From: Candidatus Poribacteria bacterium
GTDB lineage: Bacteria; Poribacteria; WGA-4E; WGA-3G
NCBI GenBank assembly: GCA_012270875.1
Contig: JAAXHI010000253.1
Span: 1-56,778, forward strand
Direction of reading: 5' to 3'
Length of the DNA stretch: 56,778 nt
Position numbers and translations under genes: made by a program. The notes below the pieces were generated by a model that saw only the letters and a program-made list of their open reading frames with translations, was not told the origin of the DNA and ran no database searches. Numbering within the stretch: position 1 is the first letter of the stretch; each line of letters begins with the position of its first letter. Below are positions 1 through 56,778 of this stretch, one piece after another.

Positions 1-30
1 TAAAATTGTCCAAACTTTAGTATACTTGTA

Positions 31-936
31 GTGATGCTGCTTACACCACAATTCTTGAAACAACTTGACCCTTTCTATATTCGTGCGAAGCACTCGTTCC
101 GTGGTAAATTCAGAGGCGAGCGGCGCAGCCTTAATCGCGGCACAGGTATGGAATTTGCCGATTATCGTGTTTATGAACCCGGCGATGACCTGCGGCATGT
201 TGATTGGAATATCTACGCACGCTTAGATCGACTCTTTATTAAACTCTTCCATACTGACGAAGGTTTACCCCTTGTGTTTCTCATTGATAATAGCCGTTCC
301 ATGGCATTCGGTTCGCCCACGAAGTTGATGTGTGCGAAGCAGATTGCCGCGGCATTAGGCTATATCGCCCTGGCACACGCCGATAGTGTTGCGGTCTACA
401 CTTGCAGTGAACGCCTCTCGCCAACGCTGTCACCAACATCAGGCAAATCACAATTCCCACGTTTGACGAAAGCACTTGACCGAATTGCAGCGTCCGGGCA
501 AACACGGTTGATGGAATGTTTCAAGCAGCTCCCGATGTACCAGCGACATCCCTGTATGGTTGTTATACTTTCAGATTTTTTGGAACCGAGTGGTTACGCG
601 GATGGACTTAAATTACTCTCAGGCCGCGGGTACTCCGTCGCAGCGATCCATTTGATGAGTCCAGAAGAGACAGATCCGCAAGCGCACTTGGAAAGGACAC
701 TTGCCGACGGAGACTGGTTGGTGGAAGATGCCGAAACAGGAGAAACGAGAGCCGTCACAATTAATGCGGAAACCCTTGCACAATACCAAGCGCAACAGCA
801 GACATTTTGTGAAACCTTGCAACGCTTCTGTACCCACCAAGGGATCAACTATGCTCAACTAAAGAGTGATACGTCCATAGAATCTTTTATTCTACAGGAA
901 CTCCACAAGGCGGGTCTCATCCAGAGAAATCGGTAA
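31..936 (+). CDS. DUF58 family protein (vWA-like partner of MoxR ATPases)
   Basis: 301-aa ORF. The motif [26 protein letters not shown] is the DUF58 signature, and a vWA-like LIDNSRSM follows. Confidence 0.85.
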
Positions 937-958
937 AGATCAGGAGAAAGTTTTATTT

Positions 959-1510
959 ATGAAAACACAGATACTACAAACAGACTTGGAACTAATCCAA
1001 GGTGATATAACGAAAGCGCAGGTTGATGCTATCGTGAATGCGGCGAACAGCCAACTTATCGGCGGTGGCGGTGTAGACGGTGCAATACGGCGTGCGGGTG
1101 GTGATGAAATAGAACAAGCCTGCGCGGAAATCCGCAAACGTGAAGGTGGCTGTCCTACGGGTAAAGCCGTTATTACTACTGGTGGTAACCTGTCTGCGAA
1201 ATATGTGATTCACACAGCCGGACCGGTATGGGAAGGCGGCGATTCAGGGGAGGCGGAACTGCTTGCGAGTTGTTATCAGTCGAGTCTCCGACTTGCTGTG
1301 GGAAACGGTGTTCAGAGCGTTGCTTTTCCGTCTATTAGCACCGGTATCTATGGATACCCAACGGAGAAGGCGGCAGTCGTTGCGTTAACCACGGTGAAAG
1401 CATTTGTGGAACAGAACAACACCGCGCCAACAACTATTCAGTTTATCTTGTTTGATGCGGCTACTCGGACGTGTTATGAGGACGCTCTGTCCGCTGTCTT
1501 CCCGAAATAA
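959..1510 (+). CDS. ymdB: Macro-domain protein (O-acetyl-ADP-ribose deacetylase, YmdB-like)
   Basis: [34 protein letters not shown] and VIHTAGPVW are classic macro-domain motifs. An AGGAGA RBS lies upstream. Confidence 0.9.
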
Positions 1511-1551
1511 AGCGTGCTAAAAAGTTATCCACGCTTGAAAGTTGTCCAAAA

Positions 1552-2730
1552 TTGAACACACGCAAATTTAGCCGAGTCTCGCTGATTCTCCCCATCTATA
1601 TTCCTGCGTTTTTATTGGCAACAGGCGGCGGTATTGTTTCCCCAACCCTCTCGATTTATGTCAAATCGTTTGAGTTATCCTATACATTGACGACGGTCGT
1701 GCTTGCTGTCGGTGTCCTTGGGAATATACCCGCGGGTATTTTGGTGGAACGGCTTGGTCGCAAGCCGTCGATGTTGTTCGGTCTGGTGATGATCGGGTTG
1801 TCAACTATCGGTATGGGGTTGGCAAGGAATTTTATTCAACTCATCGGTGCGCAACTGATTGGCGGCATCGGGAATGCGTTGTGGATGCTCGCTCGGCATG
1901 CCTATATGACAGATGTAATTCCGATGGCGAACCGCGGGAGAGCGATTGCGTTGTTCGGTGGCGTAAATCGGATGGGGACCTTCGCGGGACAATTCTGTTC
2001 TATCTTCCTCGGTGTGAACCTACGTCTACCCTTTTTTATCTATGCTGGTATTGTGATACTGAATTTCTGTCTCTGTATCTTTTTCATTCCAGAGACACGG
2101 CGCGGCAGAAGTCAAACGACCGATGAGAAAGTTCCGTACCTGAAGCACCTTCTCCAGATTTCGCGTCAGCACGCGCGGCTCCTCGCCACAGCAGGCGTTG
2201 GACAGGTCTGTGTACAAACATTGCGCCGCGGGTGTCATATTATTATTCCACTTTATGCCGATGAGATTGTAGGATTAAGCACGCAACAGGTCCGCTCAGT
2301 CGTCATGATATCCTCAGCGGTGGACATGTCAATGTTCCCTGTCGCTGGATCTATGATGGATCGGTTTGGTCGAAGATATGCGACGGTCCCTGGGATTTGC
2401 ATCTTTGCGACTGGTATGGTGTTGATGCCGTTTACAGGGACATTTAAGTGGTTGTTGCTTGCAGCGATTTTGATGCGACTCGGCAACGGTATCGCTTCAG
2501 GGACAATGATGACGCTCGGTGCTGACTTAGCACCACGAGAGGGGACGGGAGAGTTCTTAGGTTTGTGGCGGCTCACGGGAGATTTTGGGGGTTCGGCGGG
2601 ACCGGTTGTTGTCGGGAATCTTGCGGATTTGTTTGGGTTAAGTTATTCCGGTTTCGCGTTGGGAGGTATCGGTTATCTCGCGGTCGGGATTTTCTTGTGG
2701 TTGGTACCAGAAACGTTGCAAAAGGAATGA
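1552..2730 (+). CDS. MFS transporter
   Basis: 392-aa polytopic ORF with about 12 hydrophobic segments and the MFS loop motif VERLGRKP. The TTG start is uncertain. Confidence 0.8.
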   Translation: MNTRKFSRVSLILPIYIPAFLLATGGGIVSPTLSIYVKSFELSYTLTTVVLAVGVLGNIPAGILVERLGRKPSMLFGLVMIGLSTIGMGLARNFIQLIGAQLIGGIGNALWMLARHAYMTDVIPMANRGRAIALFGGVNRMGTFAGQFCSIFLGVNLRLPFFIYAGIVILNFCLCIFFIPETRRGRSQTTDEKVPYLKHLLQISRQHARLLATAGVGQVCVQTLRRGCHIIIPLYADEIVGLSTQQVRSVVMISSAVDMSMFPVAGSMMDRFGRRYATVPGICIFATGMVLMPFTGTFKWLLLAAILMRLGNGIASGTMMTLGADLAPREGTGEFLGLWRLTGDFGGSAGPVVVGNLADLFGLSYSGFALGGIGYLAVGIFLWLVPETLQKE

Positions 2731-2787
2731 CGGTTTCTATCTATAGGCAAGAAAATGCCTCACACGAACGAAAGTGAATGCCTTTGG

Positions 2788-3273
2788 TTAAGACTTGTTC
2801 TTTTTCGCTTCTTCTAAAAGCTGTTCTGCTTGTTCTGCGCGCTGTTCTGCTTGTTCTGCGCGCTTTCTTTCTTGTTCTGCGCGCTTTCTTTCTTGTTCTG
2901 CGCGTTGTTCCGCCCGTTCTGCGCGCTGTCTTTGCTGGTCTGCGATTCGTTTGGCATCTAAATAATACATAACACGCTCCAATCCTTTACAAAAAACGAT
3001 GGTAATTATTGTCAATAAGACGGTGAAAGCAGCGAGGTGTGTTACGATGGATTCCGCTATTTCCAGTGGCGGTGTTCCTGCTTTTCCTCCTTCATGGATT
3101 TCGCCGACTATAACCCACGAAGCGTATCCAATGAAGACAATGACAAAACTGTAAAACGCTGGATTCAACCACTTTTTCGGGATTCCACCCGGAAAGGCGA
3201 CATATTCGCCTGCCTGTTCTAAATCTTCGAGCGTTTTTCCATCTTGGTCGTCCAGGTGCGTATCCTCCACCAA
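2788..3273 (-). CDS. Two-TM membrane protein with C-terminal charged heptad-repeat tail
   Basis: 161-aa ORF with two hydrophobic helices and the tail RAERAEQRAEQERKRAEQERKRAEQAEQRAEQAEQ. Only a TTG or GTG start is available, so the start is uncertain. Confidence 0.6.
   Translation of the reverse strand: MVEDTHLDDQDGKTLEDLEQAGEYVAFPGGIPKKWLNPAFYSFVIVFIGYASWVIVGEIHEGGKAGTPPLEIAESIVTHLAAFTVLLTIITIVFCKGLERVMYYLDAKRIADQQRQRAERAEQRAEQERKRAEQERKRAEQAEQRAEQAEQLLEEAKKNKS
2820..2945. repeat. 6 x 21-bp in-frame tandem repeat (7-aa AEQ/ERKR units) inside the CDS
   Basis: Units 1 and 2 are identical (gctgttctgcttgttctgcgc). Units 3 and 4 are identical (gctttctttcttgttctgcgc). Units 5 and 6 are degenerate. 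Confidence 0.9.
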
Positions 3274-3300
3274 TTTAGCCTAAATTTGTCATAGAATGAA

Positions 3301-3386
3301 TGCCGGGAAAGGGGCTCGAACCCTTACGCGCATAATGCACACTAGACCCTGAACCTAGCCTGTCTACCAAATTCCAGCATCCCGGC
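3301..3386 (-). tRNA. tRNA-Leu (anticodon CAG), class II with long variable arm, no encoded CCA
   Basis: The reverse complement folds as acceptor GCCGGGA/UCCCGGC, D-loop GAAUUUGGUAGA, anticodon stem CUAGG/UCUAG with loop UUCAGGG, a 16-nt variable arm, and T-arm AAGGG-UUCGAGC-CCCUU. It is nearly collinear with E. coli tRNA-Leu(CAG). Confidence 0.92.
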
Positions 3387-3396
3387 GAGCAATTAT

Positions 3397-3425
3397 AGTA
3401 TATCCTAATTCCGGTGCGTTGTCAA
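3397..3425 (-). promoter_or_regulatory. Sigma-70-type promoter for tRNA-Leu
   Basis: On the minus strand: TTGACA, 17 nt, TATACT. The -10 hexamer ends about 10 nt before the tRNA 5' end. Confidence 0.55.
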
Positions 3426-3581
3426 ATTAAAATCTGGAGAAGCTGCTGGAAAGAAATCAGATTAAACTTATAACATGCTTGGCAAGTCTAATGTAATTAA
3501 TATGTTATGTCAATCACATTTTTGGTTGTAGTGTTGAACTGTGGTCGTGATTCTTCGTAGGAAAAAAAGGAGTACCAACTT

Positions 3582-4328
3582 ATGAGCGTAAAAATATTAC
3601 TCTGCGCGATGCTCGCGCTAAGCCTGGCTGTTAATTACAGTCAAGCCGAGATTGATCCGGATAGGATCGTCGGTATCTGGTTATTGGACGAAGGTAAAGG
3701 TGATACGGCTGAAGACGCGTCCGAAAACGGACGTGAAGGCACAATTACGAACGCGAAATGGGCAAAAGGCAAGTTCGATGGTGCCCTTGAAATCAAAAAG
3801 GGTGGAACCGTCACCATCCCGCTTGGCAAGGGTATAATAGGAGATAAAGTGACCTTCATCTTGTGGCTAAACTTTACCGACATCGGCGGTCAGCAGAATT
3901 ATTTCTCGATATGGGATCAGAGCAACAACCGCTATGTCCCTTACAAAGAAGGAGCAAATGTCCTCCGTAGTTGGACGAACACTTGGAATGTTACCAGCGG
4001 TGTGCCTGTTAAGGCGGGGACATGGTATCATGTCGCCAATGTCTACGACGGAGAGACCTGTAAAATCTATGTTGATGGCGAAGAGAAAGTTTCACAAAAG
4101 GTGCCGAAGTTCCAACTCCAAGACCAAGATCAGACAGCGTGGCTCGCTACGGATAAAGGGGTAGGCTTCCTGTCTGCCACTATTATGGATGAGGTCGGTC
4201 TCTTCAACGATGGACTCACCGAAGATGAAGTTCAGGGTATTATGAACGACGGTATCCTTTTCGCTGCTTTCGCTGTGGATCCGTCGGAAAAACTGCCTGT
4301 GCTGTGGGGCAAACTGAAGTCGCAGTAG
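3582..4328 (+). CDS. Secreted LamG / concanavalin-A-like lectin domain protein
   Basis: It has a signal peptide (MSVKILLCAMLALSLAVNYSQA). The Laminin_G_3-like pattern is GKFDGALE...VTFILWLNF...GTWYHVANVYDGETCKIYVDGE. An AGGAG RBS is present. Confidence 0.8.
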   Translation: MSVKILLCAMLALSLAVNYSQAEIDPDRIVGIWLLDEGKGDTAEDASENGREGTITNAKWAKGKFDGALEIKKGGTVTIPLGKGIIGDKVTFILWLNFTDIGGQQNYFSIWDQSNNRYVPYKEGANVLRSWTNTWNVTSGVPVKAGTWYHVANVYDGETCKIYVDGEEKVSQKVPKFQLQDQDQTAWLATDKGVGFLSATIMDEVGLFNDGLTEDEVQGIMNDGILFAAFAVDPSEKLPVLWGKLKSQ

Positions 4329-4338
4329 CCATAATTTT

Positions 4339-4368
4339 GCGGTCCCTCTGCTTGCTTGGGACCGCTTT
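4339..4368 (+). terminator. Intrinsic terminator-like hairpin after the LamG gene
   Basis: An 8-bp stem GCGGTCCC / GGGACCGC is followed by TTT. Confidence 0.5.
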
Positions 4369-4386
4369 CACAGAAGGAGGGTGCCG

Positions 4387-4875
4387 ATGCAATACTTTGC
4401 GTACGGATCCAACATGAACGTTTCGCAGACGGAACAACGGTGCCCCGGTATCACGCGTATAGGGACATTTCAACTTGAAGGTTTTCGCCTTATCTTTAAC
4501 TACCACGCCGATATTATCCCCGAGGCGGGGTGTATTGTTCACGGCGGACTCTGGAATATCACAGCAAGCCACGAAGTCGCTCTCGATATGTACGAAGGCT
4601 ACCCGACGTACTACGGCAAGTATTACGCAGACGATGTCATGTTCTATCGGATGAAAGATGCGTCTGAAGATTTGGAGCCACCGTCAAAATGGTATCTACA
4701 AACTATCATCCAAGGATACAAGGATTTTGGGTTAACACAAGAAGACTTTGAAGAGAGTCTCGGTGTCCAGCAACTTGGGTTAACGCAAACAGACCTTGAA
4801 GCGCGGCTCGGCGTGTCAATAGATGAACTTGAACAATTATTCTCTCGCGTAGCAACCTCTCCTATCTATCGGTAA
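4387..4875 (+). CDS. Gamma-glutamylcyclotransferase (AIG2/GGCT-like) family protein
   Basis: The N-terminal YFAYGSNMN motif marks the GGCT fold. A GAAGGAGG RBS lies just upstream of the ATG at 4387. Confidence 0.75.
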   Translation: MQYFAYGSNMNVSQTEQRCPGITRIGTFQLEGFRLIFNYHADIIPEAGCIVHGGLWNITASHEVALDMYEGYPTYYGKYYADDVMFYRMKDASEDLEPPSKWYLQTIIQGYKDFGLTQEDFEESLGVQQLGLTQTDLEARLGVSIDELEQLFSRVATSPIYR

Positions 4876-4885
4876 ACTCCGCCCT

Positions 4886-6616
4886 TCAGATCACCCGTTT
4901 CACATACACGTAATACGCCCCAATAGCCAGTTCACCGGATTCATCTGTGAACTCGGTGTGCATGCGCGTTTGACCGGCAGTGAGATCGAACGTAAACGTC
5001 ACGCCTTTCGCATTGGGTGGAATCGCTTGCGTAGCTATCTGCTCGCCAACGCGAATTTGCGCTGTTGTTAACGCCAACGCCTTTCCGCCGTTGTAAAGGT
5101 CAATATGCTCGCCGGGAATGCCAACCGTTATCGCCCTGTCTTCGGCGAGGGGCCACCGGCGTAGTTCAAAACTATACTGCCCGTCTTCTGGAACCTCGAT
5201 TGCCCAATAGCCGTTGCACTCCATACCGCGGCGGATCATCCCTTGATTCCACGCGTGTGCTTCCCCGTGCCAGTCGTGCGTTGTGATAGACGTTACAGGT
5301 TCGTTCTGTGTTCCGATGACAATCGGACAGTCTTCATCAAACCGTTCTGAAACAATTTTCCACCACGCTTCATAATGCTCACGGAGTTCAGCAACAACCT
5401 CTGGATGTGCGTCGGCAATGTCGTGCTGTTGTCCCGGGTCGGCTTGAATATCGTAGAGTTCTTTGCCGTTGATAAGTCGCCACCGTTGTGACATCGTTGC
5501 GCTGTCTTTCCACTTAATCGGGTTTTCGACGCGCTGTGAATCCGTAACGATCACGCGTTCTTCCCACATCTCCGCTTCATTTCTCAACAACGGGGTAATA
5601 CTGGTACCGTGGAAAGTCGTATTTTCGGAGATTTCGAGATCACACAGGTCTATCAACGTAGGGAGCAAATCAATGTTTGCGGTGAGTTCATGTACCTCTT
5701 GCTTTTCGGTGAACCCGCCGCCGGGCCAGTGCATAAAGAGCGGCACACGATGCCCGCCTTCATAAGCGGATCCTTTTTTACCGCGCATTCCTGCGTTGTA
5801 TCCGTCTCTGACGAACTGTTGGGCATCCAAATTACATCCCATTGCAGAGCCGTTGTCGGTCATGAAAATGAGGATGGTGTTTTCCTCAAGTCCTAAGACT
5901 CGGAGGTGGTGTCGCAATCGCGCCATGTTGTCGTCAATATTGGTTATCATGCCGTAGAAGTTCGCGCGTTCTCCCGGTACATCTTTCCTTCGGTAGACAT
6001 CGCCATAAGCATCAGGCACGCGGAACGGGCCGTGCGGTGCATTCGTCGAGAGATAGCAGAAAAACGGACGGTTCTGATCGCCTTCAGCCTGCCGCTCAAT
6101 AAACGCCATCGCTTCCTGAAACCAGACATCGGTGCAGTAACCCTCAAAGGGTTGTTCGGAGCCGTTGCGGAAATAGGTGTCGTCAAAATAGTCGTTGCCC
6201 CAATAGTCAGGGGTTTGACTGATACCACCGCCGCCGTGATAGAGTGCTTCGTCGAAACCTCTATCGTGTGGACGGAACGGGTAGTTGTCGCCGAGGTGCC
6301 ACTTGCCGAACATAGCGGTCTGATAGCCGTTGCGCCGGAAGATATCTGCCATCGTGACCTCGTCGCTGCGGAGCAGTGAACGTCCACCGATGGTATGCCA
6401 CACGCCTGTGGAGTTGCAGTAGTGTCCCGTCATGATGCCCGCGCGCGTCGGTGAACAGGTAGGCCCGACGTGTAGGTTCTGTAGTTGTACACTCTCATTA
6501 GCGAGCGCGTCGAGATTGGGTGTGTTGATAACGAGGTTTCCGGTGCATCCCAAATCGCCGTAGCCTTGGTCATCGGTGATGACGAAAACGAGGTTCGGTG
6601 TATTCTGCTGTGCCAC
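4886..6616 (-). CDS. Arylsulfatase (formylglycine-dependent sulfatase family)
   Basis: LVFVITDDQG starts the protein. The sulfatase signature CSPTRAGIMTG (C-x-P-x-R) and GKWHLG are present. It uses a GTG start with an AAGGAG RBS. Confidence 0.9.
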   Translation of the reverse strand: MAQQNTPNLVFVITDDQGYGDLGCTGNLVINTPNLDALANESVQLQNLHVGPTCSPTRAGIMTGHYCNSTGVWHTIGGRSLLRSDEVTMADIFRRNGYQTAMFGKWHLGDNYPFRPHDRGFDEALYHGGGGISQTPDYWGNDYFDDTYFRNGSEQPFEGYCTDVWFQEAMAFIERQAEGDQNRPFFCYLSTNAPHGPFRVPDAYGDVYRRKDVPGERANFYGMITNIDDNMARLRHHLRVLGLEENTILIFMTDNGSAMGCNLDAQQFVRDGYNAGMRGKKGSAYEGGHRVPLFMHWPGGGFTEKQEVHELTANIDLLPTLIDLCDLEISENTTFHGTSITPLLRNEAEMWEERVIVTDSQRVENPIKWKDSATMSQRWRLINGKELYDIQADPGQQHDIADAHPEVVAELREHYEAWWKIVSERFDEDCPIVIGTQNEPVTSITTHDWHGEAHAWNQGMIRRGMECNGYWAIEVPEDGQYSFELRRWPLAEDRAITVGIPGEHIDLYNGGKALALTTAQIRVGEQIATQAIPPNAKGVTFTFDLTAGQTRMHTEFTDESGELAIGAYYVYVKRVI

Positions 6617-6722
6617 GATTCATATCTCCTTTTTTATCTTTTATAAGTGCACTTTGACAAAGTTTAGGCAGCTTCTGAGGAATGTGAAGCAGCAAGGATT
6701 TTTTGAGGATAACGTTAAATTT

Positions 6723-9065
6723 CTATACAACCTCTAAGTGTTTATGTCGTGTTCTACGACACAGTTCATCAAAATCAGCACGTCCTTTCAGATTATACTC
6801 CCCATCTAAGCTTTGTCTTAAAAGGTTTTCCCCTGTAAGAACCAATATCTGATTATCAGAACGACCAACTAACTCGGAAAGAGATTGTTTCTCTACCTCG
6901 GTCAAATTACTTAACTTTCCGAAAGCGAGAATTGCTTGTGGGAATTTTTTACCAAGTATTTCCATTTTCTCAATATCTCCATCCGTAAAATCCCTAAACG
7001 TTTTACATTCAGCAAATATGGTCTCAATGTTATCCCTCCCAAGCATTTGAAAAAACAAGGCAAGATCAAATTCCTTCCCAACAATTTTTTCTTCATCTTG
7101 ATCAGTAATATCCTGTTTTTTTAGGTTGAAACTCATAAGTGGTGTTATTGAACCATCCAACATTTGGCGGTCAGAAAAAAATCGCAGAAGTAGAAGTACG
7201 GTATAAGCCCCTTCAGATTTGCTGGGCGAGTCAAACGCTCCTATTGTTCGATAAGCCCACTTAATGTTTTTGCTAGGGTTGAACGGAAATTCAAAGGGAC
7301 CAAAACACCGAGGACATTTCAACATATAACCTGCATCATCTATGGAGAACCATGACTTTTGTTTACAATTTGGACAAGACGCTCTCATACCGGGTTGTAA
7401 AACGTTCGCGTCAACGAGTCTCTTGAGAATATTCTCCGTATCATACTCAAGATTTTCTCCATCATTAGACCTTTCTTGTAAGATTCTGTTAAGTTTCGCC
7501 CAAAGTTTTTCTTGCGATAGGTTTTTTCCATTATTCATTTTATCCAACAAACCTATAATACCTTTGATTGCCAAAACCTGAGAAAATCGAATTCCGAGTC
7601 TTTTTATTATTTGAGTAACGATGTGTCCGGCATTTGAAATTTCGAGTTCCCACCCATGAGACTTCATCCAACTATCAAAAATCACTTCAGATGGGGGTGA
7701 CCATATCTGATAATCTTGTTCTGGTTCGTATACTAAACGGACTAAATTATTTTTTGAAGCGCGGAAATTGGTATCAGATTGAAAGAATAAAGACAAGTCT
7801 TTGAATCCTTCAGGTAATACAGACGTAGTTATTAATTTGTCGTTATAGAAACTAAAGTAAATTTCATTAGCAAAGCGAGGCGTATGTGTAGGCGATGATT
7901 TGGTTTTTATGTTTGGTGAAAGTGTTTTCACAATCACTCCATCATTGGAGGGTTGATCAAATATATCATGGTACGCCGTTCCGGCACTAAAACTACGCAT
8001 ACCGCGCGTGTCGTCAACCGGTAATTTTCCCCACATCGGCGGATAATCCCCCTGAAATTGCATATATTCATTTGAGTTGAAAAATTCATTGAAGAACTCA
8101 AGGAATTCTTCATCAGATACAGAACTACTTTTGATAACTCTACGATAAAACTCAACAGCTCTTATCCATGCTATAGAATCCGACTCAGCATTATCTGAAT
8201 TTATAGCATTTCTGCCAATAAGGTTCAAAACAAAACTTCTTATACTTTCCTCCTGTGCAAATTGCTTTGGTATGGCGTATACTGTTCGGCAAGTAGCCCG
8301 TAGATTCCAATAATCAATAATATCAATAGGTTTTTCGGCATCAAAGAAAAAAATGACACTCTGACCCGAAGAAATTCTAGAGAACCCTAAACTGTTTATT
8401 CCCATTAAATATACGCGTCTACTACGGACTTGATCTGTGAACAAGTAATTGGGACTATGATCAGTTTGAGCCCTGATGTATTCCACATAATTTGACGCGG
8501 ATATGTCAACCGATTCAACGCTTAAATGATTCTGAAACTTTTGTTCAAGTATCTCAGTAATTGCTTCAGGGAGCAATCCGAAAAGACTGGATAATAAAGG
8601 ATATGACGAATCATCAAAGCGAGGTATGCATATTTCCAGTGGTGTCCCCATAATGTCAAACTCAAACTCATTATTTTTTAGATAATGGGACAATGTTTCA
8701 AAGATATTGATTCCATAACCGGCTGTGCCATCTATCTGTGCTCCCGCCAGAAAGATTGATGGATGATCAATTATGCTTCTATCGCCGAGATTTAAATCGG
8801 AGTTAGAGGATTCTCCCATTGGTACTACACAATCTGGATCGAAATTATTCAAATATCCCGAAACAACGTCTTGAGGAGTAATGCCCCGACAATCATACCA
8901 ATTTTCTATGTTCTGCTGAAAAACTGGAATTATTGCATTAAATTTACCGCTCCATAAAAATGTATTAATTTCTATAACACGTTGAAGTGAATCAACATCC
9001 GTTGGATCTACAAGAAAAGCGTGTCTAATTGGTCTTGTGTTGATGCTAACAATGCCATCTCTCAT
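6723..9065 (-). CDS. 780-aa orphan protein with an unrecognised N-terminal 560 aa, a CxxC-N16-CxxC zinc ribbon and a PD-(D/E)xK-like C-terminal module (candidate nuclease / defence effector)
   Basis: An uninterrupted 2343-nt ORF sits in visibly AT-rich DNA. The zinc ribbon is CPNCKQKSWFSIDDAGYMLKCPRC (aa 564-587). EFDLALFF (D667) and IFAECK (E686, K688) fit a PD-(D/E)xK core. The functional call is inference. Confidence 0.6.
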   Translation of the reverse strand: MRDGIVSINTRPIRHAFLVDPTDVDSLQRVIEINTFLWSGKFNAIIPVFQQNIENWYDCRGITPQDVVSGYLNNFDPDCVVPMGESSNSDLNLGDRSIIDHPSIFLAGAQIDGTAGYGINIFETLSHYLKNNEFEFDIMGTPLEICIPRFDDSSYPLLSSLFGLLPEAITEILEQKFQNHLSVESVDISASNYVEYIRAQTDHSPNYLFTDQVRSRRVYLMGINSLGFSRISSGQSVIFFFDAEKPIDIIDYWNLRATCRTVYAIPKQFAQEESIRSFVLNLIGRNAINSDNAESDSIAWIRAVEFYRRVIKSSSVSDEEFLEFFNEFFNSNEYMQFQGDYPPMWGKLPVDDTRGMRSFSAGTAYHDIFDQPSNDGVIVKTLSPNIKTKSSPTHTPRFANEIYFSFYNDKLITTSVLPEGFKDLSLFFQSDTNFRASKNNLVRLVYEPEQDYQIWSPPSEVIFDSWMKSHGWELEISNAGHIVTQIIKRLGIRFSQVLAIKGIIGLLDKMNNGKNLSQEKLWAKLNRILQERSNDGENLEYDTENILKRLVDANVLQPGMRASCPNCKQKSWFSIDDAGYMLKCPRCFGPFEFPFNPSKNIKWAYRTIGAFDSPSKSEGAYTVLLLLRFFSDRQMLDGSITPLMSFNLKKQDITDQDEEKIVGKEFDLALFFQMLGRDNIETIFAECKTFRDFTDGDIEKMEILGKKFPQAILAFGKLSNLTEVEKQSLSELVGRSDNQILVLTGENLLRQSLDGEYNLKGRADFDELCRRTRHKHLEVV

Positions 9066-9105
9066 AAGAAATCACTGGTCCTTAGACTGTAGAACTCCCC
9101 GATCT

Positions 9106-9169
9106 GATACTCTTAAAATCCCCGTAATCTGTGTAATCCATGATAATCCGCGATTCAGACAGTAGGCAG
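9106..9169. repeat. Family-C intergenic repeat, copy 1
   Basis: It shares GATACTCTTAAAATCC..AATCTGTG..TAATCC(A/G)TGAT..TCAGACA with the copy at 11475-11537. It lies 4 nt 3' of a minus-strand stop codon. Confidence 0.8.
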
Positions 9170-9172
9170 TCA

Positions 9173-9442
9173 TTATAAAATACCTTGCGCTTTCAATCGT
9201 GAAATTAGCTCGGCTTGTGTGCCTTTCCCCTTTGTGGAATTGCATGCACCGCAGAGGAGTTGTAGATCGTCTTCTGTGTCTCTCAATGTTTCACCTGCTG
9301 CGTCGCTGCCGATGGGTGCTGCGTAGTTACGATTGGAATTGAACGGCGGGTCGAGATAGATCAGATCGACGGATTCGGTGTCTATGCCTCGCAAGACGGG
9401 TAGGTTGTCGTTTGAGAAGATGGTTCGGTTTTGGACATTCAT
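9173..9442 (-). pseudogene. Internally deleted N6/N4 DNA methyltransferase remnant (89 aa)
   Basis: The N-terminus DNLPVLRGIDTESVDLIYLDPPFNSNRNY carries motif IV (DPPF). It is joined directly to an HNH-like C-terminal tail, LQLLCGACNSTKGKG. The SAM-binding and target-recognition middle is absent. Confidence 0.65.
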
Positions 9443-9465
9443 TAGTATTCGCTCAAAAAAGTATT

Positions 9466-9494
9466 TTGGTATTTAACATACCCAATTCTATAAT
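9466..9494 (+). promoter_or_regulatory. Possible sigma-70 promoter for the 102-aa ORF
   Basis: TTGGTA, 17 nt, TATAAT, located about 35 nt upstream of the GAGGAGG RBS. Confidence 0.4.
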
Positions 9495-9529
9495 CTGGAT
9501 AATTACAATTATTGAGGAGGTGATAAGAA

Positions 9530-9838
9530 ATGTTTAAGGGTAGTTTACATGATCCTTCGGGTGTCAAGATAGCTGATCTTAGAGAAATAACTCCATTGAA
9601 AGGTGAATTAGTCGAAATGGAAACGGCACGTATACATGGAAATCAATATGTTAGTCGCTTTCCGGTATTTGAAGATGTAAGTTTTTCCGTAAAAGGTACT
9701 GCATCTAAAAAAATTCGCCCAGGTCAGAATGTCACGTTAAAATCTGGTGTTGAATTTGATCCCGTGCCTTACACTGTTGAATCTATCATTCCATCAGATG
9801 ATGGGGCAATGTCTTTTAGTGCAAAACTTAAGCGTTAA
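9530..9838 (+). CDS. Hypothetical protein (102 aa)
   Basis: A strong RBS (GAGGAGGTG) sits 8 nt before the ATG, and a palindromic hairpin follows the stop. I recognise no motif. Confidence 0.5.
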   Translation: MFKGSLHDPSGVKIADLREITPLKGELVEMETARIHGNQYVSRFPVFEDVSFSVKGTASKKIRPGQNVTLKSGVEFDPVPYTVESIIPSDDGAMSFSAKLKR

Positions 9839-9846
9839 ATCACACG

Positions 9847-9877
9847 TAGGTTGGGTTGCACGGTTCAACCCAACCTA
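9847..9877. repeat. Family-A palindromic element (12-bp perfect stem TAGGTTGGGTTG / CAACCCAACCTA)
   Basis: A hairpin lies directly after the stop at 9838. The same arms form the terminal inverted repeats of the 250-bp element at 34636-34885. Half-sites occur near 11377-11398 and 19211-19227. Confidence 0.8.
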
Positions 9878-9932
9878 TGAATTTGATGGCTTATTTACTG
9901 AAGCAAATAAGTTCTACGGGACTAAAGAGGTT

Positions 9933-10060
9933 TTTGAAGTCTTCAAGGTTTCCGTATAAAATCCGATTCGGTTAGGAAACCGAACCTACCAGCCCTGGGT
10001 CCGAGGTGGTTTTTCTTTTTAAATTGACACTTATGGTGGGGTTAAAAAACCGCACCTACC
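9933..10060. repeat. Family-B composite intergenic repeat, copy 1
   Basis: The pattern ..GGTTTCCG(T/C)(A/G)TAAAATCCG(A/G)TTCGGTTAGGAAACCGAACCTACC.., a spacer, then TTCTTTTTAAATT(G/A)ACAC(T/C)TATGG..GGTTAAAAA(A)CCG(C/A)ACCTACC is also at 35000-35130. The core is a 9-bp hairpin, GGTTCGGTT-AGGA-AACCGAACC. Confidence 0.85.
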
Positions 10061-10073
10061 ATTGGAATGGATG

Positions 10074-10769
10074 CTACTTCATCTGTTTTTTTATCTGGTC
10101 TATAAGCTCTGCATCTCCTGTTTCTTGTGCTAAACCGAGTGCTTTCTGAAAATCCTGTTCTGCCTCGGTATCCCGCCCTAATTCTTTTTTAGAAGTCCCT
10201 CGGTTGAAATATGGAAATAGATAACCAGGATTTATGCAAATAGCCTCGTCATAGTCAGAAATTGCGGAATCATGGTGCCCAAGTTTTGCCTTAGTACTTC
10301 CTCTATCATTGTATGCTATGTCATTTTCAGGGTCTAAACGAATGACCACGTCTAAATCGGATATTGATTCAAAATATTGTCCTATGTCACTTTTCGCAAC
10401 GGCACGGTTGCGGTAGGCATTCACAAATTCAGGATCAAGTCTAATAGCAGCGTCAAAGTCATAGATAGCCTCTTTGGGGTGTCCTAAATTGTACTTCGCG
10501 AGCCCTCTGTTATAATAGGCGACCGCGAAATTAGGGTCTAAACGGAGCGTCTCGTCATAGTCAGAGACGGCTTCAAAGTATTGTTTTAAAAGGTATTTTG
10601 CGTTCCCTCTGTTATTATGAGCGTCCCTATTATTAGGGTCTAAACGAATAGCAGTGTCAAAGTCAGAGATAGCAGCACCATAATCTTCCTGATCGCATAA
10701 CTTTTTACCTTTCTCAATGTAGTTCTGAACAGATTTGGCAGTGTTCTTAGGGGAATTATCTTTTTTCAT
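10074..10769 (-). CDS. Tetratricopeptide (TPR) repeat protein
   Basis: Six or so 34-aa units repeat the pattern A..DFD.AIRLDPN...AY.NRG.AK. Confidence 0.85.
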   Translation of the reverse strand: MKKDNSPKNTAKSVQNYIEKGKKLCDQEDYGAAISDFDTAIRLDPNNRDAHNNRGNAKYLLKQYFEAVSDYDETLRLDPNFAVAYYNRGLAKYNLGHPKEAIYDFDAAIRLDPEFVNAYRNRAVAKSDIGQYFESISDLDVVIRLDPENDIAYNDRGSTKAKLGHHDSAISDYDEAICINPGYLFPYFNRGTSKKELGRDTEAEQDFQKALGLAQETGDAELIDQIKKQMK

Positions 10770-10779
10770 CTGGCTTTTC

Positions 10780-11250
10780 CTATACGGGTTCGGATGGTCT
10801 ATTATCTCTTAAAATTCTTTGCCCCATGTCTTCATCCGATCCTTCTCTGATTTCGGCAGCTATCTCGACACTGTTCCGCTGGTTAAGGCGATCTCGTAAC
10901 ATGAGAACAAGGATAGGCGCAACAATCAACGTGAAAATCCCAACGATGATCGCTATTAAAATATTCACTTTTGTATTTAGGACAGCCACTTGTTTGTCAA
11001 GTTCATCAAATTTTTCGTCAAGTTCACCAAATTTTTCGTCAAATTTCTTGTCAAGTTCACCAAATTTTTTGTCAACATGCGTGCGCATTTTATCTTCGGA
11101 TTCTTCTATTTTCTCAAGAATCTTTTCAAATTGCGATTGTGACAGCACAGTAGGCTGTTGCTCCTGTTGTCCATAAGCAGTAAAGGTGATCGAAAGGATA
11201 AAGAGTATTCCGAGAATGCTCCGAAGCGTTGCTTGTATGTTTGATATCAT
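10780..11250 (-). CDS. Membrane-anchored coiled-coil protein with DKKF/DEKF repeats
   Basis: It has an N-terminal signal/anchor. The repeat KKFGELDKKFDEKFGELDEKFDELDK is followed by a C-terminal TM helix. Confidence 0.65.
   Translation of the reverse strand: MISNIQATLRSILGILFILSITFTAYGQQEQQPTVLSQSQFEKILEKIEESEDKMRTHVDKKFGELDKKFDEKFGELDEKFDELDKQVAVLNTKVNILIAIIVGIFTLIVAPILVLMLRDRLNQRNSVEIAAEIREGSDEDMGQRILRDNRPSEPV
10996..11075. repeat. In-frame 21-bp tandem repeats within the CDS
   Basis: gtcaagttca(t/c)caaattttt(c/t) occurs 3 times, plus a 12-bp partial unit. Confidence 0.85.
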
Positions 11251-11474
11251 CGTTTCCCTTGACTGAATAAAATGAGCCTTAAAGTATCGTATGTCTTTTG
11301 GTAAGCGGTGACTTTATTTTACCATATCAGAAAAAAATCGTCAAAATATTGGGGGCGTTCATTTATGTGTTGTGTTTCGCGTGTTCACCCCAACCTATGG
11401 CCTAATGTAAGAGGCGCAATAATGCACGTCGCATTTGGGCGAGTACGCCGCAGAATTGCGCCATTACAAACGCG

Positions 11475-11537
11475 GATACTCTTAAAATCCGCGCAATCTG
11501 TGAAATCTGTGTAATCCGTGATTCAGACAATGGCGGG
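11475..11537. repeat. Family-C intergenic repeat, copy 2
   Basis: See 9106-9169. This copy lies 34 nt 3' of the aspC-like stop codon. Confidence 0.8.
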
Positions 11538-11570
11538 GCACAGGGACCCGCCCTACAAGAAAAAGTAACG

Positions 11571-12758
11571 TTACGCCAACGCCTTTTTAATTCGATCCAG
11601 TCCGCGGTTAATCTCTGTCGATGAGGTAGCAAAAGAGAGTCGCAAATGGTTATCGGCACCGAACCCGTTGCCCGGCACAACACCGACACCTGCCGAATTG
11701 AGTAGATAATCGGTGATGTCCATTGAACCTTCAATCTTTTGTCCGTTAATTGTCCTGCCGTAGTGTTCAGAGAAATCGGGGAAGATGTAGAACGCACCCT
11801 GCGGTCTGGCATAACTAATTCCATCAATATCGTCAAAACGCTGACAGATCACATCTCGGCGTTCTTCAAACGCTTTCCGCATCTCTTCAACAGCGTCCTG
11901 CGGTTCATTGAGTGCTACGACGGCGGCTTTCTGTGCAATGGATGTCGGGTTTGAAGTGCTGTGCGATTGGATACGCGACATCGCTGAGATCGCATCTTCG
12001 GGACCGGCAGTATATCCGATTCGCCAGCCTGTCATTGAGTAGGCTTTAGAGACACCGTTGACAACAAAGGTAATCGCTTTCGTCTCCTCGTTGAAGGAAG
12101 CGGGACTCTGATGTGTCGCGCCGTCGTAGAGCAGTGCCTCATAAATTTCATCGGAGATGAGATAGACCTGATGTTTGACGGCAAGTGCAGCGATCGCTTT
12201 CAGCGTATCCAGATCGTAGGTGGTACCCGTCGGATTGCTCGGACTGTTAACGAGGATCGCCTTCGTCTTTGGGGTTATCGCTGCTTCGACCTGATCCGGT
12301 GCCATGCAGAAGTTCTGTGCCGGTGTCGTCTCAATGACACGCGGTACTGCGCCTGCGAGTTTAATCTGTTCTGGGTAACTGACCCAATAGGGTGCGGCGA
12401 AGATGACCTCGTCACCCGGATCGCAGATGGCTTGTAAGATGTTATAAATGGTGTGCTTGGCACCGCATGAGACGATGACTTCAGACGTTTGATAACTCAA
12501 TCCGTTATCTCGTTTGAATTTCTCGGTGATCGCCTCGCGGATTTCGGGGGTACCGGGGACAGGGGTGTATTTCGTGAACCCGGCATCGAGTGCGGCGATT
12601 GCGGCGGCTTTGATGTAATCGGGTGTATCAAAATCGGGTTCGCCTGCCCCGAATTTGACGACATCTACGCCATCAGCGATCAACGCGTTGATTTTCGCGG
12701 TGATCGCCAAAGTGGACGATGGCGTTACATTTTGACTCCGTTGTGATAATGAGATCAT
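11571..12758 (-). CDS. aspC: Aspartate / class-I pyridoxal-phosphate aminotransferase
   Basis: The PLP-lysine motif NGVSKAYSMTGWRIGY and SNPTGT are present. The start is placed at MISLSQRS (ATG 12758, AAAGGAGAA RBS), not at the longer ORF start at 12788. Confidence 0.9.
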   Translation of the reverse strand: MISLSQRSQNVTPSSTLAITAKINALIADGVDVVKFGAGEPDFDTPDYIKAAAIAALDAGFTKYTPVPGTPEIREAITEKFKRDNGLSYQTSEVIVSCGAKHTIYNILQAICDPGDEVIFAAPYWVSYPEQIKLAGAVPRVIETTPAQNFCMAPDQVEAAITPKTKAILVNSPSNPTGTTYDLDTLKAIAALAVKHQVYLISDEIYEALLYDGATHQSPASFNEETKAITFVVNGVSKAYSMTGWRIGYTAGPEDAISAMSRIQSHSTSNPTSIAQKAAVVALNEPQDAVEEMRKAFEERRDVICQRFDDIDGISYARPQGAFYIFPDFSEHYGRTINGQKIEGSMDITDYLLNSAGVGVVPGNGFGADNHLRLSFATSSTEINRGLDRIKKALA

Positions 12759-12770
12759 TTGTTCTCCTTT
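12660..12770. repeat. 111-bp direct repeat, copy 1 (RBS plus first ~33 codons of aspC)
   Basis: It is identical to 13633-13743 except for 2 mismatches. Confidence 0.95.
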
Positions 12771-12890
12771 TTCGGGCGCGTGATACAAAGTTGCGTGTGC
12801 AAGTCACTCGCTTCAACGTCGGAAAAGGCTCTCAACGATAAAACTGGAAATAGCATCTGCTGCTAAGGAACTATCAGTTTAAATACGAAG

Positions 12891-13073
12891 TTAAGCCAAA
12901 TGTTTCTCTGCCTTTTCCTTCCGATGGCCCGAGTAATCAACGTATTTCACGCCCTGATTCATACGTTTCTTTTGCTGTTTCATTAGAAATTCCATATATG
13001 TTTCTAAGTCACCAAAGAGAGCAACGAGACGCGCTTTGGCTTCTTGGATGTCTTTTACGGGGTTATCACACAT
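12891..13073 (-). CDS. Small partner protein of the PIN-like gene (putative antitoxin-like, 60 aa)
   Basis: It overlaps the upstream PIN-like gene by 19 nt. It is a helical, charged small protein. The function is inferred from context. Confidence 0.45.
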   Translation of the reverse strand: MCDNPVKDIQEAKARLVALFGDLETYMEFLMKQQKKRMNQGVKYVDYSGHRKEKAEKHLA

Positions 13074-13552
13074 GAGAGTTCCTCCAATATTCCTTCAGGA
13101 GAGTCAATACGGGGCGGCTGATATCCCGCCTCATGACAAATCTGTTCAATTTTAGGTAATGTTCGTGGATTTGCAAGGTGTGCAAAGTTCCAAGTTGCTA
13201 AATAAGGGACAAGATGTCTTGCAGCAACCGCTACGTGGACGGCATCGGTAAATGCTACTTGTGGAATTGCCTTTCCATCAACTAACCATTGGGCAAACGC
13301 GAGATCTGAATCCTCAACAACCAAATTTGGGAGCCCTTCAACCGCTTCTAACCTATCTGTCACTTGAAGATTATCACCAACTGATATTTCAGCAATAACA
13401 GCATCCGACACAATGAATTGGAAACGAGTATCACTCCAAAACTCACGAGTGATGTTTTGCCATCTTGCGATTTTGGGGTCGCGACTTTGTCTGGCAACTA
13501 AATTGCTCGGTATCGTCGCATCAATGTAAACGTCAATGTAAGTCTGATCCAT
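13055..13552 (-). CDS. PIN-like domain protein (VapC-type toxin-like)
   Basis: Acidic positions sit in IDATIP, SDAVIAE and FTDAVHVAVAA. TWNFAHLAN resembles the C-terminal T-x-N-x-x-H/D motif of PIN-like nucleases. Confidence 0.55.
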   Translation of the reverse strand: MDQTYIDVYIDATIPSNLVARQSRDPKIARWQNITREFWSDTRFQFIVSDAVIAEISVGDNLQVTDRLEAVEGLPNLVVEDSDLAFAQWLVDGKAIPQVAFTDAVHVAVAARHLVPYLATWNFAHLANPRTLPKIEQICHEAGYQPPRIDSPEGILEELSCVITP

Positions 13553-13626
13553 CTGCGATGCCCTGCATGCTTTTTGTAAGTATACCCATCATTACACAAA
13601 ATTGCAATCTTTTTGTCCAATTGAGT

Positions 13627-13731
13627 TTAGATGACATCTACGCCATCAGCGATCAACGCGTTAATTTTCGCGGTGATCGCCAAAGTGGACGATGGCGTTA
13701 CGTTTTGACTCCGTTGTGATAATGAGATCAT
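13627..13731 (-). pseudogene. Relic 5' end of aspC (34 codons, then a stop)
   Basis: It translates to MISLSQRSQNVTPSSTLAITAKINALIADGVDVI*. It keeps the same RBS as the functional gene. Confidence 0.85.
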
Positions 13732-13743
13732 TTGTTCTCCTTT
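13633..13743. repeat. 111-bp direct repeat, copy 2
   Basis: See 12660-12770. Confidence 0.95.
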
Positions 13744-13811
13744 GGAAATAGGTTTTGCGTTTAATTATGATAGCGAGGCGGATTACACTTACTTCGATAC
13801 AATCCTCTTTT

Positions 13812-14129
13812 TTAGCCTCTCAGACTTTCGTAAACGGTATCATGTTTCCCGATCGAAAACCAGACGAAACCTTCCTCGTCTTCAAATGCCACCGCTCTAT
13901 ACCCTCTGGTAACCCTGACGGACCAATAGTTGTAGCCCTCAAGTTTCTTGAAATTAAGGGACGGATCGCTGGGATTTTCTTTGAGCAGTCGAAATTGTTT
14001 GTCGGCGAGTCTTTGAACCTCTGATGGAAGTCTTCGATAATGCCCCCAAAAACGGTGCGTCGTCTTGTGGACGACCCTTGGGAGCTCAATGCTCGATTTA
14101 TAGATATTTGAATCTCCCCGCCTGGACAT
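13812..14129 (-). CDS. RelE/ParE-superfamily toxin
   Basis: KLEGYNYWSVRVTRGYRAVAFEDEEGFVWFSIGKHDTVY is the typical RelE/ParE C-terminal pattern. The start is set at the ATG at 14129, and the ORF extends to 14159. Confidence 0.7.
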   Translation of the reverse strand: MSRRGDSNIYKSSIELPRVVHKTTHRFWGHYRRLPSEVQRLADKQFRLLKENPSDPSLNFKKLEGYNYWSVRVTRGYRAVAFEDEEGFVWFSIGKHDTVYESLRG

Positions 14130-14433
14130 CTTTAAGTGCTTCCTCGCGAAGCTGCTCAAGTTTTCCGGCTTTCACGTCTGCCTCAAATTTCTTTTCCCAT
14201 GCTTCTTCTTCGGCAACCAATGCCTCGTGAAGTTTATTCTCGAGGGTTTTCAGAAGCACTTTTTGTGTAGGCTCCTCACACTTGACTTTTGGAACATCTG
14301 GGATCCACCCAAGCCAACGCGTTCCATTTCTTCGGATGTGAGCCGTATAGGTCTCCTCGAAGACCTTGTCATGAATGTTGACCTTTTTTATTTTTTCTAT
14401 AGTTTTCTCCTCGCGCAAACGTGAGGGTTCCAT
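14098..14433 (-). CDS. Putative cognate antitoxin (HicB-like fold plus addiction-module C-terminal helix)
   Basis: It overlaps the toxin start. The ORF runs to 14574, but that would overlap the upstream gene by 100 nt. I therefore chose the MEPSRL start at 14433. Confidence 0.5.
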   Translation of the reverse strand: MEPSRLREEKTIEKIKKVNIHDKVFEETYTAHIRRNGTRWLGWIPDVPKVKCEEPTQKVLLKTLENKLHEALVAEEEAWEKKFEADVKAGKLEQLREEALKDVQAGRFKYL

Positions 14434-14473
14434 AAACGTTTTCACTAATTCTCTTGCCGGTTTGCTAAGTTGC

Positions 14474-15040
14474 TTATGCGTTCTGCCGACTAGAAAGTTT
14501 AGCCTTCTTTCGCCGCCTTGCAAATCTCGCTCGGCTTGTGCGATTGATTCTAAGTTCATTTTCCACTTTGGCAACGAGTTCTATTGGCTGTTCTACACCG
14601 ATCCCAACCTTGAATTGATTATGCGTAATTTCTTTGAACCGATTTTGCCTCAAGTTCTCATAAAATTTCCAATCCTTAGGATCCGTGCTGTTAGCAAATA
14701 CTCCGAGAGGCGTATCGGTTGCGCAGAGATAGGACTGTAACTGATCACGTCCGTAGGTTATGACTCCCTTCCGTTTGCACTCTGCGATAGCGACAAAGTT
14801 TCCTACCCTATCAAGAATCAGAATATCAGCTCTACGTTTATCGGACCCCATCTGAATGTCAAGTTCTGTCTCAATAAAAAGCTGCCGGAATTCAGGTTTA
14901 GAGAAATAGTTGACAACTGCCTCTACTACTATGGCTTCACGTGGGGCCTCCGTACGACAATCAGGACACAACGTGAAGCGCGGATAACGAGGTTGAGAAC
15001 GCGAATGCAGATGGCACAATACTGTTTCTAAATCTCTCAT
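14474..15040 (-). CDS. Stand-alone HsdR_N-type (PD-(D/E)xK) restriction-endonuclease-like domain protein
   Basis: ADILILDRVGNFVAIAECKRKG...GRDQLQSYL matches the type I restriction R-subunit N-terminal nuclease-domain motif (D...E-x-K). Confidence 0.7.
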   Translation of the reverse strand: MRDLETVLCHLHSRSQPRYPRFTLCPDCRTEAPREAIVVEAVVNYFSKPEFRQLFIETELDIQMGSDKRRADILILDRVGNFVAIAECKRKGVITYGRDQLQSYLCATDTPLGVFANSTDPKDWKFYENLRQNRFKEITHNQFKVGIGVEQPIELVAKVENELRINRTSRARFARRRKKAKLSSRQNA

Positions 15041-15114
15041 AATATCTTTGCAATTTCTCTAATAGATTTTATCGCTCGATTCATGTTTTCATCAAGGAGA
15101 AACCGAAGTCTCAT
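15037..15114 (-). pseudogene. 25-codon stub resembling the N-terminus of a DUF5615 PIN-like toxin
   Basis: MRLRFLLDENMNRAIKSIREIAKIL*. It is coupled by ATGA overlaps to the ORFs on both sides. Confidence 0.3.
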
Positions 15115-15266
15115 AGGACATCCAGTGGTTTGGTAGAAGTTTGTTTAGCCTCAAGCAATTCTTGAGAAGCCTTTGCAAAGCGTTCCCGCAATTCAACTAT
15201 GAAAGAGGACGAATTACGGTGTTGTTCCTGCTCTGCTGTCGCATCGAGTTGTCTCACGCGCTCCAT
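15111..15266 (-). CDS. Small ORF (51 aa), unknown function
   Basis: MERVRQLDATAEQEQHRNSSSFIVELRERFAKASQELLEAKQTSTKPLDVL. It is below the ORF-track cutoff. I found it by hand, and only its position supports it. Confidence 0.25.
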   Translation of the reverse strand: MERVRQLDATAEQEQHRNSSSFIVELRERFAKASQELLEAKQTSTKPLDVL

Positions 15267-15278
15267 TGATTTTCTACA

Positions 15279-16145
15279 TCATAGGGTCTTATCGAGTTCT
15301 TTCAGGAGATTTTTCTGTTTTCGGGATAAAGATTTTGGGATTTCTACGACCAACCGCACCCGTAAATCTCCCTTTCGTCCGGAGACATCTGCCGCGCCTT
15401 GCCCGCGTAGGCGGAGTTGTTGCCCAGGTTGCGCGCCTGCTGGGACTTTCAGATCCACATCACCCGTTAGCGTTGGCACCCGGACGGAACCCCCTAATGC
15501 CGCCGTTGTTATAGAGATTTTTGCATCTGTCAACAGATCGGGACCTTCGCGGGTCAATGTCGGATGCGATTGGACAGAGACTGTTACCAGTAGATCGCCA
15601 GAATTGCCAACGCCGAGCGTTTCACCGTGTCCACGGATCCGTAAGGTTTGCCCGTCTTGAATGCCGGATGGTATTGTAAGGGTGATGCGTTTTCCTTGGA
15701 CGTTGACCTCTTTCTTACAGCCCAAGACTGCATCGGCGAACGGGATATTGAGGTCTAGGCGGATGTCGCGCCCACGGGTAGGTCCCGTCGTGCGCCGCTG
15801 CCCGAACACATCGCCAAATGCATCGTCGAATCTACCGAACCCACCGAATCCGCGCCCAAAAATGTCGTCCAAGTTTATATGCGTGAAAATATCGTCCATG
15901 GTTCGGTAGCCTTCAAACCCCATCCCGTGAACGCCTGCATGTCCATGGGTATCGTAAGCACGCTTTTTTTCGGGGTCGGAGAGTACCGAATAGGCGTTTG
16001 ATGCCTCTTTGAATTTCTCCTCTGCCGCTTTGTCGCCAGGATTTTTGTCTGGATGGTACTGGACTGCGAGTTTACGATAGGCTTTCTTGATTTCTTCAGG
16101 AGTGGCACCTCGGTCCACACCGAGGATTTCGTAGTAATCTCTCAT
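15279..16145 (-). CDS. cbpA: J-domain co-chaperone without zinc finger (CbpA / class II DnaJ-like)
   Basis: [38 protein letters not shown] carries the HPD motif. A G/F region and two C-terminal beta domains follow. There are no CxxCxGxG repeats. Confidence 0.88.
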
Positions 16146-16182
16146 AATATTTTATAAAGTCGGTACGATGTATACTTATTAA

Positions 16183-17319
16183 TTACAGCATCGCAATGAC
16201 TGCTGTGATATCTTGCAAAGATTGGTGCTGTTTGACAAGTGTTGTTCCGAATTGAAGTGCTGCCTTTTCTACACTTAATTTCCGAGAGAGATCAACAATG
16301 CCTTCTATATCTTTGACGTGTGCAGCACCGACGAGACGGCGCAGCATTTCCAGTCCGGCGAATCCGATAGCATCGTGGAAGATGTTTTGTAATATTTGTG
16401 CTTCCAGTTTGCTATCATCTAATTTGAACTCAGCCGTATAGGTATGCCATATTTGCACAATCGCCGTTTGAAGTGCGGATTGTACATGCGAAGTATCTTG
16501 ATGCGAAAAAAAGGACAAGAGGTAGTTTGCCCAATATAGTCCGATGTCAAATCCTACGGGACCATAAAAGGCAAATTCGGCATCAATAACTTTGGCTGTA
16601 TCGTCTTGGACGAGGACGCTGCCTGTATGTAGGTCGCCGTGGGTTACGCCTTGCTGCGCTGTTAGAAAAATGTGTTTGAGATGCCCCACTTGCTGAAAAA
16701 AGTCGGTATCTGCTTTTAACTGTTGGACATCGGGTTCTAATCCCGGGGTCCAGAAGTTTGTCTCATGCTCGGTAAACGGGAAGGTGAACACGTAATCGGC
16801 AGTGATCGACTGCATAGTAGTGTTCGCAAATTGCTGTTTATAGTGCTGTGCAGTCGTTTTTGGTACGTTATCCACATAGGTTTGGCTATGTACAATGCCC
16901 ATAAACCGCCCGACCTGTTCGGAGATAGCGGTGTCTACCTTGCCAGCAATCAGATCATCCCGTAGCACGTTTGCGTCTCGGAGGTCTTCCATCGCTATGA
17001 CGGGCACCGCCTCATCAAAATCGTATTGTGCAGGCACGGTGCCGCTTACCAACTGATTGTAGACCTCAAGGGCGCGAGATTCATAGGTCAAGCGTTCCGT
17101 GGAGAGTGGGTAATCGGGTCCCAATATCTTAATATAGGGCGGTGCGTGCTTCAAGACAAGCGAACGGTCTGGATGTGCGCTATCCGAGACGCGATAGACC
17201 GTATTGAGGTTCCCATCCCCAATTTCTTCTATGTGGAGCGGGACCTCCGGTTCAAACATGCGAATTTTTTCACGGCGTTGATGCAGGTAGTCCGGCAGCG
17301 TGGCAAGATTGAGTTCCAT
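16183..17319 (-). CDS. mtnK: S-methyl-5-thioribose kinase
   Basis: EIGDGNLNTVYRV, THGDLHTGSV, VIDAEFAFYGPVGFDIG and AIGFAGLEMLRR are collinear with Bacillus MtnK. Confidence 0.85.
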   Translation of the reverse strand: MELNLATLPDYLHQRREKIRMFEPEVPLHIEEIGDGNLNTVYRVSDSAHPDRSLVLKHAPPYIKILGPDYPLSTERLTYESRALEVYNQLVSGTVPAQYDFDEAVPVIAMEDLRDANVLRDDLIAGKVDTAISEQVGRFMGIVHSQTYVDNVPKTTAQHYKQQFANTTMQSITADYVFTFPFTEHETNFWTPGLEPDVQQLKADTDFFQQVGHLKHIFLTAQQGVTHGDLHTGSVLVQDDTAKVIDAEFAFYGPVGFDIGLYWANYLLSFFSHQDTSHVQSALQTAIVQIWHTYTAEFKLDDSKLEAQILQNIFHDAIGFAGLEMLRRLVGAAHVKDIEGIVDLSRKLSVEKAALQFGTTLVKQHQSLQDITAVIAML

Positions 17320-17334
17320 ATATCCTTAGCAGCG

Positions 17335-18333
17335 TTACAGCAGATTTTCGGCGATTTGGATAGCATTCAAGGCGGCACCTTTGCGGAGGTTATCCGCGAC
17401 TACCCAGAGGTTCAAACCGTTTTCTATGGACGCATCATCTCGAATCCGACCTACATAAACGTCATCTTTACCAGCGACATCAACGGCAAGTGGATACTGC
17501 TGATTGTTCGGATCGTCCACAAGTTTTACACCGGGTGCATCCGCAAGGCACTCTCTGGCTTCATCTGCAGTGAGTTTCTTGTGAGTTTCGATATTTATTG
17601 ATTCGGAATGTGCGAAAAAGACTGGAACTCGAACGGTTGTCGCGGAAATGCCGATTGTATCGTCGTTGAGTATTTTCCGCGTCTCATTGATCATTTTGAC
17701 TTCTTCTTCGTTGTCGCCACTATCTAAGAAGGGCCAATCAAAAGCGACGTTGAATGCCATCTGGTGTGGGAATTTATCCAAAGTGATCGGTTTGCCTTCG
17801 AGGGCTTCGGTCGTTTGTTGGACGAGTTCCATGACAGCGCGCCCACTTTTACCAGAGACGCTCTGATAGGTGGAGACAACGATCCGTTTGATGCCAGCGG
17901 TATCATAAATGGGTTTAAGTGCCACCATCATTTGGATAGTGGAGCAATTGGGGTTAGCGATAAGCCCGTTGTGGGTACGTGCGGCATCCATATTGACTTC
18001 TGGGACAACTAAGGGTGTGGTTGCGTCCATACGGAATGCACTGGTATTGTCAATGACGAGTGCGCCTTTTTCTACAGCTGAGGGGATGAATTCGCGACTG
18101 ACGGATGCACCAGCTGATGAAAACACAACATCTACGTCTTCAAACGAGTTGTGTGTTAATTCCTCAACGACAATAGGGTCATTTTTGAACGACAAAATTT
18201 CACCAGCGGAGCGATGCGATGCCAGAAGCTTTAGGGAAGCCATAGGAAATGACCGTTCTTCGAGAAGTTGCAACATAGTATTTCCAACAGCACCCGTCGC
18301 GCCGACAACCGCTACACGATAACTCTCACGCAT
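17335..18333 (-). CDS. asd: Aspartate-semialdehyde dehydrogenase
   Basis: VAVVGATGAVG is the NAD(P) fold. The active-site motif NPNCSTIQM is present, along with SVSGKSGRA. Confidence 0.95.
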   Translation of the reverse strand: MRESYRVAVVGATGAVGNTMLQLLEERSFPMASLKLLASHRSAGEILSFKNDPIVVEELTHNSFEDVDVVFSSAGASVSREFIPSAVEKGALVIDNTSAFRMDATTPLVVPEVNMDAARTHNGLIANPNCSTIQMMVALKPIYDTAGIKRIVVSTYQSVSGKSGRAVMELVQQTTEALEGKPITLDKFPHQMAFNVAFDWPFLDSGDNEEEVKMINETRKILNDDTIGISATTVRVPVFFAHSESINIETHKKLTADEARECLADAPGVKLVDDPNNQQYPLAVDVAGKDDVYVGRIRDDASIENGLNLWVVADNLRKGAALNAIQIAENLL

Positions 18334-18402
18334 TTCTGATATTTTCCTCTATTCTGCTGTTATGACGATTTAAAAATTAATTCGGTAATTTATTGGCGAA
18401 AC

Positions 18403-18436
18403 TCGGTGTGGTTCCTTATTCGGTGTGGTTCCTTAT
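18403..18436. repeat. Perfect 2 x 17-bp tandem repeat (tcggtgtggttccttat) in the asd upstream leader
   Basis: Read directly from the sequence. Confidence 0.9.
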
Positions 18437-18643
18437 GAGGAAACACCCAAGCAAAAACACCGCATCTATCGGGACCTGGGGAAAATCGGAATTACCGATT
18501 TAAATAATAATGAAACTTCATCAAGCAGAATCGTTTGTTAAGATTTAATTTATAATTTTACCACAAACCTACCATTTAGAGCAAATATTTCGGTGGTGTC
18601 TAACGTTCTGTAATGAAAAATTAACTGTTTTAGGAGAAAAAAC

Positions 18644-18672
18644 TTGACAAATTGCGTGATGTATGGTATTAA
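18644..18672 (+). promoter_or_regulatory. Sigma-70-type promoter P1 with no downstream ORF
   Basis: TTGACA, 17 nt, TATTAA. Confidence 0.45.
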
Positions 18673-18749
18673 TTTTAACACTCCCCGTCAAATCCGCATG
18701 CTTTAGTTTGTGGGATGTAGACAGCGAAGGGCGTGATAGAAAAATAAAC

Positions 18750-18778
18750 TTGACCTTCGTCGAAAAAAGTTGTATAAT
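18750..18778 (+). promoter_or_regulatory. Near-consensus sigma-70 promoter P2 with no downstream ORF (candidate sRNA promoter)
   Basis: TTGACC, 17 nt, TATAAT. A GGATAGGA...TCCTATCC hairpin follows, and a T8 run lies about 200 nt downstream (18980-18987). Confidence 0.5.
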
Positions 18779-19277
18779 ATCTCTAACTTGCTGGATAGGA
18801 ATACGATCTCTGCTAATCTCTGGCAGAGTCCTATCCTTACCAGTCGTATGGTATGTGGCGAGTTGCAAGTCTCTCACTGCGAGGCACTTGTAAAACATCT
18901 ATTATTCGGTGTCGTTGATGTAAGACGGAAAGTGGAGTAATACCCCTTACGCCTTGTATCGGCACCCTTGTATTATTTATTTTTTTTGTAGGCTGGGGTA
19001 CCCAGGACAAGAATGCCTGATAAAACCGATCTGATTCGGAATAATAGCCTACTGGTGGAGCGACAATAAGACGGTAGACTCTTAGAGAAAACCGCAATCG
19101 CTATGAAGCCGAAGCCCCTACCTTTAGGTAGTGGGTGGTATCACAAGATAGACGTATTATGTCAAGGTCCCTTTATTAGATATACTTCTTTTTCTTTTTC
19201 TAATAAAGACGTGTAGGTTGAACTGGTGCCTATAATTTATTAATTTCGGCTAATTTTTAGCATTAGTCAGATTTTTC

Positions 19278-19306
19278 TTGACATATCTATATCTGTATAG
19301 TATAAT
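19278..19306 (+). promoter_or_regulatory. Consensus sigma-70 promoter for the HU gene
   Basis: TTGACA, 17 nt, TATAAT, located about 120 nt upstream of the HU ATG. Confidence 0.7.
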
Positions 19307-19430
19307 ATAATTACTATTAGTTTTTTGTTAAATCCATTTTATGTTTGAGGTCGGAAGGCAGCGGTTTCCAGATTCGCGAAAGCGCGCAATGTTTTCTTAC
19401 TTCAGACAAAAAATTAGAGGAACATTTGAC

Positions 19431-19712
19431 ATGGCAAAATTAATGAAGAGTGATGTCGTTGACAGCGTCGTTGAAGCAACAGGCCTCAGCAAGAAAGATG
19501 CGAATGCCGCTGTTGACGCTTTTGCTGCAACTATTTGCGAAGCTTTGAGTAACGGCGATTCCGTCGGTCTAATCGGTTTTGGAACGTTTGAAGCCAAACG
19601 CCGCCCTGCCCGTACAGGTCGCAACCCCCAGACTGGTGACCCGCTTAACATTCCGGCGAAAACGGTTCCTGTTTTCAAAGCTGGTAAGAAACTTCGCGAC
19701 GCTGCCTCTTAG
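19431..19712 (+). CDS. hup: Nucleoid-associated DNA-binding protein HU
   Basis: MAKLMKSDVVDSV...GFGTFEAKRRPARTGRNPQTGDPLNIPAKTVPVFKAGKKLRD. The start is set at the ATG at 19431 with an AGAGGA RBS. The upstream extension of the tracked ORF is not HU-like. Confidence 0.95.
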   Translation: MAKLMKSDVVDSVVEATGLSKKDANAAVDAFAATICEALSNGDSVGLIGFGTFEAKRRPARTGRNPQTGDPLNIPAKTVPVFKAGKKLRDAAS

Positions 19713-19740
19713 GATTAGCGGTTACTTAGCTCAGTTTCTC

Positions 19741-19797
19741 GGAAAAGCCGCGAGGCTATGTCTCGTTTCCGAATCGAGGGATAGCTGCGGCTTTTCC
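19741..19797 (+). terminator. Long imperfect hairpin after the HU gene
   Basis: GGAAAAGCCGC...GCGGCTTTTCC flanks an inner CGAG/CTCG stem. The T-tract is weak. Confidence 0.5.
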
Positions 19798-20077
19798 ACA
19801 TTTATACCCACTCATTGCTGGTGTTGACAATTCAGTGCGTATTGTATAGTTATGATACACGCACAGAAGGATCGTATTTTGCATGAGAAGCGATCAATGC
19901 TCTGATATGCGTGCGATCCGATACTATCCTCGCCATCGGTTCGGTGGAGCGGTAAAATGCCTGTGGAGTCCGTGTAAGCCCCCGCACACGGGGCAGTGGA
20001 CGCTGAAACAGGAACACTAAAACAAGATATGTCCACTTTTGTATAGATGTATCGTGTTTTGAAGGAACAGACTCGTC

Positions 20078-21136
20078 ATGTTAATCCGCACGAGAGCCCC
20101 AGTCCGCATCGATTTTGCTGGTGGGTGGAGCGACGTTGCCCTCTTCACCGAAGCTTCAAAGGGTCTCGTCGTTAATGGTGCTATTAACCGATACGCTTAT
20201 GCAACCCTCCGCTGCGAACGCCAGATGGCGCAAGATGATTCCGTTGCGCTGCAACGGATTTTGGACAAAAGCATACGTATCTACTCTGCGGATTTCGATA
20301 CCTTTATTGAAGCGGACGATGTACGTCAGCTCGAATATGACGGAAACATTGATTTGGTGAAGGCGGCAGTGCGGCGAATGTCCATACAGATCGGGGGTTT
20401 TGACCTGATCACGCAGTCCACCGCGCCGCCCGGTAGCGGATTAGGGACTTCGGCATCAATGGGTGTAGCCCTCGTCGGCGCGCTTGGCGCGCTTAAGGAA
20501 GCGACGTACTTGCCATACGAATACGCTGAGCTCGCGAGTACTATCGAACGTCATGAGCTCGGAATACTCGGCGGAAAACAGGACCATTACGCAAGCGCGA
20601 TTGGTGGCATCCACTTTATGGAGTTTCAGGGTGAAGAGGTGAAAACCTCACCTTTGAGATTCCCGCCATACATCCGCTATGAACTTGAAAAGAACCTTGT
20701 CCTCTGTTACACTGGTAAATCCCGGCTCTCTGGCAATATACATCAAAATGTTACCGATGCCTATAAAAGCGGTCAGCCGAGTGTTCGTGAAGCATTGGAA
20801 GCCCTCAAATCGACCGCCGAAGCAACGAAAATCGCGTTGATGCGTGGCCGCCTAACCGAGTTCGGCGAACTCCTCACCCAAAATTGGCACAATCAGAAAA
20901 AGTTGCATCCCTCTGTTACAAATGAGCAGATCGAATCTCTCTTTAAAATTGCGATGACGCATGGCGCGATTGGCGGGAAAGCTTGTGGCGCAGGCGGCGG
21001 TGGATGTCTTCTGTTTTACTGCGAACCGACACGCGAACACAATGTTCGCCAAAAACTCGAAGACGCAGGGGCTAGCATTATAGATGTCAACTTCGATTTC
21101 GATGGACTTCAAATGTGGAAAGTTTCAAACGATTAA
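20078..21136 (+). CDS. GHMP-family sugar kinase (HddA / fucokinase-like)
   Basis: RIDFAGGWSDV is present. The GHMP motif II is PPGSGLGTSASMG, and the C-terminus has GGKACGAGGGGCLLFY. Confidence 0.85.
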   Translation: MLIRTRAPVRIDFAGGWSDVALFTEASKGLVVNGAINRYAYATLRCERQMAQDDSVALQRILDKSIRIYSADFDTFIEADDVRQLEYDGNIDLVKAAVRRMSIQIGGFDLITQSTAPPGSGLGTSASMGVALVGALGALKEATYLPYEYAELASTIERHELGILGGKQDHYASAIGGIHFMEFQGEEVKTSPLRFPPYIRYELEKNLVLCYTGKSRLSGNIHQNVTDAYKSGQPSVREALEALKSTAEATKIALMRGRLTEFGELLTQNWHNQKKLHPSVTNEQIESLFKIAMTHGAIGGKACGAGGGGCLLFYCEPTREHNVRQKLEDAGASIIDVNFDFDGLQMWKVSND

Positions 21137-21144
21137 ATTAAAAT

Positions 21145-22164
21145 ATGGAAAATAACACACATACCCCGCAAGCCACCACTGATATGGAAGCCGCTGAAAC
21201 TCTGAAAACGGCAAGAGAAAATATTTTAGGAGAACTCAAAAAGCGAATCATCGGGCAGAACGAGGTAATAGAACAACTCCTCATTGCGCTTTTCTCACAG
21301 GGACATTGCTTATTGGTAGGTGTACCAGGGTTAGCGAAGACGCTACTAATTAGCACGTTTGCCGAGATTCTTGAACTTCCTTTCAACCGCATCCAATTTA
21401 CACCAGACCTGATGCCATCTGACATCATCGGCACCGATATTATTGAGGAAGGCGAAGCCGGAAAACGCGCCTTTCGATTTATCAAAGGGCCGGTCTTCGC
21501 GAATATCGTCCTCGCCGATGAGATCAATCGAACGCCGCCTAAAACGCAAGCCGCGCTCTTACAAGCTATGCAGGAATATAAGGTCACCGCAGGCGGTAGA
21601 ACATACGCTTTGGAACGTCCGTTTTTTGTGTTGGCGACACAGAATCCGATTGAGCAGGAGGGGACGTATCCGTTACCTGAAGCACAACTTGACCGGTTTA
21701 TGTTTCATATCACAATTGATTATCCCGACAAAGATGCCGAAAAAGAGATCGTGATGACGACAACCGCGGCTTATGAACCGGAGATAAAAGCCGTTATCAC
21801 AGGCGAAGAAGTGCTACAGATACAACAGACAGTCCGAAAAGTTCCGATTGCGGAAGCGATTGTAGATTATGCCGTGGAATTGAATCGACAGACACGTCCT
21901 ACAGCCGATGCGCTTGATTTTATTCAGGATTGGGTGCAATGGGGTGCCGGCCCGAGGGCATCACAATATCTTGTGCTCGGTGCAAAGGCACGTGCGATCC
22001 TCAACGGACGCTATCATGTCGCTTATGAGGATATCAAGGCGGTCGCGGCACCGGTACTCCGACACCGAATTTTGACCAATTTCAATGCGGAAGCCGACGG
22101 TATCACAAGTCTGGACATTATCAATAGATTGTTGGAAAACGTTGAACCGCCAGCGGTGCAATAA
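21145..22164 (+). CDS. moxR: MoxR-family AAA+ ATPase
   Basis: The Walker A region is GHCLLVGVPGLAKT and the Walker B region is VLADEINR. FFVLATQNPIEQEGTYPLPEAQLDRF is also present. Confidence 0.95.
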   Translation: MENNTHTPQATTDMEAAETLKTARENILGELKKRIIGQNEVIEQLLIALFSQGHCLLVGVPGLAKTLLISTFAEILELPFNRIQFTPDLMPSDIIGTDIIEEGEAGKRAFRFIKGPVFANIVLADEINRTPPKTQAALLQAMQEYKVTAGGRTYALERPFFVLATQNPIEQEGTYPLPEAQLDRFMFHITIDYPDKDAEKEIVMTTTAAYEPEIKAVITGEEVLQIQQTVRKVPIAEAIVDYAVELNRQTRPTADALDFIQDWVQWGAGPRASQYLVLGAKARAILNGRYHVAYEDIKAVAAPVLRHRILTNFNAEADGITSLDIINRLLENVEPPAVQ

Positions 22165-22184
22165 GTGGACGGAGTATCAGAACA

Positions 22185-22404
22185 ATGCGTACGATTGACA
22201 CTTTTAGGGTGGATAAGGAAGCGTTCTCTGTGCTATCCTCTTTTGAAGAAGCCGATGCAGTTGATAAAGCCTATTCGCATTCTAAAACTTTCTTCGATCC
22301 GTATGACAGCCCTCGAATTAATGCGGCAGATCAACTATGGCTACGATCCAACTACCGAACGACTTCAAAGAGTTCTTGAAGTTGCTGAATTCACACCAAG
22401 TTGA
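22185..22404 (+). pseudogene. Small conserved protein split by a 1-nt frameshift (or assembly error)
   Basis: Frame A reads MRTIDTFRVDKEAFSVLSSFEEADAVDKAYSHSKT. Frame B continues ..SIRMTALELMRQINYGYDPTTERLQRVLEVAEFTPS. The junction is near 22285-22300. Confidence 0.4.
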
Positions 22405-22485
22405 GTACCTTCTCATCATTTGTCGCGAGTTTATAACCAACTGAGTGTAAGATAATTGACCGGTGAGGAGACCGAAATACGAGAG

Positions 22486-23865
22486 ATGAAAATTGCAATC
22501 ATAGGGACAGGATACGTCGGTTTGACCACAGCGGTGGTGCTTTCTTACCTCAATCATGATGTCGCTGCGGTGGATAAAGATGAAAGCAAGTTAACGCTTT
22601 TGCACGAAGGGAAAAGCCCGATCCATGAACCCGGCATCCAGAGCCTTCTTGAAGAGGTCTGGCACACGATCCGTTTCACATCCAGCGTGGCTGAAGTCGT
22701 CCCGGACGCAGAACTGATTTTGATTGCTGTCGGAACCCCACCGAAGCAGAACGGTGAAGCAGATACGCGACATGTTGAACAAGCCGCGAGAGAAGTTGCA
22801 CAAGTCTGTCTGCCCGATAGACATTATACGCTTGTTGTCAAATCTACAGTTCCGATAGGCACGAATCAGCGTGTTGTTGAAGTTGTGGAGAATATCTTTT
22901 CGGCGCGTGGGATTCGAGGGAACATTTCCGTTGCTTCAAATCCTGAATTCTTGCAGGAGGGATTGGCACTACAAGGTGCTTTCTACCCGGATCGGATTGT
23001 CGTCGGTGCAAACAGTGATGAAGCGATTGATACATTACGCCGTCTCTATCAACCTATTCTTGAACAGACATTTGACCCACCGAGCGAGTTTCCACGACCC
23101 TCCGCTTACCACCTCCCACCGTTGATGACAACGGATCCGAACAGTGCCGAGATGATTAAATATGCCGCGAATACCTTTCTCGCCCTTAAAATTAGTTTTA
23201 TCAACGAGATTGCGGGGCTTTGTGAGGAAGTCGATGCGGACGTAACAGAAGTCGCACGCGGGATCGGGCTTGACGCGCGCATCGGACATCTATTTCTCCG
23301 AGCAGGTCTCGGTTGGGGTGGCAGCTGCTATCCGAAAGACACTGCTGCGTTGTTGGGTGTTGCAGCGCAATCGGGATACAAAATGCCGATCACGGAAGCT
23401 GCGCGCGCCGTTAATTTCCGTCAACGCGAACGTATCGTTGAAAAGTTACGGGGGACGTTGGGAACGCTCAAGGATAAAAGCATCGGTATCTTGGGACTTG
23501 CCTTCAAACCAAACACGGATGACGTTCGCGAAGCACCTGCGCTGGACATTATCCGAGAATTGCTCGCCGAGGGGGCAATTGTTCGCGCACACGACCCGAT
23601 CGCGATGCCAAATGCACGTCGTGCTTTACTCAAAAAAGATAATACCGACAACAACAGATTACATTTTACCGAAGATGTCTACGAACTTGCCTACGATACG
23701 GATGCACTGGTGCTTGTCACCGAATGGGAACCCTATCACAAACTCGAACTCCGTAGGCTCGCGAAGCAGATGAAGACGGCTATTCTTATTGACGGTCGCA
23801 ACGTGTATTCGCCAGAAGAAGCGAAGGCTGCAGGTTTTCACTACATCGGGGTCGGCAGAGCATAG
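22486..23865 (+). CDS. ugd: UDP-glucose 6-dehydrogenase
   Basis: MKIAIIGTGYVGL is the Rossmann start. The catalytic Cys region GWGGSCYPKD is present, along with GLAFKPNTDDVREAPA. Confidence 0.92.
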   Translation: MKIAIIGTGYVGLTTAVVLSYLNHDVAAVDKDESKLTLLHEGKSPIHEPGIQSLLEEVWHTIRFTSSVAEVVPDAELILIAVGTPPKQNGEADTRHVEQAAREVAQVCLPDRHYTLVVKSTVPIGTNQRVVEVVENIFSARGIRGNISVASNPEFLQEGLALQGAFYPDRIVVGANSDEAIDTLRRLYQPILEQTFDPPSEFPRPSAYHLPPLMTTDPNSAEMIKYAANTFLALKISFINEIAGLCEEVDADVTEVARGIGLDARIGHLFLRAGLGWGGSCYPKDTAALLGVAAQSGYKMPITEAARAVNFRQRERIVEKLRGTLGTLKDKSIGILGLAFKPNTDDVREAPALDIIRELLAEGAIVRAHDPIAMPNARRALLKKDNTDNNRLHFTEDVYELAYDTDALVLVTEWEPYHKLELRRLAKQMKTAILIDGRNVYSPEEAKAAGFHYIGVGRA

Positions 23866-23878
23866 ACATCGTATCAAT

Positions 23879-24448
23879 ATGGATACACATAAACAACCCG
23901 AACCTTTTGATGAAGCTTGGCATCGGTACTGCCCACAAAAGTCGTTCCCACCGTATCGCCATATACCGGGTGTTACACCGCACCCAATTCGCGACCCGCT
24001 CGGACATAGTTACGGGATGGAAGAGGCACACGATGCTGAACCGCTGCCCCCGGAATTCTGGCGACAAAACGAGGATTACCTTTACGGTGTGGATCTCTAC
24101 AATTTTGCTTATTGGTGGGAGGCACATGAAGCGTGGGAAGGGTTGTGGCATCAAGCAGAAGATACGTATCGCTTGTTTCTTCAAGGATTAATTCAGGTGT
24201 CCGCATCTTTGATTAAATACCACATGCGGATGTTACGTCCATTGCGCACGCTTTCTACGGCTGGACGCGATAAATTACGGCAGGTTGTGATTGAATGTGA
24301 GGATGCATCGGGTAATTATATGGGACTCAATCTACCCAATTTTTTGGATACTGCCGATGCGTTTTTTGCCCCGTTCTTTGCTGACACTGTTACGGAAACT
24401 ACTTATCATCAGGATTCGGTTAAACCGCTTATACTGCTGAAAGATTAA
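23879..24448 (+). CDS. DUF309 domain protein
   Basis: YLYGVDLYNFAYWWEAHEAWEGLWH...LFLQGLIQVSASLIKYH matches the DUF309 helical pair. The start is at the ATG at 23879. The longer ORF overlaps ugd. Confidence 0.7.
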   Translation: MDTHKQPEPFDEAWHRYCPQKSFPPYRHIPGVTPHPIRDPLGHSYGMEEAHDAEPLPPEFWRQNEDYLYGVDLYNFAYWWEAHEAWEGLWHQAEDTYRLFLQGLIQVSASLIKYHMRMLRPLRTLSTAGRDKLRQVVIECEDASGNYMGLNLPNFLDTADAFFAPFFADTVTETTYHQDSVKPLILLKD

Positions 24449-24470
24449 CGCGCATTTTGAGGAAAGCAAT

Positions 24471-24761
24471 ATGCCAACATTCTTGCCTTTTCTCATCTTT
24501 AGTTGTGTATGTGTTTTCATTGTGGTGGTGTTGTTTGTCCTGTTTAAGATAGGCGCGTATTTCGGCAGGAGCGATGCTGATGAATTCCGAGCGGTTCGGT
24601 GTCCGCAATGCCAGACGCGGCGGAAGCCTGAAAAAACGGGTGAGGTCAGAAACCTCGTTGAACTTGAGATGCGCTGTCCGCGCTGCGGGTACATCTCATG
24701 GGATATTCCACCGAAGACGAACCTCTCCACACGTCCGACCGATCGAGACAACATGATGTGA
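24471..24761 (+). CDS. Small membrane-anchored zinc-ribbon protein
   Basis: It has an N-terminal TM helix. Two CxxC pairs follow, CPQCQ...CPRCGY. A GAGGAAAG RBS is present. Confidence 0.5.
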   Translation: MPTFLPFLIFSCVCVFIVVVLFVLFKIGAYFGRSDADEFRAVRCPQCQTRRKPEKTGEVRNLVELEMRCPRCGYISWDIPPKTNLSTRPTDRDNMM

Positions 24762-24771
24762 AGAGTCGCTC

Positions 24772-25896
24772 TTAGAAGTCTGCGAAAGCCTCGTCGTCTG
24801 AATGCCAGAACATCCCACGTAACCGAAACGTCTCATCTCGAACCGCTTCAATAGCGGCGTCTTCCATATCTACACCGAGTCCGGGAGCTGTTGGTAATTC
24901 GATAAACCCATCTTTGAATACCAAAGGGGTCGAAAATAGCCCTTCTCCACGTCGATGTCCACCCTCGCATATCAGCAAATTCGGCACCGTTGCTATCACA
25001 TGTACCGATGCCGCGACCCCGATAGGACCGGCAGCGTTATGCGGCGCAATTGCCATATTGTGAATTTCTGCCATTGCTGAGATCTTTTTGAGTTCCAATA
25101 TCCCGCCGCAGTGCCGAATGTCCGGTTGCAAGATTGCGCACATTTCACGCTCGATTACCTCTCGGAAACCCCATCGCGTCAAATGCCGCTCACCAGTTGC
25201 GATCGGCACTGTCGTTGATCTGGATAGTGCTAACAGCGGTTCGTTATTTTCTGGATGGCACGGTTCTTCAGCGAACAGGAGCCGAAAGGGTTCTAATTCC
25301 TTCACAAGAATTGTTGCCATTGTTGGGCTTAACCGTCGATGCAAATCAACAGCAATGTCTACCTCATTTCCCACAGTTTCGCGCACTGCTGCGACTCTCG
25401 TCACCATTACATCAATTGCCTTCGGCGTATCCACAAATCGTACAGGCTGTGACGAAGCACCCATCTTTACAGCACGGAATCCGGCTGCAACGGCTTTTTT
25501 CGCACTCTCAGCACATGCCTCAGGGGTTGTGCCGCCGATACCGGTATAGACACGGATCCGCTTTCGGACCGAACCTCCTAAGAGTTTCCATACTGGCATT
25601 CCGACGACTTTGCCGAAGACATCCCACATCGCCATCTCAATACCACTCAGCGCACCGACCAGTACAGGCATGCTCCGGCTGTAGCTTGACCGATACATCG
25701 CTTGCCAGTGGTCTTCTATCTGTAGTGGATCTTGACCAACAAGGTATTCCGCCATGTCGTCCACGGCTTGCGCGACGACACGCCAATGCTCGTAGTTCAT
25801 CGGTTCACCGTAGCCGATGATTCCTTCATCAGTGAACATTTTCAGGACCATTGCGCGTCCTTGAATCGGTATCGTCTCAAATCCGGTAATCTTCAT
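24772..25896 (-). CDS. Enolase-superfamily dehydratase (mandelate racemase / galactonate-dehydratase-like)
   Basis: MKITGFETIPI...GYGEP, DMAMWDVFGK, VDLHRR, FAEEP and ATGERH are present. The start is set at M41 (25896) to avoid overlap with the upstream gene. Confidence 0.88.
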   Translation of the reverse strand: MKITGFETIPIQGRAMVLKMFTDEGIIGYGEPMNYEHWRVVAQAVDDMAEYLVGQDPLQIEDHWQAMYRSSYSRSMPVLVGALSGIEMAMWDVFGKVVGMPVWKLLGGSVRKRIRVYTGIGGTTPEACAESAKKAVAAGFRAVKMGASSQPVRFVDTPKAIDVMVTRVAAVRETVGNEVDIAVDLHRRLSPTMATILVKELEPFRLLFAEEPCHPENNEPLLALSRSTTVPIATGERHLTRWGFREVIEREMCAILQPDIRHCGGILELKKISAMAEIHNMAIAPHNAAGPIGVAASVHVIATVPNLLICEGGHRRGEGLFSTPLVFKDGFIELPTAPGLGVDMEDAAIEAVRDETFRLRGMFWHSDDEAFADF

Positions 25897-25906
25897 AGTT
25901 GCTGTC

Positions 25907-26971
25907 CTAAGCTGGCCGCCACCGGATGACGCAGAAGTGTGAGTTCCCTGTGGCGTTCTCCCATTTACTGACATCACCGTAGCAGGAGCCGATGAAAGTG
26001 AGTATCTCCTCACCATCTAAACTAATGTGCCGCGGGAAGCCTGCGACATGTCCGTGACAGAGATAGTAGACTTCATCAGACCAAGTTTTGCCGTTGTCGC
26101 CGCTTAGCATCGCACGGCCACTGCCGAGTTCGCGTGGATACCGGTGGTCGTACGCCACAACAGCACGGTCGTTAGAAAGCCCGACAGCAGCACCGTGGCA
26201 CTGTCCGTGTACACTCGTCAATTGACGTAGGTCTGTCCAAGTGGCACCGTTGTCTACTGAGTCGGCAAGGAAAACGGTTTTGTTTGTATGCGGTTGGTCC
26301 GGCGGTCCGGGTTGGTAACGAATGACCCCGAGCAGCTGCCCGGGAAAGAGTTCTGCGATGTTGACCTCATTGCCGTAGTCCGACAAGAAGAAGCGGGTTG
26401 AGAAGGTGTATCCGTCATCTTCCGAAACGAAAGCATAGGTTGGATTCGTGCCTTCTTCAAACGGATCATCGCGCTTTTTGATTGGAAGGAGAAGCGTTCC
26501 ATCGCTGAGACGGGTTAGGCTTGAACCCGCGACGGTTTTCTGAAAGGGAGCAACGTCTATTTCACTCGTCTGTTCCCACGTTTCACCTTCATCATCGGAT
26601 ATCCAGACAGTGGTCGGTTGCTCTTCGCCCTGTTGGCTTACGTTAATCAGCTGCCCGTGCCGATTGGCTTGTAGTAGCCATCCGTTGAAACCGAATGCGG
26701 ACGGCTCTCTACTGAGGTGTTCCCAAGTCTTACCGCTATCTGTGGACTTGGAGATGATTGTCTGCTGTACCGCATAAATAGTCTTATCAGGCATCAAAAC
26801 GAGATTCAATCCCTGATAATGCGCTTCTGGGTCCAAAGGCATGCGGGTTTTCTCTACTTCTATCTCGTTTAGCACACCACCGCGGGCATGGAGAATATAA
26901 TCATCCGCTTGCATATCGCTCAATTGGCTTGGGGTAACGACAACGCCGCCCATGTTTTCGGTTGACAGCAT
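25907..26971 (-). CDS. BNR-repeat (sialidase / exo-alpha-sialidase-like) protein
   Basis: There are four Asp-box SxDxGxTW repeats: STDSGKTWE, SDDEGETWE, SVDNGATWT and SGDNGKTWS. Confidence 0.8.
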   Translation of the reverse strand: MLSTENMGGVVVTPSQLSDMQADDYILHARGGVLNEIEVEKTRMPLDPEAHYQGLNLVLMPDKTIYAVQQTIISKSTDSGKTWEHLSREPSAFGFNGWLLQANRHGQLINVSQQGEEQPTTVWISDDEGETWEQTSEIDVAPFQKTVAGSSLTRLSDGTLLLPIKKRDDPFEEGTNPTYAFVSEDDGYTFSTRFFLSDYGNEVNIAELFPGQLLGVIRYQPGPPDQPHTNKTVFLADSVDNGATWTDLRQLTSVHGQCHGAAVGLSNDRAVVAYDHRYPRELGSGRAMLSGDNGKTWSDEVYYLCHGHVAGFPRHISLDGEEILTFIGSCYGDVSKWENATGNSHFCVIRWRPA

Positions 26972-27136
26972 TTGTGGAACTCCTTACAGTAAATTTTTTC
27001 TTGTCTAATGTGCTGAATTATGTCAAAATGTGTGATATATCCTATCTCGCTAATTTACACGATAGTCCCGTACAATGCAAGCGATTTTGGAAGAAAACGT
27101 CAATGTCAGAACAAAAAAGGAGACGGAGGTCTGTAG

Positions 27137-27889
27137 ATGCCACAACAAGATGCAATAGAACATCTCGAAACATTCGGTTACTGCTTGATTGAAGATGCGA
27201 TTCCTGCAGCGCAAGCGGACGCGATGGCGGAGAAGTATTTCCAACTCCACCAAGACCCAGTGAATCGCCAGACTTTTCAAGACCCGAATGATGAACTGTA
27301 TCAAACCCTTTTCGGCGTAATCAACCTTGATGAGATGTGTTGGGGCTGCATTGCGCATCCAAAGGTGCTACAGGTCGTCCGTCATTTTCTCGGCGATAGT
27401 GCGCGGTTGGGTGAGGCTTGCACAAAGTGGGTCAAACCGCGTGCACCACAGGGTGGTATACACTCCGATTCGACGCACGATCTCCCTGCGCGTTTGCCCG
27501 AAACGCCGTGGATGATTAATTCGATCTGGATGATAACGGATTTTACGGTTGAGAACGGTGCAACGCTTGTTGTACCATTCAGTCATCGCGCACGGCGTAG
27601 ACCTTCGCAATCCGATATTGCTGAAAGTCATCCTGTGTCTGTCTGTGGAAGACGTGGCTCTGTGCTGTTGTGGCACGGCGGGACATGGCACGGGCAAGGT
27701 GCGAACACAACGGACGACCAGCATCGGATGGCATTAAACATTGCTTACTATCCGGCGTGGTGGAATCTGATGCGCGAGGGTGGGCACCAACCCGTTTTTC
27801 CTGAGACCTTTGCGCGAATGCCAGAAGACCTTCAAGCACTTGTTCGACATAAGGTAGCGAAAGAGCGCGGGGACATCTACGAGTTTTGA
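27137..27889 (+). CDS. Phytanoyl-CoA dioxygenase (PhyH) family Fe(II)/2OG oxygenase
   Basis: GIHSDSTHD (H-x-D) and LLWHGGTWHGQGAN are present, in the general PhyH layout. Confidence 0.8.
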   Translation: MPQQDAIEHLETFGYCLIEDAIPAAQADAMAEKYFQLHQDPVNRQTFQDPNDELYQTLFGVINLDEMCWGCIAHPKVLQVVRHFLGDSARLGEACTKWVKPRAPQGGIHSDSTHDLPARLPETPWMINSIWMITDFTVENGATLVVPFSHRARRRPSQSDIAESHPVSVCGRRGSVLLWHGGTWHGQGANTTDDQHRMALNIAYYPAWWNLMREGGHQPVFPETFARMPEDLQALVRHKVAKERGDIYEF

Positions 27890-27908
27890 TCCGACCAAAT
27901 TGCTCGCA

Positions 27909-28385
27909 TTATTGTTGCGTTGCAGTCTTGAGAACCGCTTTGGTAGCGTCTGAGATGTTAAGTGTTGTGAACGCCACATCGGACAACGTGACCCAATAGT
28001 ATGCCTGATGTTCAGTGGGATTGAGTTTGATTTCACCATCCTCGACTTCAACGAAGAAGTTGAAATGCCTCGTTTTTTTGCCGGAACTGGATATCCAATC
28101 GAAGGATCCGAGATATTCAAGGACTGCTGTTATGAGGCGTCCGGTCTCTTCTTGGACTTCTCGAGCGAGTGCTGTAAGTAGGTCTTCCCCCGCTTCCACG
28201 GTACCGCTTGGAATTCCAACAAAACCACCCATGGAATCAGATAGAACTCGCTCCAGAAGTAAGAACCTGTCATTTTTACAGATAACCGCACCCACAACCA
28301 ATTTTTGCACGCCATCTTTTCCAGCGTCAGTCAACAACTGCTGAATGATGGTAGGATCAATGTTTGACTGCATATTGTGGTTCAT
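27909..28385 (-). CDS. NUDIX hydrolase
   Basis: The Nudix box is GIPSGTVEAGEDLLTALAREVQEETG. Confidence 0.85.
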   Translation of the reverse strand: MNHNMQSNIDPTIIQQLLTDAGKDGVQKLVVGAVICKNDRFLLLERVLSDSMGGFVGIPSGTVEAGEDLLTALAREVQEETGRLITAVLEYLGSFDWISSSGKKTRHFNFFVEVEDGEIKLNPTEHQAYYWVTLSDVAFTTLNISDATKAVLKTATQQ

Positions 28386-29635
28386 TTCACGCGTTGCCCG
28401 GCTTGAAATACAGCAATCACTCGGCTAAACGCATCTACATTGCTCGTTGGATCAGTCTCGAAAGCGACGAGATCCGCGATTTTATCCGGTGCAATAGTCC
28501 CAATCTCATCTGCCATCCCGATTGCCTCCGCTGAGATACGGGTCGCTGAGATGAGTGCTTCTGCGGGCGTAAACCCGACTTCAACGAGCAGTTGCAAATC
28601 GTAATCGAGGTGCCCGAATGCGAGGTTGCCAACGCCTGAATCGGTGCCGGGTACAATCCGGTCGCGAAGGTCGTAGTCAAGCATACGTCGCATCACATCT
28701 AAGCGGGTTTCCGCGCGTGCCTCAAGTTGTTGCAATTCGGTTGTTTCGTCGGCAGAAATCGTCCCGCTGTCCCGTTTTACACGGAGTTCAACGATACGAG
28801 GATAGCCTGTCCATGCTTGGAGGGTCGGACTAATCCAGATGCCAGATTCTGCCATCATCTCGGCAATTTTCGGATCGAAACGGAGTTCGCCGTCTGGGTC
28901 AAGAAACTCCGCATGTTCCATTAAGTCGATGCCTGCCTCAACTGCACGCACCATCGATTCTTTCGCGCGGCAATGTGCCACCGTGAGGCGATGGAAGTGG
29001 TGTGCCTCATGGACAGCGGCGTGCAGCTCAGCGACAGTGTAACTGGCGCGTCCTGGAATCGTTCCGACAGTCCCGCCACCTGATGCCATAATCTTGATAT
29101 AGTCTGCGCCTTCGTGAACCAGCCGACGGACGGAACGTCGCATTTCAGCCTCGCCATCTGCTGTTTCGTTACACATGTGGAAATGTCCACCTGTGCAAGT
29201 GATGGGTCGTCCGCTGACTAAAGCACGAGGTCCCGGAATGTAACCGCGTTCAAGCCCTTCCTTGAGTGTAAATCCTACCATGTTTCTGGCACCGTGCTCG
29301 CGGATCGTCGTAATTCCGGCTGCAAGGTGGCGTTGCAGATTCATCGCACCCGTCAGCACCATCATCTCATCGGTTTCAGAGAACATCTGGACGTAGCTCC
29401 GTCCATCACCTGCGAGACTTAGGTGTGTATGTCCGTCAATGAGTCCTGGGGCGATGCATGCGTCACCGAGGTCGATAAGCTGCGCGTCGGGGGGTGCCTG
29501 TTTCGCAATCTCTTCTTGATGCCCGACGGCATCAATCCGTCCATTGGTTACGAGGAGTGCCTGATCGGTTTTAGCGGTTGTGCTTATTCCGTCTACAAGC
29601 AGCGCAGCACGAATCTGAACAGTTTGATTTGACAT
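28382..29635 (-). CDS. Metal-dependent amidohydrolase (imidazolonepropionase-like)
   Basis: APGLIDGHTHL is present. Downstream His/Asp ligands occur in HAAVHEAH and PGTDSG. The stop overlaps the NUDIX start (ATGA). Confidence 0.85.
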   Translation of the reverse strand: MSNQTVQIRAALLVDGISTTAKTDQALLVTNGRIDAVGHQEEIAKQAPPDAQLIDLGDACIAPGLIDGHTHLSLAGDGRSYVQMFSETDEMMVLTGAMNLQRHLAAGITTIREHGARNMVGFTLKEGLERGYIPGPRALVSGRPITCTGGHFHMCNETADGEAEMRRSVRRLVHEGADYIKIMASGGGTVGTIPGRASYTVAELHAAVHEAHHFHRLTVAHCRAKESMVRAVEAGIDLMEHAEFLDPDGELRFDPKIAEMMAESGIWISPTLQAWTGYPRIVELRVKRDSGTISADETTELQQLEARAETRLDVMRRMLDYDLRDRIVPGTDSGVGNLAFGHLDYDLQLLVEVGFTPAEALISATRISAEAIGMADEIGTIAPDKIADLVAFETDPTSNVDAFSRVIAVFQAGQRVK

Positions 29636-29668
29636 AAATCCGATTCCTTCTAAATTACCTTGTTGATA

Positions 29669-30514
29669 TTAGACCTTTACGACGAACTCCTCACACCCTT
29701 GCTGGAACCATTCTCGAAGGATGGTGTCCTCGTTACAAGTCCGTTTCGCCTGTGAACCTGACGCTTTTGAGAGGTCTATTATCGCCGAAACGATTTCATC
29801 TCCGAAAAATCCAGCCTCTGTGATGACGTTTCCATCTGGATGGACGATCTTTGAGTTTCCGTGCGATGAGCCCGGTGAGCGGATGTCATCAGGGTTCGCG
29901 GGTGTATTCGCCATCAGAAGATAAATCCCATTCTCCGTCGCACGCGAAATCGGCATCGCGCGGTAAGCAGACAACTTGTATTCCGATAACAGACCCGCTT
30001 CACACGAGCAGAAAATGCAGAGTTGCGCGCCCATCGCTGCGGGTAGCTTGACTAACTCCGGGTAGCGGACATCGTGGCAGATAATAAAACAACAGTCAAC
30101 ACCTGCCAACTGTACAATCGGCAATTTACCACGATTGTTGATACACCACTTCTCTCCTGCGAGGAAGGTCTTGCCGTAACGGTATTTAAGACTCCCCTTC
30201 TGATCGAAAATCGCTAAATCGTTGTGCCAATTCTCGCCATCGTGGTGTGCGGAACCGACGACAACAGCCATCGCGTGCCGACGCGCCGCCTCGGCAATCT
30301 TCGCCTCTGCCTCTTTAAAAACCTGTGGAGAGATGCGCTCCCAATAATCTGTCCGGCAACAGTAGCCGAACAGACACCCTTCCGGGAACACCACAATCTG
30401 AATCTCCATCTCCGCACACATTTCAATCTGTTGAAGTACTTTCGCTGTGCTCGCAGAAACGTCTTCGCTTGTGAGTAATTGACACGCCGCTATTTTAATC
30501 TGGTTCTCAGCCAT
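29669..30514 (-). CDS. Carbon-nitrogen hydrolase (nitrilase superfamily)
   Basis: IKIAACQL, VVFPEG (catalytic E), YGKTFL (K) and CCFIICHDVRYPE (C) are present. The start is at MAENQ (30514) with an AAAGGAGGA RBS. Confidence 0.85.
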   Translation of the reverse strand: MAENQIKIAACQLLTSEDVSASTAKVLQQIEMCAEMEIQIVVFPEGCLFGYCCRTDYWERISPQVFKEAEAKIAEAARRHAMAVVVGSAHHDGENWHNDLAIFDQKGSLKYRYGKTFLAGEKWCINNRGKLPIVQLAGVDCCFIICHDVRYPELVKLPAAMGAQLCIFCSCEAGLLSEYKLSAYRAMPISRATENGIYLLMANTPANPDDIRSPGSSHGNSKIVHPDGNVITEAGFFGDEIVSAIIDLSKASGSQAKRTCNEDTILREWFQQGCEEFVVKV

Positions 30515-30661
30515 CAGAATGTCCTCCTTTGCGTTTTTGGCATTGTAGCACACCTATCCATTTGATTCAAGCATTACAGCAGAAACCTGTTGACATGCGC
30601 TAAGCAATTTGATATAAGAGTTAGGTATTTACTATAGAAATCAGCGCAGGAGAAATAGATT

Positions 30662-31822
30662 ATGAAAATTACCGACATCAAACCTTACCCTGTTTGGGTA
30701 GGGCACAGGAATCAGCATATCGTCAAAGTGGAGACTGATGAGGGCATTTATGGTTGGGGTGAATCTGGACTTTCGAGTCGAGAATTGGCTGTTGTGGGTG
30801 CGGTTAAGCACTACCGAGAATTTCTGATTGGACGCGATCCGATGCAGATTGGCGGGTTGTGGCAGGAGATGTACCGGAGCCAGTATTTTGAGGGGGGTCG
30901 GGCATTAACAGGCGCGATCTCAGCGATTGACATTGCGCTCCACGATATTGTGGGGAAGGCGTTGAACGTACCCGTCTACCAGTTGCTCGGTGGAAAGTTA
31001 CGGGATGCGGTTCCGTGCTTTGCGACGACGGGGGCGGGGACGGTTGAACAATTAATCGAAAACGCCCAATTATTGCTGGATAACGGCTGGAACGTCATCC
31101 GAACAAATGTGTTGTATCGTGCGAAGCCGGGTGAGGAAAACATCTTTGAGCCGCGTGAATCTATCAGTCTTGCAGCGGAATGGTTGACGGCACTTCGGGA
31201 AGCCGTCGGATCTGAACCGGTCCTCGGTATTGATTACCATCACCGACTCAGCGTCGCGGAGGCAGCGTCCTTCTGTCAGCGTATGCCTTCTGGCACGCTT
31301 GATTTTTTGGAGGAGCCGATCCGAGATGAGACCCCGGAGGCGTATGAATCGCTACGGACGATGGTAGATGTGCCGTTTGCTATTGGCGAGGAATTTTCCA
31401 GTAAGTGGCAGTTCCTTCCCTATCTGGAGCGTGGGATCACGAACTTTGCGCGTCTTGATGTGTGCAATGTCGGTGGTTTGACGGAATCGATGAAGGTTGC
31501 TGGCTTGGCAGAGGCGCACTATATCGACCTGATGCCACACAATCCGTTGGGTCCCATTTGCACGGCTGCGACGGTTCATCTGGCGGCGGCTGTTACCAAC
31601 TTCGCTTGGTTGGAAATCCGTACCTCACCGACAGAGAATTCTGGACACTATGATGAGGACCTGTTCCCCGTTCAGCACAAACTTGAAGGTGCATCTATAC
31701 CGGTACCGGACGGTCCCGGGTTAGGGGTTGAAGTTAACGAAGAACTGGTAACGTCGCAAACATTCAAATTCGCAGAACCGCCACACCTGCGCCGACGGGA
31801 TGGATCACATACAAATTGGTAA
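30662..31822 (+). CDS. Enolase-superfamily dehydratase (galactonate-dehydratase-like)
   Basis: MKITDIKPYPVW...GWGESG, DIALHDIVGK, IDYHHR, LEEP and IGEEFS are present. Confidence 0.9.
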   Translation: MKITDIKPYPVWVGHRNQHIVKVETDEGIYGWGESGLSSRELAVVGAVKHYREFLIGRDPMQIGGLWQEMYRSQYFEGGRALTGAISAIDIALHDIVGKALNVPVYQLLGGKLRDAVPCFATTGAGTVEQLIENAQLLLDNGWNVIRTNVLYRAKPGEENIFEPRESISLAAEWLTALREAVGSEPVLGIDYHHRLSVAEAASFCQRMPSGTLDFLEEPIRDETPEAYESLRTMVDVPFAIGEEFSSKWQFLPYLERGITNFARLDVCNVGGLTESMKVAGLAEAHYIDLMPHNPLGPICTAATVHLAAAVTNFAWLEIRTSPTENSGHYDEDLFPVQHKLEGASIPVPDGPGLGVEVNEELVTSQTFKFAEPPHLRRRDGSHTNW

Positions 31823-31918
31823 TATGCTGTCCGAGAAGCTGCATGAGTTGTTGCGAGTTAGTGAGGCGTTATTGGTTTACACGAACCTGAACCCCAGTTA
31901 TGAATAGGATGTATTAAT

Positions 31919-32821
31919 ATGCAAATCAATTCGACTCCATTTGAAAAAAGAATTCGCGCCAGAGCATTATTCGGATACGCCATTCTTGCGATTATAGCAA
32001 CCATATTTTGTGTCGGTATCCTTAAGAACATCCTGCCTGGACTCAAAGAGTCATCCGCACTTAAAGATGCTTTAAGATCTCTATTACTATATCTTTTCTT
32101 TTCTCTGTTTACCCTCATCATGCTATCTCGCGCAGGTCTATCTTATAATCGACTTTTTGGAACCTTTCCTCCGTGGCGTACACTTGGACGGTATACTTTC
32201 TGGGCAATACCGGTGGCTATTCTCTCAGTGTCATCCATTCTTCTTCTCCAATTCCCACTATCCACAGTCATGCCTGAACCTATCAAAGAGCATCTTACCG
32301 ACGGACCCACAATTATACTCCATGGGGTTGGTGATAAATACGCTTTTGCAAATCTGCTGAATTTCCTTACAGTTGTGTTAGTCGCTCCAATCGTTGAGGA
32401 GTTCTTTTTTCGTGGTATTCTGTTGACCCGATGGTCTATCAAGTGGGGCGTTGTCCGAGCTGTTATTGTGTCATCAGGAATTTTTGCACTCCTGCATAAC
32501 AACATCATAGGTATGTTCTGTTTCGCTTGTGTGTTGGCTATTTTCTATATCCGAACGAAGTCGCTCTTTGTACCAATGAGTATTCATATCGCAAATAACA
32601 GCATTGCCTGGGCTCTCGATTGGCTCAGCACGGAGTTTAGCGAATCCACTTCACAGACAACAGGGGTAGAAATTTTAGAGCTTTGGCAGATAGGATTGAT
32701 AGGAGTTGTAATTACTATCCCGTGTTGGATCTACTTCTGGCGACGTTACATTTTGAAAACCGCCTGGCAGATGCCATATTTTGCTGAATCAACTAATAGT
32801 GAAGGTAATTTGTCCGGTTAG
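31919..32821 (+). CDS. CPBP-family intramembrane glutamic endopeptidase (CAAX protease-like)
   Basis: Motifs APIVEEFFFRGIL and FALLH occur in a polytopic protein. Confidence 0.85.
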   Translation: MQINSTPFEKRIRARALFGYAILAIIATIFCVGILKNILPGLKESSALKDALRSLLLYLFFSLFTLIMLSRAGLSYNRLFGTFPPWRTLGRYTFWAIPVAILSVSSILLLQFPLSTVMPEPIKEHLTDGPTIILHGVGDKYAFANLLNFLTVVLVAPIVEEFFFRGILLTRWSIKWGVVRAVIVSSGIFALLHNNIIGMFCFACVLAIFYIRTKSLFVPMSIHIANNSIAWALDWLSTEFSESTSQTTGVEILELWQIGLIGVVITIPCWIYFWRRYILKTAWQMPYFAESTNSEGNLSG

Positions 32822-32909
32822 ATTTCTCTTAATTATTCACACAAAGTATGTTATACTGTACAACACAATTTGTAAGAATTAGGATAGGATACGCATTGAA
32901 CCTGCCATA

Positions 32910-33188
32910 ATGGAATTTGAATGGGATGAACAGAAGAATCAAGAATGTATCCAAAAACGAGGAATTAGTTTCAAACGCGCTTCCCTCGTCTTTGATGATC
33001 CTGATCGGATAGAGCGCGTAGATGTTCGATACGACTATGGCGAAGAAAGAATCGTTGTTCTTGGTCGAAGCGCGGGTCGTCTCTTGTATGTGGTTTATAC
33101 GTGGCGCGGCAACACGCGTCGCATTATTTCAGCAAGAAAGGCAAGTAAGGATGAAAGACAAATCTACTTTAGTCAAATATACGCGTGA
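32910..33188 (+). CDS. brnT: BrnT-family (DUF497) toxin
   Basis: MEFEWDEQKNQECIQKRGISFKRASLVFDDP...RIISARKASKDERQIY. Confidence 0.85.
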   Translation: MEFEWDEQKNQECIQKRGISFKRASLVFDDPDRIERVDVRYDYGEERIVVLGRSAGRLLYVVYTWRGNTRRIISARKASKDERQIYFSQIYA

Positions 33189-33705
33189 AGAACTCACACA
33201 TGTTGCTGATGAAACAGATTGGGAAAAAGTCGATGCAATGAGCGATGAAGAAGTTTATCAAGACGCACTTAATGATAAAGATGCCCAACCCACTGATAAA
33301 ACTTTCTGGGAAACGGCACCTCTTCCTTCTCATCTAATGAACATTGATCCAGACCTCTTAAAGTGGTTCAAAGTCCGTACCGCTGACTGCGAAGCACAGA
33401 TTAACACCGTACTCCGGTCATACGTGGAGGCAAACAAACGATGTGCACACGCGGCTCTATTTGATCTCAAGGAGTCAGTACTGAATATTTTACGCGAAGC
33501 ACAATGTGAGGGGCCTATCCAACTTGAGGAAATCAGGCAACGTCTCGGTATTCCCAAGGTTGACTACAGAGATACTGCCAGAAGTAACTCGCTGGTTTGG
33601 GGCATCCTTTGTCATCTTCACGACGATGGATATGTTAGGCACACGCCGCGCATTGGATGGGAAATCACCGAGGTGGGTCGTACCGATGAAAACGCAAACG
33701 ATTAG
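33151..33705 (+). CDS. brnA: BrnA / DUF4415-like antitoxin with an extra ~75-aa C-terminal winged-helix-like extension
   Basis: ETDWEKVDAMSDEEV...DPDLLKWFKVRTADCEAQINTVLRSYV is the BrnA/DUF4415 pattern. The ORF then continues through LNILREAQCEGPIQLEEIRQRLGI...HLHDDGYV. It overlaps brnT by 38 nt. Confidence 0.7.
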   Translation: MKDKSTLVKYTREELTHVADETDWEKVDAMSDEEVYQDALNDKDAQPTDKTFWETAPLPSHLMNIDPDLLKWFKVRTADCEAQINTVLRSYVEANKRCAHAALFDLKESVLNILREAQCEGPIQLEEIRQRLGIPKVDYRDTARSNSLVWGILCHLHDDGYVRHTPRIGWEITEVGRTDENAND

Positions 33706-34615
33706 GTATGGAGAGAACGGCGGAGTCGAGATTATTGATATTGATGTCCCCGATCCGCAGGCGGGTGAAGTACAGGTTCGGCATGCGGCGTGTGGTGTCT
33801 GCGCATGGGACCTCGCGACTTTTCGGGACGGTGGTTATGCGCCTTCGGGTCATGAAGGTGTTGGTTATGTCACAAAAGTTGGGAGCGGTGTTCGAGATAT
33901 TGCGGAAGGGATGCGTGTTGCAAGCGTAGAATTGGGGTTCGATGGTATCAAGAACTGCTCGACCGAGGACGTATATGTACTTCCAGAATCGGATATTGCG
34001 GACGAATATTGGCTTGTTGAGCCGGTCTCATGTGTTGTAACAGGACTTGACACTGCTCCCTTACGACCTGCCGACAACGTTGTGGTTATCGGATGCGGTT
34101 TTATGGGACTTATGTTTGTTCAGGCATTGAGCCGATTCTATACGAATGACCTTATCGCTATTGATCTGGTTGCAGAACGTCTGAAACTGGCAGCGTCGTT
34201 CGGTGCTAAACTTACATATAATCCAAAGGAAATTGATGCTTCCGAATTGGTGTCAGAACTAAGAGCACGTTCAATTGATGTGGTGTTTGACTGTTCTGGC
34301 AAGGCTGCGGGGTTGAACCTCGCCACTAAAATTGTGCGCCGAGGTGGACATATCAATCTCTTCGGTTGTATTCGAGAGGAAGTGACGTTCAACGGTGGCG
34401 AATGGCACGGCGGCGCGTTTAATTTGGTGAGTTCCTCGCCGGGTGCACAGATTCGGGATCCGTTTCCACCAGCCATCCGATTCCTTGAGCGGCGTATCAT
34501 TGATCTGAGACCACTTGTAACGCATATCGTCCGACTTGAGGACTATCCCGCACTTCTCAAAGAAGCGACAAGTGGAGATGGAAGTTACATCAAAGGGGTC
34601 GTGAAAGCAGTGTAG
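33686..34615 (+). CDS. Zinc-type medium-chain dehydrogenase/reductase (MDR)
   Basis: ACGVCAWDL, GHEGVGYV and the Rossmann motif VVVIGCGFMG are present. The start is at MKTQTIRY (33686). Confidence 0.85.
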   Translation: MKTQTIRYGENGGVEIIDIDVPDPQAGEVQVRHAACGVCAWDLATFRDGGYAPSGHEGVGYVTKVGSGVRDIAEGMRVASVELGFDGIKNCSTEDVYVLPESDIADEYWLVEPVSCVVTGLDTAPLRPADNVVVIGCGFMGLMFVQALSRFYTNDLIAIDLVAERLKLAASFGAKLTYNPKEIDASELVSELRARSIDVVFDCSGKAAGLNLATKIVRRGGHINLFGCIREEVTFNGGEWHGGAFNLVSSSPGAQIRDPFPPAIRFLERRIIDLRPLVTHIVRLEDYPALLKEATSGDGSYIKGVVKAV

Positions 34616-34635
34616 AGGAATAGATATTGAGTACC

Positions 34636-34885
34636 CGTAGGTTGGATTGAACGGAACTGAGAAGACAGATGTGAAGTTCCAGATACGCCTCAAATCCAGC
34701 ATATCGTCGGATACATTCAAGAACATAGTGAAACCCAACTTCAGATCGTCATTGGCTCAGTATCCACAAAAGTGTTGGGTTTCACTCGGTTTTTGTTTCA
34801 GGCACATCTATGAAGCAGGTTTGTTTTTCTATTGTTTTTTACGGTTTTGGTGGCATCGGTTCAACCCAACCTACGATGTTATGAG
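34636..34885. repeat. 250-bp MITE-like element with 19-bp terminal inverted repeats (Family-A arms)
   Basis: The left arm is CGTAGGTTGGATTGAACGG. The reverse complement of the right arm is CGTAGGTTGGGTTGAACCG, giving 2 mismatches. An internal 12-bp perfect inverted repeat spans 34728-34739 and 34774-34785. It contains no convincing ORF. Confidence 0.65.
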
Positions 34886-34921
34886 ACAGTTTTTCACGGT
34901 ATTTTGTAGCAGCGTCTTAAT

Positions 34922-34997
34922 AGATGCCGCCCCTACGGGGCTAAAGACCTGGGGCAAACGCGATTCTACACAGATGCCGTCCCTATGGGACTGAAGA
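34922..34997. repeat. Two 26-nt direct repeats with a palindromic core, 50-bp period
   Basis: AGATGCCGCCCCTACGGGGCTAAAGA and AGATGCCGTCCCTATGGGACTGAAGA. A third partial copy lies at 9911-9928. Confidence 0.7.
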
Positions 34998-34999
34998 AT

Positions 35000-35130
35000 G
35001 TTTGAAACCTTCAGGGTTTCCGCGTAAAATCCGGTTCGGTTAGGAAACCGAACCTACCGGTTTGGAGTATTCAGCACATAATTCTTTTTTTAAATTAACA
35101 CCTATGGCGCGGTTAAAAACCGAACCTACC
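35000..35130. repeat. Family-B composite intergenic repeat, copy 2
   Basis: See 9933-10060. Confidence 0.85.
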
Positions 35131-35163
35131 GGTCCATGTGAACCAGTATTTATGAGATAGGTT

Positions 35164-36290
35164 TTATCCAAACAGATATTTTTGCACGACATCTTCCCGC
35201 ACGGTGACCCCTAATCCCGGTGTGTCGCGGATGGCGATATAACCGTCCTCTTGTATCCACGGATCGCTGACCAGTTCGTGCTGCATCGGGGATTCGTGGG
35301 GTTTGAAATCGGTGCAATCGGCATGCGGCGAACTCGCGAGCATGTGTAGACTCGCGGCGGTGTTTAAAGCACTGCTCCATGAATGTGCGCTGAACTGAAG
35401 ACCCTCCGCCTCAACCAATTTGATGACATGTCGGCTGCCGGTGAGTCCGTGGCAACGTCCCGGATCGATTTGGACGATATCGACTCCACCGGACTGGATA
35501 AGCCGTTTGTAACTCTCAACATTCCACTCATCTTCACCTGTGCCGATAGGTGTCACGATCGCTGAGCGCAATTGGGCGTATGCTTCAAAGTTTTCAGGCG
35601 GTAGGGGTTGCTCAATCCATTTGAGCCGATAGGGTTCAAGGTCTCGGATACGTCGAATGGCTGTCGGGACATCCCAAATACGGTGGTGCCCTGGCGTGTC
35701 AACGACCAGTTCAAGTTCGTCTCCGATGACATCACGCAAGCGACGAATCAACTCGACATCACGCTGGCGATCAAGACCGAATACCGCCTCTGGTCGCATC
35801 CCCCAACCGCCTTTCACGACGCGGTAGTTCTGCTCTCGGAACCACCGAAATTCGTTGAGCGTCCAGTCGAAGTCTTCCATATCGAAGATGATTGATGCCA
35901 TTGCGACGATTTTGTCGTGTATTTGACCGCCAAGGAGTTGGCAAACGGGTAGACCGAGTGCCTTGCCTTTTAAGTCCCACAACGCCATATCCACTGCACT
36001 AACGGCGAATGCGGCGATGCCTTCGGGGCCATACCACCAGATACGGTCAAGCATTTTTGCCAGTGCCGTTCTACATCTAAACCGTTTTCACCGATAAGCA
36101 ACGGTGCAAATCCTTGCTCAATGATGATCTTCGTTGCGAGTGTTGCTTCTCGAAATTGTGAGATACATTCGCCCCAACCTACGAGACCATCGTCAGTCTC
36201 TACGCGAGCGAGTGTGATGTAGCGTTCGATGCCTTTGTAGTGTGGTTCCGGGTAGGCGAGCGGCAACGCCTGAATCTTTTGAATTTTCAT
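35164..36290 (-). pseudogene. Enolase-superfamily dehydratase interrupted by a 1-nt frameshift in an A5 run
   Basis: ORF 35970..36290 ends ..DVERHWQK, and ORF 35164..36054 begins MLDRIWWYGPEGIAAFAVSAVDMALWDLKGK. One extra A in the run (plus-strand T5 at 36054-36058) would fuse them in frame. It may be a sequencing error. Confidence 0.8.
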
Positions 36291-36291
36291 G

Positions 36292-36362
36292 TTTTTAAAG
36301 TTCCTTGCGGAGCAGTTAGTTGCGTCTAAACTATCAAGTGCGTTCCTTAAATCCGCACTCCA
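36292..36362. repeat. 71-bp perfect direct repeat, copy 1 (includes the RBS region of the frameshifted dehydratase)
   Basis: Identical to 36436-36506. Confidence 0.95.
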
Positions 36363-36435
36363 AATGTAAAGCTAAGACAAATTATGCCATTTAAGGCATA
36401 ATTTCATTACGTGCTAACGTTTTTGATGTTACGAA

Positions 36436-36506
36436 TTTTTAAAGTTCCTTGCGGAGCAGTTAGTTGCGTCTAAACTATCAAGTGCGTTCCTTAAATCCGC
36501 ACTCCA
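36436..36506. repeat. 71-bp perfect direct repeat, copy 2
   Basis: Identical to 36292-36362, at an offset of 144 bp. Confidence 0.95.
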
Positions 36507-36525
36507 CTGTGTTACGTGCTAAACA

Positions 36526-38469
36526 CTACGGCCAGATTCCATAAGTCGGTATATTAAACAGCATGCCCAATATTGTCCATAGACTCCCGACGGTAAATTG
36601 TCCCAATATCAGTCCGAGAAAAAACGGCATCGCCTTTTGATGGGCATTTCTTCCACCATATTTCAGTAGCATTAATTTCAATCCCCACGCCACCAATAGC
36701 GTGAACCAGATGTAATTGACCGCCCAACTCCCACACACGGCGGCGTAGGCTGCCGGATGAAAAGGGAACCAGAAAAACTTCATCCGCATCAACATGAGGA
36801 AAAGCGAGAAGAGTAGACCAATTCCGGTAAATCCTAACGCCCAATAGTCCGGATCAAGCGGATGTGCTAACCAGTTCTGTAGCTGCCGCCACGGTTCAGC
36901 CCCGTATATCAATGGAACGTGGGACATCTCGTGTACAGCACCGAGTCGGTAAGGTATAGATATAAGTGCCCAAAATTGTGAGAGGATCCCGACGAACAGT
37001 GCCGCAAGGATCGCAAATAGCATAAAACGACTTCGGATGCCTGACGTTGAGGCAAGCTTGAAGCCTTCAAGTTGATGCGGCATCGGATGCGAATCGAAGG
37101 TCCGCGTAAAAAACCAGAAAAAAGAGAACATCGAAAGATTATTCGGTCCCAGTTGACGGGTACCGACAGCGGCGACCATGACCCGTTCAGGTCCCGTATA
37201 GTGTAAGTCGTGCATTGGCGATCCGAGTTCAGCGCGCATCCGGGAAACCGCCGTTGAAAAAGCAAAATAGAGTCCGAAGAAGACAAGAATCGCCCAGAGA
37301 GACATACCGGCTTTCAAACAAAAAAAGATCAGAAACGCAATGCCAGCAATAAGTGCGAGAACAATGGCTCGATGCGACATTGGTTCATCCCGTGTGGGTG
37401 TAGAATTGACTTTCGTTTTCGATAAGTTCTGTAGGTATTTTCTGCCCCTCCAAACGGCGATCAGAAAGATACCCATGTACGCGCCGAACCCCTGATAGTT
37501 GATGTAAGGATAGCCCGTTCCTTCTATGCCCATCACGCTGCCGGTGATCTGTTGCATCTTCCATATCCAAAAGAAGAACCAACTTGAAAACAACAGGTCC
37601 AACGGAATCAGAAATCCGATGCCTAAAACAAACGGGTAAATCCCTAATCTCAACCACCCCATTGCGGAGAACGGTTTCTCTGTGAATCTAAAACGGTATT
37701 CTTTCTCGAATACGGAAGGGATTGCGGGAAAGATGTGGTGGAGACCGTTAATGGTATCGAAAGCCACTGTAAGCCCGAAAGCGATCCACATCAGCCGATT
37801 CGTGAAGAAACCCTCGCTCGTCATTCGCGCCGGAAGCTGGATAATCGGATATGCCAGTTTTTCATCTTCCGTCCACGGTTTTCGCACGATCAGCGTGATG
37901 CAAACCATAACGAAAAGCATCGCGAAGAGAAAACCAAACCAACTCATCACAGGCGTTAGCCAGCCCAACAGGTGCTGCTTTGTGTAGAGCGTAGAATCTC
38001 CTTCGTAGTAGCCCGAAAGAACGTCCTTATCCGCTACCGCAAGCCATCTCGGAATATACCGCCAAAACAGGTCTTTCCAATCGTTCTCTGGCGTTGCGAA
38101 CCAGAAAGCGTGCCCCAACGTGGAGACCAGAATCTCCATCATGCTGTGTCCGGCAGTCGCTGATGCGACGGATAACATGACATAGATGACAAGGAGTTCA
38201 CCTTGAGATAGTGCCAACCGAGGCAGGAATCGCTTGAGTATTCGGTTGAGTCCTATCAACACAAGGACGTTGAAAACAACCGTGAAAATGAGCGAAACGA
38301 TGGTGGGCTGTGCGGAATATTGGACGAGTTCAATGTAGGTAATCCAATAACAATTGATAGGAATGAGAAGAAGTCCAATTGCTATCGACCACCAGTAGGA
38401 ACGAGGTGACCTCGCCCCTACAGATAAAGAAGATTTTGATGGGGATCGGGTCGGTTTCGGGTGCGGCAT
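36526..38469 (-). CDS. Large polytopic membrane protein (647 aa), unknown function
   Basis: It has about 14 or more hydrophobic segments and no motif I recognise. Its start shares one nucleotide with the stop of the upstream lipoprotein gene. Confidence 0.75.
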   Translation of the reverse strand: MPHPKPTRSPSKSSLSVGARSPRSYWWSIAIGLLLIPINCYWITYIELVQYSAQPTIVSLIFTVVFNVLVLIGLNRILKRFLPRLALSQGELLVIYVMLSVASATAGHSMMEILVSTLGHAFWFATPENDWKDLFWRYIPRWLAVADKDVLSGYYEGDSTLYTKQHLLGWLTPVMSWFGFLFAMLFVMVCITLIVRKPWTEDEKLAYPIIQLPARMTSEGFFTNRLMWIAFGLTVAFDTINGLHHIFPAIPSVFEKEYRFRFTEKPFSAMGWLRLGIYPFVLGIGFLIPLDLLFSSWFFFWIWKMQQITGSVMGIEGTGYPYINYQGFGAYMGIFLIAVWRGRKYLQNLSKTKVNSTPTRDEPMSHRAIVLALIAGIAFLIFFCLKAGMSLWAILVFFGLYFAFSTAVSRMRAELGSPMHDLHYTGPERVMVAAVGTRQLGPNNLSMFSFFWFFTRTFDSHPMPHQLEGFKLASTSGIRSRFMLFAILAALFVGILSQFWALISIPYRLGAVHEMSHVPLIYGAEPWRQLQNWLAHPLDPDYWALGFTGIGLLFSLFLMLMRMKFFWFPFHPAAYAAVCGSWAVNYIWFTLLVAWGLKLMLLKYGGRNAHQKAMPFFLGLILGQFTVGSLWTILGMLFNIPTYGIWP

Positions 38470-38861
38470 TACAGATTTTTCTTATACTTGATAAAAATCG
38501 CTTTGACCTGTAATACTCTCGTGTTTAGTGTGTGTTCGTTCCCTACGGCATCAACTGTAGTTGTTTCGCCGGTCTTTACCCGATCTATTTCTTCAAAAAT
38601 GATGCCATCAGCCCCGTTCTCGCGTGCCTTTTCTATTAACCTTTCTTGTAACTCCTCTGCGGTACCTCCCTCTGCAGTAGCATGTCCCATCTGCTGATAG
38701 TTTTCGGATACATCATCCTCTGAAAAGTAAACATCCACATGGGAGGTAGGCGAATAGGTATCCCCGATATAATCGATGTCATCACCGCAAGCGGTGAGAA
38801 ATAAGCTTAATACCACCATCAGTAAGACGACGGTTTTTCCATTCACATTTACGTGCAACAT
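38469..38861 (-). CDS. Lipoprotein (130 aa), unknown function
   Basis: The signal peptide has a lipobox, LFLTAC. Confidence 0.7.
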   Translation of the reverse strand: MLHVNVNGKTVVLLMVVLSLFLTACGDDIDYIGDTYSPTSHVDVYFSEDDVSENYQQMGHATAEGGTAEELQERLIEKARENGADGIIFEEIDRVKTGETTTVDAVGNEHTLNTRVLQVKAIFIKYKKNL

Positions 38862-38891
38862 GAGAAAGCCTCCGATGTTTGGATTTTCGAT

Positions 38892-39719
38892 TTAAGACTT
38901 ATCTGACAATGTGCTACCGTTTCGGTATGAGAAAACCAGTGGCAGATGCACATCGTCCGCCAACACGTCGCCAGCCTTCAACTTCGCGTACACTTCATCG
39001 GGCAACGCGCTTTTCTTACCGTTGAATGTGGCATCCTCCGGCATAAAGAGCATCGCAAACGCACGGCGAGGATGCGTCGTCATATTCGGTCCCGCTGCAT
39101 GTGCGACCATCCCGCTGATGAATACACCGTCACCGGCTTTCATCTCAGCGGCATAAGGTTCAATTTCTGCCCACTCTGGATATTCGCGGAACAGTTCACC
39201 GATGCCGACTTCTCCGAGATTTCCACCGACCTCAAAGCCACTCGTCTTATGGGTGCCGGGCAGAAAATACAGACAGCCGTTTTGAACCGTTGTATCGTCG
39301 AGTGCTACCCAGAACATGATCGCCTGATGTGAATAAAACGGGTCGTAGGGATTATCGACATGGAAGTTCGTCGGGTTTGCCCAGGGTTGCTTAAACATGG
39401 CGTGGTCGTGATACAACCGCACGCCTGAAGTGCCAGCGATATCTGCCGCCATTTTACCCAATTGCGGGTCGAGAATCAACTGTTTAATCTTCTCGTTTGT
39501 CTTCCACAAATTGACGCATTGAACGAAGACGTTCCCGTAGTAACTGTCTTCTCCTTTTTGGTTGTGAAAGGCATCATCACGGTTCACATGTTGCGTAACA
39601 GCCTCATCAACGGCATCCTGCCACAACGACAACTCGTCCCCTCGCAGAAAATCGTCAATAACCAGAAATCCGTTTTCACGGTAAAATTCAATCTGCTCGC
39701 TTGTTAGTTGTGTATTCAT
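38892..39719 (-). CDS. Phytanoyl-CoA dioxygenase (PhyH) family oxygenase
   Basis: The N-terminus LTSEQIEFYRENGFLVIDDFL is typical, and HVDNPYD carries H-x-D. Confidence 0.85.
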   Translation of the reverse strand: MNTQLTSEQIEFYRENGFLVIDDFLRGDELSLWQDAVDEAVTQHVNRDDAFHNQKGEDSYYGNVFVQCVNLWKTNEKIKQLILDPQLGKMAADIAGTSGVRLYHDHAMFKQPWANPTNFHVDNPYDPFYSHQAIMFWVALDDTTVQNGCLYFLPGTHKTSGFEVGGNLGEVGIGELFREYPEWAEIEPYAAEMKAGDGVFISGMVAHAAGPNMTTHPRRAFAMLFMPEDATFNGKKSALPDEVYAKLKAGDVLADDVHLPLVFSYRNGSTLSDKS

Positions 39720-39736
39720 GGGGTCTTAGGTGCTTC

Positions 39737-40540
39737 TCAATCATAATTACTGGGTCGATGGTCGCCCATAAGCCGTTTCTGTCGCGGGGTGGCTTGGGCG
39801 AGAATGGATGCATCAAACTGAAATTTATTCAGATAGGGCGGATATTTCTGCGTAATCATCCGATTGGCATAGTGGACCTGCATGAGGTAACGGGTCTCGT
39901 CGCTCGTATTCGCAGAACCACGATGCCAGACTTCACTCCGAAAAAGCACCACATCCCCCGCATGGCATAAGATACTCTCTTCACCTCGGTTATTCCATTC
40001 GGTTGCTCCGTTTGGGGAACACCCAGAGAAATGGCTGCCCGGCACAAACTTCGTCGGTCCCAGTTCCTCGTACATGTCGTTGAGGTAGTAATGCGCGGTG
40101 GTGATGAAGATTGGGATTTTGACGCGCGGATCGGAACGAACATCAGCCGGTAAGGAGATTGGCAGCCAATCCGAGTGCAACCCTTGATCCGGACGACCCG
40201 GACCCGTCAGCCACGAATGCATGCCGATGCAATGAAAATCCTCACCGTGCGCCGCTTCGGCAACTTCAAAGACAGGGGACCTGTCGAGGAATTGGAGATA
40301 CAACGGATCCCGATTAAAGGAGTTACTGATGAGCTTATGGAGGAAGGCATCGCCATTCTCAAGTGCTTCATCCCGATCATGAGACGCTGGAATCGCCTCT
40401 AATCGGTCCATGGTTGCCCGCAGTTCCGCGATTTCATCGGCATCAAGCACACTGGGAAAATAGACATAACCGTCCCTTTCGAGTGCTCCCACTTGACTTT
40501 CTAAGTCGTTGTGTGCCACGAGTGAGAGTGCCTTCGCCAT
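39737..40540 (-). CDS. PhyH-family oxygenase, paralog A
   Basis: GLHSDW (H-x-D) and EVWHRGSAN are present. The start is at MAKALS (40540, AAGGAG RBS), by analogy with paralog B. Confidence 0.85.
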   Translation of the reverse strand: MAKALSLVAHNDLESQVGALERDGYVYFPSVLDADEIAELRATMDRLEAIPASHDRDEALENGDAFLHKLISNSFNRDPLYLQFLDRSPVFEVAEAAHGEDFHCIGMHSWLTGPGRPDQGLHSDWLPISLPADVRSDPRVKIPIFITTAHYYLNDMYEELGPTKFVPGSHFSGCSPNGATEWNNRGEESILCHAGDVVLFRSEVWHRGSANTSDETRYLMQVHYANRMITQKYPPYLNKFQFDASILAQATPRQKRLMGDHRPSNYD

Positions 40541-40600
40541 TTTGGGTTGCTCCTTCTGGGCAGTTGACAATAATGTTCGCTGCTTCAATCTAAAGACCGA

Positions 40601-42343
40601 TTACTCGCGTTTCTCACCCGGTTTCCGTCGAAGCTTTGATGCATAACCATCCCCTTCCGGATCGTACGAAACGGATACCTGACCATCTTCGACAACCAGA
40701 CGCGGTACAGTCCGGTGGCGACCATCCCGTTCGGGACCTCGCATTACGGAGAATTGTGCCTCGGTCATATCTTCAACCATATCGCCCCATCGGTCTTGTG
40801 GATCAAGCACACCGCCGCCCCAATTGACATTTTTCGATTGATACTTAATGAGGACCCCGCGTCTGGGGATCGGATTCTTCCACGCTAAGGCACCGTGTGT
40901 GCAACCGCCGTCCATAAAGAAGAGCACATCCCCTGCCTTCATGACGGGTTGTACGACTAAACCCATGGTATCATCACACGTGCGAATTCCACGGGGCATG
41001 GAGTATTGCGTCTTATGAGACCCGGGGACACAAGCAAAACCACCCAATCCGGGTTCGACATCGCGGAGTTGCCACGTAATGGTAACAGTCTCAGCATAGC
41101 TGCGTCCGTTTTTGAAAGTATAACCGTGTGATGGGGTCATCGGTTCATTTCCATCGTGTAGCGAGTGCCCTGATGTGCCTTGAACCGCACAGAATACGGT
41201 CGCGCCACTCATGCGATAGCCGCTACCGCCCATCCAATTGAGTCGCTGCACCACGGCGGGGTGCGCAATCATGCGTCGGAACGGCGCGTTATACGGATCA
41301 GGTAAGTCTAACAAGCCCGGCAGGAGCGGACGACCTGTGCCAGCCTGACTTATTGACCCGCGAGCTAATTCTTCGCCTACGACGATCCGATCTTGGAATT
41401 TATCCACCGCCTCATTGGCTTCTGCAAGCCACTGTTCATCCATCAGTCCGCGCACCACTACATACCCATTTAGATCCGAAAAATAAAACTCTTTCTCGTC
41501 AATGCCAGAATCTGGGTCACGGGTATAAATTGATGGGTGAATGACCGTAGTATCTTCTTCTACCCACGTCTCTTCGCCATCTGTATTTAACACCGGTGGC
41601 GGATATGAACCTTTGTAGCCAGGGACATACATGACCGCCTTTTGTGCAGGCGTTGCTTCGTCCGCCCATCCCGGTAAAGACTCAGTTTCCGAGTAGGGTC
41701 CCGGTGGGTTGGACTGCACTGCTGCACGCGCGGCATACCAGTAGCTCAACAACCTTTTCGGCTCGTCTTTCCAAGGGTAAACGCCTTGAAGCGTAGGGAC
41801 CGCGACTAAAAAGAGATCCCCTGCCTTCAGTACCGGCTGCACCGCTAACCCCATATCATCAACACCGGTCGCCAAGTCGTGCGGTGTTTCGACGTTGCTC
41901 TTGTGGCTTGCCTGAACGACGACGAGTCCACCGTCGTCTTCGGCGACATCTTCCAATGCCCAAATCGCTCTCACTCCCTGACAGCGCCTTTGACCGTTTT
42001 GTAGGCGATATGCCAAGGACGGATTTCGCGGTTCATCACCGCCGACGAGTGGCGCGCCTACTTCACCTTCGCGATGTCCTAACAATTGAGGTGCCTGATC
42101 GAGTCGGAAGCCGTGTCCTACGATCTGGTTCAAATACCAGACCAATTTCGGCTGTACCAGTAGATCGCGGAACAATTCGCGATGCGGACTGTCTCCGCCT
42201 AACAGTGTCTTACTCTCTCCAACTGCATCCAATGCCTCGTTGAGTGCCGTCACCTCTTCTTGACTGAGAACACCCGGTACGTGTAGATAGCCTGCCACAT
42301 CAAAAGCGTAATTCTCTTCATTGCTCATTACTTCATTGTCCAT
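40601..42343 (-). CDS. Tandem double PhyH-domain protein (580 aa)
   Basis: There are two PhyH-like halves. The first starts YAFDVAGYLHVPGVLSQEEVTALNEAL and the second starts FYFSDLNGYVVVRGLMDEQWLAEANEAV. Confidence 0.8.
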   Translation of the reverse strand: MDNEVMSNEENYAFDVAGYLHVPGVLSQEEVTALNEALDAVGESKTLLGGDSPHRELFRDLLVQPKLVWYLNQIVGHGFRLDQAPQLLGHREGEVGAPLVGGDEPRNPSLAYRLQNGQRRCQGVRAIWALEDVAEDDGGLVVVQASHKSNVETPHDLATGVDDMGLAVQPVLKAGDLFLVAVPTLQGVYPWKDEPKRLLSYWYAARAAVQSNPPGPYSETESLPGWADEATPAQKAVMYVPGYKGSYPPPVLNTDGEETWVEEDTTVIHPSIYTRDPDSGIDEKEFYFSDLNGYVVVRGLMDEQWLAEANEAVDKFQDRIVVGEELARGSISQAGTGRPLLPGLLDLPDPYNAPFRRMIAHPAVVQRLNWMGGSGYRMSGATVFCAVQGTSGHSLHDGNEPMTPSHGYTFKNGRSYAETVTITWQLRDVEPGLGGFACVPGSHKTQYSMPRGIRTCDDTMGLVVQPVMKAGDVLFFMDGGCTHGALAWKNPIPRRGVLIKYQSKNVNWGGGVLDPQDRWGDMVEDMTEAQFSVMRGPERDGRHRTVPRLVVEDGQVSVSYDPEGDGYASKLRRKPGEKRE

Positions 42344-42532
42344 TTGTCCCTCCTGCTATAGATAAGCAGTCAATACAATTTTAGTGGTCTGTAAGGCAAA
42401 TATAACAAACGTCTATTCCCTTCGACGAGCGGTGTCCGGCAACTCAGGCGGTCCATAATTCTAAAGGGCACCACTACTGGCTGTCCAATCGCTCAAATCC
42501 AACAAAAACATATCTCAAATTATGTCTTACCT

Positions 42533-43336
42533 TCAATCATAATTGCTCGGTCGATGGTCGCCGAGGAGTCGCCTCTGCCGAGGGTTGGTTTGGTCGAGAA
42601 TGGATGCATCGAACTGAAATTTATTTAGATAGGGCGGGTATTTCTGTGTAATCATCCGCATGGCATAGTGGACCTGTAAGAGGTATCGGGTTTCGTCAGC
42701 CGTATTTGCAGAACCCCGATGCCAGACTTCACTGCGGAAGAGTACCACATCCCCCGCATTGCACAAGATGCTCTCTTCTGTCCGGTTATTCCATTCGGTT
42801 GCTCCGTTTGGAGAACATCCGGAGTAATGGCTGCCCGGAACGAACTTTGTCGGTCCCAGTGCCTCATACATATCGTTGAGATAGTAATGGGCAGTGGTGA
42901 TAAAGATCGGGACTTTGACGCGTGGATCGGAACGGACATCTGCAGGTAAAGCGATTGGCAACCAATCGGTATGTAATCCCTGATCTGGTCGTCCGGGTCC
43001 CGTCAGCCACGATTGCATACCGATGCAATGACAATCGTCGCCGTGCGTCGCTTCGGCGACTTCAATAATCGGTGATTTGTCGAGGAATTGGAGATAGAAT
43101 GGATCGCGATTAAACGAGTTGTTGATGATTTTGTTGAGGAATCCATCGCCATTTTGAGGCGTTTGGTGCCGATCCAGACATTCAGGGATCGCCTCTAATC
43201 GGTCCATGGTTGCTCGCAGTTCCGCGATTTCATCAGCATCAAGCACGTTAGGGAAATAGACGTAACCGTCCCTTTCGAGTGCTTCCACTTGGTGTTCTAA
43301 ATTGTCGTATGCCACGAGTGAGAGGGCTTTTGCCAT
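42533..43336 (-). CDS. PhyH-family oxygenase, paralog B
   Basis: In my manual alignment, 226 of 267 residues are identical to paralog A. Confidence 0.85.
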   Translation of the reverse strand: MAKALSLVAYDNLEHQVEALERDGYVYFPNVLDADEIAELRATMDRLEAIPECLDRHQTPQNGDGFLNKIINNSFNRDPFYLQFLDKSPIIEVAEATHGDDCHCIGMQSWLTGPGRPDQGLHTDWLPIALPADVRSDPRVKVPIFITTAHYYLNDMYEALGPTKFVPGSHYSGCSPNGATEWNNRTEESILCNAGDVVLFRSEVWHRGSANTADETRYLLQVHYAMRMITQKYPPYLNKFQFDASILDQTNPRQRRLLGDHRPSNYD

Positions 43337-43382
43337 TTTCGGTACTCCTTTCGGATGATAGCAGGGGTCAACACCTATTGTT

Positions 43383-43412
43383 ATGATATGTTATCCACAA
43401 CGAAGTTGTCAA
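43383..43412 (-). promoter_or_regulatory. Possible sigma-70 promoter ahead of the PhyH array
   Basis: On the minus strand: TTGACA, 18 nt, TATCAT, about 45 nt upstream of the ATG at 43336. Confidence 0.4.
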
Positions 43413-43479
43413 TGAAAAAATATGTCGGCACTGGATTTCTTCTAAGGTTCACCAGAAAATGATTGCTCCGATACCTCAA

Positions 43480-45678
43480 CTACACTGCCTTGAGTTTTCG
43501 CCAGAGGGTTGTACGACTGATCCCCAAACGTTGTGCAGCGAGTTGTGGCTTTCCATCAGACTCGTCCAAAACCCGTTGGACTAATTCACGTTCTAATGCG
43601 GCAAGCGGGTTACTTTCCCTGAGTGCCTGCGTAACAATATCGTCTCTCGACGAAATAAGATCGAGCGGTAAAGGTTGCTTTTCAATGCTTCCTCCCTGAC
43701 ATTTGACGAATGCATGCTCTATGATATTCTCCAACTCTCGCACATTGCCGGGGTAGGTATAATCCATTAGGATTTCAAGGGCATCGGGTGAGATGCGATG
43801 AATGGACTTTTGGGTCTGTTGACTAAATTTTTCGATGAAGTGTTCAATAAGGAGTGGGATGTCATCACGTCTTTCGCGGAGTGGCGGCGGCGTAATTGGG
43901 ACGACGTTGAGCCTGTAGTATAAATCCTCGCGGAAACGTCCGGCATCAATCTCTGTCTTCAGGATTCGATTTGTTGCTGCAATGACGCGGACATCTACTT
44001 TCTTTGTCTCAGTTGAACCGACCCTTTCATATTCGCCTTCTTGCAAGACGCGGAGCAACTTTGCTTGTGTTCCGAGACTTAATTCGCCGATTTCATCAAG
44101 AAAAAGGGTGCCGCCGTTCGCAGCTGCGAACCGTCCTTCGCGCGTTGCGATGGCATCGGTAAACGCCCCTTTAACATGTCCGAAGAGTTCACTCTCCAGC
44201 AAATTGTCAACTAAACCAGCGCAATTGACACGGATGAAGGGTTTTTTTGCCCGCTCGCTATTGTAGTGGATGGCGTGGGCAATCGGTTCTTTGCCAGTAC
44301 CGCTTTCACCTTGAATCAGGACAGTCGTTTTCATGGGTGCGACGAGTTGGATTAACTCGAAGATCTCCTGCATTTTTCGATTCTTTCCGATGAGATTCGC
44401 AAACGAATGGCGCGCCTTGAGTTGGGCACTGAGTGCCCGTACCTCCGAGAGATCGCGGGCGAACCCCTGGATGAATTCTTGATCGTCGTACGCAATTCGG
44501 ATCGCGCGAATCTCCAAAGGTAGGCGGCTTTTATTTTTACGGGACAGTTCAGTTTGGAAGGTAATGGGGTTCTGTTGGTCGAGTTTTTTCAGCGTTTCGT
44601 AGGTGCTTTGGAATTCATCGGGAGGCATTAGGTCGTGCAGTGACAGATTGACGAGTTCTTGGTGTGTGTAACCGAGCCATGCACAGAAATTTTCGTTTAC
44701 GGTAACAAACGCTTCTGTCAGTGATGGAGAAATGAAGATTGCGTCGTTGGACATCTCAAAAAGTGTGCGGTATCGTTTGTTATTTTCGGCGAGTTTGTCT
44801 GTCCAATCCCCTTTTTCAATAAGAATTGAGAGTTGTCCGGCAATGGGTTTGAGTCGTCCAATATGTGCCTCGGAGAACGCTCGGGGTTTTTCACTGGTGA
44901 AAAAGACGACACCAATCGGTTTACCCTGCACCTTGAGTGGAAGGGTCAGATTGGATCGCATCCCTTCTTGAACCATCAGTCGTGTCCAGTTTGTCGGTCT
45001 TTTTGCGAGAATTTCCTTAAAATCGTCAATAATCCGTGCTTCACCTGAATTGAGGATAGGTTCAAGGCTTGACCCCTTGATTTTTGCTGAGAACCCGTTG
45101 TCCAACAAGATTTTCCTGTTGGATTTCGTTTTGCACTGCACTAAATCACCGGAGGCTTCGTCAATGAGTGCGATACCTAACCGGTTATGCGGCACTATGT
45201 TCTGAAGTCCAGCGTGGATGTTTTCAAAGACTTCATCGAGTGTCTTTCCGAGCTGAATCTGCTCAAGGATTTCATAGACCTGATCGGTGCCAAGGGTTTG
45301 GTTAAAAAGGGTATCTTCCAGCCTGTTGTTTGCTGTTGCTTCAGGCGTAATTGCGATCTGAAGGGTATCTCCATGAAGCCGGAGTGGATAGGTTCGGAGG
45401 TTCGGCGTGGTAATCGGGCATCCACTTTTCAGGTCGTATTGCCAACCGTGCCACGGGCAGGTGATGCGGTGATCTTCCAATACGCCTTCGTTGAGGGGTC
45501 CGCCCTGATGCGGACAAGTGTTATTGATAGCGTAAAATTCTTCGCCTGCGTTGAAGATCGCGATGTCTTCACCGTCACATTTGACGAGGATATTCTGGCC
45601 GGGTCCAATTTCAGATGCTTTGGCAATATTAATCCACTTCACGATTTCCCTCCACGCGTGCGCAGGATTTGTTACCAT
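43480..45678 (-). CDS. Sigma-54-dependent transcriptional activator with an N-terminal Rieske [2Fe-2S] domain (Rieske-GAF-PAS-AAA+-Fis HTH)
   Basis: The Rieske ligands lie in CPHQGG...(16)...CPWHGW (aa 55-77). AAA+ motifs are GESGTGKE, ESELFGH, GAFTDA and FLDEIGE. The C-terminal HTH is AAQRLGISRTTLWRKLK. Confidence 0.9.
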   Translation of the reverse strand: MVTNPAHAWREIVKWINIAKASEIGPGQNILVKCDGEDIAIFNAGEEFYAINNTCPHQGGPLNEGVLEDHRITCPWHGWQYDLKSGCPITTPNLRTYPLRLHGDTLQIAITPEATANNRLEDTLFNQTLGTDQVYEILEQIQLGKTLDEVFENIHAGLQNIVPHNRLGIALIDEASGDLVQCKTKSNRKILLDNGFSAKIKGSSLEPILNSGEARIIDDFKEILAKRPTNWTRLMVQEGMRSNLTLPLKVQGKPIGVVFFTSEKPRAFSEAHIGRLKPIAGQLSILIEKGDWTDKLAENNKRYRTLFEMSNDAIFISPSLTEAFVTVNENFCAWLGYTHQELVNLSLHDLMPPDEFQSTYETLKKLDQQNPITFQTELSRKNKSRLPLEIRAIRIAYDDQEFIQGFARDLSEVRALSAQLKARHSFANLIGKNRKMQEIFELIQLVAPMKTTVLIQGESGTGKEPIAHAIHYNSERAKKPFIRVNCAGLVDNLLESELFGHVKGAFTDAIATREGRFAAANGGTLFLDEIGELSLGTQAKLLRVLQEGEYERVGSTETKKVDVRVIAATNRILKTEIDAGRFREDLYYRLNVVPITPPPLRERRDDIPLLIEHFIEKFSQQTQKSIHRISPDALEILMDYTYPGNVRELENIIEHAFVKCQGGSIEKQPLPLDLISSRDDIVTQALRESNPLAALERELVQRVLDESDGKPQLAAQRLGISRTTLWRKLKAV

Positions 45679-45724
45679 ATAAGTTACAGTTTATCATATC
45701 GTGAGGCGGATGTCAAGTGTTTTG

Positions 45725-45756
45725 TTTCATAAATGAAAAACGTTTCATTTGTGAAA
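45725..45756. promoter_or_regulatory. Two adjacent palindromes, candidate upstream activator sequence for the EBP
   Basis: TTTCATAAATGAAA (45725-45738) and TTTCATTTGTGAAA (45743-45756) lie about 150 bp upstream of the -24/-12 element. Confidence 0.45.
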
Positions 45757-45892
45757 TAACCCTTATTTTCAGGTTTCCTAAGCAATTGGTTCGGGTTTTG
45801 TTTCAGATTTGAAATATATCCGTAAAATCTGAAATTTCGTTCTAACCCATAAAACGCTGATATACCGCAATTGTACCCAGGTTCCGAACATT

Positions 45893-45907
45893 TGGCACAA
45901 AACTTGC
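45893..45907 (+). promoter_or_regulatory. Sigma-54 (-24/-12) promoter
   Basis: TGGCAC-aaaac-TTGC has exact consensus spacing. It lies about 85 nt upstream of the VOC gene and is divergent from the EBP gene. Confidence 0.75.
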
Positions 45908-45990
45908 GATGCTATTAACGTGAGTTTCGTATTTGTACCGCAAACTTTTAGTTTGCGACTTATTAGACACAATCTAAGGAGGATTAAGAA

Positions 45991-46401
45991 ATGAACCGTT
46001 ATTTTGAACACGCTAACATGACCGTGAACGACCTTGAAAAAGCGATCGATTTTCTAACAACTGCCTTTCCAGATTTTCGAGTTAGAGGCGGTGGTGATAA
46101 TGCGAACGGAACGAAATGGTGTCATCTTGGGACTGACGATTTTTACATTGCGCTATCAGACCGCGAGCATCCGTTCACAGGTGAGTGTAAAGGGAGGCGT
46201 GTGAACCATCTCGGTTTTGCTGTTGATGATGCTGAAGGTATCAGGGAACGTTTGCTGGCTGCCGGATATAAAGAGGGGTATAAAGTTGGACCGCATCCCC
46301 ACCGAAAACGCATCTATTTCGTTGATGCGGACGGTTTTGAATGGGAGTTCGTCGAGTACTTCACGGATGATCCAGCGAAACGGAACGATTATTCACAGTG
46401 A
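45991..46401 (+). CDS. VOC (glyoxalase / bleomycin-resistance / dioxygenase) family protein
   Basis: It shows a beta-alpha-beta-beta-beta module pattern. FEHANMTVNDLEKAIDF, VNHLGFAVDD and FEWEFVEY are present. A TAAGGAGG RBS precedes it. Confidence 0.8.
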   Translation: MNRYFEHANMTVNDLEKAIDFLTTAFPDFRVRGGGDNANGTKWCHLGTDDFYIALSDREHPFTGECKGRRVNHLGFAVDDAEGIRERLLAAGYKEGYKVGPHPHRKRIYFVDADGFEWEFVEYFTDDPAKRNDYSQ

Positions 46402-46437
46402 GAATAACTTTCGTTAGGAAGGCAGTGCTTATTAAGA

Positions 46438-46478
46438 CTTGTAGGGTTCAGGCGTGGTGCTTGCCCTACAAGTTTTTT
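46438..46478 (+). terminator. Rho-independent terminator
   Basis: A 9-bp stem CTTGTAGGG / CCCTACAAG is followed by T6. It lies between convergent genes. Confidence 0.8.
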
Positions 46479-46539
46479 GCAGTGTTGATGTCCGAATTAA
46501 GGTGTTATCTTACACCCTTCTGTGTTTAACAGATACGTA

Positions 46540-48396
46540 TTACTTCTGTATCAACATCTTACGCGTAGCGGTAAAATCGCCTGTGGTAAATGTGTAGAAA
46601 TAGACACCACTTGCTACAGGTTCACCGACTGCGTTTTTGCCATCCCAATACGCCGCACGGGAACGGTTCTGATACATCCCCGCAGGTTGATGTCCAAGCG
46701 TCAACATCCGCACTAATGTGCCGTTCACCGCATAGATATGTAGTGTAACATCCGTATCTTTCGCTAAGTGATAAGGTATCCACGTCTCAGGGTTGAACGG
46801 ATTGGGGTAGTTGGCAAGCAGTGCTGTCTCTTTCGGGGTTAACGCTATAAGGAATTGTTGTAAGAACAGGATACCGCGTTGAGACATTGTATCTGTGAGA
46901 TCCAATTGCTGTGCAGTGGATAGCCACTGTTTGACATCTGTAGCAGTGAGTGTTTCTAAGGCTTGAGGATGTAGAGAAGGTGCGGCGGCACTTGTGCCCA
47001 ATGCGCCAGCGACCAAGACGAGATCCGCAATGTTGACTTGTCCATCATTGTTAATATCTGCAGCATTCTGTCCTGTCTCGCCGAGATTTGCGGCGACCAA
47101 CACCAAATCCGCGATGTTAACAACACCATCACCGTTCACATCGCCTTTGAGTTTAGTGGGTTCAGTTATTTCGGCGTTTTCAACCTGAGGCGCAAACGTC
47201 TCCCCTGCGCTGTTTGAAAACAGCACATCAGATAAGGTTAGAGTGGATGCCTTCACGGTGATAACTTCAAAGGTAAGCGTTGCGAGGATACCATCTCCAC
47301 TAACCTCATCGGCGAGAGATGCAGCGTTGAGTCGGACGAGATTACCCTCCACTTCCGGTTCGACAAAGAACGCACCTGCAGGCAAAAAATCACCATTCAC
47401 ACCTGAAACAAAGCGGAGGGCAGTATCATCAAACTGCACGGTTGCCTGATAGCCTGCGACATTTTCGCCGTTAGCGATTTTCAGAGACAATTTGAGTTGT
47501 TGACCGATATTAGGGGACTGCACACTTTCAGGCAAGAGACTCACCGTATCTGATCGGTCTCCTGTATCATTACTAATAGAGATCCCCATTTCTGTTGTGA
47601 TCGCTTCAACAAACCTTTTATCTTCGGTGTCCACAGCATCATACCATTCCTTCATATATTCCGACATCTTCGCGTTTGAAGCTGGAATTTTCCTAACAGC
47701 ATTCCACGCCTCGGGGTTTTCTTCAAAGATTGGCAGAAACTTATAAGAAAGTTGTGAAACTCTTGCGTAAGTAAAAGCACCAGCCTGTTTGTGCCGCATA
47801 GGTTCTTCCCATCTTGCCAACCATTCACCGCCAGTCCCCGAGTATTGAACTGCCGGTCTATTCATCAAGTCATTTGCGTAGTTTGTGAGATTATGCCTCC
47901 AATCCACCCAGTTTGGATAAGGTGCTCGGTATGCCCAAGTTTCACCCATTTTCCTGATGACCCATAAAGTAGCAAGTTCACAAATCGCCTCTTGAAACCA
48001 ATAATTTGAGTTATTAGGTGTAATTCGATGAATTTTATCGTGATTTTGCATGATATGACAGAATTCATGCCCAAACTGATAAGAGAATTGTGCCCAATAT
48101 GTGTTTGTCACATTCAATCCGATTTTATATTCATCTGGACCACCTCCAAAGGCACTTCTATAATAAGCAATGGGACCACCAGAACGATAGGCTATCGTTA
48201 ATCTGCCATTAACTTTATGTGCGTCTCTGAGTTGTTCCTGAAAATGCAAAGCAACATTTTCGCATAACTTTTTAATATTTGAAGTCGGAGCCGTTCCCCA
48301 ACCTCCATTAGGTTCAACTGTTATATTTAAATCAGCAAAACTTATAACAGGCAATAGCAATATTAAAAATACAGAAAGAACATATTTTGACTTCAT
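46540..48396 (-). CDS. Secreted multidomain protein: HExxH metallopeptidase-like N-domain, cohesin-like domain, 2 dockerin-type repeats, T9SS/FlgD-Ig-like C-terminal sorting domain
   Basis: It has a signal peptide (MKSKYVLSVFLILLLPVISFA). HEFCH is present. The dockerin repeats are GDVNGDGVVNIADLVLVAANLG and DINNDGQVNIADLVLVAGALG. The C-terminus reads NYPNPFNPETWIPY...GVYFYTF. Confidence 0.75.
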   Translation of the reverse strand: MKSKYVLSVFLILLLPVISFADLNITVEPNGGWGTAPTSNIKKLCENVALHFQEQLRDAHKVNGRLTIAYRSGGPIAYYRSAFGGGPDEYKIGLNVTNTYWAQFSYQFGHEFCHIMQNHDKIHRITPNNSNYWFQEAICELATLWVIRKMGETWAYRAPYPNWVDWRHNLTNYANDLMNRPAVQYSGTGGEWLARWEEPMRHKQAGAFTYARVSQLSYKFLPIFEENPEAWNAVRKIPASNAKMSEYMKEWYDAVDTEDKRFVEAITTEMGISISNDTGDRSDTVSLLPESVQSPNIGQQLKLSLKIANGENVAGYQATVQFDDTALRFVSGVNGDFLPAGAFFVEPEVEGNLVRLNAASLADEVSGDGILATLTFEVITVKASTLTLSDVLFSNSAGETFAPQVENAEITEPTKLKGDVNGDGVVNIADLVLVAANLGETGQNAADINNDGQVNIADLVLVAGALGTSAAAPSLHPQALETLTATDVKQWLSTAQQLDLTDTMSQRGILFLQQFLIALTPKETALLANYPNPFNPETWIPYHLAKDTDVTLHIYAVNGTLVRMLTLGHQPAGMYQNRSRAAYWDGKNAVGEPVASGVYFYTFTTGDFTATRKMLIQK

Positions 48397-48471
48397 AATA
48401 CATTTCCTATAGTTCTTTTTAGGATTTACGCGATAATGTTGACATAATCTCATAGAAGGGTAACATTATAC

Positions 48472-48635
48472 TGCCATTGGAAATTTAGACCACTCTCTAA
48501 ACCAAGATTGTGATGCAATAATAATCTAACTGAAAGGAGTATCCGATGGGCAAATGCAGAAGATTCACCGCAGCGTTTAAAGCGACAGTTGTTCTTGAGG
48601 CACTCAGTGGCGAAAGTTCACAAGCAGAACTGTGA
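48472..48635 (+). mobile_element. IS3-family remnant: terminal-repeat-like sequence plus the first 29 codons of orfA
   Basis: MGKCRRFTAAFKATVVLEALSGESSQAEL* resembles the HTH_Tnp_1 N-terminus. The upstream TGCCA-N6-ATTTAGACCA is shared with the IS end at 56643. Confidence 0.6.
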
Positions 48636-48672
48636 ATGCGTTAGGTGCTGCTTCGCCAACAACCTGCCCGGC

Positions 48673-50490
48673 TCAATCTCCGTCAATAGACCAGGTGCAG
48701 TTGATATGACTGTCCTTGTAAAATTGCTTCAGGGCAGGCTTATCAAACCACAACTGAATCTCTTTGCCGATAATATGCCCGACGCTGCTGACTTTGAGAT
48801 AAAGTCCACCGGCTGTCCATTCGGGCATGATGTTATATTGTCCCGTTTGTGCGGCGTAGATGCTGAGCAGTGCCAGCGGCTCCATGGCATCGAGGTTTGC
48901 GGTTCTATGGGTGTCCTGCAGAAGTTCAGCCACGCTTTTCCCTTCATGTCCCTCTTGTAGTTCCGGTTTATCCATGACCTTATTCTGGAGGATAAAGTCG
49001 TCTTCGAGCGTAAAAAGACCGCTATCGGCGTGTTGTCTACTTTGGAGTAGGTTGTCCCCTACTCGCTCCGCCATTGCCAGAAATTCTGCTTTCGGTTCTA
49101 CACGGTACAGATCCACCAGTGCGAAGATATAAGCGGGTTCCAGAGCAGTTGTATCAAAATTCAACAACGTTGGAGAGTTCTTATCAGCACCGATGTCTCC
49201 AAGTCCGAAGGCTTTGAACATAGTTCGGAGGTAGTCTCTAAACGCCGTTTTGCCCCCGGAGACCCGATAGCCACGCGCACAGACGGAGGTAAAGAGCGGT
49301 GTAATGTTTTGCGGTAGAAACGCACCGCCTTCTTTCGCCCCAAAGTATAACTTCGCATCTCTGAAAGGTCCCTGTATCCGAAAACCTGTGAGATCCGTCC
49401 CATCAATAACGATGCTTTTCAGCGTATTGTTTTTCGGATCGTAAGAAGCGTCTAAGAAACCGATGATGTGTTGTTCAACTGCTTCTTTGATATGCGCCAT
49501 TTCGCCGACACGCCCATATTTTTCGGCGTTTTCTACGATTGTCAGCATCCCCATCATCTGGGTAATGGTGTGGTTCAACTGATTGCCTACATAGACCCGT
49601 GGTTCGGTTGCTTGCGGATATTTTCTGCCGAATACGTTCAGCCCGCGTTTGCTGCTTTGCGGATGCACCAGATTCGGCCAGATACCGGTCTCTGGATCCC
49701 GCTGTTTTATAATCAGATTCAAGAGGCGTTCCGCCCAAACCCGCGGTGCCTCCTCCTGTTTTTGGTAGCCCAAGTTGTAGCCTGCGTAAGCCAGATCCAG
49801 TGCCACGCTGATAAACGAGAGATCTCCGCTAATGTTGGGTGCTTTGTACCCGTTCCAAGGTCTGTTCCAAGTATTGGCATGATCGACCTGTTTTTTGAAA
49901 TCGCCGTGCCGATTGTAGTGTAAGGCATCCCAATCCTTAATATTTGATTCCCAAATCCCTTTCATCAACATCTCGCCACGGGCGGGGTTCACGGCTCTCA
50001 GCAATTCCCAGTACGGATATACGTCCTCTATTTCGTGGACAACGCCTTTCATCCCGTACCGATTACCGGTTACCAAGTCCACATAGCCGTGTCCGCCCCA
50101 ATGTAGAACGCCACTCTCTGGATACCAGTAGTGGTTGAACATGTAATCGGCGGCTTCTCCCGCGGCATAGACGTATTTGCTGTCTCCAGTGAATTGGCTT
50201 AAAGAGGCGAGCAACCGCATCAGGTTCTGCTGATTTTGGAAGAAACTCCAGACCGCTGGTTTCGGCTCAGTGCCGGAGCGATGAGATGTCATTGATCTGG
50301 GTGCTTTTAGATGGTCGGTATGGAGACAATCGGCAAAGAGGGGCATATCTGTGCCGCTGTATCTGTCTCTGCCGTATTCTATGGCTGTCCCCGCGAAGAG
50401 GCTGGCGGCTTTTAGGAAGCGGTTATTATCTATTTCGTCGGGATGCAATCGGTCTCTGCGAATCCATTGATCCAATCGATTAATGCGCAT
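48673..50490 (-). CDS. Hypothetical 605-aa protein (possibly an alpha/alpha-toroid polysaccharide lyase or hydrolase-like enzyme)
   Basis: It is a long uninterrupted ORF with no signal peptide. I see no diagnostic motif, and the function guess rests only on composition and context. Confidence 0.6.
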   Translation of the reverse strand: MRINRLDQWIRRDRLHPDEIDNNRFLKAASLFAGTAIEYGRDRYSGTDMPLFADCLHTDHLKAPRSMTSHRSGTEPKPAVWSFFQNQQNLMRLLASLSQFTGDSKYVYAAGEAADYMFNHYWYPESGVLHWGGHGYVDLVTGNRYGMKGVVHEIEDVYPYWELLRAVNPARGEMLMKGIWESNIKDWDALHYNRHGDFKKQVDHANTWNRPWNGYKAPNISGDLSFISVALDLAYAGYNLGYQKQEEAPRVWAERLLNLIIKQRDPETGIWPNLVHPQSSKRGLNVFGRKYPQATEPRVYVGNQLNHTITQMMGMLTIVENAEKYGRVGEMAHIKEAVEQHIIGFLDASYDPKNNTLKSIVIDGTDLTGFRIQGPFRDAKLYFGAKEGGAFLPQNITPLFTSVCARGYRVSGGKTAFRDYLRTMFKAFGLGDIGADKNSPTLLNFDTTALEPAYIFALVDLYRVEPKAEFLAMAERVGDNLLQSRQHADSGLFTLEDDFILQNKVMDKPELQEGHEGKSVAELLQDTHRTANLDAMEPLALLSIYAAQTGQYNIMPEWTAGGLYLKVSSVGHIIGKEIQLWFDKPALKQFYKDSHINCTWSIDGD

Positions 50491-50548
50491 ATACCCTCCA
50501 TGATACTTTGCCTGTTTCTTTCTCGGTTAATGTTGGGATTATGTTATC

Positions 50549-51313
50549 TCATGCGGGTTTAACTGCCGCCACCTTAACGCTTGCGACTTCCACCTGACGC
50601 ATTTTCGCATAGGCTGATTTACTGAGAACCTGAACATCCTCAAATCCAGCTTGGCGAATGGCATCTAAATACTGGTCTTCCGGCAACGCGCCTGAAATAC
50701 AACTCACCCACGCGCTTACCGCGGCTTTTGCCCACCTGGGCATGTTGTTGGCAACCATATCGGACACTACCAATTTACCACCCGGTTTGAGGACACGGTA
50801 GGCTTCTTTAAAAACCTTATCCTTATCTGGCGACAGACAGATCACGCAATTGGAAATGATCCAATCCACACTTTTATCTTCAACAGGCATCGATTCGATC
50901 TCACCCAAACGGAAATCGACATTTTTCGCACCAGTCTCCTCAGCATTCTGTTGCGCCTTCTCGATCATCTCAGGTGTCATATCAATCCCGATCGCTCTGC
51001 CGTTTTTACCGACAAGCTGCGATGCGAGGAACACATCAATCCCGGCACCTGATCCGAGATCGACTACAATGTCGCCTTCCTGAACGTCTGCATATTCCAG
51101 TGGATTCCCGCAACCGAAGGAATGTTCAGCAGCATCAGTCGGAATGCTGGAAATCTGTGCTTCGGTGTAGCCATTCTTTTCTGCTGGACTGTTCGTCGGG
51201 GTATCCGGACAACAGTCGGTAAGTGACGAACAGCACGATTCATCGGTTTTTATACTACTGGCATAATGTTTACGAACAGACGCTTTAATCTGTTCCACAT
51301 TGTGTTGTTTCAT
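50549..51313 (-). CDS. arsM: Arsenite S-adenosylmethionine methyltransferase-like (ArsM / class I SAM MTase)
   Basis: The SAM motif is VVDLGSGAGIDV. ISNCVICLSPDK is present, and N-terminal Cys pairs occur in CCSSLTDCC. Confidence 0.8.
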   Translation of the reverse strand: MKQHNVEQIKASVRKHYASSIKTDESCCSSLTDCCPDTPTNSPAEKNGYTEAQISSIPTDAAEHSFGCGNPLEYADVQEGDIVVDLGSGAGIDVFLASQLVGKNGRAIGIDMTPEMIEKAQQNAEETGAKNVDFRLGEIESMPVEDKSVDWIISNCVICLSPDKDKVFKEAYRVLKPGGKLVVSDMVANNMPRWAKAAVSAWVSCISGALPEDQYLDAIRQAGFEDVQVLSKSAYAKMRQVEVASVKVAAVKPA

Positions 51314-51354
51314 GATTTTCCTCCAAAATGAAGTGTTGTTTCTTTCAATCTAAC

Positions 51355-52734
51355 TTAACTTTGTGTTGATTTAATCTTTTTCGTCCATGCGATCACGGCG
51401 GCTCCGAACACGGCGAAGCCGAAGAACGTAAAGGGCATCTGCCATAACAGAAAACTCATGTGCGTATGGATGTACGAGTGTGCTTTGAAGATGACGTGCC
51501 ACGATAGCGGTGCCAGAATTGAGAACCATGTCGTCCAGATTAATGCAATATAGTGCGGTCGTCGCTCTGCCAGTATCTCTTTATTGCTACGTAAGAACAG
51601 CATCACAGACATCACAACGAAGAGAACGATCAGATAATAATAGCGGACTTTCAATAGGAAGTTAGAGACGAAAGTGCTTGCGTGAGAAAGATAGTTGTTG
51701 AGATCAAAGAAAATGCCGTTCATGTAGGTAATGACCACGCCTATCGTTCCTGCTTCCAGACTGGCAGCATATACGGGTGGATAGTCTTTTGCATTTGCAT
51801 ACGTGCGCTTTCCAAAAGACCAGACTATATGCTCAACCCCATCCATAAACCCATCTTTAGCGGCACCGATCTGGAAACATAACATTATGAAACTCAAAAA
51901 AATGGCTACGCCTGATCCGAGTCCGGCTGCAAGCGTCCATTTCACGGATTGGCGACCGCTCCACTTGTCGAGGATAACATAATAGACGAACGGCACCATC
52001 ATCATTATCAGCGTAGTTGTAATATACTCATAGCCGTTGATGAAACACTTGATGGAAACTGCGATGAAGATCAGGATTCCAAATCTGATGAACTGACGAT
52101 CTGCGGGAACTCTATGGCGTTTGAGGTAGTACATGACAGCAATCATCGGCAGATAGAATGCCCATAGACTCCACCAAAGATTTTTACCAAAGACTGTCAA
52201 CCATTGGGAGAGCACTGCCGAACCGATAACGAATATCGCTACCCACCCGCCGAACTCTTCGTAGAACCAACCTACGATGAATGTCAACGCGCCTGCAGAA
52301 AGTAAAGCCGTCAATATATAAAATAACGTTAATTTGGTTTGAGGCGATAGTGGAATGAGTCTATCAAGTAGACTAAAAACTATCCCTTGCCCTGCAGGTT
52401 GGGACATATATGTTGAGAATTTATCGAAGGAAAGCTTGTAAAGATAGGCTGTATATTGGGGTCCCCGTTCTGTTGAAGGTATCCATTCTGCATCCGTACT
52501 TTTCGTTGTACCCCAACCGTTCAGACCCCCCGCTGAGAAGATACCATCTTGGCGAGATTTGACCATTCTTCCCATGACATGTGCTTCGGTGTCTTTCTGA
52601 TGATTGTCAAACCACTGTTGTTCAGCCACACGCCATAGATTCGTGTAAAATCCGAAGAATAGGAGTAGCGTTGACACTACCCAGATGGCGATCTTCCTTA
52701 TGGATTCTGGTTGTCTGAGTTGTTTTAATTTCAT
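51355..52734 (-). CDS. Polytopic membrane protein (459 aa), unknown function (possibly GT-C-like)
   Basis: It has about 12 hydrophobic segments and no diagnostic motif. Confidence 0.7.
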   Translation of the reverse strand: MKLKQLRQPESIRKIAIWVVSTLLLFFGFYTNLWRVAEQQWFDNHQKDTEAHVMGRMVKSRQDGIFSAGGLNGWGTTKSTDAEWIPSTERGPQYTAYLYKLSFDKFSTYMSQPAGQGIVFSLLDRLIPLSPQTKLTLFYILTALLSAGALTFIVGWFYEEFGGWVAIFVIGSAVLSQWLTVFGKNLWWSLWAFYLPMIAVMYYLKRHRVPADRQFIRFGILIFIAVSIKCFINGYEYITTTLIMMMVPFVYYVILDKWSGRQSVKWTLAAGLGSGVAIFLSFIMLCFQIGAAKDGFMDGVEHIVWSFGKRTYANAKDYPPVYAASLEAGTIGVVITYMNGIFFDLNNYLSHASTFVSNFLLKVRYYYLIVLFVVMSVMLFLRSNKEILAERRPHYIALIWTTWFSILAPLSWHVIFKAHSYIHTHMSFLLWQMPFTFFGFAVFGAAVIAWTKKIKSTQS

Positions 52735-52820
52735 CTTGTTAGCTTAAATTTCCTTGTGCTTTATCCGCTAAATATGATATACTTAAATTTGCACTAAGCA
52801 ATAGTCTTAGGCAGTGCCGC

Positions 52821-52849
52821 GGTTCGGGAGGATGGCAACCTCCCGAACC
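52821..52849. repeat. 11-bp perfect-stem hairpin related to the Family-B core
   Basis: GGTTCGGGAGG-atggcaa-CCTCCCGAACC lies in a divergent intergenic region. Confidence 0.7.
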
Positions 52850-53051
52850 ACTCATAAACAAACCTCCACCTGCTGCGTAAGCCCTGAAATTCTTAATCTT
52901 CATGGTACTCCGCCATAACCTCTAAGTGATTGCATATCTTACTATAGTTGCGTATACGGGTTGTATTCTTTTCCAACGATGTGGTAGTATTATACTATAT
53001 TTTGTCATCTAAGCCAACAGAAAAAGAGGTAAGGGTTTCAACCTAAGATCC

Positions 53052-54419
53052 ATGAATATCGTCTTTCTATTTTCAGATGAACACGCGGGTACTGTGATGG
53101 GAAATAGTGGGCATCCGGTTGTCCAAACGCCTTATCTTGATCGCCTCGCTAACCAGAGTTACACCTTCGACAACGCCTATTGCAATAGTCCAATCTGTAC
53201 GCCTTCACGTTTATCGCTGCTCACGGGACGCTATCCGCATCAGATTGAGGCGTGGGATTTAGGGGCAATTTTGGAGCGGCGGCACCAGACGTGGGGTGAC
53301 CATCTGACGGAGGCGGGGTATGAGACCGTGTTGTGCGGACGGACACATTTTAACGGGACGGATCGCCTGCTCGGTTTTTCGGATCGCTTGCTGGATGACC
53401 TGCCTCGGTGGCGGCACACGACCGGTCGTCCACCACGGCGCACGCCGGACGCGCGTCGCGGCTCTAATTCACACGTCGCCGAATGCGGGCCGGGGGACCA
53501 CGAACACACAAGATACGACCGAAACGCCACAGACTTGGCAGTCGATTTTCTTCGCGAAAAAGCGGTTTCATCAGACGATAAACCGTTTCTGCTGTACTGC
53601 GGATTCATGCACCCACACTTTCCACTGATTGCACCGCCAGAATTCTACTCACTGTACGATCCAGATACCCTTGAGTTACCTGCCACATGGAACGAACCGC
53701 TTGAATCTCAACACCCTGTAATCCAGCACCACCGTTGGGCGTGGCGGAACGACATCCCGCCCCCTGAAGCAACTGTGCGTTGTGCGTTAGCCTCCTATTA
53801 CGCGCTTGTTTCGTCGCTTGATGCGCAGATTGGAAGGATACTTGAGGCGATTGATACATCTCCGTTGGCGGAAGATACAGTTGTCATCTATACCAGCGAT
53901 CACGGTGAGATGGCAGGTCATCACGGGAACTGGCAGAAGCAGTGCTTCTATGAACCCGCGGTGAAGGTGCCGTTAATGCTGCGGCTGCCTTCCGGTGAGA
54001 CCGGTCGCGTCGCACAAAACGTCTCTTTGATAGATGTCTTACCGACCTTATTGGAAATCGCTGATTTGGAACCGCCGTCCGATTTACCCGGTGATAGTCT
54101 GTTGAAGATAGCGCGACACCAAGCAGATGAGACAACACGCGCCGTTTTTTCAGAATACCATCACATGGGGATGCTCAACGCCGGTTTCATGCTCAAGCAA
54201 GGAGATTACAAACTGTGTCATTACGTCGGAAGTGAGCCACAATTGTTCAATGTGGCAGTGGACCCGTTGGAGAACGATGATCTGGCACCAAATCTTGAAT
54301 ATTCGACAATGCGTAATGCGCTGGAAGTTGCTTTGCGTGGGATCGTCAATCCAGAGTTGGCGGATGCACGGGCAAAAGAGAATCAGAGGGTGCGTAGGTT
54401 GAAGGGTGAAGATGCCTAA
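53052..54419 (+). CDS. Sulfatase (choline-sulfatase-like family)
   Basis: NIVFLFSDEH is present. The sulfatase signature is CTPSRLSLLTGRYPH, and YTSDHGE is also present. Confidence 0.9.
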   Translation: MNIVFLFSDEHAGTVMGNSGHPVVQTPYLDRLANQSYTFDNAYCNSPICTPSRLSLLTGRYPHQIEAWDLGAILERRHQTWGDHLTEAGYETVLCGRTHFNGTDRLLGFSDRLLDDLPRWRHTTGRPPRRTPDARRGSNSHVAECGPGDHEHTRYDRNATDLAVDFLREKAVSSDDKPFLLYCGFMHPHFPLIAPPEFYSLYDPDTLELPATWNEPLESQHPVIQHHRWAWRNDIPPPEATVRCALASYYALVSSLDAQIGRILEAIDTSPLAEDTVVIYTSDHGEMAGHHGNWQKQCFYEPAVKVPLMLRLPSGETGRVAQNVSLIDVLPTLLEIADLEPPSDLPGDSLLKIARHQADETTRAVFSEYHHMGMLNAGFMLKQGDYKLCHYVGSEPQLFNVAVDPLENDDLAPNLEYSTMRNALEVALRGIVNPELADARAKENQRVRRLKGEDA

Positions 54420-54430
54420 CTATCGGAATC

Positions 54431-54452
54431 GCCGAGGCACGGGGACCTCGGC
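54431..54452. terminator. Hairpin between convergent genes (possible bidirectional terminator)
   Basis: A 7-bp stem GCCGAGG / CCTCGGC with no clear U-tract. Confidence 0.35.
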
Positions 54453-54471
54453 AAACAGAGGAATCTTCGAC

Positions 54472-55533
54472 TTAAACTTCGCCGTCCCAATAACTCAGGC
54501 TCGGGTCTTTACGGTAAATCTTCCCAACGACATAAGGTAGGACCTTGTTGGAATCTGGGTATTCACTCACATCGTGTGGCGTGGTAGTTCCGAGGATGAG
54601 GAACGCGACAGGAGCGTCGGTGTTGTTCACAAACTTATGCGCGCCGACTGTGCCGGGCGGAAATGCAATGAAATCGCCTTCCTGCACCTCTATATCACCT
54701 CGTGGCGTTTTAAGCGTGCAGGCACCTTCCATCACGTAGCACATCTCCTCACCGAAGTTGTGGAAATGCATCGGGAAACTCATCTTACCCGGTTGCAGCC
54801 GAATAACGCGATACCCCAAATTCTTGCCACCGATGAGTGGATCAATGTCTTTGTCCTCGAAATCATAGGGCGGTGGTGCGTTTTTATACTGCCATTCAAT
54901 TTTGTCAATATGAATGCGGTTGATATAGATATCACGCCGTGCTTGTAGGCAATCAATGAGGTGTTGACGTGCATCTTTGAAGATGGCGTGCCCATCACCG
55001 ACAAGGATGGTGTTGAAACGGAGTGCCAGGACTTTGCGCAGTTCAAGTGCTGCTTTCGCTGGATCGCTCAGTTTAGCATCAGCGAGTAGCGTTAACGCGC
55101 CCATCGGTTCGCCGACGACAAGATCTCCGAATAGGACGGCATGTTTTTCTGGGAAGTAAAGTGCGATTTCACCCGGACTCTTGCCGTGGCTGAGATGGAT
55201 GGTATGTAGACCCGGCACAATCGGCTCACGGTCTTGAACCGTTCGGGTCGGTGTGATATTCAACGCGTCGGCATCGGCTTCATGCACAATCACGTCAGCA
55301 CCCGTCCATTCCTGAAATGTCGCGGCTTCGCGTTCGTGATCGGCATTCGTCAGCACGATTGACTTCGCGCCGCCGAGTGCTGTCAGCTGCGCTTGATCAT
55401 CATCGGACATCGGGACTGGATCTATCAGGATATTTCCGTCCGGACGCACCCACAAATGTCCGTTAAAATCTATCTGTCGTTCTGGACTAAAGACACTCCA
55501 ACTATAGATATCTTCAAAAATCAGGCGTTTCAT
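54472..55533 (-). CDS. MBL-fold hydrolase-like domain fused to a C-terminal cupin domain
   Basis: The N-terminal half is beta-lactamase-fold-like, with VLTNADHERE and GDGH. The C-terminal cupin reads MHFHNFGEEMCYVMEGACTL...EGDFIAFPPGTVGAHKF. Confidence 0.7.
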   Translation of the reverse strand: MKRLIFEDIYSWSVFSPERQIDFNGHLWVRPDGNILIDPVPMSDDDQAQLTALGGAKSIVLTNADHEREAATFQEWTGADVIVHEADADALNITPTRTVQDREPIVPGLHTIHLSHGKSPGEIALYFPEKHAVLFGDLVVGEPMGALTLLADAKLSDPAKAALELRKVLALRFNTILVGDGHAIFKDARQHLIDCLQARRDIYINRIHIDKIEWQYKNAPPPYDFEDKDIDPLIGGKNLGYRVIRLQPGKMSFPMHFHNFGEEMCYVMEGACTLKTPRGDIEVQEGDFIAFPPGTVGAHKFVNNTDAPVAFLILGTTTPHDVSEYPDSNKVLPYVVGKIYRKDPSLSYWDGEV

Positions 55534-55645
55534 TTTTTAATTATTCCTTGCGGTTAAGGCACAGTGATCTGAAATGTAACGGTTTTTTTCCGAAACCCGC
55601 TTTCCACTTCGTTTCAGGCTACGTCATTTGACTTCTTTTAATAAT

Positions 55646-56179
55646 TCATTCTTGTTTTTCCTTTGAAACAAACCCGTAGACTTCAAGTTCGTGTATGAAG
55701 GCTCTACCTAATTTTATTTGCGGGACGATCGTGCCACGCCTCGGATCGAACCGACTGGGTGCTTTTTCATCATCGGTAGTGCCGCTGATGTAGATGCGGA
55801 TGGCATCTGTCACAACAGCACTGAAGCGCATTTTAACGACCGGACTTTCATTGTTCTGAATCTGCATAATTGCACGCCAACGTCCTTCGCCTTCCATTTT
55901 TTCGTAGATCATGGCGTTTATAATATTCGTTCCGTTGATGGTAATCCGATGAATCGCTTTTTGTGTAGGCAAGTTTAGGTGAATCCACCGTCCATCAGCG
56001 TAGCCTCTCGTCTTCACATCGCCGTCTATCATTTCTGGTGAGGTGCAAGTGACTCCCTCCGTAACGGCGTAGTTGTAAAGTTCCTGCGGTTCAATCAGCA
56101 TCTGCAGTGCCTTGGATTGGCATCCTGAAAGGAGTGCAATTGCAAGGAACATTATGAAAATAGAAAAGTAGCGTCGCAT
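55646..56179 (-). CDS. Lipoprotein with a discoidin / F5-8-type-C-like beta-sandwich (tentative)
   Basis: The start is at MRRYFSIFIMFLAIALLSGC, which carries a lipobox, and a GGAGGAAAAG RBS precedes it. Confidence 0.65.
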   Translation of the reverse strand: MRRYFSIFIMFLAIALLSGCQSKALQMLIEPQELYNYAVTEGVTCTSPEMIDGDVKTRGYADGRWIHLNLPTQKAIHRITINGTNIINAMIYEKMEGEGRWRAIMQIQNNESPVVKMRFSAVVTDAIRIYISGTTDDEKAPSRFDPRRGTIVPQIKLGRAFIHELEVYGFVSKEKQE

Positions 56180-56436
56180 CTTTTCCTCCAACTTCTTGTT
56201 TCCGCTTTTACAAAATATCATACCACATTTCTACTCTTCTTTGAACCAGAATTTTCCGAAAGGCGTTGTCTTAAAACCACAAATAGGCTATAATGTTTTA
56301 CGGAAAAACTTCAAACGAAGGTAATGATTTCACTGCACGTTACTTTCCACAAACCTATGAAAAACGGTCACCTTTAATCAAATTGCCGGCATAAATTGCG
56401 AAATTAAGTTCGTACACAGCTCAAGGAAATTTAATA

Positions 56437-56664
56437 ATGACACTAAAACAGGTCTTGTTCTCATTTAAAGGGAGGATTAATAGGGCTACGTATTGGGTCT
56501 ATACATTAGCCCTCACATTTTTACTAATTATCGCTATAGTCTGCCTTGGGATGTTTCTTGATGTAGGCTTAAGTGTTGGAGATAGCGATCTATTAATGGC
56601 TATATTTGTGATACCTACCGTTATTTTTATGAACTACGTAGGTGAAGTGCCACCGTTTATTTAG
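56437..56664 (+). pseudogene. DUF805 membrane protein truncated by IS insertion
   Basis: The N-terminus FSFKGRINRATYW is the DUF805 signature. The conserved KRLHD region is missing. The reading frame runs into the IS terminus at 56643 and stops 7 codons later. Confidence 0.6.
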
Positions 56665-56778
56665 ACCAAAAATTAACAAAGTTAAGAGAAGGTTTTTCGT
56701 TGAAATTCCATGGGTGTCAGATACCCTAACGCCGAATGTGGGCGTTTCTGATTATACACTTGTGTGATAAAATGACCG
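56643..56778 (-). mobile_element. End of an IS3-family element: terminal repeat plus the C-terminus of the rve-type transposase, cut by the window edge
   Basis: The minus strand translates ..GHFITQVYNQKRPHSALGYLTPMEFQRKTFS*, with the stop at 56682-56684. The terminus starts TGAAGTG, as in IS3/IS911-type inverted repeats. Confidence 0.75.

Follow-up and report, generated by a model that had tools for sequence, protein, structure and literature searches.

The question raised by this locus is what a large, intact gene is doing in an AT-rich island of a Candidatus Poribacteria genome, directly beside a methyltransferase gene that has lost most of its coding sequence. The window, that is, the whole stretch of DNA that was analysed, is 56,778 nucleotides long, and the gene under study, here termed X, occupies 6723..9065 on its minus strand and encodes 780 amino acids. 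X probably encodes a novel, as yet putative, kind of defence enzyme directed against phages or plasmids. The reading favoured here, with modest confidence, places X intact within a mobile family of single-gene nucleases and sees in it a solitary, methyltransferase-independent, Type IV-like putative defence nuclease.

Both the ORF of X and a shorter one of 89 amino acids (9173..9442, minus strand) lie exactly where the earlier note on this DNA had placed them. Chance, as was also claimed there, does not explain the 2343-nt frame; at the composition of X, 780 stop-free codons would arise with a probability of only ~1.4e-25, and the ORF is therefore taken as real. The proposed compositional island is equally borne out by computation. 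GC stays at 0.36-0.39 across all 500-nt windows between 6.75 and 9.0 kb, as against 0.50-0.57 in the flanking sulfatase gene and 0.50-0.53 in aspC. X itself has a GC of 0.375 and a GC3 of 0.31, whereas the GC3 of the sulfatase and aspC genes is 0.60 and 0.55, respectively. Beyond it, a weaker low-GC zone (0.39-0.41) carries on to ~11.25 kb. The dN/dS of X against the allele at locus L010 is 0.24, a value which indicates that purifying selection acts on the gene, and a protein identical to X was found on contigs of six metagenome samples.

The protein had been described as an orphan, a label that has to be given up, as its family comprises at least 1,543 clusters at 50% identity, spread over many phyla. 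The members are uniformly ~780-830 aa long, and every one of them is labelled “hypothetical”. The claim that no characterised family is matched has, on the other hand, stood: the family found no match in Pfam, NCBIfam, PADLOC or PDB sequences, and X matched none of the families among the 5,027 component models of PADLOC-DB v2.0.0 at E <= 0.1. Two plasmids carry family members. No homologue was found among 50,697 phage records, which is neutral for a defence reading. Judged from these searches, the family is large, widespread and so far without annotation.

From its N-terminus, X is made up of two alpha/beta lobes, a beta-rich domain, a helical domain, a four-Cys zinc ribbon and a PD-(D/E)xK nuclease domain, the AF2 model of the whole protein having a pLDDT of 75 and a pTM of 0.73. 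The ribbon (aa 556-595; 7281..7400, minus strand) was proposed from a CxxC-N16-CxxC pattern at aa 564-587, and its residues are as described. All of 140 divergent representatives keep C564, C567, C584 and C587, beta-hairpins bearing the two CxxC knuckles are predicted at aa 556-592, and weak Pfam zinc-ribbon matches recur in 6-7 of 46 family members. This segment is thus classed as a zinc ribbon, with metal binding predicted.

The nuclease domain follows at aa 600-750 (6816..7268, minus strand). The core that was suggested from motif spacing and strand context is borne out by near-invariant residues, AF2 topology and fold matches. The predicted core runs alpha-beta-beta-beta-alpha-beta at pLDDT 85-93 (helix 620-636, strands 639-649, 665-673 and 681-688, helix 695-707, strand 712-717), where E665-x-D667 opens beta2 and E686-C-K688 lies on beta3. 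In the 140 representatives, which share 25-40% identity, D667 is conserved at 100% and E665, E686 and K688 at 99%; D697 and E725 are likewise conserved. Both this motif and the four ribbon cysteines remained invariant or nearly so across family alignments of 46, 104 and 140 members. Through Foldseek, the best PDB match of X was found to be Cdn1 (9u49_A; E 8e-6, probability 1.0), followed by MspJI (probability 0.94), and further PDB matches were PspGI, EcoT38I, MUS81, Avs4 and DdmD. Matches in BFVD included “Restriction endonuclease”, Mrr, T7 endonuclease I and RPB5 (probability 0.94-1.0). By predicted fold and motif, the C-terminal domain belongs to the PD-(D/E)xK nuclease superfamily.

Searches with sequence profiles gave no such match. 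None of the Pfam, NCBIfam or PADLOC nuclease models matched X, the family profile retrieved no PDB sequence at E <= 10, and hhalign comparisons with HSDR_N_2, NERD and HSDR_N proteins were not significant (probability < 1%). These negatives lower confidence in the nuclease only slightly because the PD-(D/E)xK superfamily is notoriously divergent. The assignment is based on motif conservation and predicted structure. As Cdn1, the best fold match, is an RNase, the substrate of X could, by analogy, be RNA.

The first Rossmann-like alpha/beta lobe (aa 1-135; 8661..9065, minus strand; pLDDT 74-93) has conserved residues at R11, W38-G-G40, N43, P47, P77-D78 and G118. The second lobe (aa 140-335; 8061..8648, minus strand), defined in the AF2 model, holds the most conserved N-terminal patch, namely G163, D248 and W253-N254-L255-R256-A257, at 95-100% in the 140 divergent representatives. 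It is followed by the beta-rich domain (aa 346-456; 7698..8030, minus strand; pLDDT 52-76), with predicted strands at 362-369, 377-380, 398-407 and 434-454 and conserved P384, N400 and P418; its fold remained unmatched in the Foldseek run of the full-length model. The helical domain before the ribbon (aa 457-555; 7401..7697, minus strand; pLDDT 73-89), with conserved W466, S477 and G480, is possibly winged-helix-like.

A separate model of aa 1-345 (pTM 0.79) was also compared with the PDB through Foldseek. The lobes found no confident structural relative there: the best E was 8e-3 at probability 0.14, the highest probability was 0.51 and TM did not exceed 0.30. A CARF sensor was considered for the N-terminus and rejected, as no CARF or SAVED protein stood among the top 50 PDB matches. 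Pfam reader domains (SRA/PUA-like, EVE, Mrr_N, DUF262 and similar) were not found in X, and neither reader folds (SRA, EVE, YTH, Mrr_N) nor sensor folds were among the top Foldseek matches for the N-terminal 560 aa, a search that used the full-length and aa 1-345 models and covered aa 346-456 only within the former, at pLDDT 52-76, so that the negative is weaker for the beta-rich domain.

As regards mechanism, the helical domain and the ribbon would hold nucleic acid, presumably DNA, and the PD-(D/E)xK site would cut it using a divalent metal. The two-lobed module, along with the beta domain, would decide when or what X cuts. As a first choice, these domains together may recognise some mark of foreign DNA, for instance a modified base, in a Type IV-like manner; alternatively, they may bind a conserved infection cue.

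If carried further, the latter option makes X a cue-activated abortive-infection effector, in which binding of a small molecule or a phage-derived ligand to the two N-terminal lobes allosterically triggers the nuclease. Its logic would resemble that of Can2/Card1/Cdn1, Cap4 or NucC, though with no dedicated signal synthase. The rank of Cdn1, a CARF-nuclease, as best fold match (E 8e-6) speaks for this, and so does the 95-100% conservation across hosts of R11, N43, D78, D248, W253, N254 and R256, since a near-invariant polar and aromatic patch suits a constant ligand or catalytic site more than variable DNA recognition. Furthermore, the weak fold resemblances of the N-terminal model are to the pyruvate kinase C-domain, LacI/PBP and glutamate racemase, i.e., bilobed ligand-binding or allosteric modules. 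However, the lobes themselves gave no CARF or SAVED match at the low scores listed above, genes that would make a signal (cyclase, Cas10, TIR or others) do not recur beside X, and a Cap15 CBASS effector lies near it in one locus only. An abortive-infection effector is, on this balance, rather unlikely, and the solitary Type IV-like nuclease is retained as the preferred reading.

The neighbourhoods of 59 X loci were surveyed. No conserved partner gene emerged, and no neighbour cluster occurred in more than 6 of the 59. The top families at one or two genes from X are N6_Mtase, ResIII, Methylase_S, Type_ISP_C, SWI2_SNF2 and Eco57I, along with SLFN_AlbA_2, N6_N4_Mtase, DUF1156 and AAA_15/21, whereas housekeeping families lead at five to eight genes, which served as the far-neighbour control. 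Restriction-modification (R-M) proteins make up 15 of 116 near neighbours against at least 2-6 of 116 far ones (p = 8e-4 to 0.03), the far count being a lower bound from the top 25 families and several of the X/R-M associations being non-independent events. Among adjacent genes, Type I, Type ISP, DUF1156/DUF499 and N6_N4 methyltransferase systems are enriched. Thus, the defence context that had been claimed is found across the relatives, where R-M-type neighbours are enriched near X and fall off with distance. X adjoins hsd genes in L038, L027 and L043, as detailed below, and follows hsdS-hsdR-YgjP in L026. In loci L013, L015 and L056, X is convergent with Type ISP enzymes; further neighbours are DUF1156/DUF499, NERD with a Schlafen helicase, a PIN-TPR protein and AAA_21, and on a Bradyrhizobium plasmid X sits among TA and Abi genes.

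X also behaves as a mobile gene, which counts here as a defence-like trait. In 41 of 45 loci, it has a lower GC than the adjoining sequence (median difference -6.8 points), and the tree of the family does not follow taxonomy, as the clade linked to Type I systems spans four phyla at 52-65% identity. Between the window and L010, dS is 0.20 for the X alleles as compared with 0.52-1.12 for the syntenic flank genes, and relatives often show X deleted or frameshifted. By these sequence measures, X is compositionally foreign in almost every host and has been exchanged between lineages.

Another rival reading places X outside immunity. Its nuclease would then work for a mobile element or in DNA metabolism (in repair, in recombination or in maintaining the element), and the gene would only hitch-hike in variable regions. 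Around 60% of the loci are without a recognisable defence gene among their identifiable neighbours, some of which are plainly housekeeping (a PALP enzyme, an acyltransferase, an FGE-sulfatase); transposases or integrases lie near some copies, and the two plasmids fit as well. Yet integrase, transposase, relaxase and replication genes were not recurrently linked to X in the survey, the gradient from near to far neighbours is confined to R-M genes, X was not found in the phage records searched, and the gene is patchily distributed, non-essential and often decayed. A role outside immunity is hence judged quite improbable.

A closer tie to R-M systems has to be weighed too, in which X guards an R-M system as PrrC guards EcoprrI: an intact Type I (or other) R-M complex would silence X, and X would be released once the complex is put out of action by an anti-restriction protein of a phage. 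In L038, X sits between hsdS and hsdM, and in L027 and L043 it comes directly after hsdR-hsdS; in all three, it is co-oriented with hsdS and nearly contiguous, with gaps of 0-75 nt. This hsdS-adjacent position equals that of prrC in the prr locus, and the hsd-X cassette is spread over the four phyla mentioned above. Nevertheless, Type I genes are close to X in only ~6 of the 59 loci (~10%), and neither the window nor most relatives have an intact R-M system adjoining X. A specific protein-protein guard contact is hard to reconcile with partners that come from at least four unrelated R-M types, and a guard is therefore held to be very improbable.

The last point concerns the broken neighbour. 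The 89-aa ORF at 9173..9442 (minus strand) is what remains of a 460-aa N6_N4 methyltransferase-HNH fusion, as established by protein alignment and DNA breakpoints. It joins methyltransferase aa 1-50, including DPPF, to the C-terminal ~33 aa of the HNH domain. The in-frame gutting that had been claimed is confirmed: relative to the intact homologue at L010:8514-9896 (460 aa; N6_N4_Mtase 1.9e-42, HNH 1.5e-13), exactly 1,110 nt (370 codons) are deleted, with the junction at 9275|9274, and the methyltransferase-HNH of L011 likewise retains these codons. PADLOC MTase_II matches aa 4-40 of the remnant at 7.5e-7, its Pfam scores fall below threshold, and no intact AdoMet-binding and catalytic domain is present in the 89-aa ORF. 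Its composition is host-like (GC 0.49, GC3 0.52).

A ~56-nt direct repeat is present in two copies in the window against none expected, one immediately upstream of X (9106..9161, plus strand) and the other just downstream of aspC (11475..11529, plus strand). The same pair occurs in L010, and it brackets variable cargo: a coiled-coil gene, a TPR gene, a 102-aa ORF and the methyltransferase remnant. In the favoured reading, the 89-aa ORF is a dead remnant of an unrelated gene within the same variable hotspot as X. As for the 9-kb stretch of TA and nuclease genes that X was thought to head, the genes at 12.9-15.0 kb (ParE-like, 3.6e-7; HSDR_N_2, 8.4e-9; a weak PIN) form a separate cluster beyond the housekeeping aspC.

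The earlier argument was that the partner decayed while the nuclease survived, so that the system must be non-classical. This presumes a cognate pair, which three observations oppose. Only 6 of the 59 loci have a homologous methyltransferase in the vicinity of X; GC3 is 0.47-0.49 in intact methyltransferase-HNH genes against 0.28-0.31 in X; and at the same syntenic site in related genomes, all four intact/dead combinations of the two genes occur. For these reasons, the remnant is probably a neighbour and not a cognate or functional partner of X. The claim that X needs no adjacent cognate methyltransferase is supported and probably correct, albeit on grounds other than those given. The least probable of all readings takes X to be the restriction subunit in a Type II-like system of the classical, methyltransferase-protected kind, with this methyltransferase-HNH as cognate (X then being inactive, or a methyltransferase elsewhere protecting the genome): a methyltransferase-HNH does adjoin X upstream and co-oriented in L010, L011 and L007, and homologous N6_N4 methyltransferases lie within three genes in L009, L022 and L064, but against it stand the three observations above, the dead methyltransferase seen with an intact X keeping all its conserved residues in six metagenome samples, the HNH nuclease that the methyltransferase has of its own, and a uniformly conserved ~800-aa layout whose N-terminal motifs do not vary, Type II endonucleases being hypervariable.

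Taken as a whole, the first interpretation of this locus has held for the nuclease and ribbon, the island, the gutted methyltransferase and the probable independence of X, and failed for the orphan status, the cognate-pair logic and the TA stretch. The solitary, Type IV-like nuclease preferred here can now be set beside known systems.

Like MspJI and Mrr, which are modification-dependent (Type IV) restriction endonucleases, X is a single polypeptide with a C-terminal PD-(D/E)xK domain and no cognate methyltransferase, and the mark of a Type IV system, that no such methyltransferase is needed or co-inherited, agrees with the survey of the 59 loci. X also shares with Mrr-type enzymes the habit of adjoining Type I hsd genes, as mrr does in E. 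coli. It differs in being about twice as long, in the four-Cys ribbon ahead of the nuclease, in an N-terminal 560 aa where no SRA-like or Mrr_N winged-helix reader was detected, and in having no sequence similarity to the Pfam and PADLOC Type IV models.

Can2, Card1 and Cdn1, the CARF-nucleases that act as ancillary effectors of Type III CRISPR, similarly place an N-terminal Rossmann-like alpha/beta region before a C-terminal PD-(D/E)xK nuclease (PMC12825302). In contrast, the lobes of X alone do not match CARF, the PADLOC CARF_PDDEXK models do not match X, and neither Type III CRISPR-Cas nor a cyclic-oligonucleotide (including cyclic-oligoadenylate) synthase was found among the neighbours of the 59 loci. 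X is also twice the size of these proteins, with extra beta, helical and zinc-ribbon domains. The N-terminal nuclease of HsdR (HSDR_N/HSDR_N_2/NERD) has the same D ... E-C-K arrangement, and hhalign pairs ADILIL...AIAECK of the HSDR_N_2 protein in the window with EFDLALF...IFAECK of X, although not significantly (probability 0.9%, E 0.06); the NERD and HSDR_N comparisons were negative, and X, unlike HsdR, has no helicase or ATPase domain.

With TgvAB, PrrC and RloC, X shares an intra-operon position in Type I loci (L038, L027 and L043), although it is linked to Type I in ~10% of loci only and its domains are unrelated to theirs, TgvAB being DUF262/DUF1524-type proteins and PrrC and RloC ATPase-anticodon nucleases. 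TgvAB is a GmrSD-type Type IV system embedded in a Type I operon of V. cholerae VPI-2, where its presumed role is to complement Type I restriction as a second line of defence (PMC11411939). In a similar manner, X may be a complement to classical R-M systems, a part played next to or inside Type I loci by Mrr, McrBC and TgvAB.

The minus-strand ORF at 6723-9065, here termed X, encodes a protein of 780 aa, and both this ORF and the 89-aa ORF upstream of it (9173-9442, minus strand) were found where the earlier note had placed them. At the base composition of X, a stop-free run of 780 codons has a probability of about 1.4e-25. The compositional island described in that note was also borne out, as every 500-nt window across X has a GC of 0.36-0.39, against 0.50-0.57 in the downstream sulfatase gene and 0.50-0.53 in aspC. 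The same is seen at the codon level, with GC3 values of 0.31 for X, 0.60 for the sulfatase and 0.55 for aspC. The description of X as an orphan, on the other hand, was wrong. A word-indexed search recovered 261 homologues, and 1.84 billion cluster representatives (clusters at 50% identity), searched exhaustively with HMMER, yielded at least 1,543 clusters at E <= 1e-3, of which 349 reach E <= 1e-30. Among the 1,543, the best 150 are mostly 720-900 aa long and are aligned over almost their full length.

When one genome was scanned for each GTDB species, 59 loci of the X family, numbered with the prefix L, were obtained in Poribacteria, Planctomycetota, Chloroflexota, Verrucomicrobiota, Patescibacteria, Desulfobacterota, Nitrospirota, Acidobacteriota, Gemmatimonadota, Ignavibacteriota, Bacteroidota and Proteobacteria. 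Cultured hosts among them include Methylobacter tundripaludum SV96, Luteimonas sp. BLCC-B24 and Flavivirga amylovorans KACC 14157. Two plasmids carry members of the family; the plasmid copies include one in Photobacterium damselae and one in Bradyrhizobium, the latter a partial match that proved to be a divergent full-length member. No homologue was found in 50,697 phage records. All the named homologues carry the source name "hypothetical protein". Apart from a sub-threshold zinc ribbon, X has no match in Pfam, NCBIfam or PADLOC, and Pfam assigned no family to 46 members. Searches of PDB sequences with phmmer, and then with the family profile, gave no match, and hhalign comparison with three curated PD-(D/E)xK neighbours was negative. 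A profile of the C-terminal module retrieved only unannotated proteins, none with a precomputed Pfam domain, and no alternative architecture. Candidate stand-alone short forms of this module, of about 395 aa, at L068 and L069 turned out to be frameshift-split full-length genes. Homologues broken by frameshift into 2-4 adjacent ORFs occur at L007, L042, L056, L059, L062, L068 and L069; these may be true pseudogenes or artefacts of homopolymer misreading in AT-rich DNA, and several come from long-read assemblies.

The AlphaFold2 model of X, built from a 104-sequence alignment (mean pLDDT 75, pTM 0.73), predicts an alpha/beta lobe (aa 1-135), a second alpha/beta lobe (aa 140-335), a beta-rich domain (aa 346-456), a helical domain (aa 457-555), a zinc ribbon (aa 556-595) and an alpha-beta-beta-beta-alpha-beta domain (aa 600-750). 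The CxxC-N16-CxxC and EFD...ECK motifs sit at the positions first read from the sequence. In the last domain, the second predicted strand begins with E665 and D667, and the third bears E686-C-K688, a modelled placement which is the canonical PD-(D/E)xK arrangement. Across 140 representatives with 25-40% identity to X, the four zinc-ribbon cysteines and D667 are conserved in 100%, and E665, E686 and K688 in 99%; of the 50 positions with at least 90% conservation, 20 lie in the nuclease domain. The top Foldseek match in the PDB is Cdn1 (E 8e-6), followed by MspJI at a probability of 0.94 and then by the nuclease domains of PspGI, EcoT38I, MUS81, Avs4 and DdmD. Cdn1 is a CARF-PD-(D/E)xK effector of the Can2/Card1 family (PMC12825302). 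In BFVD, a series of matches of about 100 columns (probability 0.94-1.0) leads to proteins named restriction endonuclease, with weaker matches to Mrr-domain proteins, T7 endonuclease I and RPB5. The restriction-endonuclease-like fold expected of the C-terminus was therefore obtained in the predicted structure, with no sequence-profile link to a curated member.

As the Cdn1 alignment covers 565 columns, the lobes of X were tested for CARF-likeness. A separate model of aa 1-345 from a more diverse alignment (pTM 0.79) gave nothing significant in the PDB: the best E value was 8e-3 at a probability of 0.14, the maximum probability 0.51 and TM at most 0.30. The leading matches were the pyruvate kinase C-domain, glutamate racemase and LacI/PBP-type proteins, with no CARF among them, and a CARF-like sensor was thus rejected. 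The N-terminus of X is, as modelled, an alpha/beta module of two lobes for which no structural relative was found with confidence. Its conserved residues (R11, W38-G-G40, N43, P47, P77-D78, G118, G163, D248 and W253-N254-L255-R256-A257) look like a constant ligand-binding, catalytic or interface site, and not like a hypervariable DNA-specificity element.

The 89-aa ORF had been read as a gutted methyltransferase, and its alignment with an intact gene confirms this. In the loci closest by X identity (L010 91%, L011 82%, L007 80%), the counterpart directly upstream of X is a protein of 460 aa with N6_N4_Mtase (1.9e-42) and HNH (1.5e-13) domains, encoded as one polypeptide at L010:8514-9896 and L011:8417-9799. 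Such a beta-class N6_N4 DNA methyltransferase fused to a C-terminal HNH nuclease is an unusual combined architecture, which may in its own right be a selfish element or a single-protein R-M system. In the window, residues 1-50 and about the last 33 of the 460 survive. At the DNA level, window 9442-9275 corresponds to L010 8514-8681, and window 9274 onward to L010 9792 onward, so that the deletion is of exactly 1,110 nt (370 codons), with only imperfect short microhomology at the junction. On contigs from six metagenome samples an identical X protein was found, with the 89-aa ORF upstream wherever the contig extends that far.

From this decay it had been concluded that X outlived its modification partner. 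That X is independent of this methyltransferase holds, but the pairing itself is unsafe. Homologous methyltransferases occur near X at only 6 of the 59 loci, and the GC3 of the intact methyltransferase-HNH gene is host-like (0.47-0.49; 0.52 in the window remnant) against 0.28-0.31 in the adjoining X. When the syntenic site between aspC and the sulfatase gene was compared in five related Poribacteria genomes, every intact and dead combination of the two genes was seen. Both are intact in L010; the methyltransferase is intact and X carries two deletions in L011; both are largely deleted in L044 and split in L007; and in the window the methyltransferase is dead and X intact. The site is thus a variable hotspot at which the two genes turn over independently. 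The methyltransferase-HNH protein is probably not the partner of X, and a co-transferred pair was rejected on composition and co-occurrence.

X also appears to move on its own. Of 45 loci, 41 have X at a lower GC than the DNA around it (median difference -6.8 points). Between window 6723-9065 and L010:10001-12343, X shows a dS of 0.20 (92.6% nucleotide identity), while every clearly syntenic flanking gene shows 0.52-1.12, which is 2.6-5.6 times as much. The X allele was therefore shared later than the surrounding chromosome, which suggests a recent exchange of X alone between Poribacteria lineages. With a dN/dS of 0.24 in the same comparison, against 0.04-0.13 for housekeeping neighbours, X is under purifying selection that is looser than theirs. 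In many genomes, X is deleted or frameshifted.

No neighbour of X is conserved across the 59 loci. Among the 116 proteins lying 1-2 genes from X, the leading Pfam families are R-M families. Periplasmic binding proteins, PD40 repeats and sulfatases lead among the 116 lying 5-8 genes away, and R-M is down to two N6_Mtase matches, one of them a Type ISP enzyme, within the 25 commonest families. About 15 of 116 near proteins are thus of R-M type against 2-6 of 116 far ones (p = 8e-4 to 0.03), the far count being a lower bound that covers the 25 commonest families. At L038 the order is hsdR, a small ORF, hsdS, X and hsdM; at L027 and L043 it is hsdR-hsdS-X; at L026, hsdS-hsdR-YgjP-X; and at L057 an HsdS-containing fusion lies upstream of X. 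The Type I-linked X genes form one sub-clade of 52-65% identity with members in Desulfuromonadota, Nitrospirota, Acidobacteriota and Gammaproteobacteria; the cassette is thus passed on horizontally. Type ISP enzymes convergent with X (L013, L015, L056), DUF1156 and DUF499 genes, and N6_N4-methyltransferases are linked to other clades of X. The R-M associations are partly non-independent. The DUF1156 (~940 aa) and DUF499 (~920-950 aa) pair adjoins X in two Poribacteria loci (L012:5919-11680; L017:12491 onward). Other neighbours are NERD with a Schlafen-type helicase (L039), SLFN_AlbA_2 (L024), an AAA_21/AAA_15 ATPase (L032), PIN-TPR (L025) and the CBASS effector Cap15 (L008). The commonest PADLOC models among the neighbours' defence matches, mad2 and mad5, hint at a possible link to MADS-type methylation-associated systems, though they probably reflect generic N6-methyltransferase and ATPase similarity. 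Taken together, the patchy spread, foreign composition, lateral exchange, frequent loss and R-M neighbours of X are the usual signature of a defence gene.

Several other features were observed in the window. A direct repeat of about 56 nt (~91% identical) stands just upstream of X (9106-9161) and just downstream of aspC (11475-11529); these are the two copies in 56.8 kb, where none is expected by chance, and L010 has the same pair (6933-6981 and 9905-9960). An att-like duplication is one possible origin of the repeat, a duplicated promoter/5'UTR another. Between the copies lies a 2.4-kb variable cargo of a coiled-coil/TM gene, a TPR gene, a 102-aa ORF and the methyltransferase remnant. The 102-aa ORF (9530-9838, plus strand, opposite to X) has only a weak Multi_ubiq match; segment 9443-10080 is missing from L010 and L007. 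Terminator-like hairpins occur at 9847-9877 and 9965-9986. The TPR and coiled-coil/TM genes (10074-11250, minus strand) occupy a mildly low-GC zone and encode 231 aa with at least four in-register 102-nt DNA repeat units, and 156 aa with 33-nt tandem repeats, respectively; both are diverging rapidly from L010 (64-67% amino-acid identity, dN/dS 0.32-0.44), and L007 lacks them. Beyond aspC, a small minus-strand cluster (12891-15040) encodes a weak PIN-like protein of 165 aa, overlapped by an ORF of 60 aa; a ParE-like toxin of 115 aa (Pfam 3.6e-7), with an ORF of 158 aa upstream; and an HSDR_N_2 (PD-(D/E)xK) protein of 188 aa (8.4e-9) whose motif ADILIL...AIAECK is similar to that of X. In L010 this position is taken by other small ORFs. 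Rfam gave no RNA family at the island borders. The sole tRNA gene, tRNA-Leu(CAG) (3301-3386, minus strand), is separated from the 3' end of X by 3.3 kb that hold the sulfatase, GGACT and Laminin_G_3 genes, and is unlikely to be where X integrated.

We lean towards X being a solitary, methyltransferase-independent defence nuclease. It would use a divalent metal to cut nucleic acid, presumably DNA; placement on the substrate would fall to the helical domain and the zinc ribbon, and the conserved N-terminal module would gate or target the nuclease. Among the possible triggers, a Type IV-like one is ranked first, in which X would read some feature of foreign DNA, for example a modified base, because solitary PD-(D/E)xK enzymes that adjoin Type I loci or lie within them are as a rule of that kind. 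Mrr and McrBC of E. coli are examples. TgvAB of V. cholerae, a Type IV system, likewise lies within a Type I operon (PMC11411939). This logic would also explain why X tolerates the loss of a neighbouring methyltransferase. Against it, no modified-base reader fold was detected in the models of X. Within the reading of a solitary defence nuclease, dependence on modification specifically is a tentative proposal. Ranked second is an abortive-infection nuclease activated by a cue. Third is a PrrC-like guard of R-M. Least likely is a classical methyltransferase-protected endonuclease, given the independence of X from the adjoining methyltransferase, or a role outside immunity. It is conceivable, if rather doubtful, that X represents a new class of single-protein immune nuclease. 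Its N-terminal module (the two alpha/beta lobes with an invariant patch of R11, D78, D248 and W253-N254-R256, and the beta domain) would then be a sensor or reader without structural precedent, which detects either DNA modification or an infection-derived ligand in a way not shared with SRA, EVE, CARF or SAVED, and licenses the zinc-ribbon-anchored PD-(D/E)xK nuclease.

If the defence reading is right, X stands for a widespread defence family that reaches from Poribacteria and candidate-phyla-radiation bacteria to Proteobacteria, Bacteroidota and plasmids. As Pfam, NCBIfam and PADLOC all miss it, censuses of defence genes relying on such models would under-count it. If that reading is wrong, X is one more uncharacterised nuclease. 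The family is a sizeable blind spot of defence annotation, yet one among many candidate families. It is readily testable, being a single gene of about 800 aa with clear catalytic residues and homologues in cultured strains; since no relative of the N-terminal 560 aa was detected, any phenotype would point straight to a recognition or sensing module of a new kind. The Poribacteria locus, moreover, offers a natural series of intact and decayed X and methyltransferase-HNH genes, useful for studying the turnover of defence hotspots in uncultured sponge symbionts.

Among known systems, X would be most like the Type IV or solitary restriction nucleases in its proposed mode of working. Its membership in the PD-(D/E)xK superfamily is plausible by predicted fold and motif, not by sequence profile. 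When the defining features of curated families, PADLOC systems, CARF effectors and classical Type II pairs were looked for, X was found to lie outside all of them. Thus, a PD-(D/E)xK defence nuclease in R-M-rich islands is a familiar kind of system, and what is undescribed is the X family, its zinc-ribbon-nuclease module and, above all, its 560-aa N-terminal region.

Follow-up and report, generated by a model that had tools for sequence, protein, structure and literature searches.

In this study, a sigma-54 regulatory locus was analyzed within a window of 56,778 nucleotides, the whole stretch of contig JAAXHI010000253.1 of a Candidatus Poribacteria bacterium that was examined. Judged from sequence and comparison, positions 43480 to 46478 probably form one self-contained sigma-54 switch (probability roughly 0.6), which would be gated by a ferredoxin-type Rieske domain together with GAF and PAS domains and whose family would originally have controlled R613, a conserved 613-aa Rieske-plus-helical protein. 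All features named in an earlier note on this DNA were found in the window, and the coordinates of the main features are listed in Table 1. The Poribacteria hosting the regulator are uncultivated and sponge-associated.

Table 1. Features of the regulator-VOC region (window positions; domain scores are Pfam bit scores)
Feature	Position	Strand	Sequence or score
Regulator CDS (bEBP)	43480..45642	minus	720 aa from GTG at 45642 (probable start)
Fis-type HTH DNA-binding domain (HTH_8)	43486..43605	minus	PF02954, 42 bits
AAA+ sigma-54 interaction domain	43894..44394	minus	PF00158 (Sigma54_activat), 238.4 bits
PAS domain	44443..44745	minus	PF13426 (PAS_9), 53.2 bits
GAF domain	44815..45246	minus	PF13185 (GAF_2), 48.7 bits
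Rieske [2Fe-2S] domain (predicted cluster)	45394..45639	minus	PF00355, 72.8 bits
Rieske ligand codons (720-aa numbering)	C43 45514-45516, H45 45508-45510, C62 45457-45459, H65 45448-45450	minus	
Sigma-70-like promoter of regulator gene (predicted function)	45688..45716	minus	TTGACA, 17 nt, TG-n-TAAACT
Enhancer box 1 (putative)	45725..45738	unstranded	TTTCATAAATGAAA
Enhancer box 2 (putative)	45743..45756	unstranded	TTTCATTTGTGAAA
Enhancer box 3 (putative)	45801..45814	unstranded	TTTCAGATTTGAAA
IHF-like site (predicted binding), between box 3 and promoter	45850..45862	minus	TATCAGCGTTTTA, WATCAR-N4-TTR
Sigma-54 promoter	45893..45907	plus	TGGCACAAAACTTGC, -24 TGGCAC / -12 TTGC
Ribosome-binding site of VOC gene	45977..45983	plus	AAGGAGG (direct sequence reading)
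VOC-family gene, driven gene at this locus	45991..46401	plus	136 aa; PF00903 (Glyoxalase), 43.8 bits
Intrinsic terminator	46434..46478	plus	long hairpin then U-tract; -25.9 kcal/mol, z -4.66

The regulator had been described as a 732-aa protein with an N-terminal Rieske domain. The Rieske domain was upheld by the profile search, but the length was probably overestimated. The longer ORF (43480-45678, minus strand) begins with an ATG at 45678; translation more probably starts at the GTG, because a GGAGGG precedes it by 5 nt and the orthologues, 720-721 aa in length, begin at the matching position. The predicted sigma-70-like promoter of the gene would also leave the ATG without space for a ribosome site. 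This promoter showed 10 of 12 consensus matches and an extended -10 in a consensus scan, its TTGACA is also present in two other loci (L004 and L005), and it directly adjoins boxes 1 and 2.

Pfam analysis gave the architecture Rieske–GAF–PAS–AAA+–HTH with every domain above its cut-off, in agreement with the GAF-like and PAS-like regions, complete AAA+ core and Fis-type HTH reported previously. The AAA+ domain far exceeded its cut-off of 20.2 bits and was accompanied by AAA_lid_14 (95.1 bits), Walker A (GESGTGKE, 44287-44310), Walker B (DEIGE), and the motif ESELFGH. In bEBPs, the GAFTGA loop contacts sigma-54; the loop of this regulator, at 44152-44169, reads GAFTDA, with G replaced by D at position 5. 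Every one of the 33 full-length family f1 orthologues has GAFTDA, as does a second EBP of the same genome; genus g15, represented by a single full-length locus (L003), has GAYTGA instead. The departure from the canonical GAFTGA speaks against the proposed switch. Retention of the variant loop beside conserved promoters suggests that it may work. The HTH_8 domain was 96–98% identical within the genus, which fits the conservation of the boxes. The earlier note had also asked whether rpoN is present; the gene is encoded in the same genome (contig C290) with AID, CBD, and DBD domains. The domain content supports the reading of the regulator as a complete bEBP that carries a Rieske domain at its N-terminus. 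An AlphaFold model of the full-length protein had a pLDDT of 53, too poor to reveal contacts between domains.

The earlier note had made its reading depend on the Rieske profile threshold, and the N-terminal domain exceeded it, with 72.8 bits for PF00355 (cut-off 20.3; aa 14-95 in the 732-aa numbering) and 47.1 bits for PF13806 (cut-off 27). The ligands CPH...CPWH were confirmed at aa 55-77 of the 732-aa numbering, corresponding to C43-P-H45-X16-C62-P-W-H65 (CXH-X16-CXXH) in the 720-aa numbering. Thirty solved Rieske proteins matched the domain at E ≤ 0.001. The closest were not NirD, the kinship first proposed and now rejected, but cluster-bearing ferredoxin components of ring-hydroxylating dioxygenases (2qpz, the best match, with 5bok and 1vck; E 8e-15 to 2e-12). 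These ferredoxins are approximately 100 aa in length, share the ligand motif, and are without the disulfide of high-potential Rieske proteins; they differ in being free-standing electron carriers, whereas the Rieske module of the regulator forms part of a transcription activator. The extra cysteine pair is characteristic of high-potential, bc1/b6f-type Rieske proteins, and its absence marks the low-potential ferredoxin type. No such pair was found in the ligand loops, which read CPHQGG and CPWHGW, and the domain is thus predicted to be of the low-potential ferredoxin type.

The sigma-54 element was confirmed as the sole exact match to TGGCAC-N5-TTGC in the window; the regulator gene is divergent from it. 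It ends 84 nt ahead of the ATG of the VOC gene at 45991, close to the 85 nt estimated before. Of the palindromes, the two adjacent ones already noted (45725 and 45743; centre-to-centre 18 bp) were both present, but the count was too low: a third box, overlooked in that description, precedes the -24 element by 92 nt. The three boxes share the consensus GTTTCA-N4-TGAAA(C). Exact TTTCA-N4-TGAAA occurs 20 times in the 5.74-Mb genome, 3 of these within 90 bp here, and this is the single site in the genome at which boxes precede a -24/-12 motif.

Comparison was extended to approximately 45 orthologous Poribacteria loci, in which the N-terminal 311 aa are 48–93% identical to those of the window. The promoter is retained in all of them and recognisable boxes in the majority, whichever gene follows. 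In an alignment of 43 loci, the promoter TTGG-CA..AAA.TTGC was at least 90% conserved. The distance from the proximal box (box 3) to the promoter was 90–92 nt in 25 of 41 loci and was held despite insertions of approximately 90–250 nt between box 3 and boxes 1 and 2, and box 1 was kept at a constant offset from the regulator start in the loci of genus g1. A VOC orthologue was present in all 32 genus genomes that carry the regulator; at four VOC loci without the regulator, neither promoter nor boxes were found. The earlier suggestion that the palindromes are EBP sites has thereby gained ground, and the comparison supports the view that they and the -24/-12 element behave as the cognate enhancer and promoter of the regulator. 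The IHF-like site falls inside a conserved alignment block, AAAACGYTGATATA, and one HU/IHF-family gene of the genome is located at window positions 19443-19706.

The VOC gene agreed with its earlier description as a 136-aa gene with a strong ribosome-binding site and a clean terminator. Assignment to glyoxalase I was rejected, the scores being 22.7 bits against 165 for the NCBIfam GloA model and 17.2 against 120 for TIGR00068; the second glyoxalase I metal ligand (Glu) aligns to Ser (best PDB match, 4mtq). The profiles place the gene no more narrowly than in the VOC superfamily. The gene behind the promoter varies by locus: VOC alone, as here, cupin plus VOC, prolidase plus VOC, or R613. An R613-type gene occupies this position in every outgroup genus, and R613 and VOC share one operon in genomes G166 and G037. 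Taken on this distribution, VOC is the derived target and R613 the ancestral partner.

A probable course of regulation is as follows. On the evidence of sequence and comparison, the regulator would be transcribed from its own sigma-70-type promoter, and its Fis-type HTH would bind the three boxes, two beside that promoter and one preceding the -24/-12 promoter by approximately 91 nt. Through an HU/IHF-type bend in the intervening DNA, the AAA+ ring would then reach sigma-54 RNA polymerase, and ATP hydrolysis would open the VOC promoter. By inference, the complete low-potential Rieske [2Fe-2S] module, with GAF and PAS, may gate the AAA+ domain. The signal would most likely be the oxidation state or integrity of the cluster, with cellular redox or electron supply, O2, and damage by oxidants or NO as candidates. 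The family would first have controlled R613, with VOC sometimes in the same operon; in members of this genus its enhancer-promoter cassette would now serve VOC alone. With R613 as the original target and VOC as the present one, the output most likely belongs to a redox-enzyme pathway.

Several other explanations were considered. The motifs might be chance matches and the regulator might act elsewhere, for example on the Fe(II)/2OG (PhyH) array downstream of it, with which coupling had been proposed. At up to 1 mismatch, the -24/-12 motif gave 4 matches in the window against 3.6 expected, which is not significant alone. However, promoter and boxes are kept across changes of target gene with fixed spacing, they vanish together with the regulator, and the genome holds no second site. 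Window scans detected no -24/-12 motif or box before the PhyH genes, the first of which has its own sigma-70-like promoter, and no PhyH genes follow the regulator at the distant locus L003. The coupling was not upheld, and chance matching is very improbable, being already contradicted by the comparative data. A less remote but still unlikely explanation is that the domain senses a partner or electron flow rather than bulk redox: as a look-alike of a Rieske ferredoxin, it would dock or swap electrons with the reductase or acceptor of R613 and report whether the chain is loaded or idle. R613, the ancestral and most widespread target, itself has a ferredoxin-type Rieske domain (40% identical to that of the regulator over 73 aa), the nearest relatives of the module are small stand-alone ferredoxins, and a fast-evolving Rieske surface around fixed ligands fits co-evolution with a partner. 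Yet the regulator domain is no nearer to that of R613 than to small Rieske proteins found elsewhere in Poribacteria (36–42% identity), a reductase gene consistently linked to the locus was not found, and the R613 gene of this genome, located on a separate contig, has a sigma-70-like promoter and no boxes.

Slightly less likely again is a reading in which the Rieske domain is accessory or in decay, adding little or only stabilising the protein, and in which the signal enters by GAF (a small ligand or metal) and PAS. GAF is the most conserved sensory domain, with an identity to orthologues (57–97%) always above that of Rieske (38–94%) and a dN/dS of 0.087 against 0.20; so much better conserved, it may itself be the principal sensor. 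Among the folded domains, Rieske is under the weakest constraint (0.035–0.12 for the others) and has been precisely deleted, in frame, in two sister species, in which promoter and boxes are intact and the remaining gene has a dN/dS of 0.078 at dS 0.40. In G037 the ligands have disappeared from a paralogue, which reads CPL and lacks the second motif, and the regulator gene is often lost or broken, being missing in about half of the genus and frameshifted in G174. Against decay, a dN/dS of 0.20 indicates clear purifying selection, the domain is retained in 7 genera, and the four ligands and surrounding residues are invariant in every intact orthologue, even at 38% Rieske identity. Because the domain was lost in frame with the rest of the gene constrained, it looks like a modulatory input rather than a core part, and since the deleted species keep gene, promoter, and boxes, the switch appears able to work without it. 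If Rieske gating is true, these natural variants would be "unlocked" versions of the switch.

The earlier note knew of no characterised Rieske-EBP; our literature searches found none either, and in sequence searches the fusion was detected only in Poribacteria. NorR, which controls norVW in Escherichia coli, has a GAF-AAA+-HTH arrangement, and its divergent sigma-54 promoter is preceded by three enhancer sites; NO is sensed by mononuclear non-haem iron of the GAF domain, which relieves inhibition of the AAA+ domain. The present system resembles it in domain logic, in the number of enhancer sites, and in the predicted metal centre of the sensory region; it differs from NorR in having Rieske and PAS domains. 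The NCBIfam NorR model scored 345 bits against a cut-off of 476, the match covering the AAA+/HTH part only. To our knowledge, the known Fe-S transcription sensors (FNR, IscR, SoxR, NsrR, RsrR, Wbl proteins, and OrpR) all rely on Cys-rich sites within other folds.

OrpR (DVU2106) of Desulfovibrio vulgaris Hildenborough is a sigma-54 activator that uses a [4Fe-4S] cluster in its N-terminal PAS region for redox sensing and controls a regulon that is small, dedicated, and made up of divergent operons, with IHF taking part (PMC8359166). The regulator described here is likewise a sigma-54 activator with an N-terminal sensory region predicted to hold Fe-S, a putative small dedicated regulon, a divergent layout, and an IHF-like site. 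The sensing parts are not homologous: the OrpR cluster sits on PAS cysteines, whereas here a separate, complete Rieske fold with 2 Cys and 2 His precedes GAF and PAS. The PAS region does not have the cluster-binding cysteines of an OrpR-type sensor, its sole conserved cysteine being C320. PexR of Myxococcus xanthus is a bEBP autoinhibited by its N-terminal metal-binding sensory domain, with a Zn/Fe site in GAF that senses H2O2; its DNA targets are dyad repeats, and its action extends to a sigma-70-type promoter (PMC12754779). OrpR and PexR give precedent for Fe-S and metal sensing among bEBPs. An N-terminal sensory domain (metal-binding in PexR) and dyad repeats are common to both regulators, but PexR has neither an Fe-S cluster nor a Rieske domain. 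Since the promoter of the regulator gene adjoins boxes 1 and 2, a PexR-like action of the regulator on its own sigma-70-type promoter is possible.

The system is compact, with a single regulator and promoter, three boxes, and one small gene as output, and natural controls exist in the Rieske-deleted variants, the ligand-less paralogue, and the regulator-less loci, so heterologous tests are practical although Poribacteria are uncultivated. The switch also draws attention to R613, a very conserved protein of several phyla, as the partner that was regulated first. If the sensing role is true, Rieske would be a new type of input domain among sigma-54 activators, and a Rieske-fold sensor would add new chemistry, namely 2His/2Cys ligation and a pH-dependent low potential. 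We tentatively suggest, at somewhat less than even odds, that this is the first transcription factor with a Rieske-fold [2Fe-2S] sensor, a low-potential cluster that would be proton-coupled through its His ligands and the redox state of which would gate the sigma-54 AAA+ motor, so that expression of a Rieske-protein/VOC pathway may track electron supply or oxygen swings in the sponge host.

The locus forms a genuine, clearly bounded sigma-54 switch whose sensor domain is of an undescribed type, and confidence in the module-level claims is strong (probability of approximately 0.9). Six Pfam domains of the regulator scored above threshold (see Table), in the order that the earlier note had read by eye: Rieske, GAF, PAS, AAA+ and HTH. 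No NCBIfam equivalog (NifA, AtoC, NorR and others) was above cut-off on the regulator and matches were confined to its AAA+/HTH part; therefore, the protein is a sigma-54 activator (bEBP) of no named type. The 732-aa length given before is that of the ORF, and the GTG at 45642 is the more probable start, for a protein of 720 aa: GGAGGG lies 5 nt 5′ of this codon, gene callers place the start of 720–721-aa orthologues at its position, and with the sigma-70-like promoter 5′ of the gene the upstream ATG would fall at the extreme 5′ end of the mRNA. The AlphaFold model of the full-length regulator (mean pLDDT 53, shallow alignment of 24 close sequences) was uninformative on inter-domain contacts.

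Between the regulator and the VOC-family gene (VOC), the proposed −24/−12 promoter was confirmed as an exact TGGCAC-N5-TTGC, the only one in the window; 84 nt separate its end from the VOC ATG, and an AAGGAGG ribosome site precedes that ATG. The clean terminator described after VOC also held up, with a strong fold of −25.9 kcal/mol (z −4.7). Both palindromes reported earlier are GTTTCA-N4-TGAAA dyads (boxes 1 and 2); their count had to be raised to three, as a further box lies nearest the promoter. An IHF-like WATCAR-N4-TTR match is located between box 3 and the promoter, and the sole HU/IHF-family gene detected in the genome is inside this window. Exact TTTCA-N4-TGAAA occurs 20 times in the whole 5.74-Mb assembly, 3 of them here, and nowhere else in the assembly do such boxes precede a −24/−12 motif. 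The rpoN gene, whose presence had been left to be confirmed, was found and encodes the AID, CBD and DBD domains; the final residues are split off and lie at the end of another contig.

A word-based search returned 25 protein clusters sharing this complete architecture; those with a source name are from Poribacteria. By six-frame search, regulator orthologues were found in about 48 of 176 Poribacteria genomes (7 genera); the genus of the window, with 65 genomes, accounts for 32 of these. About 48 orthologous loci were extracted and scanned for cis elements. The −24/−12 element was present in 41, with the consensus TTGG-CA..AAA.TTGC at least 90% conserved, and the strict N4 pattern gave three or more boxes in 31; the promoter-nearer boxes of genus g15 have a spacer of 3 nt, GTTTCAAATTGAAAC. 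Across loci, boxes 1 and 2 lie about 80–100 nt from the regulator start codon, and the distance from box 3 to the promoter is 90–92 nt in 25 of the 41. This latter spacing holds despite insertions of about 90–250 nt parting the two box groups (e.g., loci L019, L021, L024, L032 and L004), and in L028 the approximately 20 nt lost between box 3 and the promoter correspond to about two helical turns. A functional enhancer-promoter pair would be expected to show such conservation; chance motifs would not. Within the genus, VOC orthologues were found in all 32 genomes with the regulator and in 8 without it, and neither gene in 25. Upstream of VOC in four regulator-less loci (L142–L145), no −24/−12 motif was found, and box-like matches were only isolated one-mismatch ones away from the VOC upstream spacer. 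This joint loss of regulator and sites gives the strongest in-silico support at hand for the regulator as the protein that uses them.

The Rieske motif of the regulator is C-P-H-X16-C-P-W-H. Among solved structures, the N-domain is nearest to the ferredoxin components of ring-hydroxylating dioxygenases (2qpz, 8e-15; 5bok, 9e-15), which match it better than NirD, and the former "NirD-like" label was dropped. Rieske domains without disulfide loop cysteines are of the low-potential ferredoxin type; the regulator domain lacks the loop cysteines that make the disulfide of high-potential Rieske proteins and is therefore classed with that type. The four ligands and neighbouring residues are invariant in every intact orthologue, even in relatives with just 38% identity to the window in the Rieske domain. 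Within the genus, dN/dS was 0.20 for Rieske, the fastest-evolving folded domain, 0.118 for PAS, 0.087 for GAF and 0.035 for AAA+. Ligand invariance and the value of 0.20 argue for a selected cluster site, and binding of a cluster by this domain is likely.

In the sister species G170 and G121, residues 6–117 of the 720-aa regulator have been precisely deleted in frame, at one and the same junction (MKWIN/TDQVY), and the ORF, promoter, all three boxes and target genes are kept; dN/dS of the remainder is 0.078 since their divergence (dS 0.40). Genome G037 has a canonical regulator copy (L057) and a second, divergent one of 37% identity with a degenerate Rieske domain (CPL for CPH, second CXXH deleted). 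In G174, a frameshift in Walker A (GESGYRQR...) disrupts the regulator, which is therefore a pseudogene; promoter, boxes and the cupin and VOC genes remain. Fast evolution, the G170/G121 deletion, ligand loss in G037 and the G174 frameshift all suggest that the role of the Rieske domain is modulatory, not essential.

Positions of the switch, its domains, driven genes and associated features (domains in 732-aa numbering)
Feature	Location	Strand	Remark
Regulator ORF	43480-45678	minus	732 aa
Rieske	aa 14-95	minus	Pfam 72.8 bits
GAF_2	aa 145-288	minus	Pfam 48.7 bits
PAS_9	aa 312-412	minus	Pfam 53.2 bits
Sigma54_activat	aa 429-595	minus	Pfam 238.4 bits
AAA_lid_14	aa 601-679	minus	Pfam 95.1 bits
HTH_8	aa 692-731	minus	Pfam 42 bits
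Regulator promoter, sigma-70-like	45716-45688	minus	TTGACA-17-TGnTAAACT
Boxes 1, 2, 3	45725, 45743, 45801		
IHF-like match	45850-45862		
−24/−12 element	45893-45907		TGGCACAAAACTTGC
HU/IHF-family gene	19443-19706		
PhyH-family array	38892-43336	minus	four genes, among them a pair of close paralogues (267 aa and 283 aa)
PhyH array, 580-aa protein	40601-42343	minus	two PhyH matches
647-aa membrane protein	36526-38469	minus	DUF6785 (523 bits) and DUF6784
Small lipoprotein-like ORF	38469-38861		next after the 647-aa protein
Cohesin, dockerin and FlgD_ig / Por_Secre_tail protein	46540-48453	minus	cohesin/dockerin gene absent from this position in L005
Pectate_lyase_2 homologue	48673-50490	minus	syntenic with L005
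Rieske-less regulator, L059	G170:C1 around 2191200		
Rieske-less regulator, L060	G121:C18 around 95800		
Second regulator copy, L058	G037:C503:1715-2587		
Frameshifted regulator, L038	G174:C1 around 3444900		
R613 of own genome, L006	C154:2773-4611		
WD40-repeat matches	C448 around 5600-5900		
Intergenic TGGCACGGTTCTTGC	C310 around 8790	minus	about 525 nt 5′ of a 225-aa ORF
Promoter drives VOC alone	most of genus, including this window		
Promoter drives weak-cupin + VOC	L037-L039		
Promoter drives prolidase-like M24 + VOC	L005, L029, L040-L042, L060		
Promoter drives R613	L003, L004, L049, L050		
Promoter drives R613, then VOC	G166/L146		
Promoter drives R613 first	G169/L031		sequence stops before any VOC
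Promoter drives VOC, then R613	G037/L057		
Promoter drives 592-aa paralogue	genus g15		then R613 orthologue in L044, L048 and L052, the three loci read far enough
Promoter drives 319-aa gene + R613-like gene	L055/L056		most distant relatives

Outgroup lineages with an identifiable target all have targets of the type of R613, a 613-aa protein with a Rieske and a helical part, and a tree made without the Rieske columns places the loci with VOC alone within the genus. This indicates that R613 is the ancestral partner of the switch and VOC its operon companion. R613 was also found in L003, L004, L044–L053 and L146, and its family comprises more than 1000 proteins, whose identity to the query is 72–91% even for members from Latescibacterota. 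The Pfam model covers only the N-terminal, ferredoxin-type Rieske part; in the AlphaFold (AF2) model, which is confident (pLDDT 83), the Rieske domain is joined by an all-helical one of about 470 aa, and many His, Asp and Glu residues are invariant in the helical part. Foldseek comparison of this model with the PDB gave matches on the Rieske part only and none on the helical domain. Identification of VOC as glyoxalase I was rejected.

Other targets were sought in the window's own genome. The suggested link to the Fe(II)/2OG oxygenase array downstream of the regulator was abandoned: the array has no −24/−12 promoter or box, no sigma-54 element was found 5′ of any of its four genes, the first gene has its own sigma-70-like promoter, and the linkage is not kept in L003. 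The R613 copy in this genome (88% identity) was likewise rejected as a target in trans, since its upstream region contains neither −24/−12 element nor box, only a sigma-70-like TTGTAA-N17-TATAAT. Relaxed promoter and box searches found no second regulon member in the genome; matches on contig C448 were false positives inside WD40-repeat coding sequence ('FSPDGTTLA...LWDV'), and that on C310 was rejected as having a weak half-box only. The repeated 'SPDGTTLA' of C448 spells TGGCAC-N5-TTGC and half-boxes again and again, making it a systematic source of false sigma-54 promoters in this genome. The C310 element may be a real sigma-54 promoter of another activator.

N-terminal sensory domains of bEBPs, such as NorR and XylR/DmpR, usually inhibit the AAA+ domain until a signal comes; for this reason, the Rieske module would be one further layer of signal-dependent gating above GAF and PAS, and Rieske-less alleles would be switches with that layer taken off. 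Plausible signals, which we infer, would be the redox state of the cluster, electron traffic between the domain and a partner, or loss of the cluster via O2, NO or oxidants. In PexR, the N-terminal sensory domain inhibits AAA+ until the signal (PMC12754779).

Full-text literature searches found no paper on a Rieske-domain sigma-54 activator architecture. Of the characterised systems, OrpR comes closest; this bEBP carries a [4Fe-4S] cluster in its PAS domain (PMC8359166), and fold, cluster and cluster position all differ from those of the regulator. An exhaustive HMMER search of 1.84 billion representative proteins with the Rieske domain as query yielded 14,902 matches, and the sole EBP in the best 150 was another Poribacteria protein. 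When 185,579 species genomes were scanned by motif, six of the best 80 loci were full-length matches, all from Poribacteria; the other 74 were Rieske ORFs not running into an EBP, of which 69 were shorter than 200 aa. No independent fusion of Rieske and EBP from outside Poribacteria was thus present in the best 150 of 14,902 matches or in the best 80 loci; both searches would miss fusions that contain more distant Rieske domains. Proteins P0033 and P0034 (about 450 aa), with an N-terminal protoglobin domain and two Rieske domains, are possibly another sensor-type Rieske fusion. With small Rieske ORFs widespread and the EBP fusion seen in Poribacteria only, the Rieske domain looks to have been recruited once, within Poribacteria, from a widespread small-ferredoxin family.
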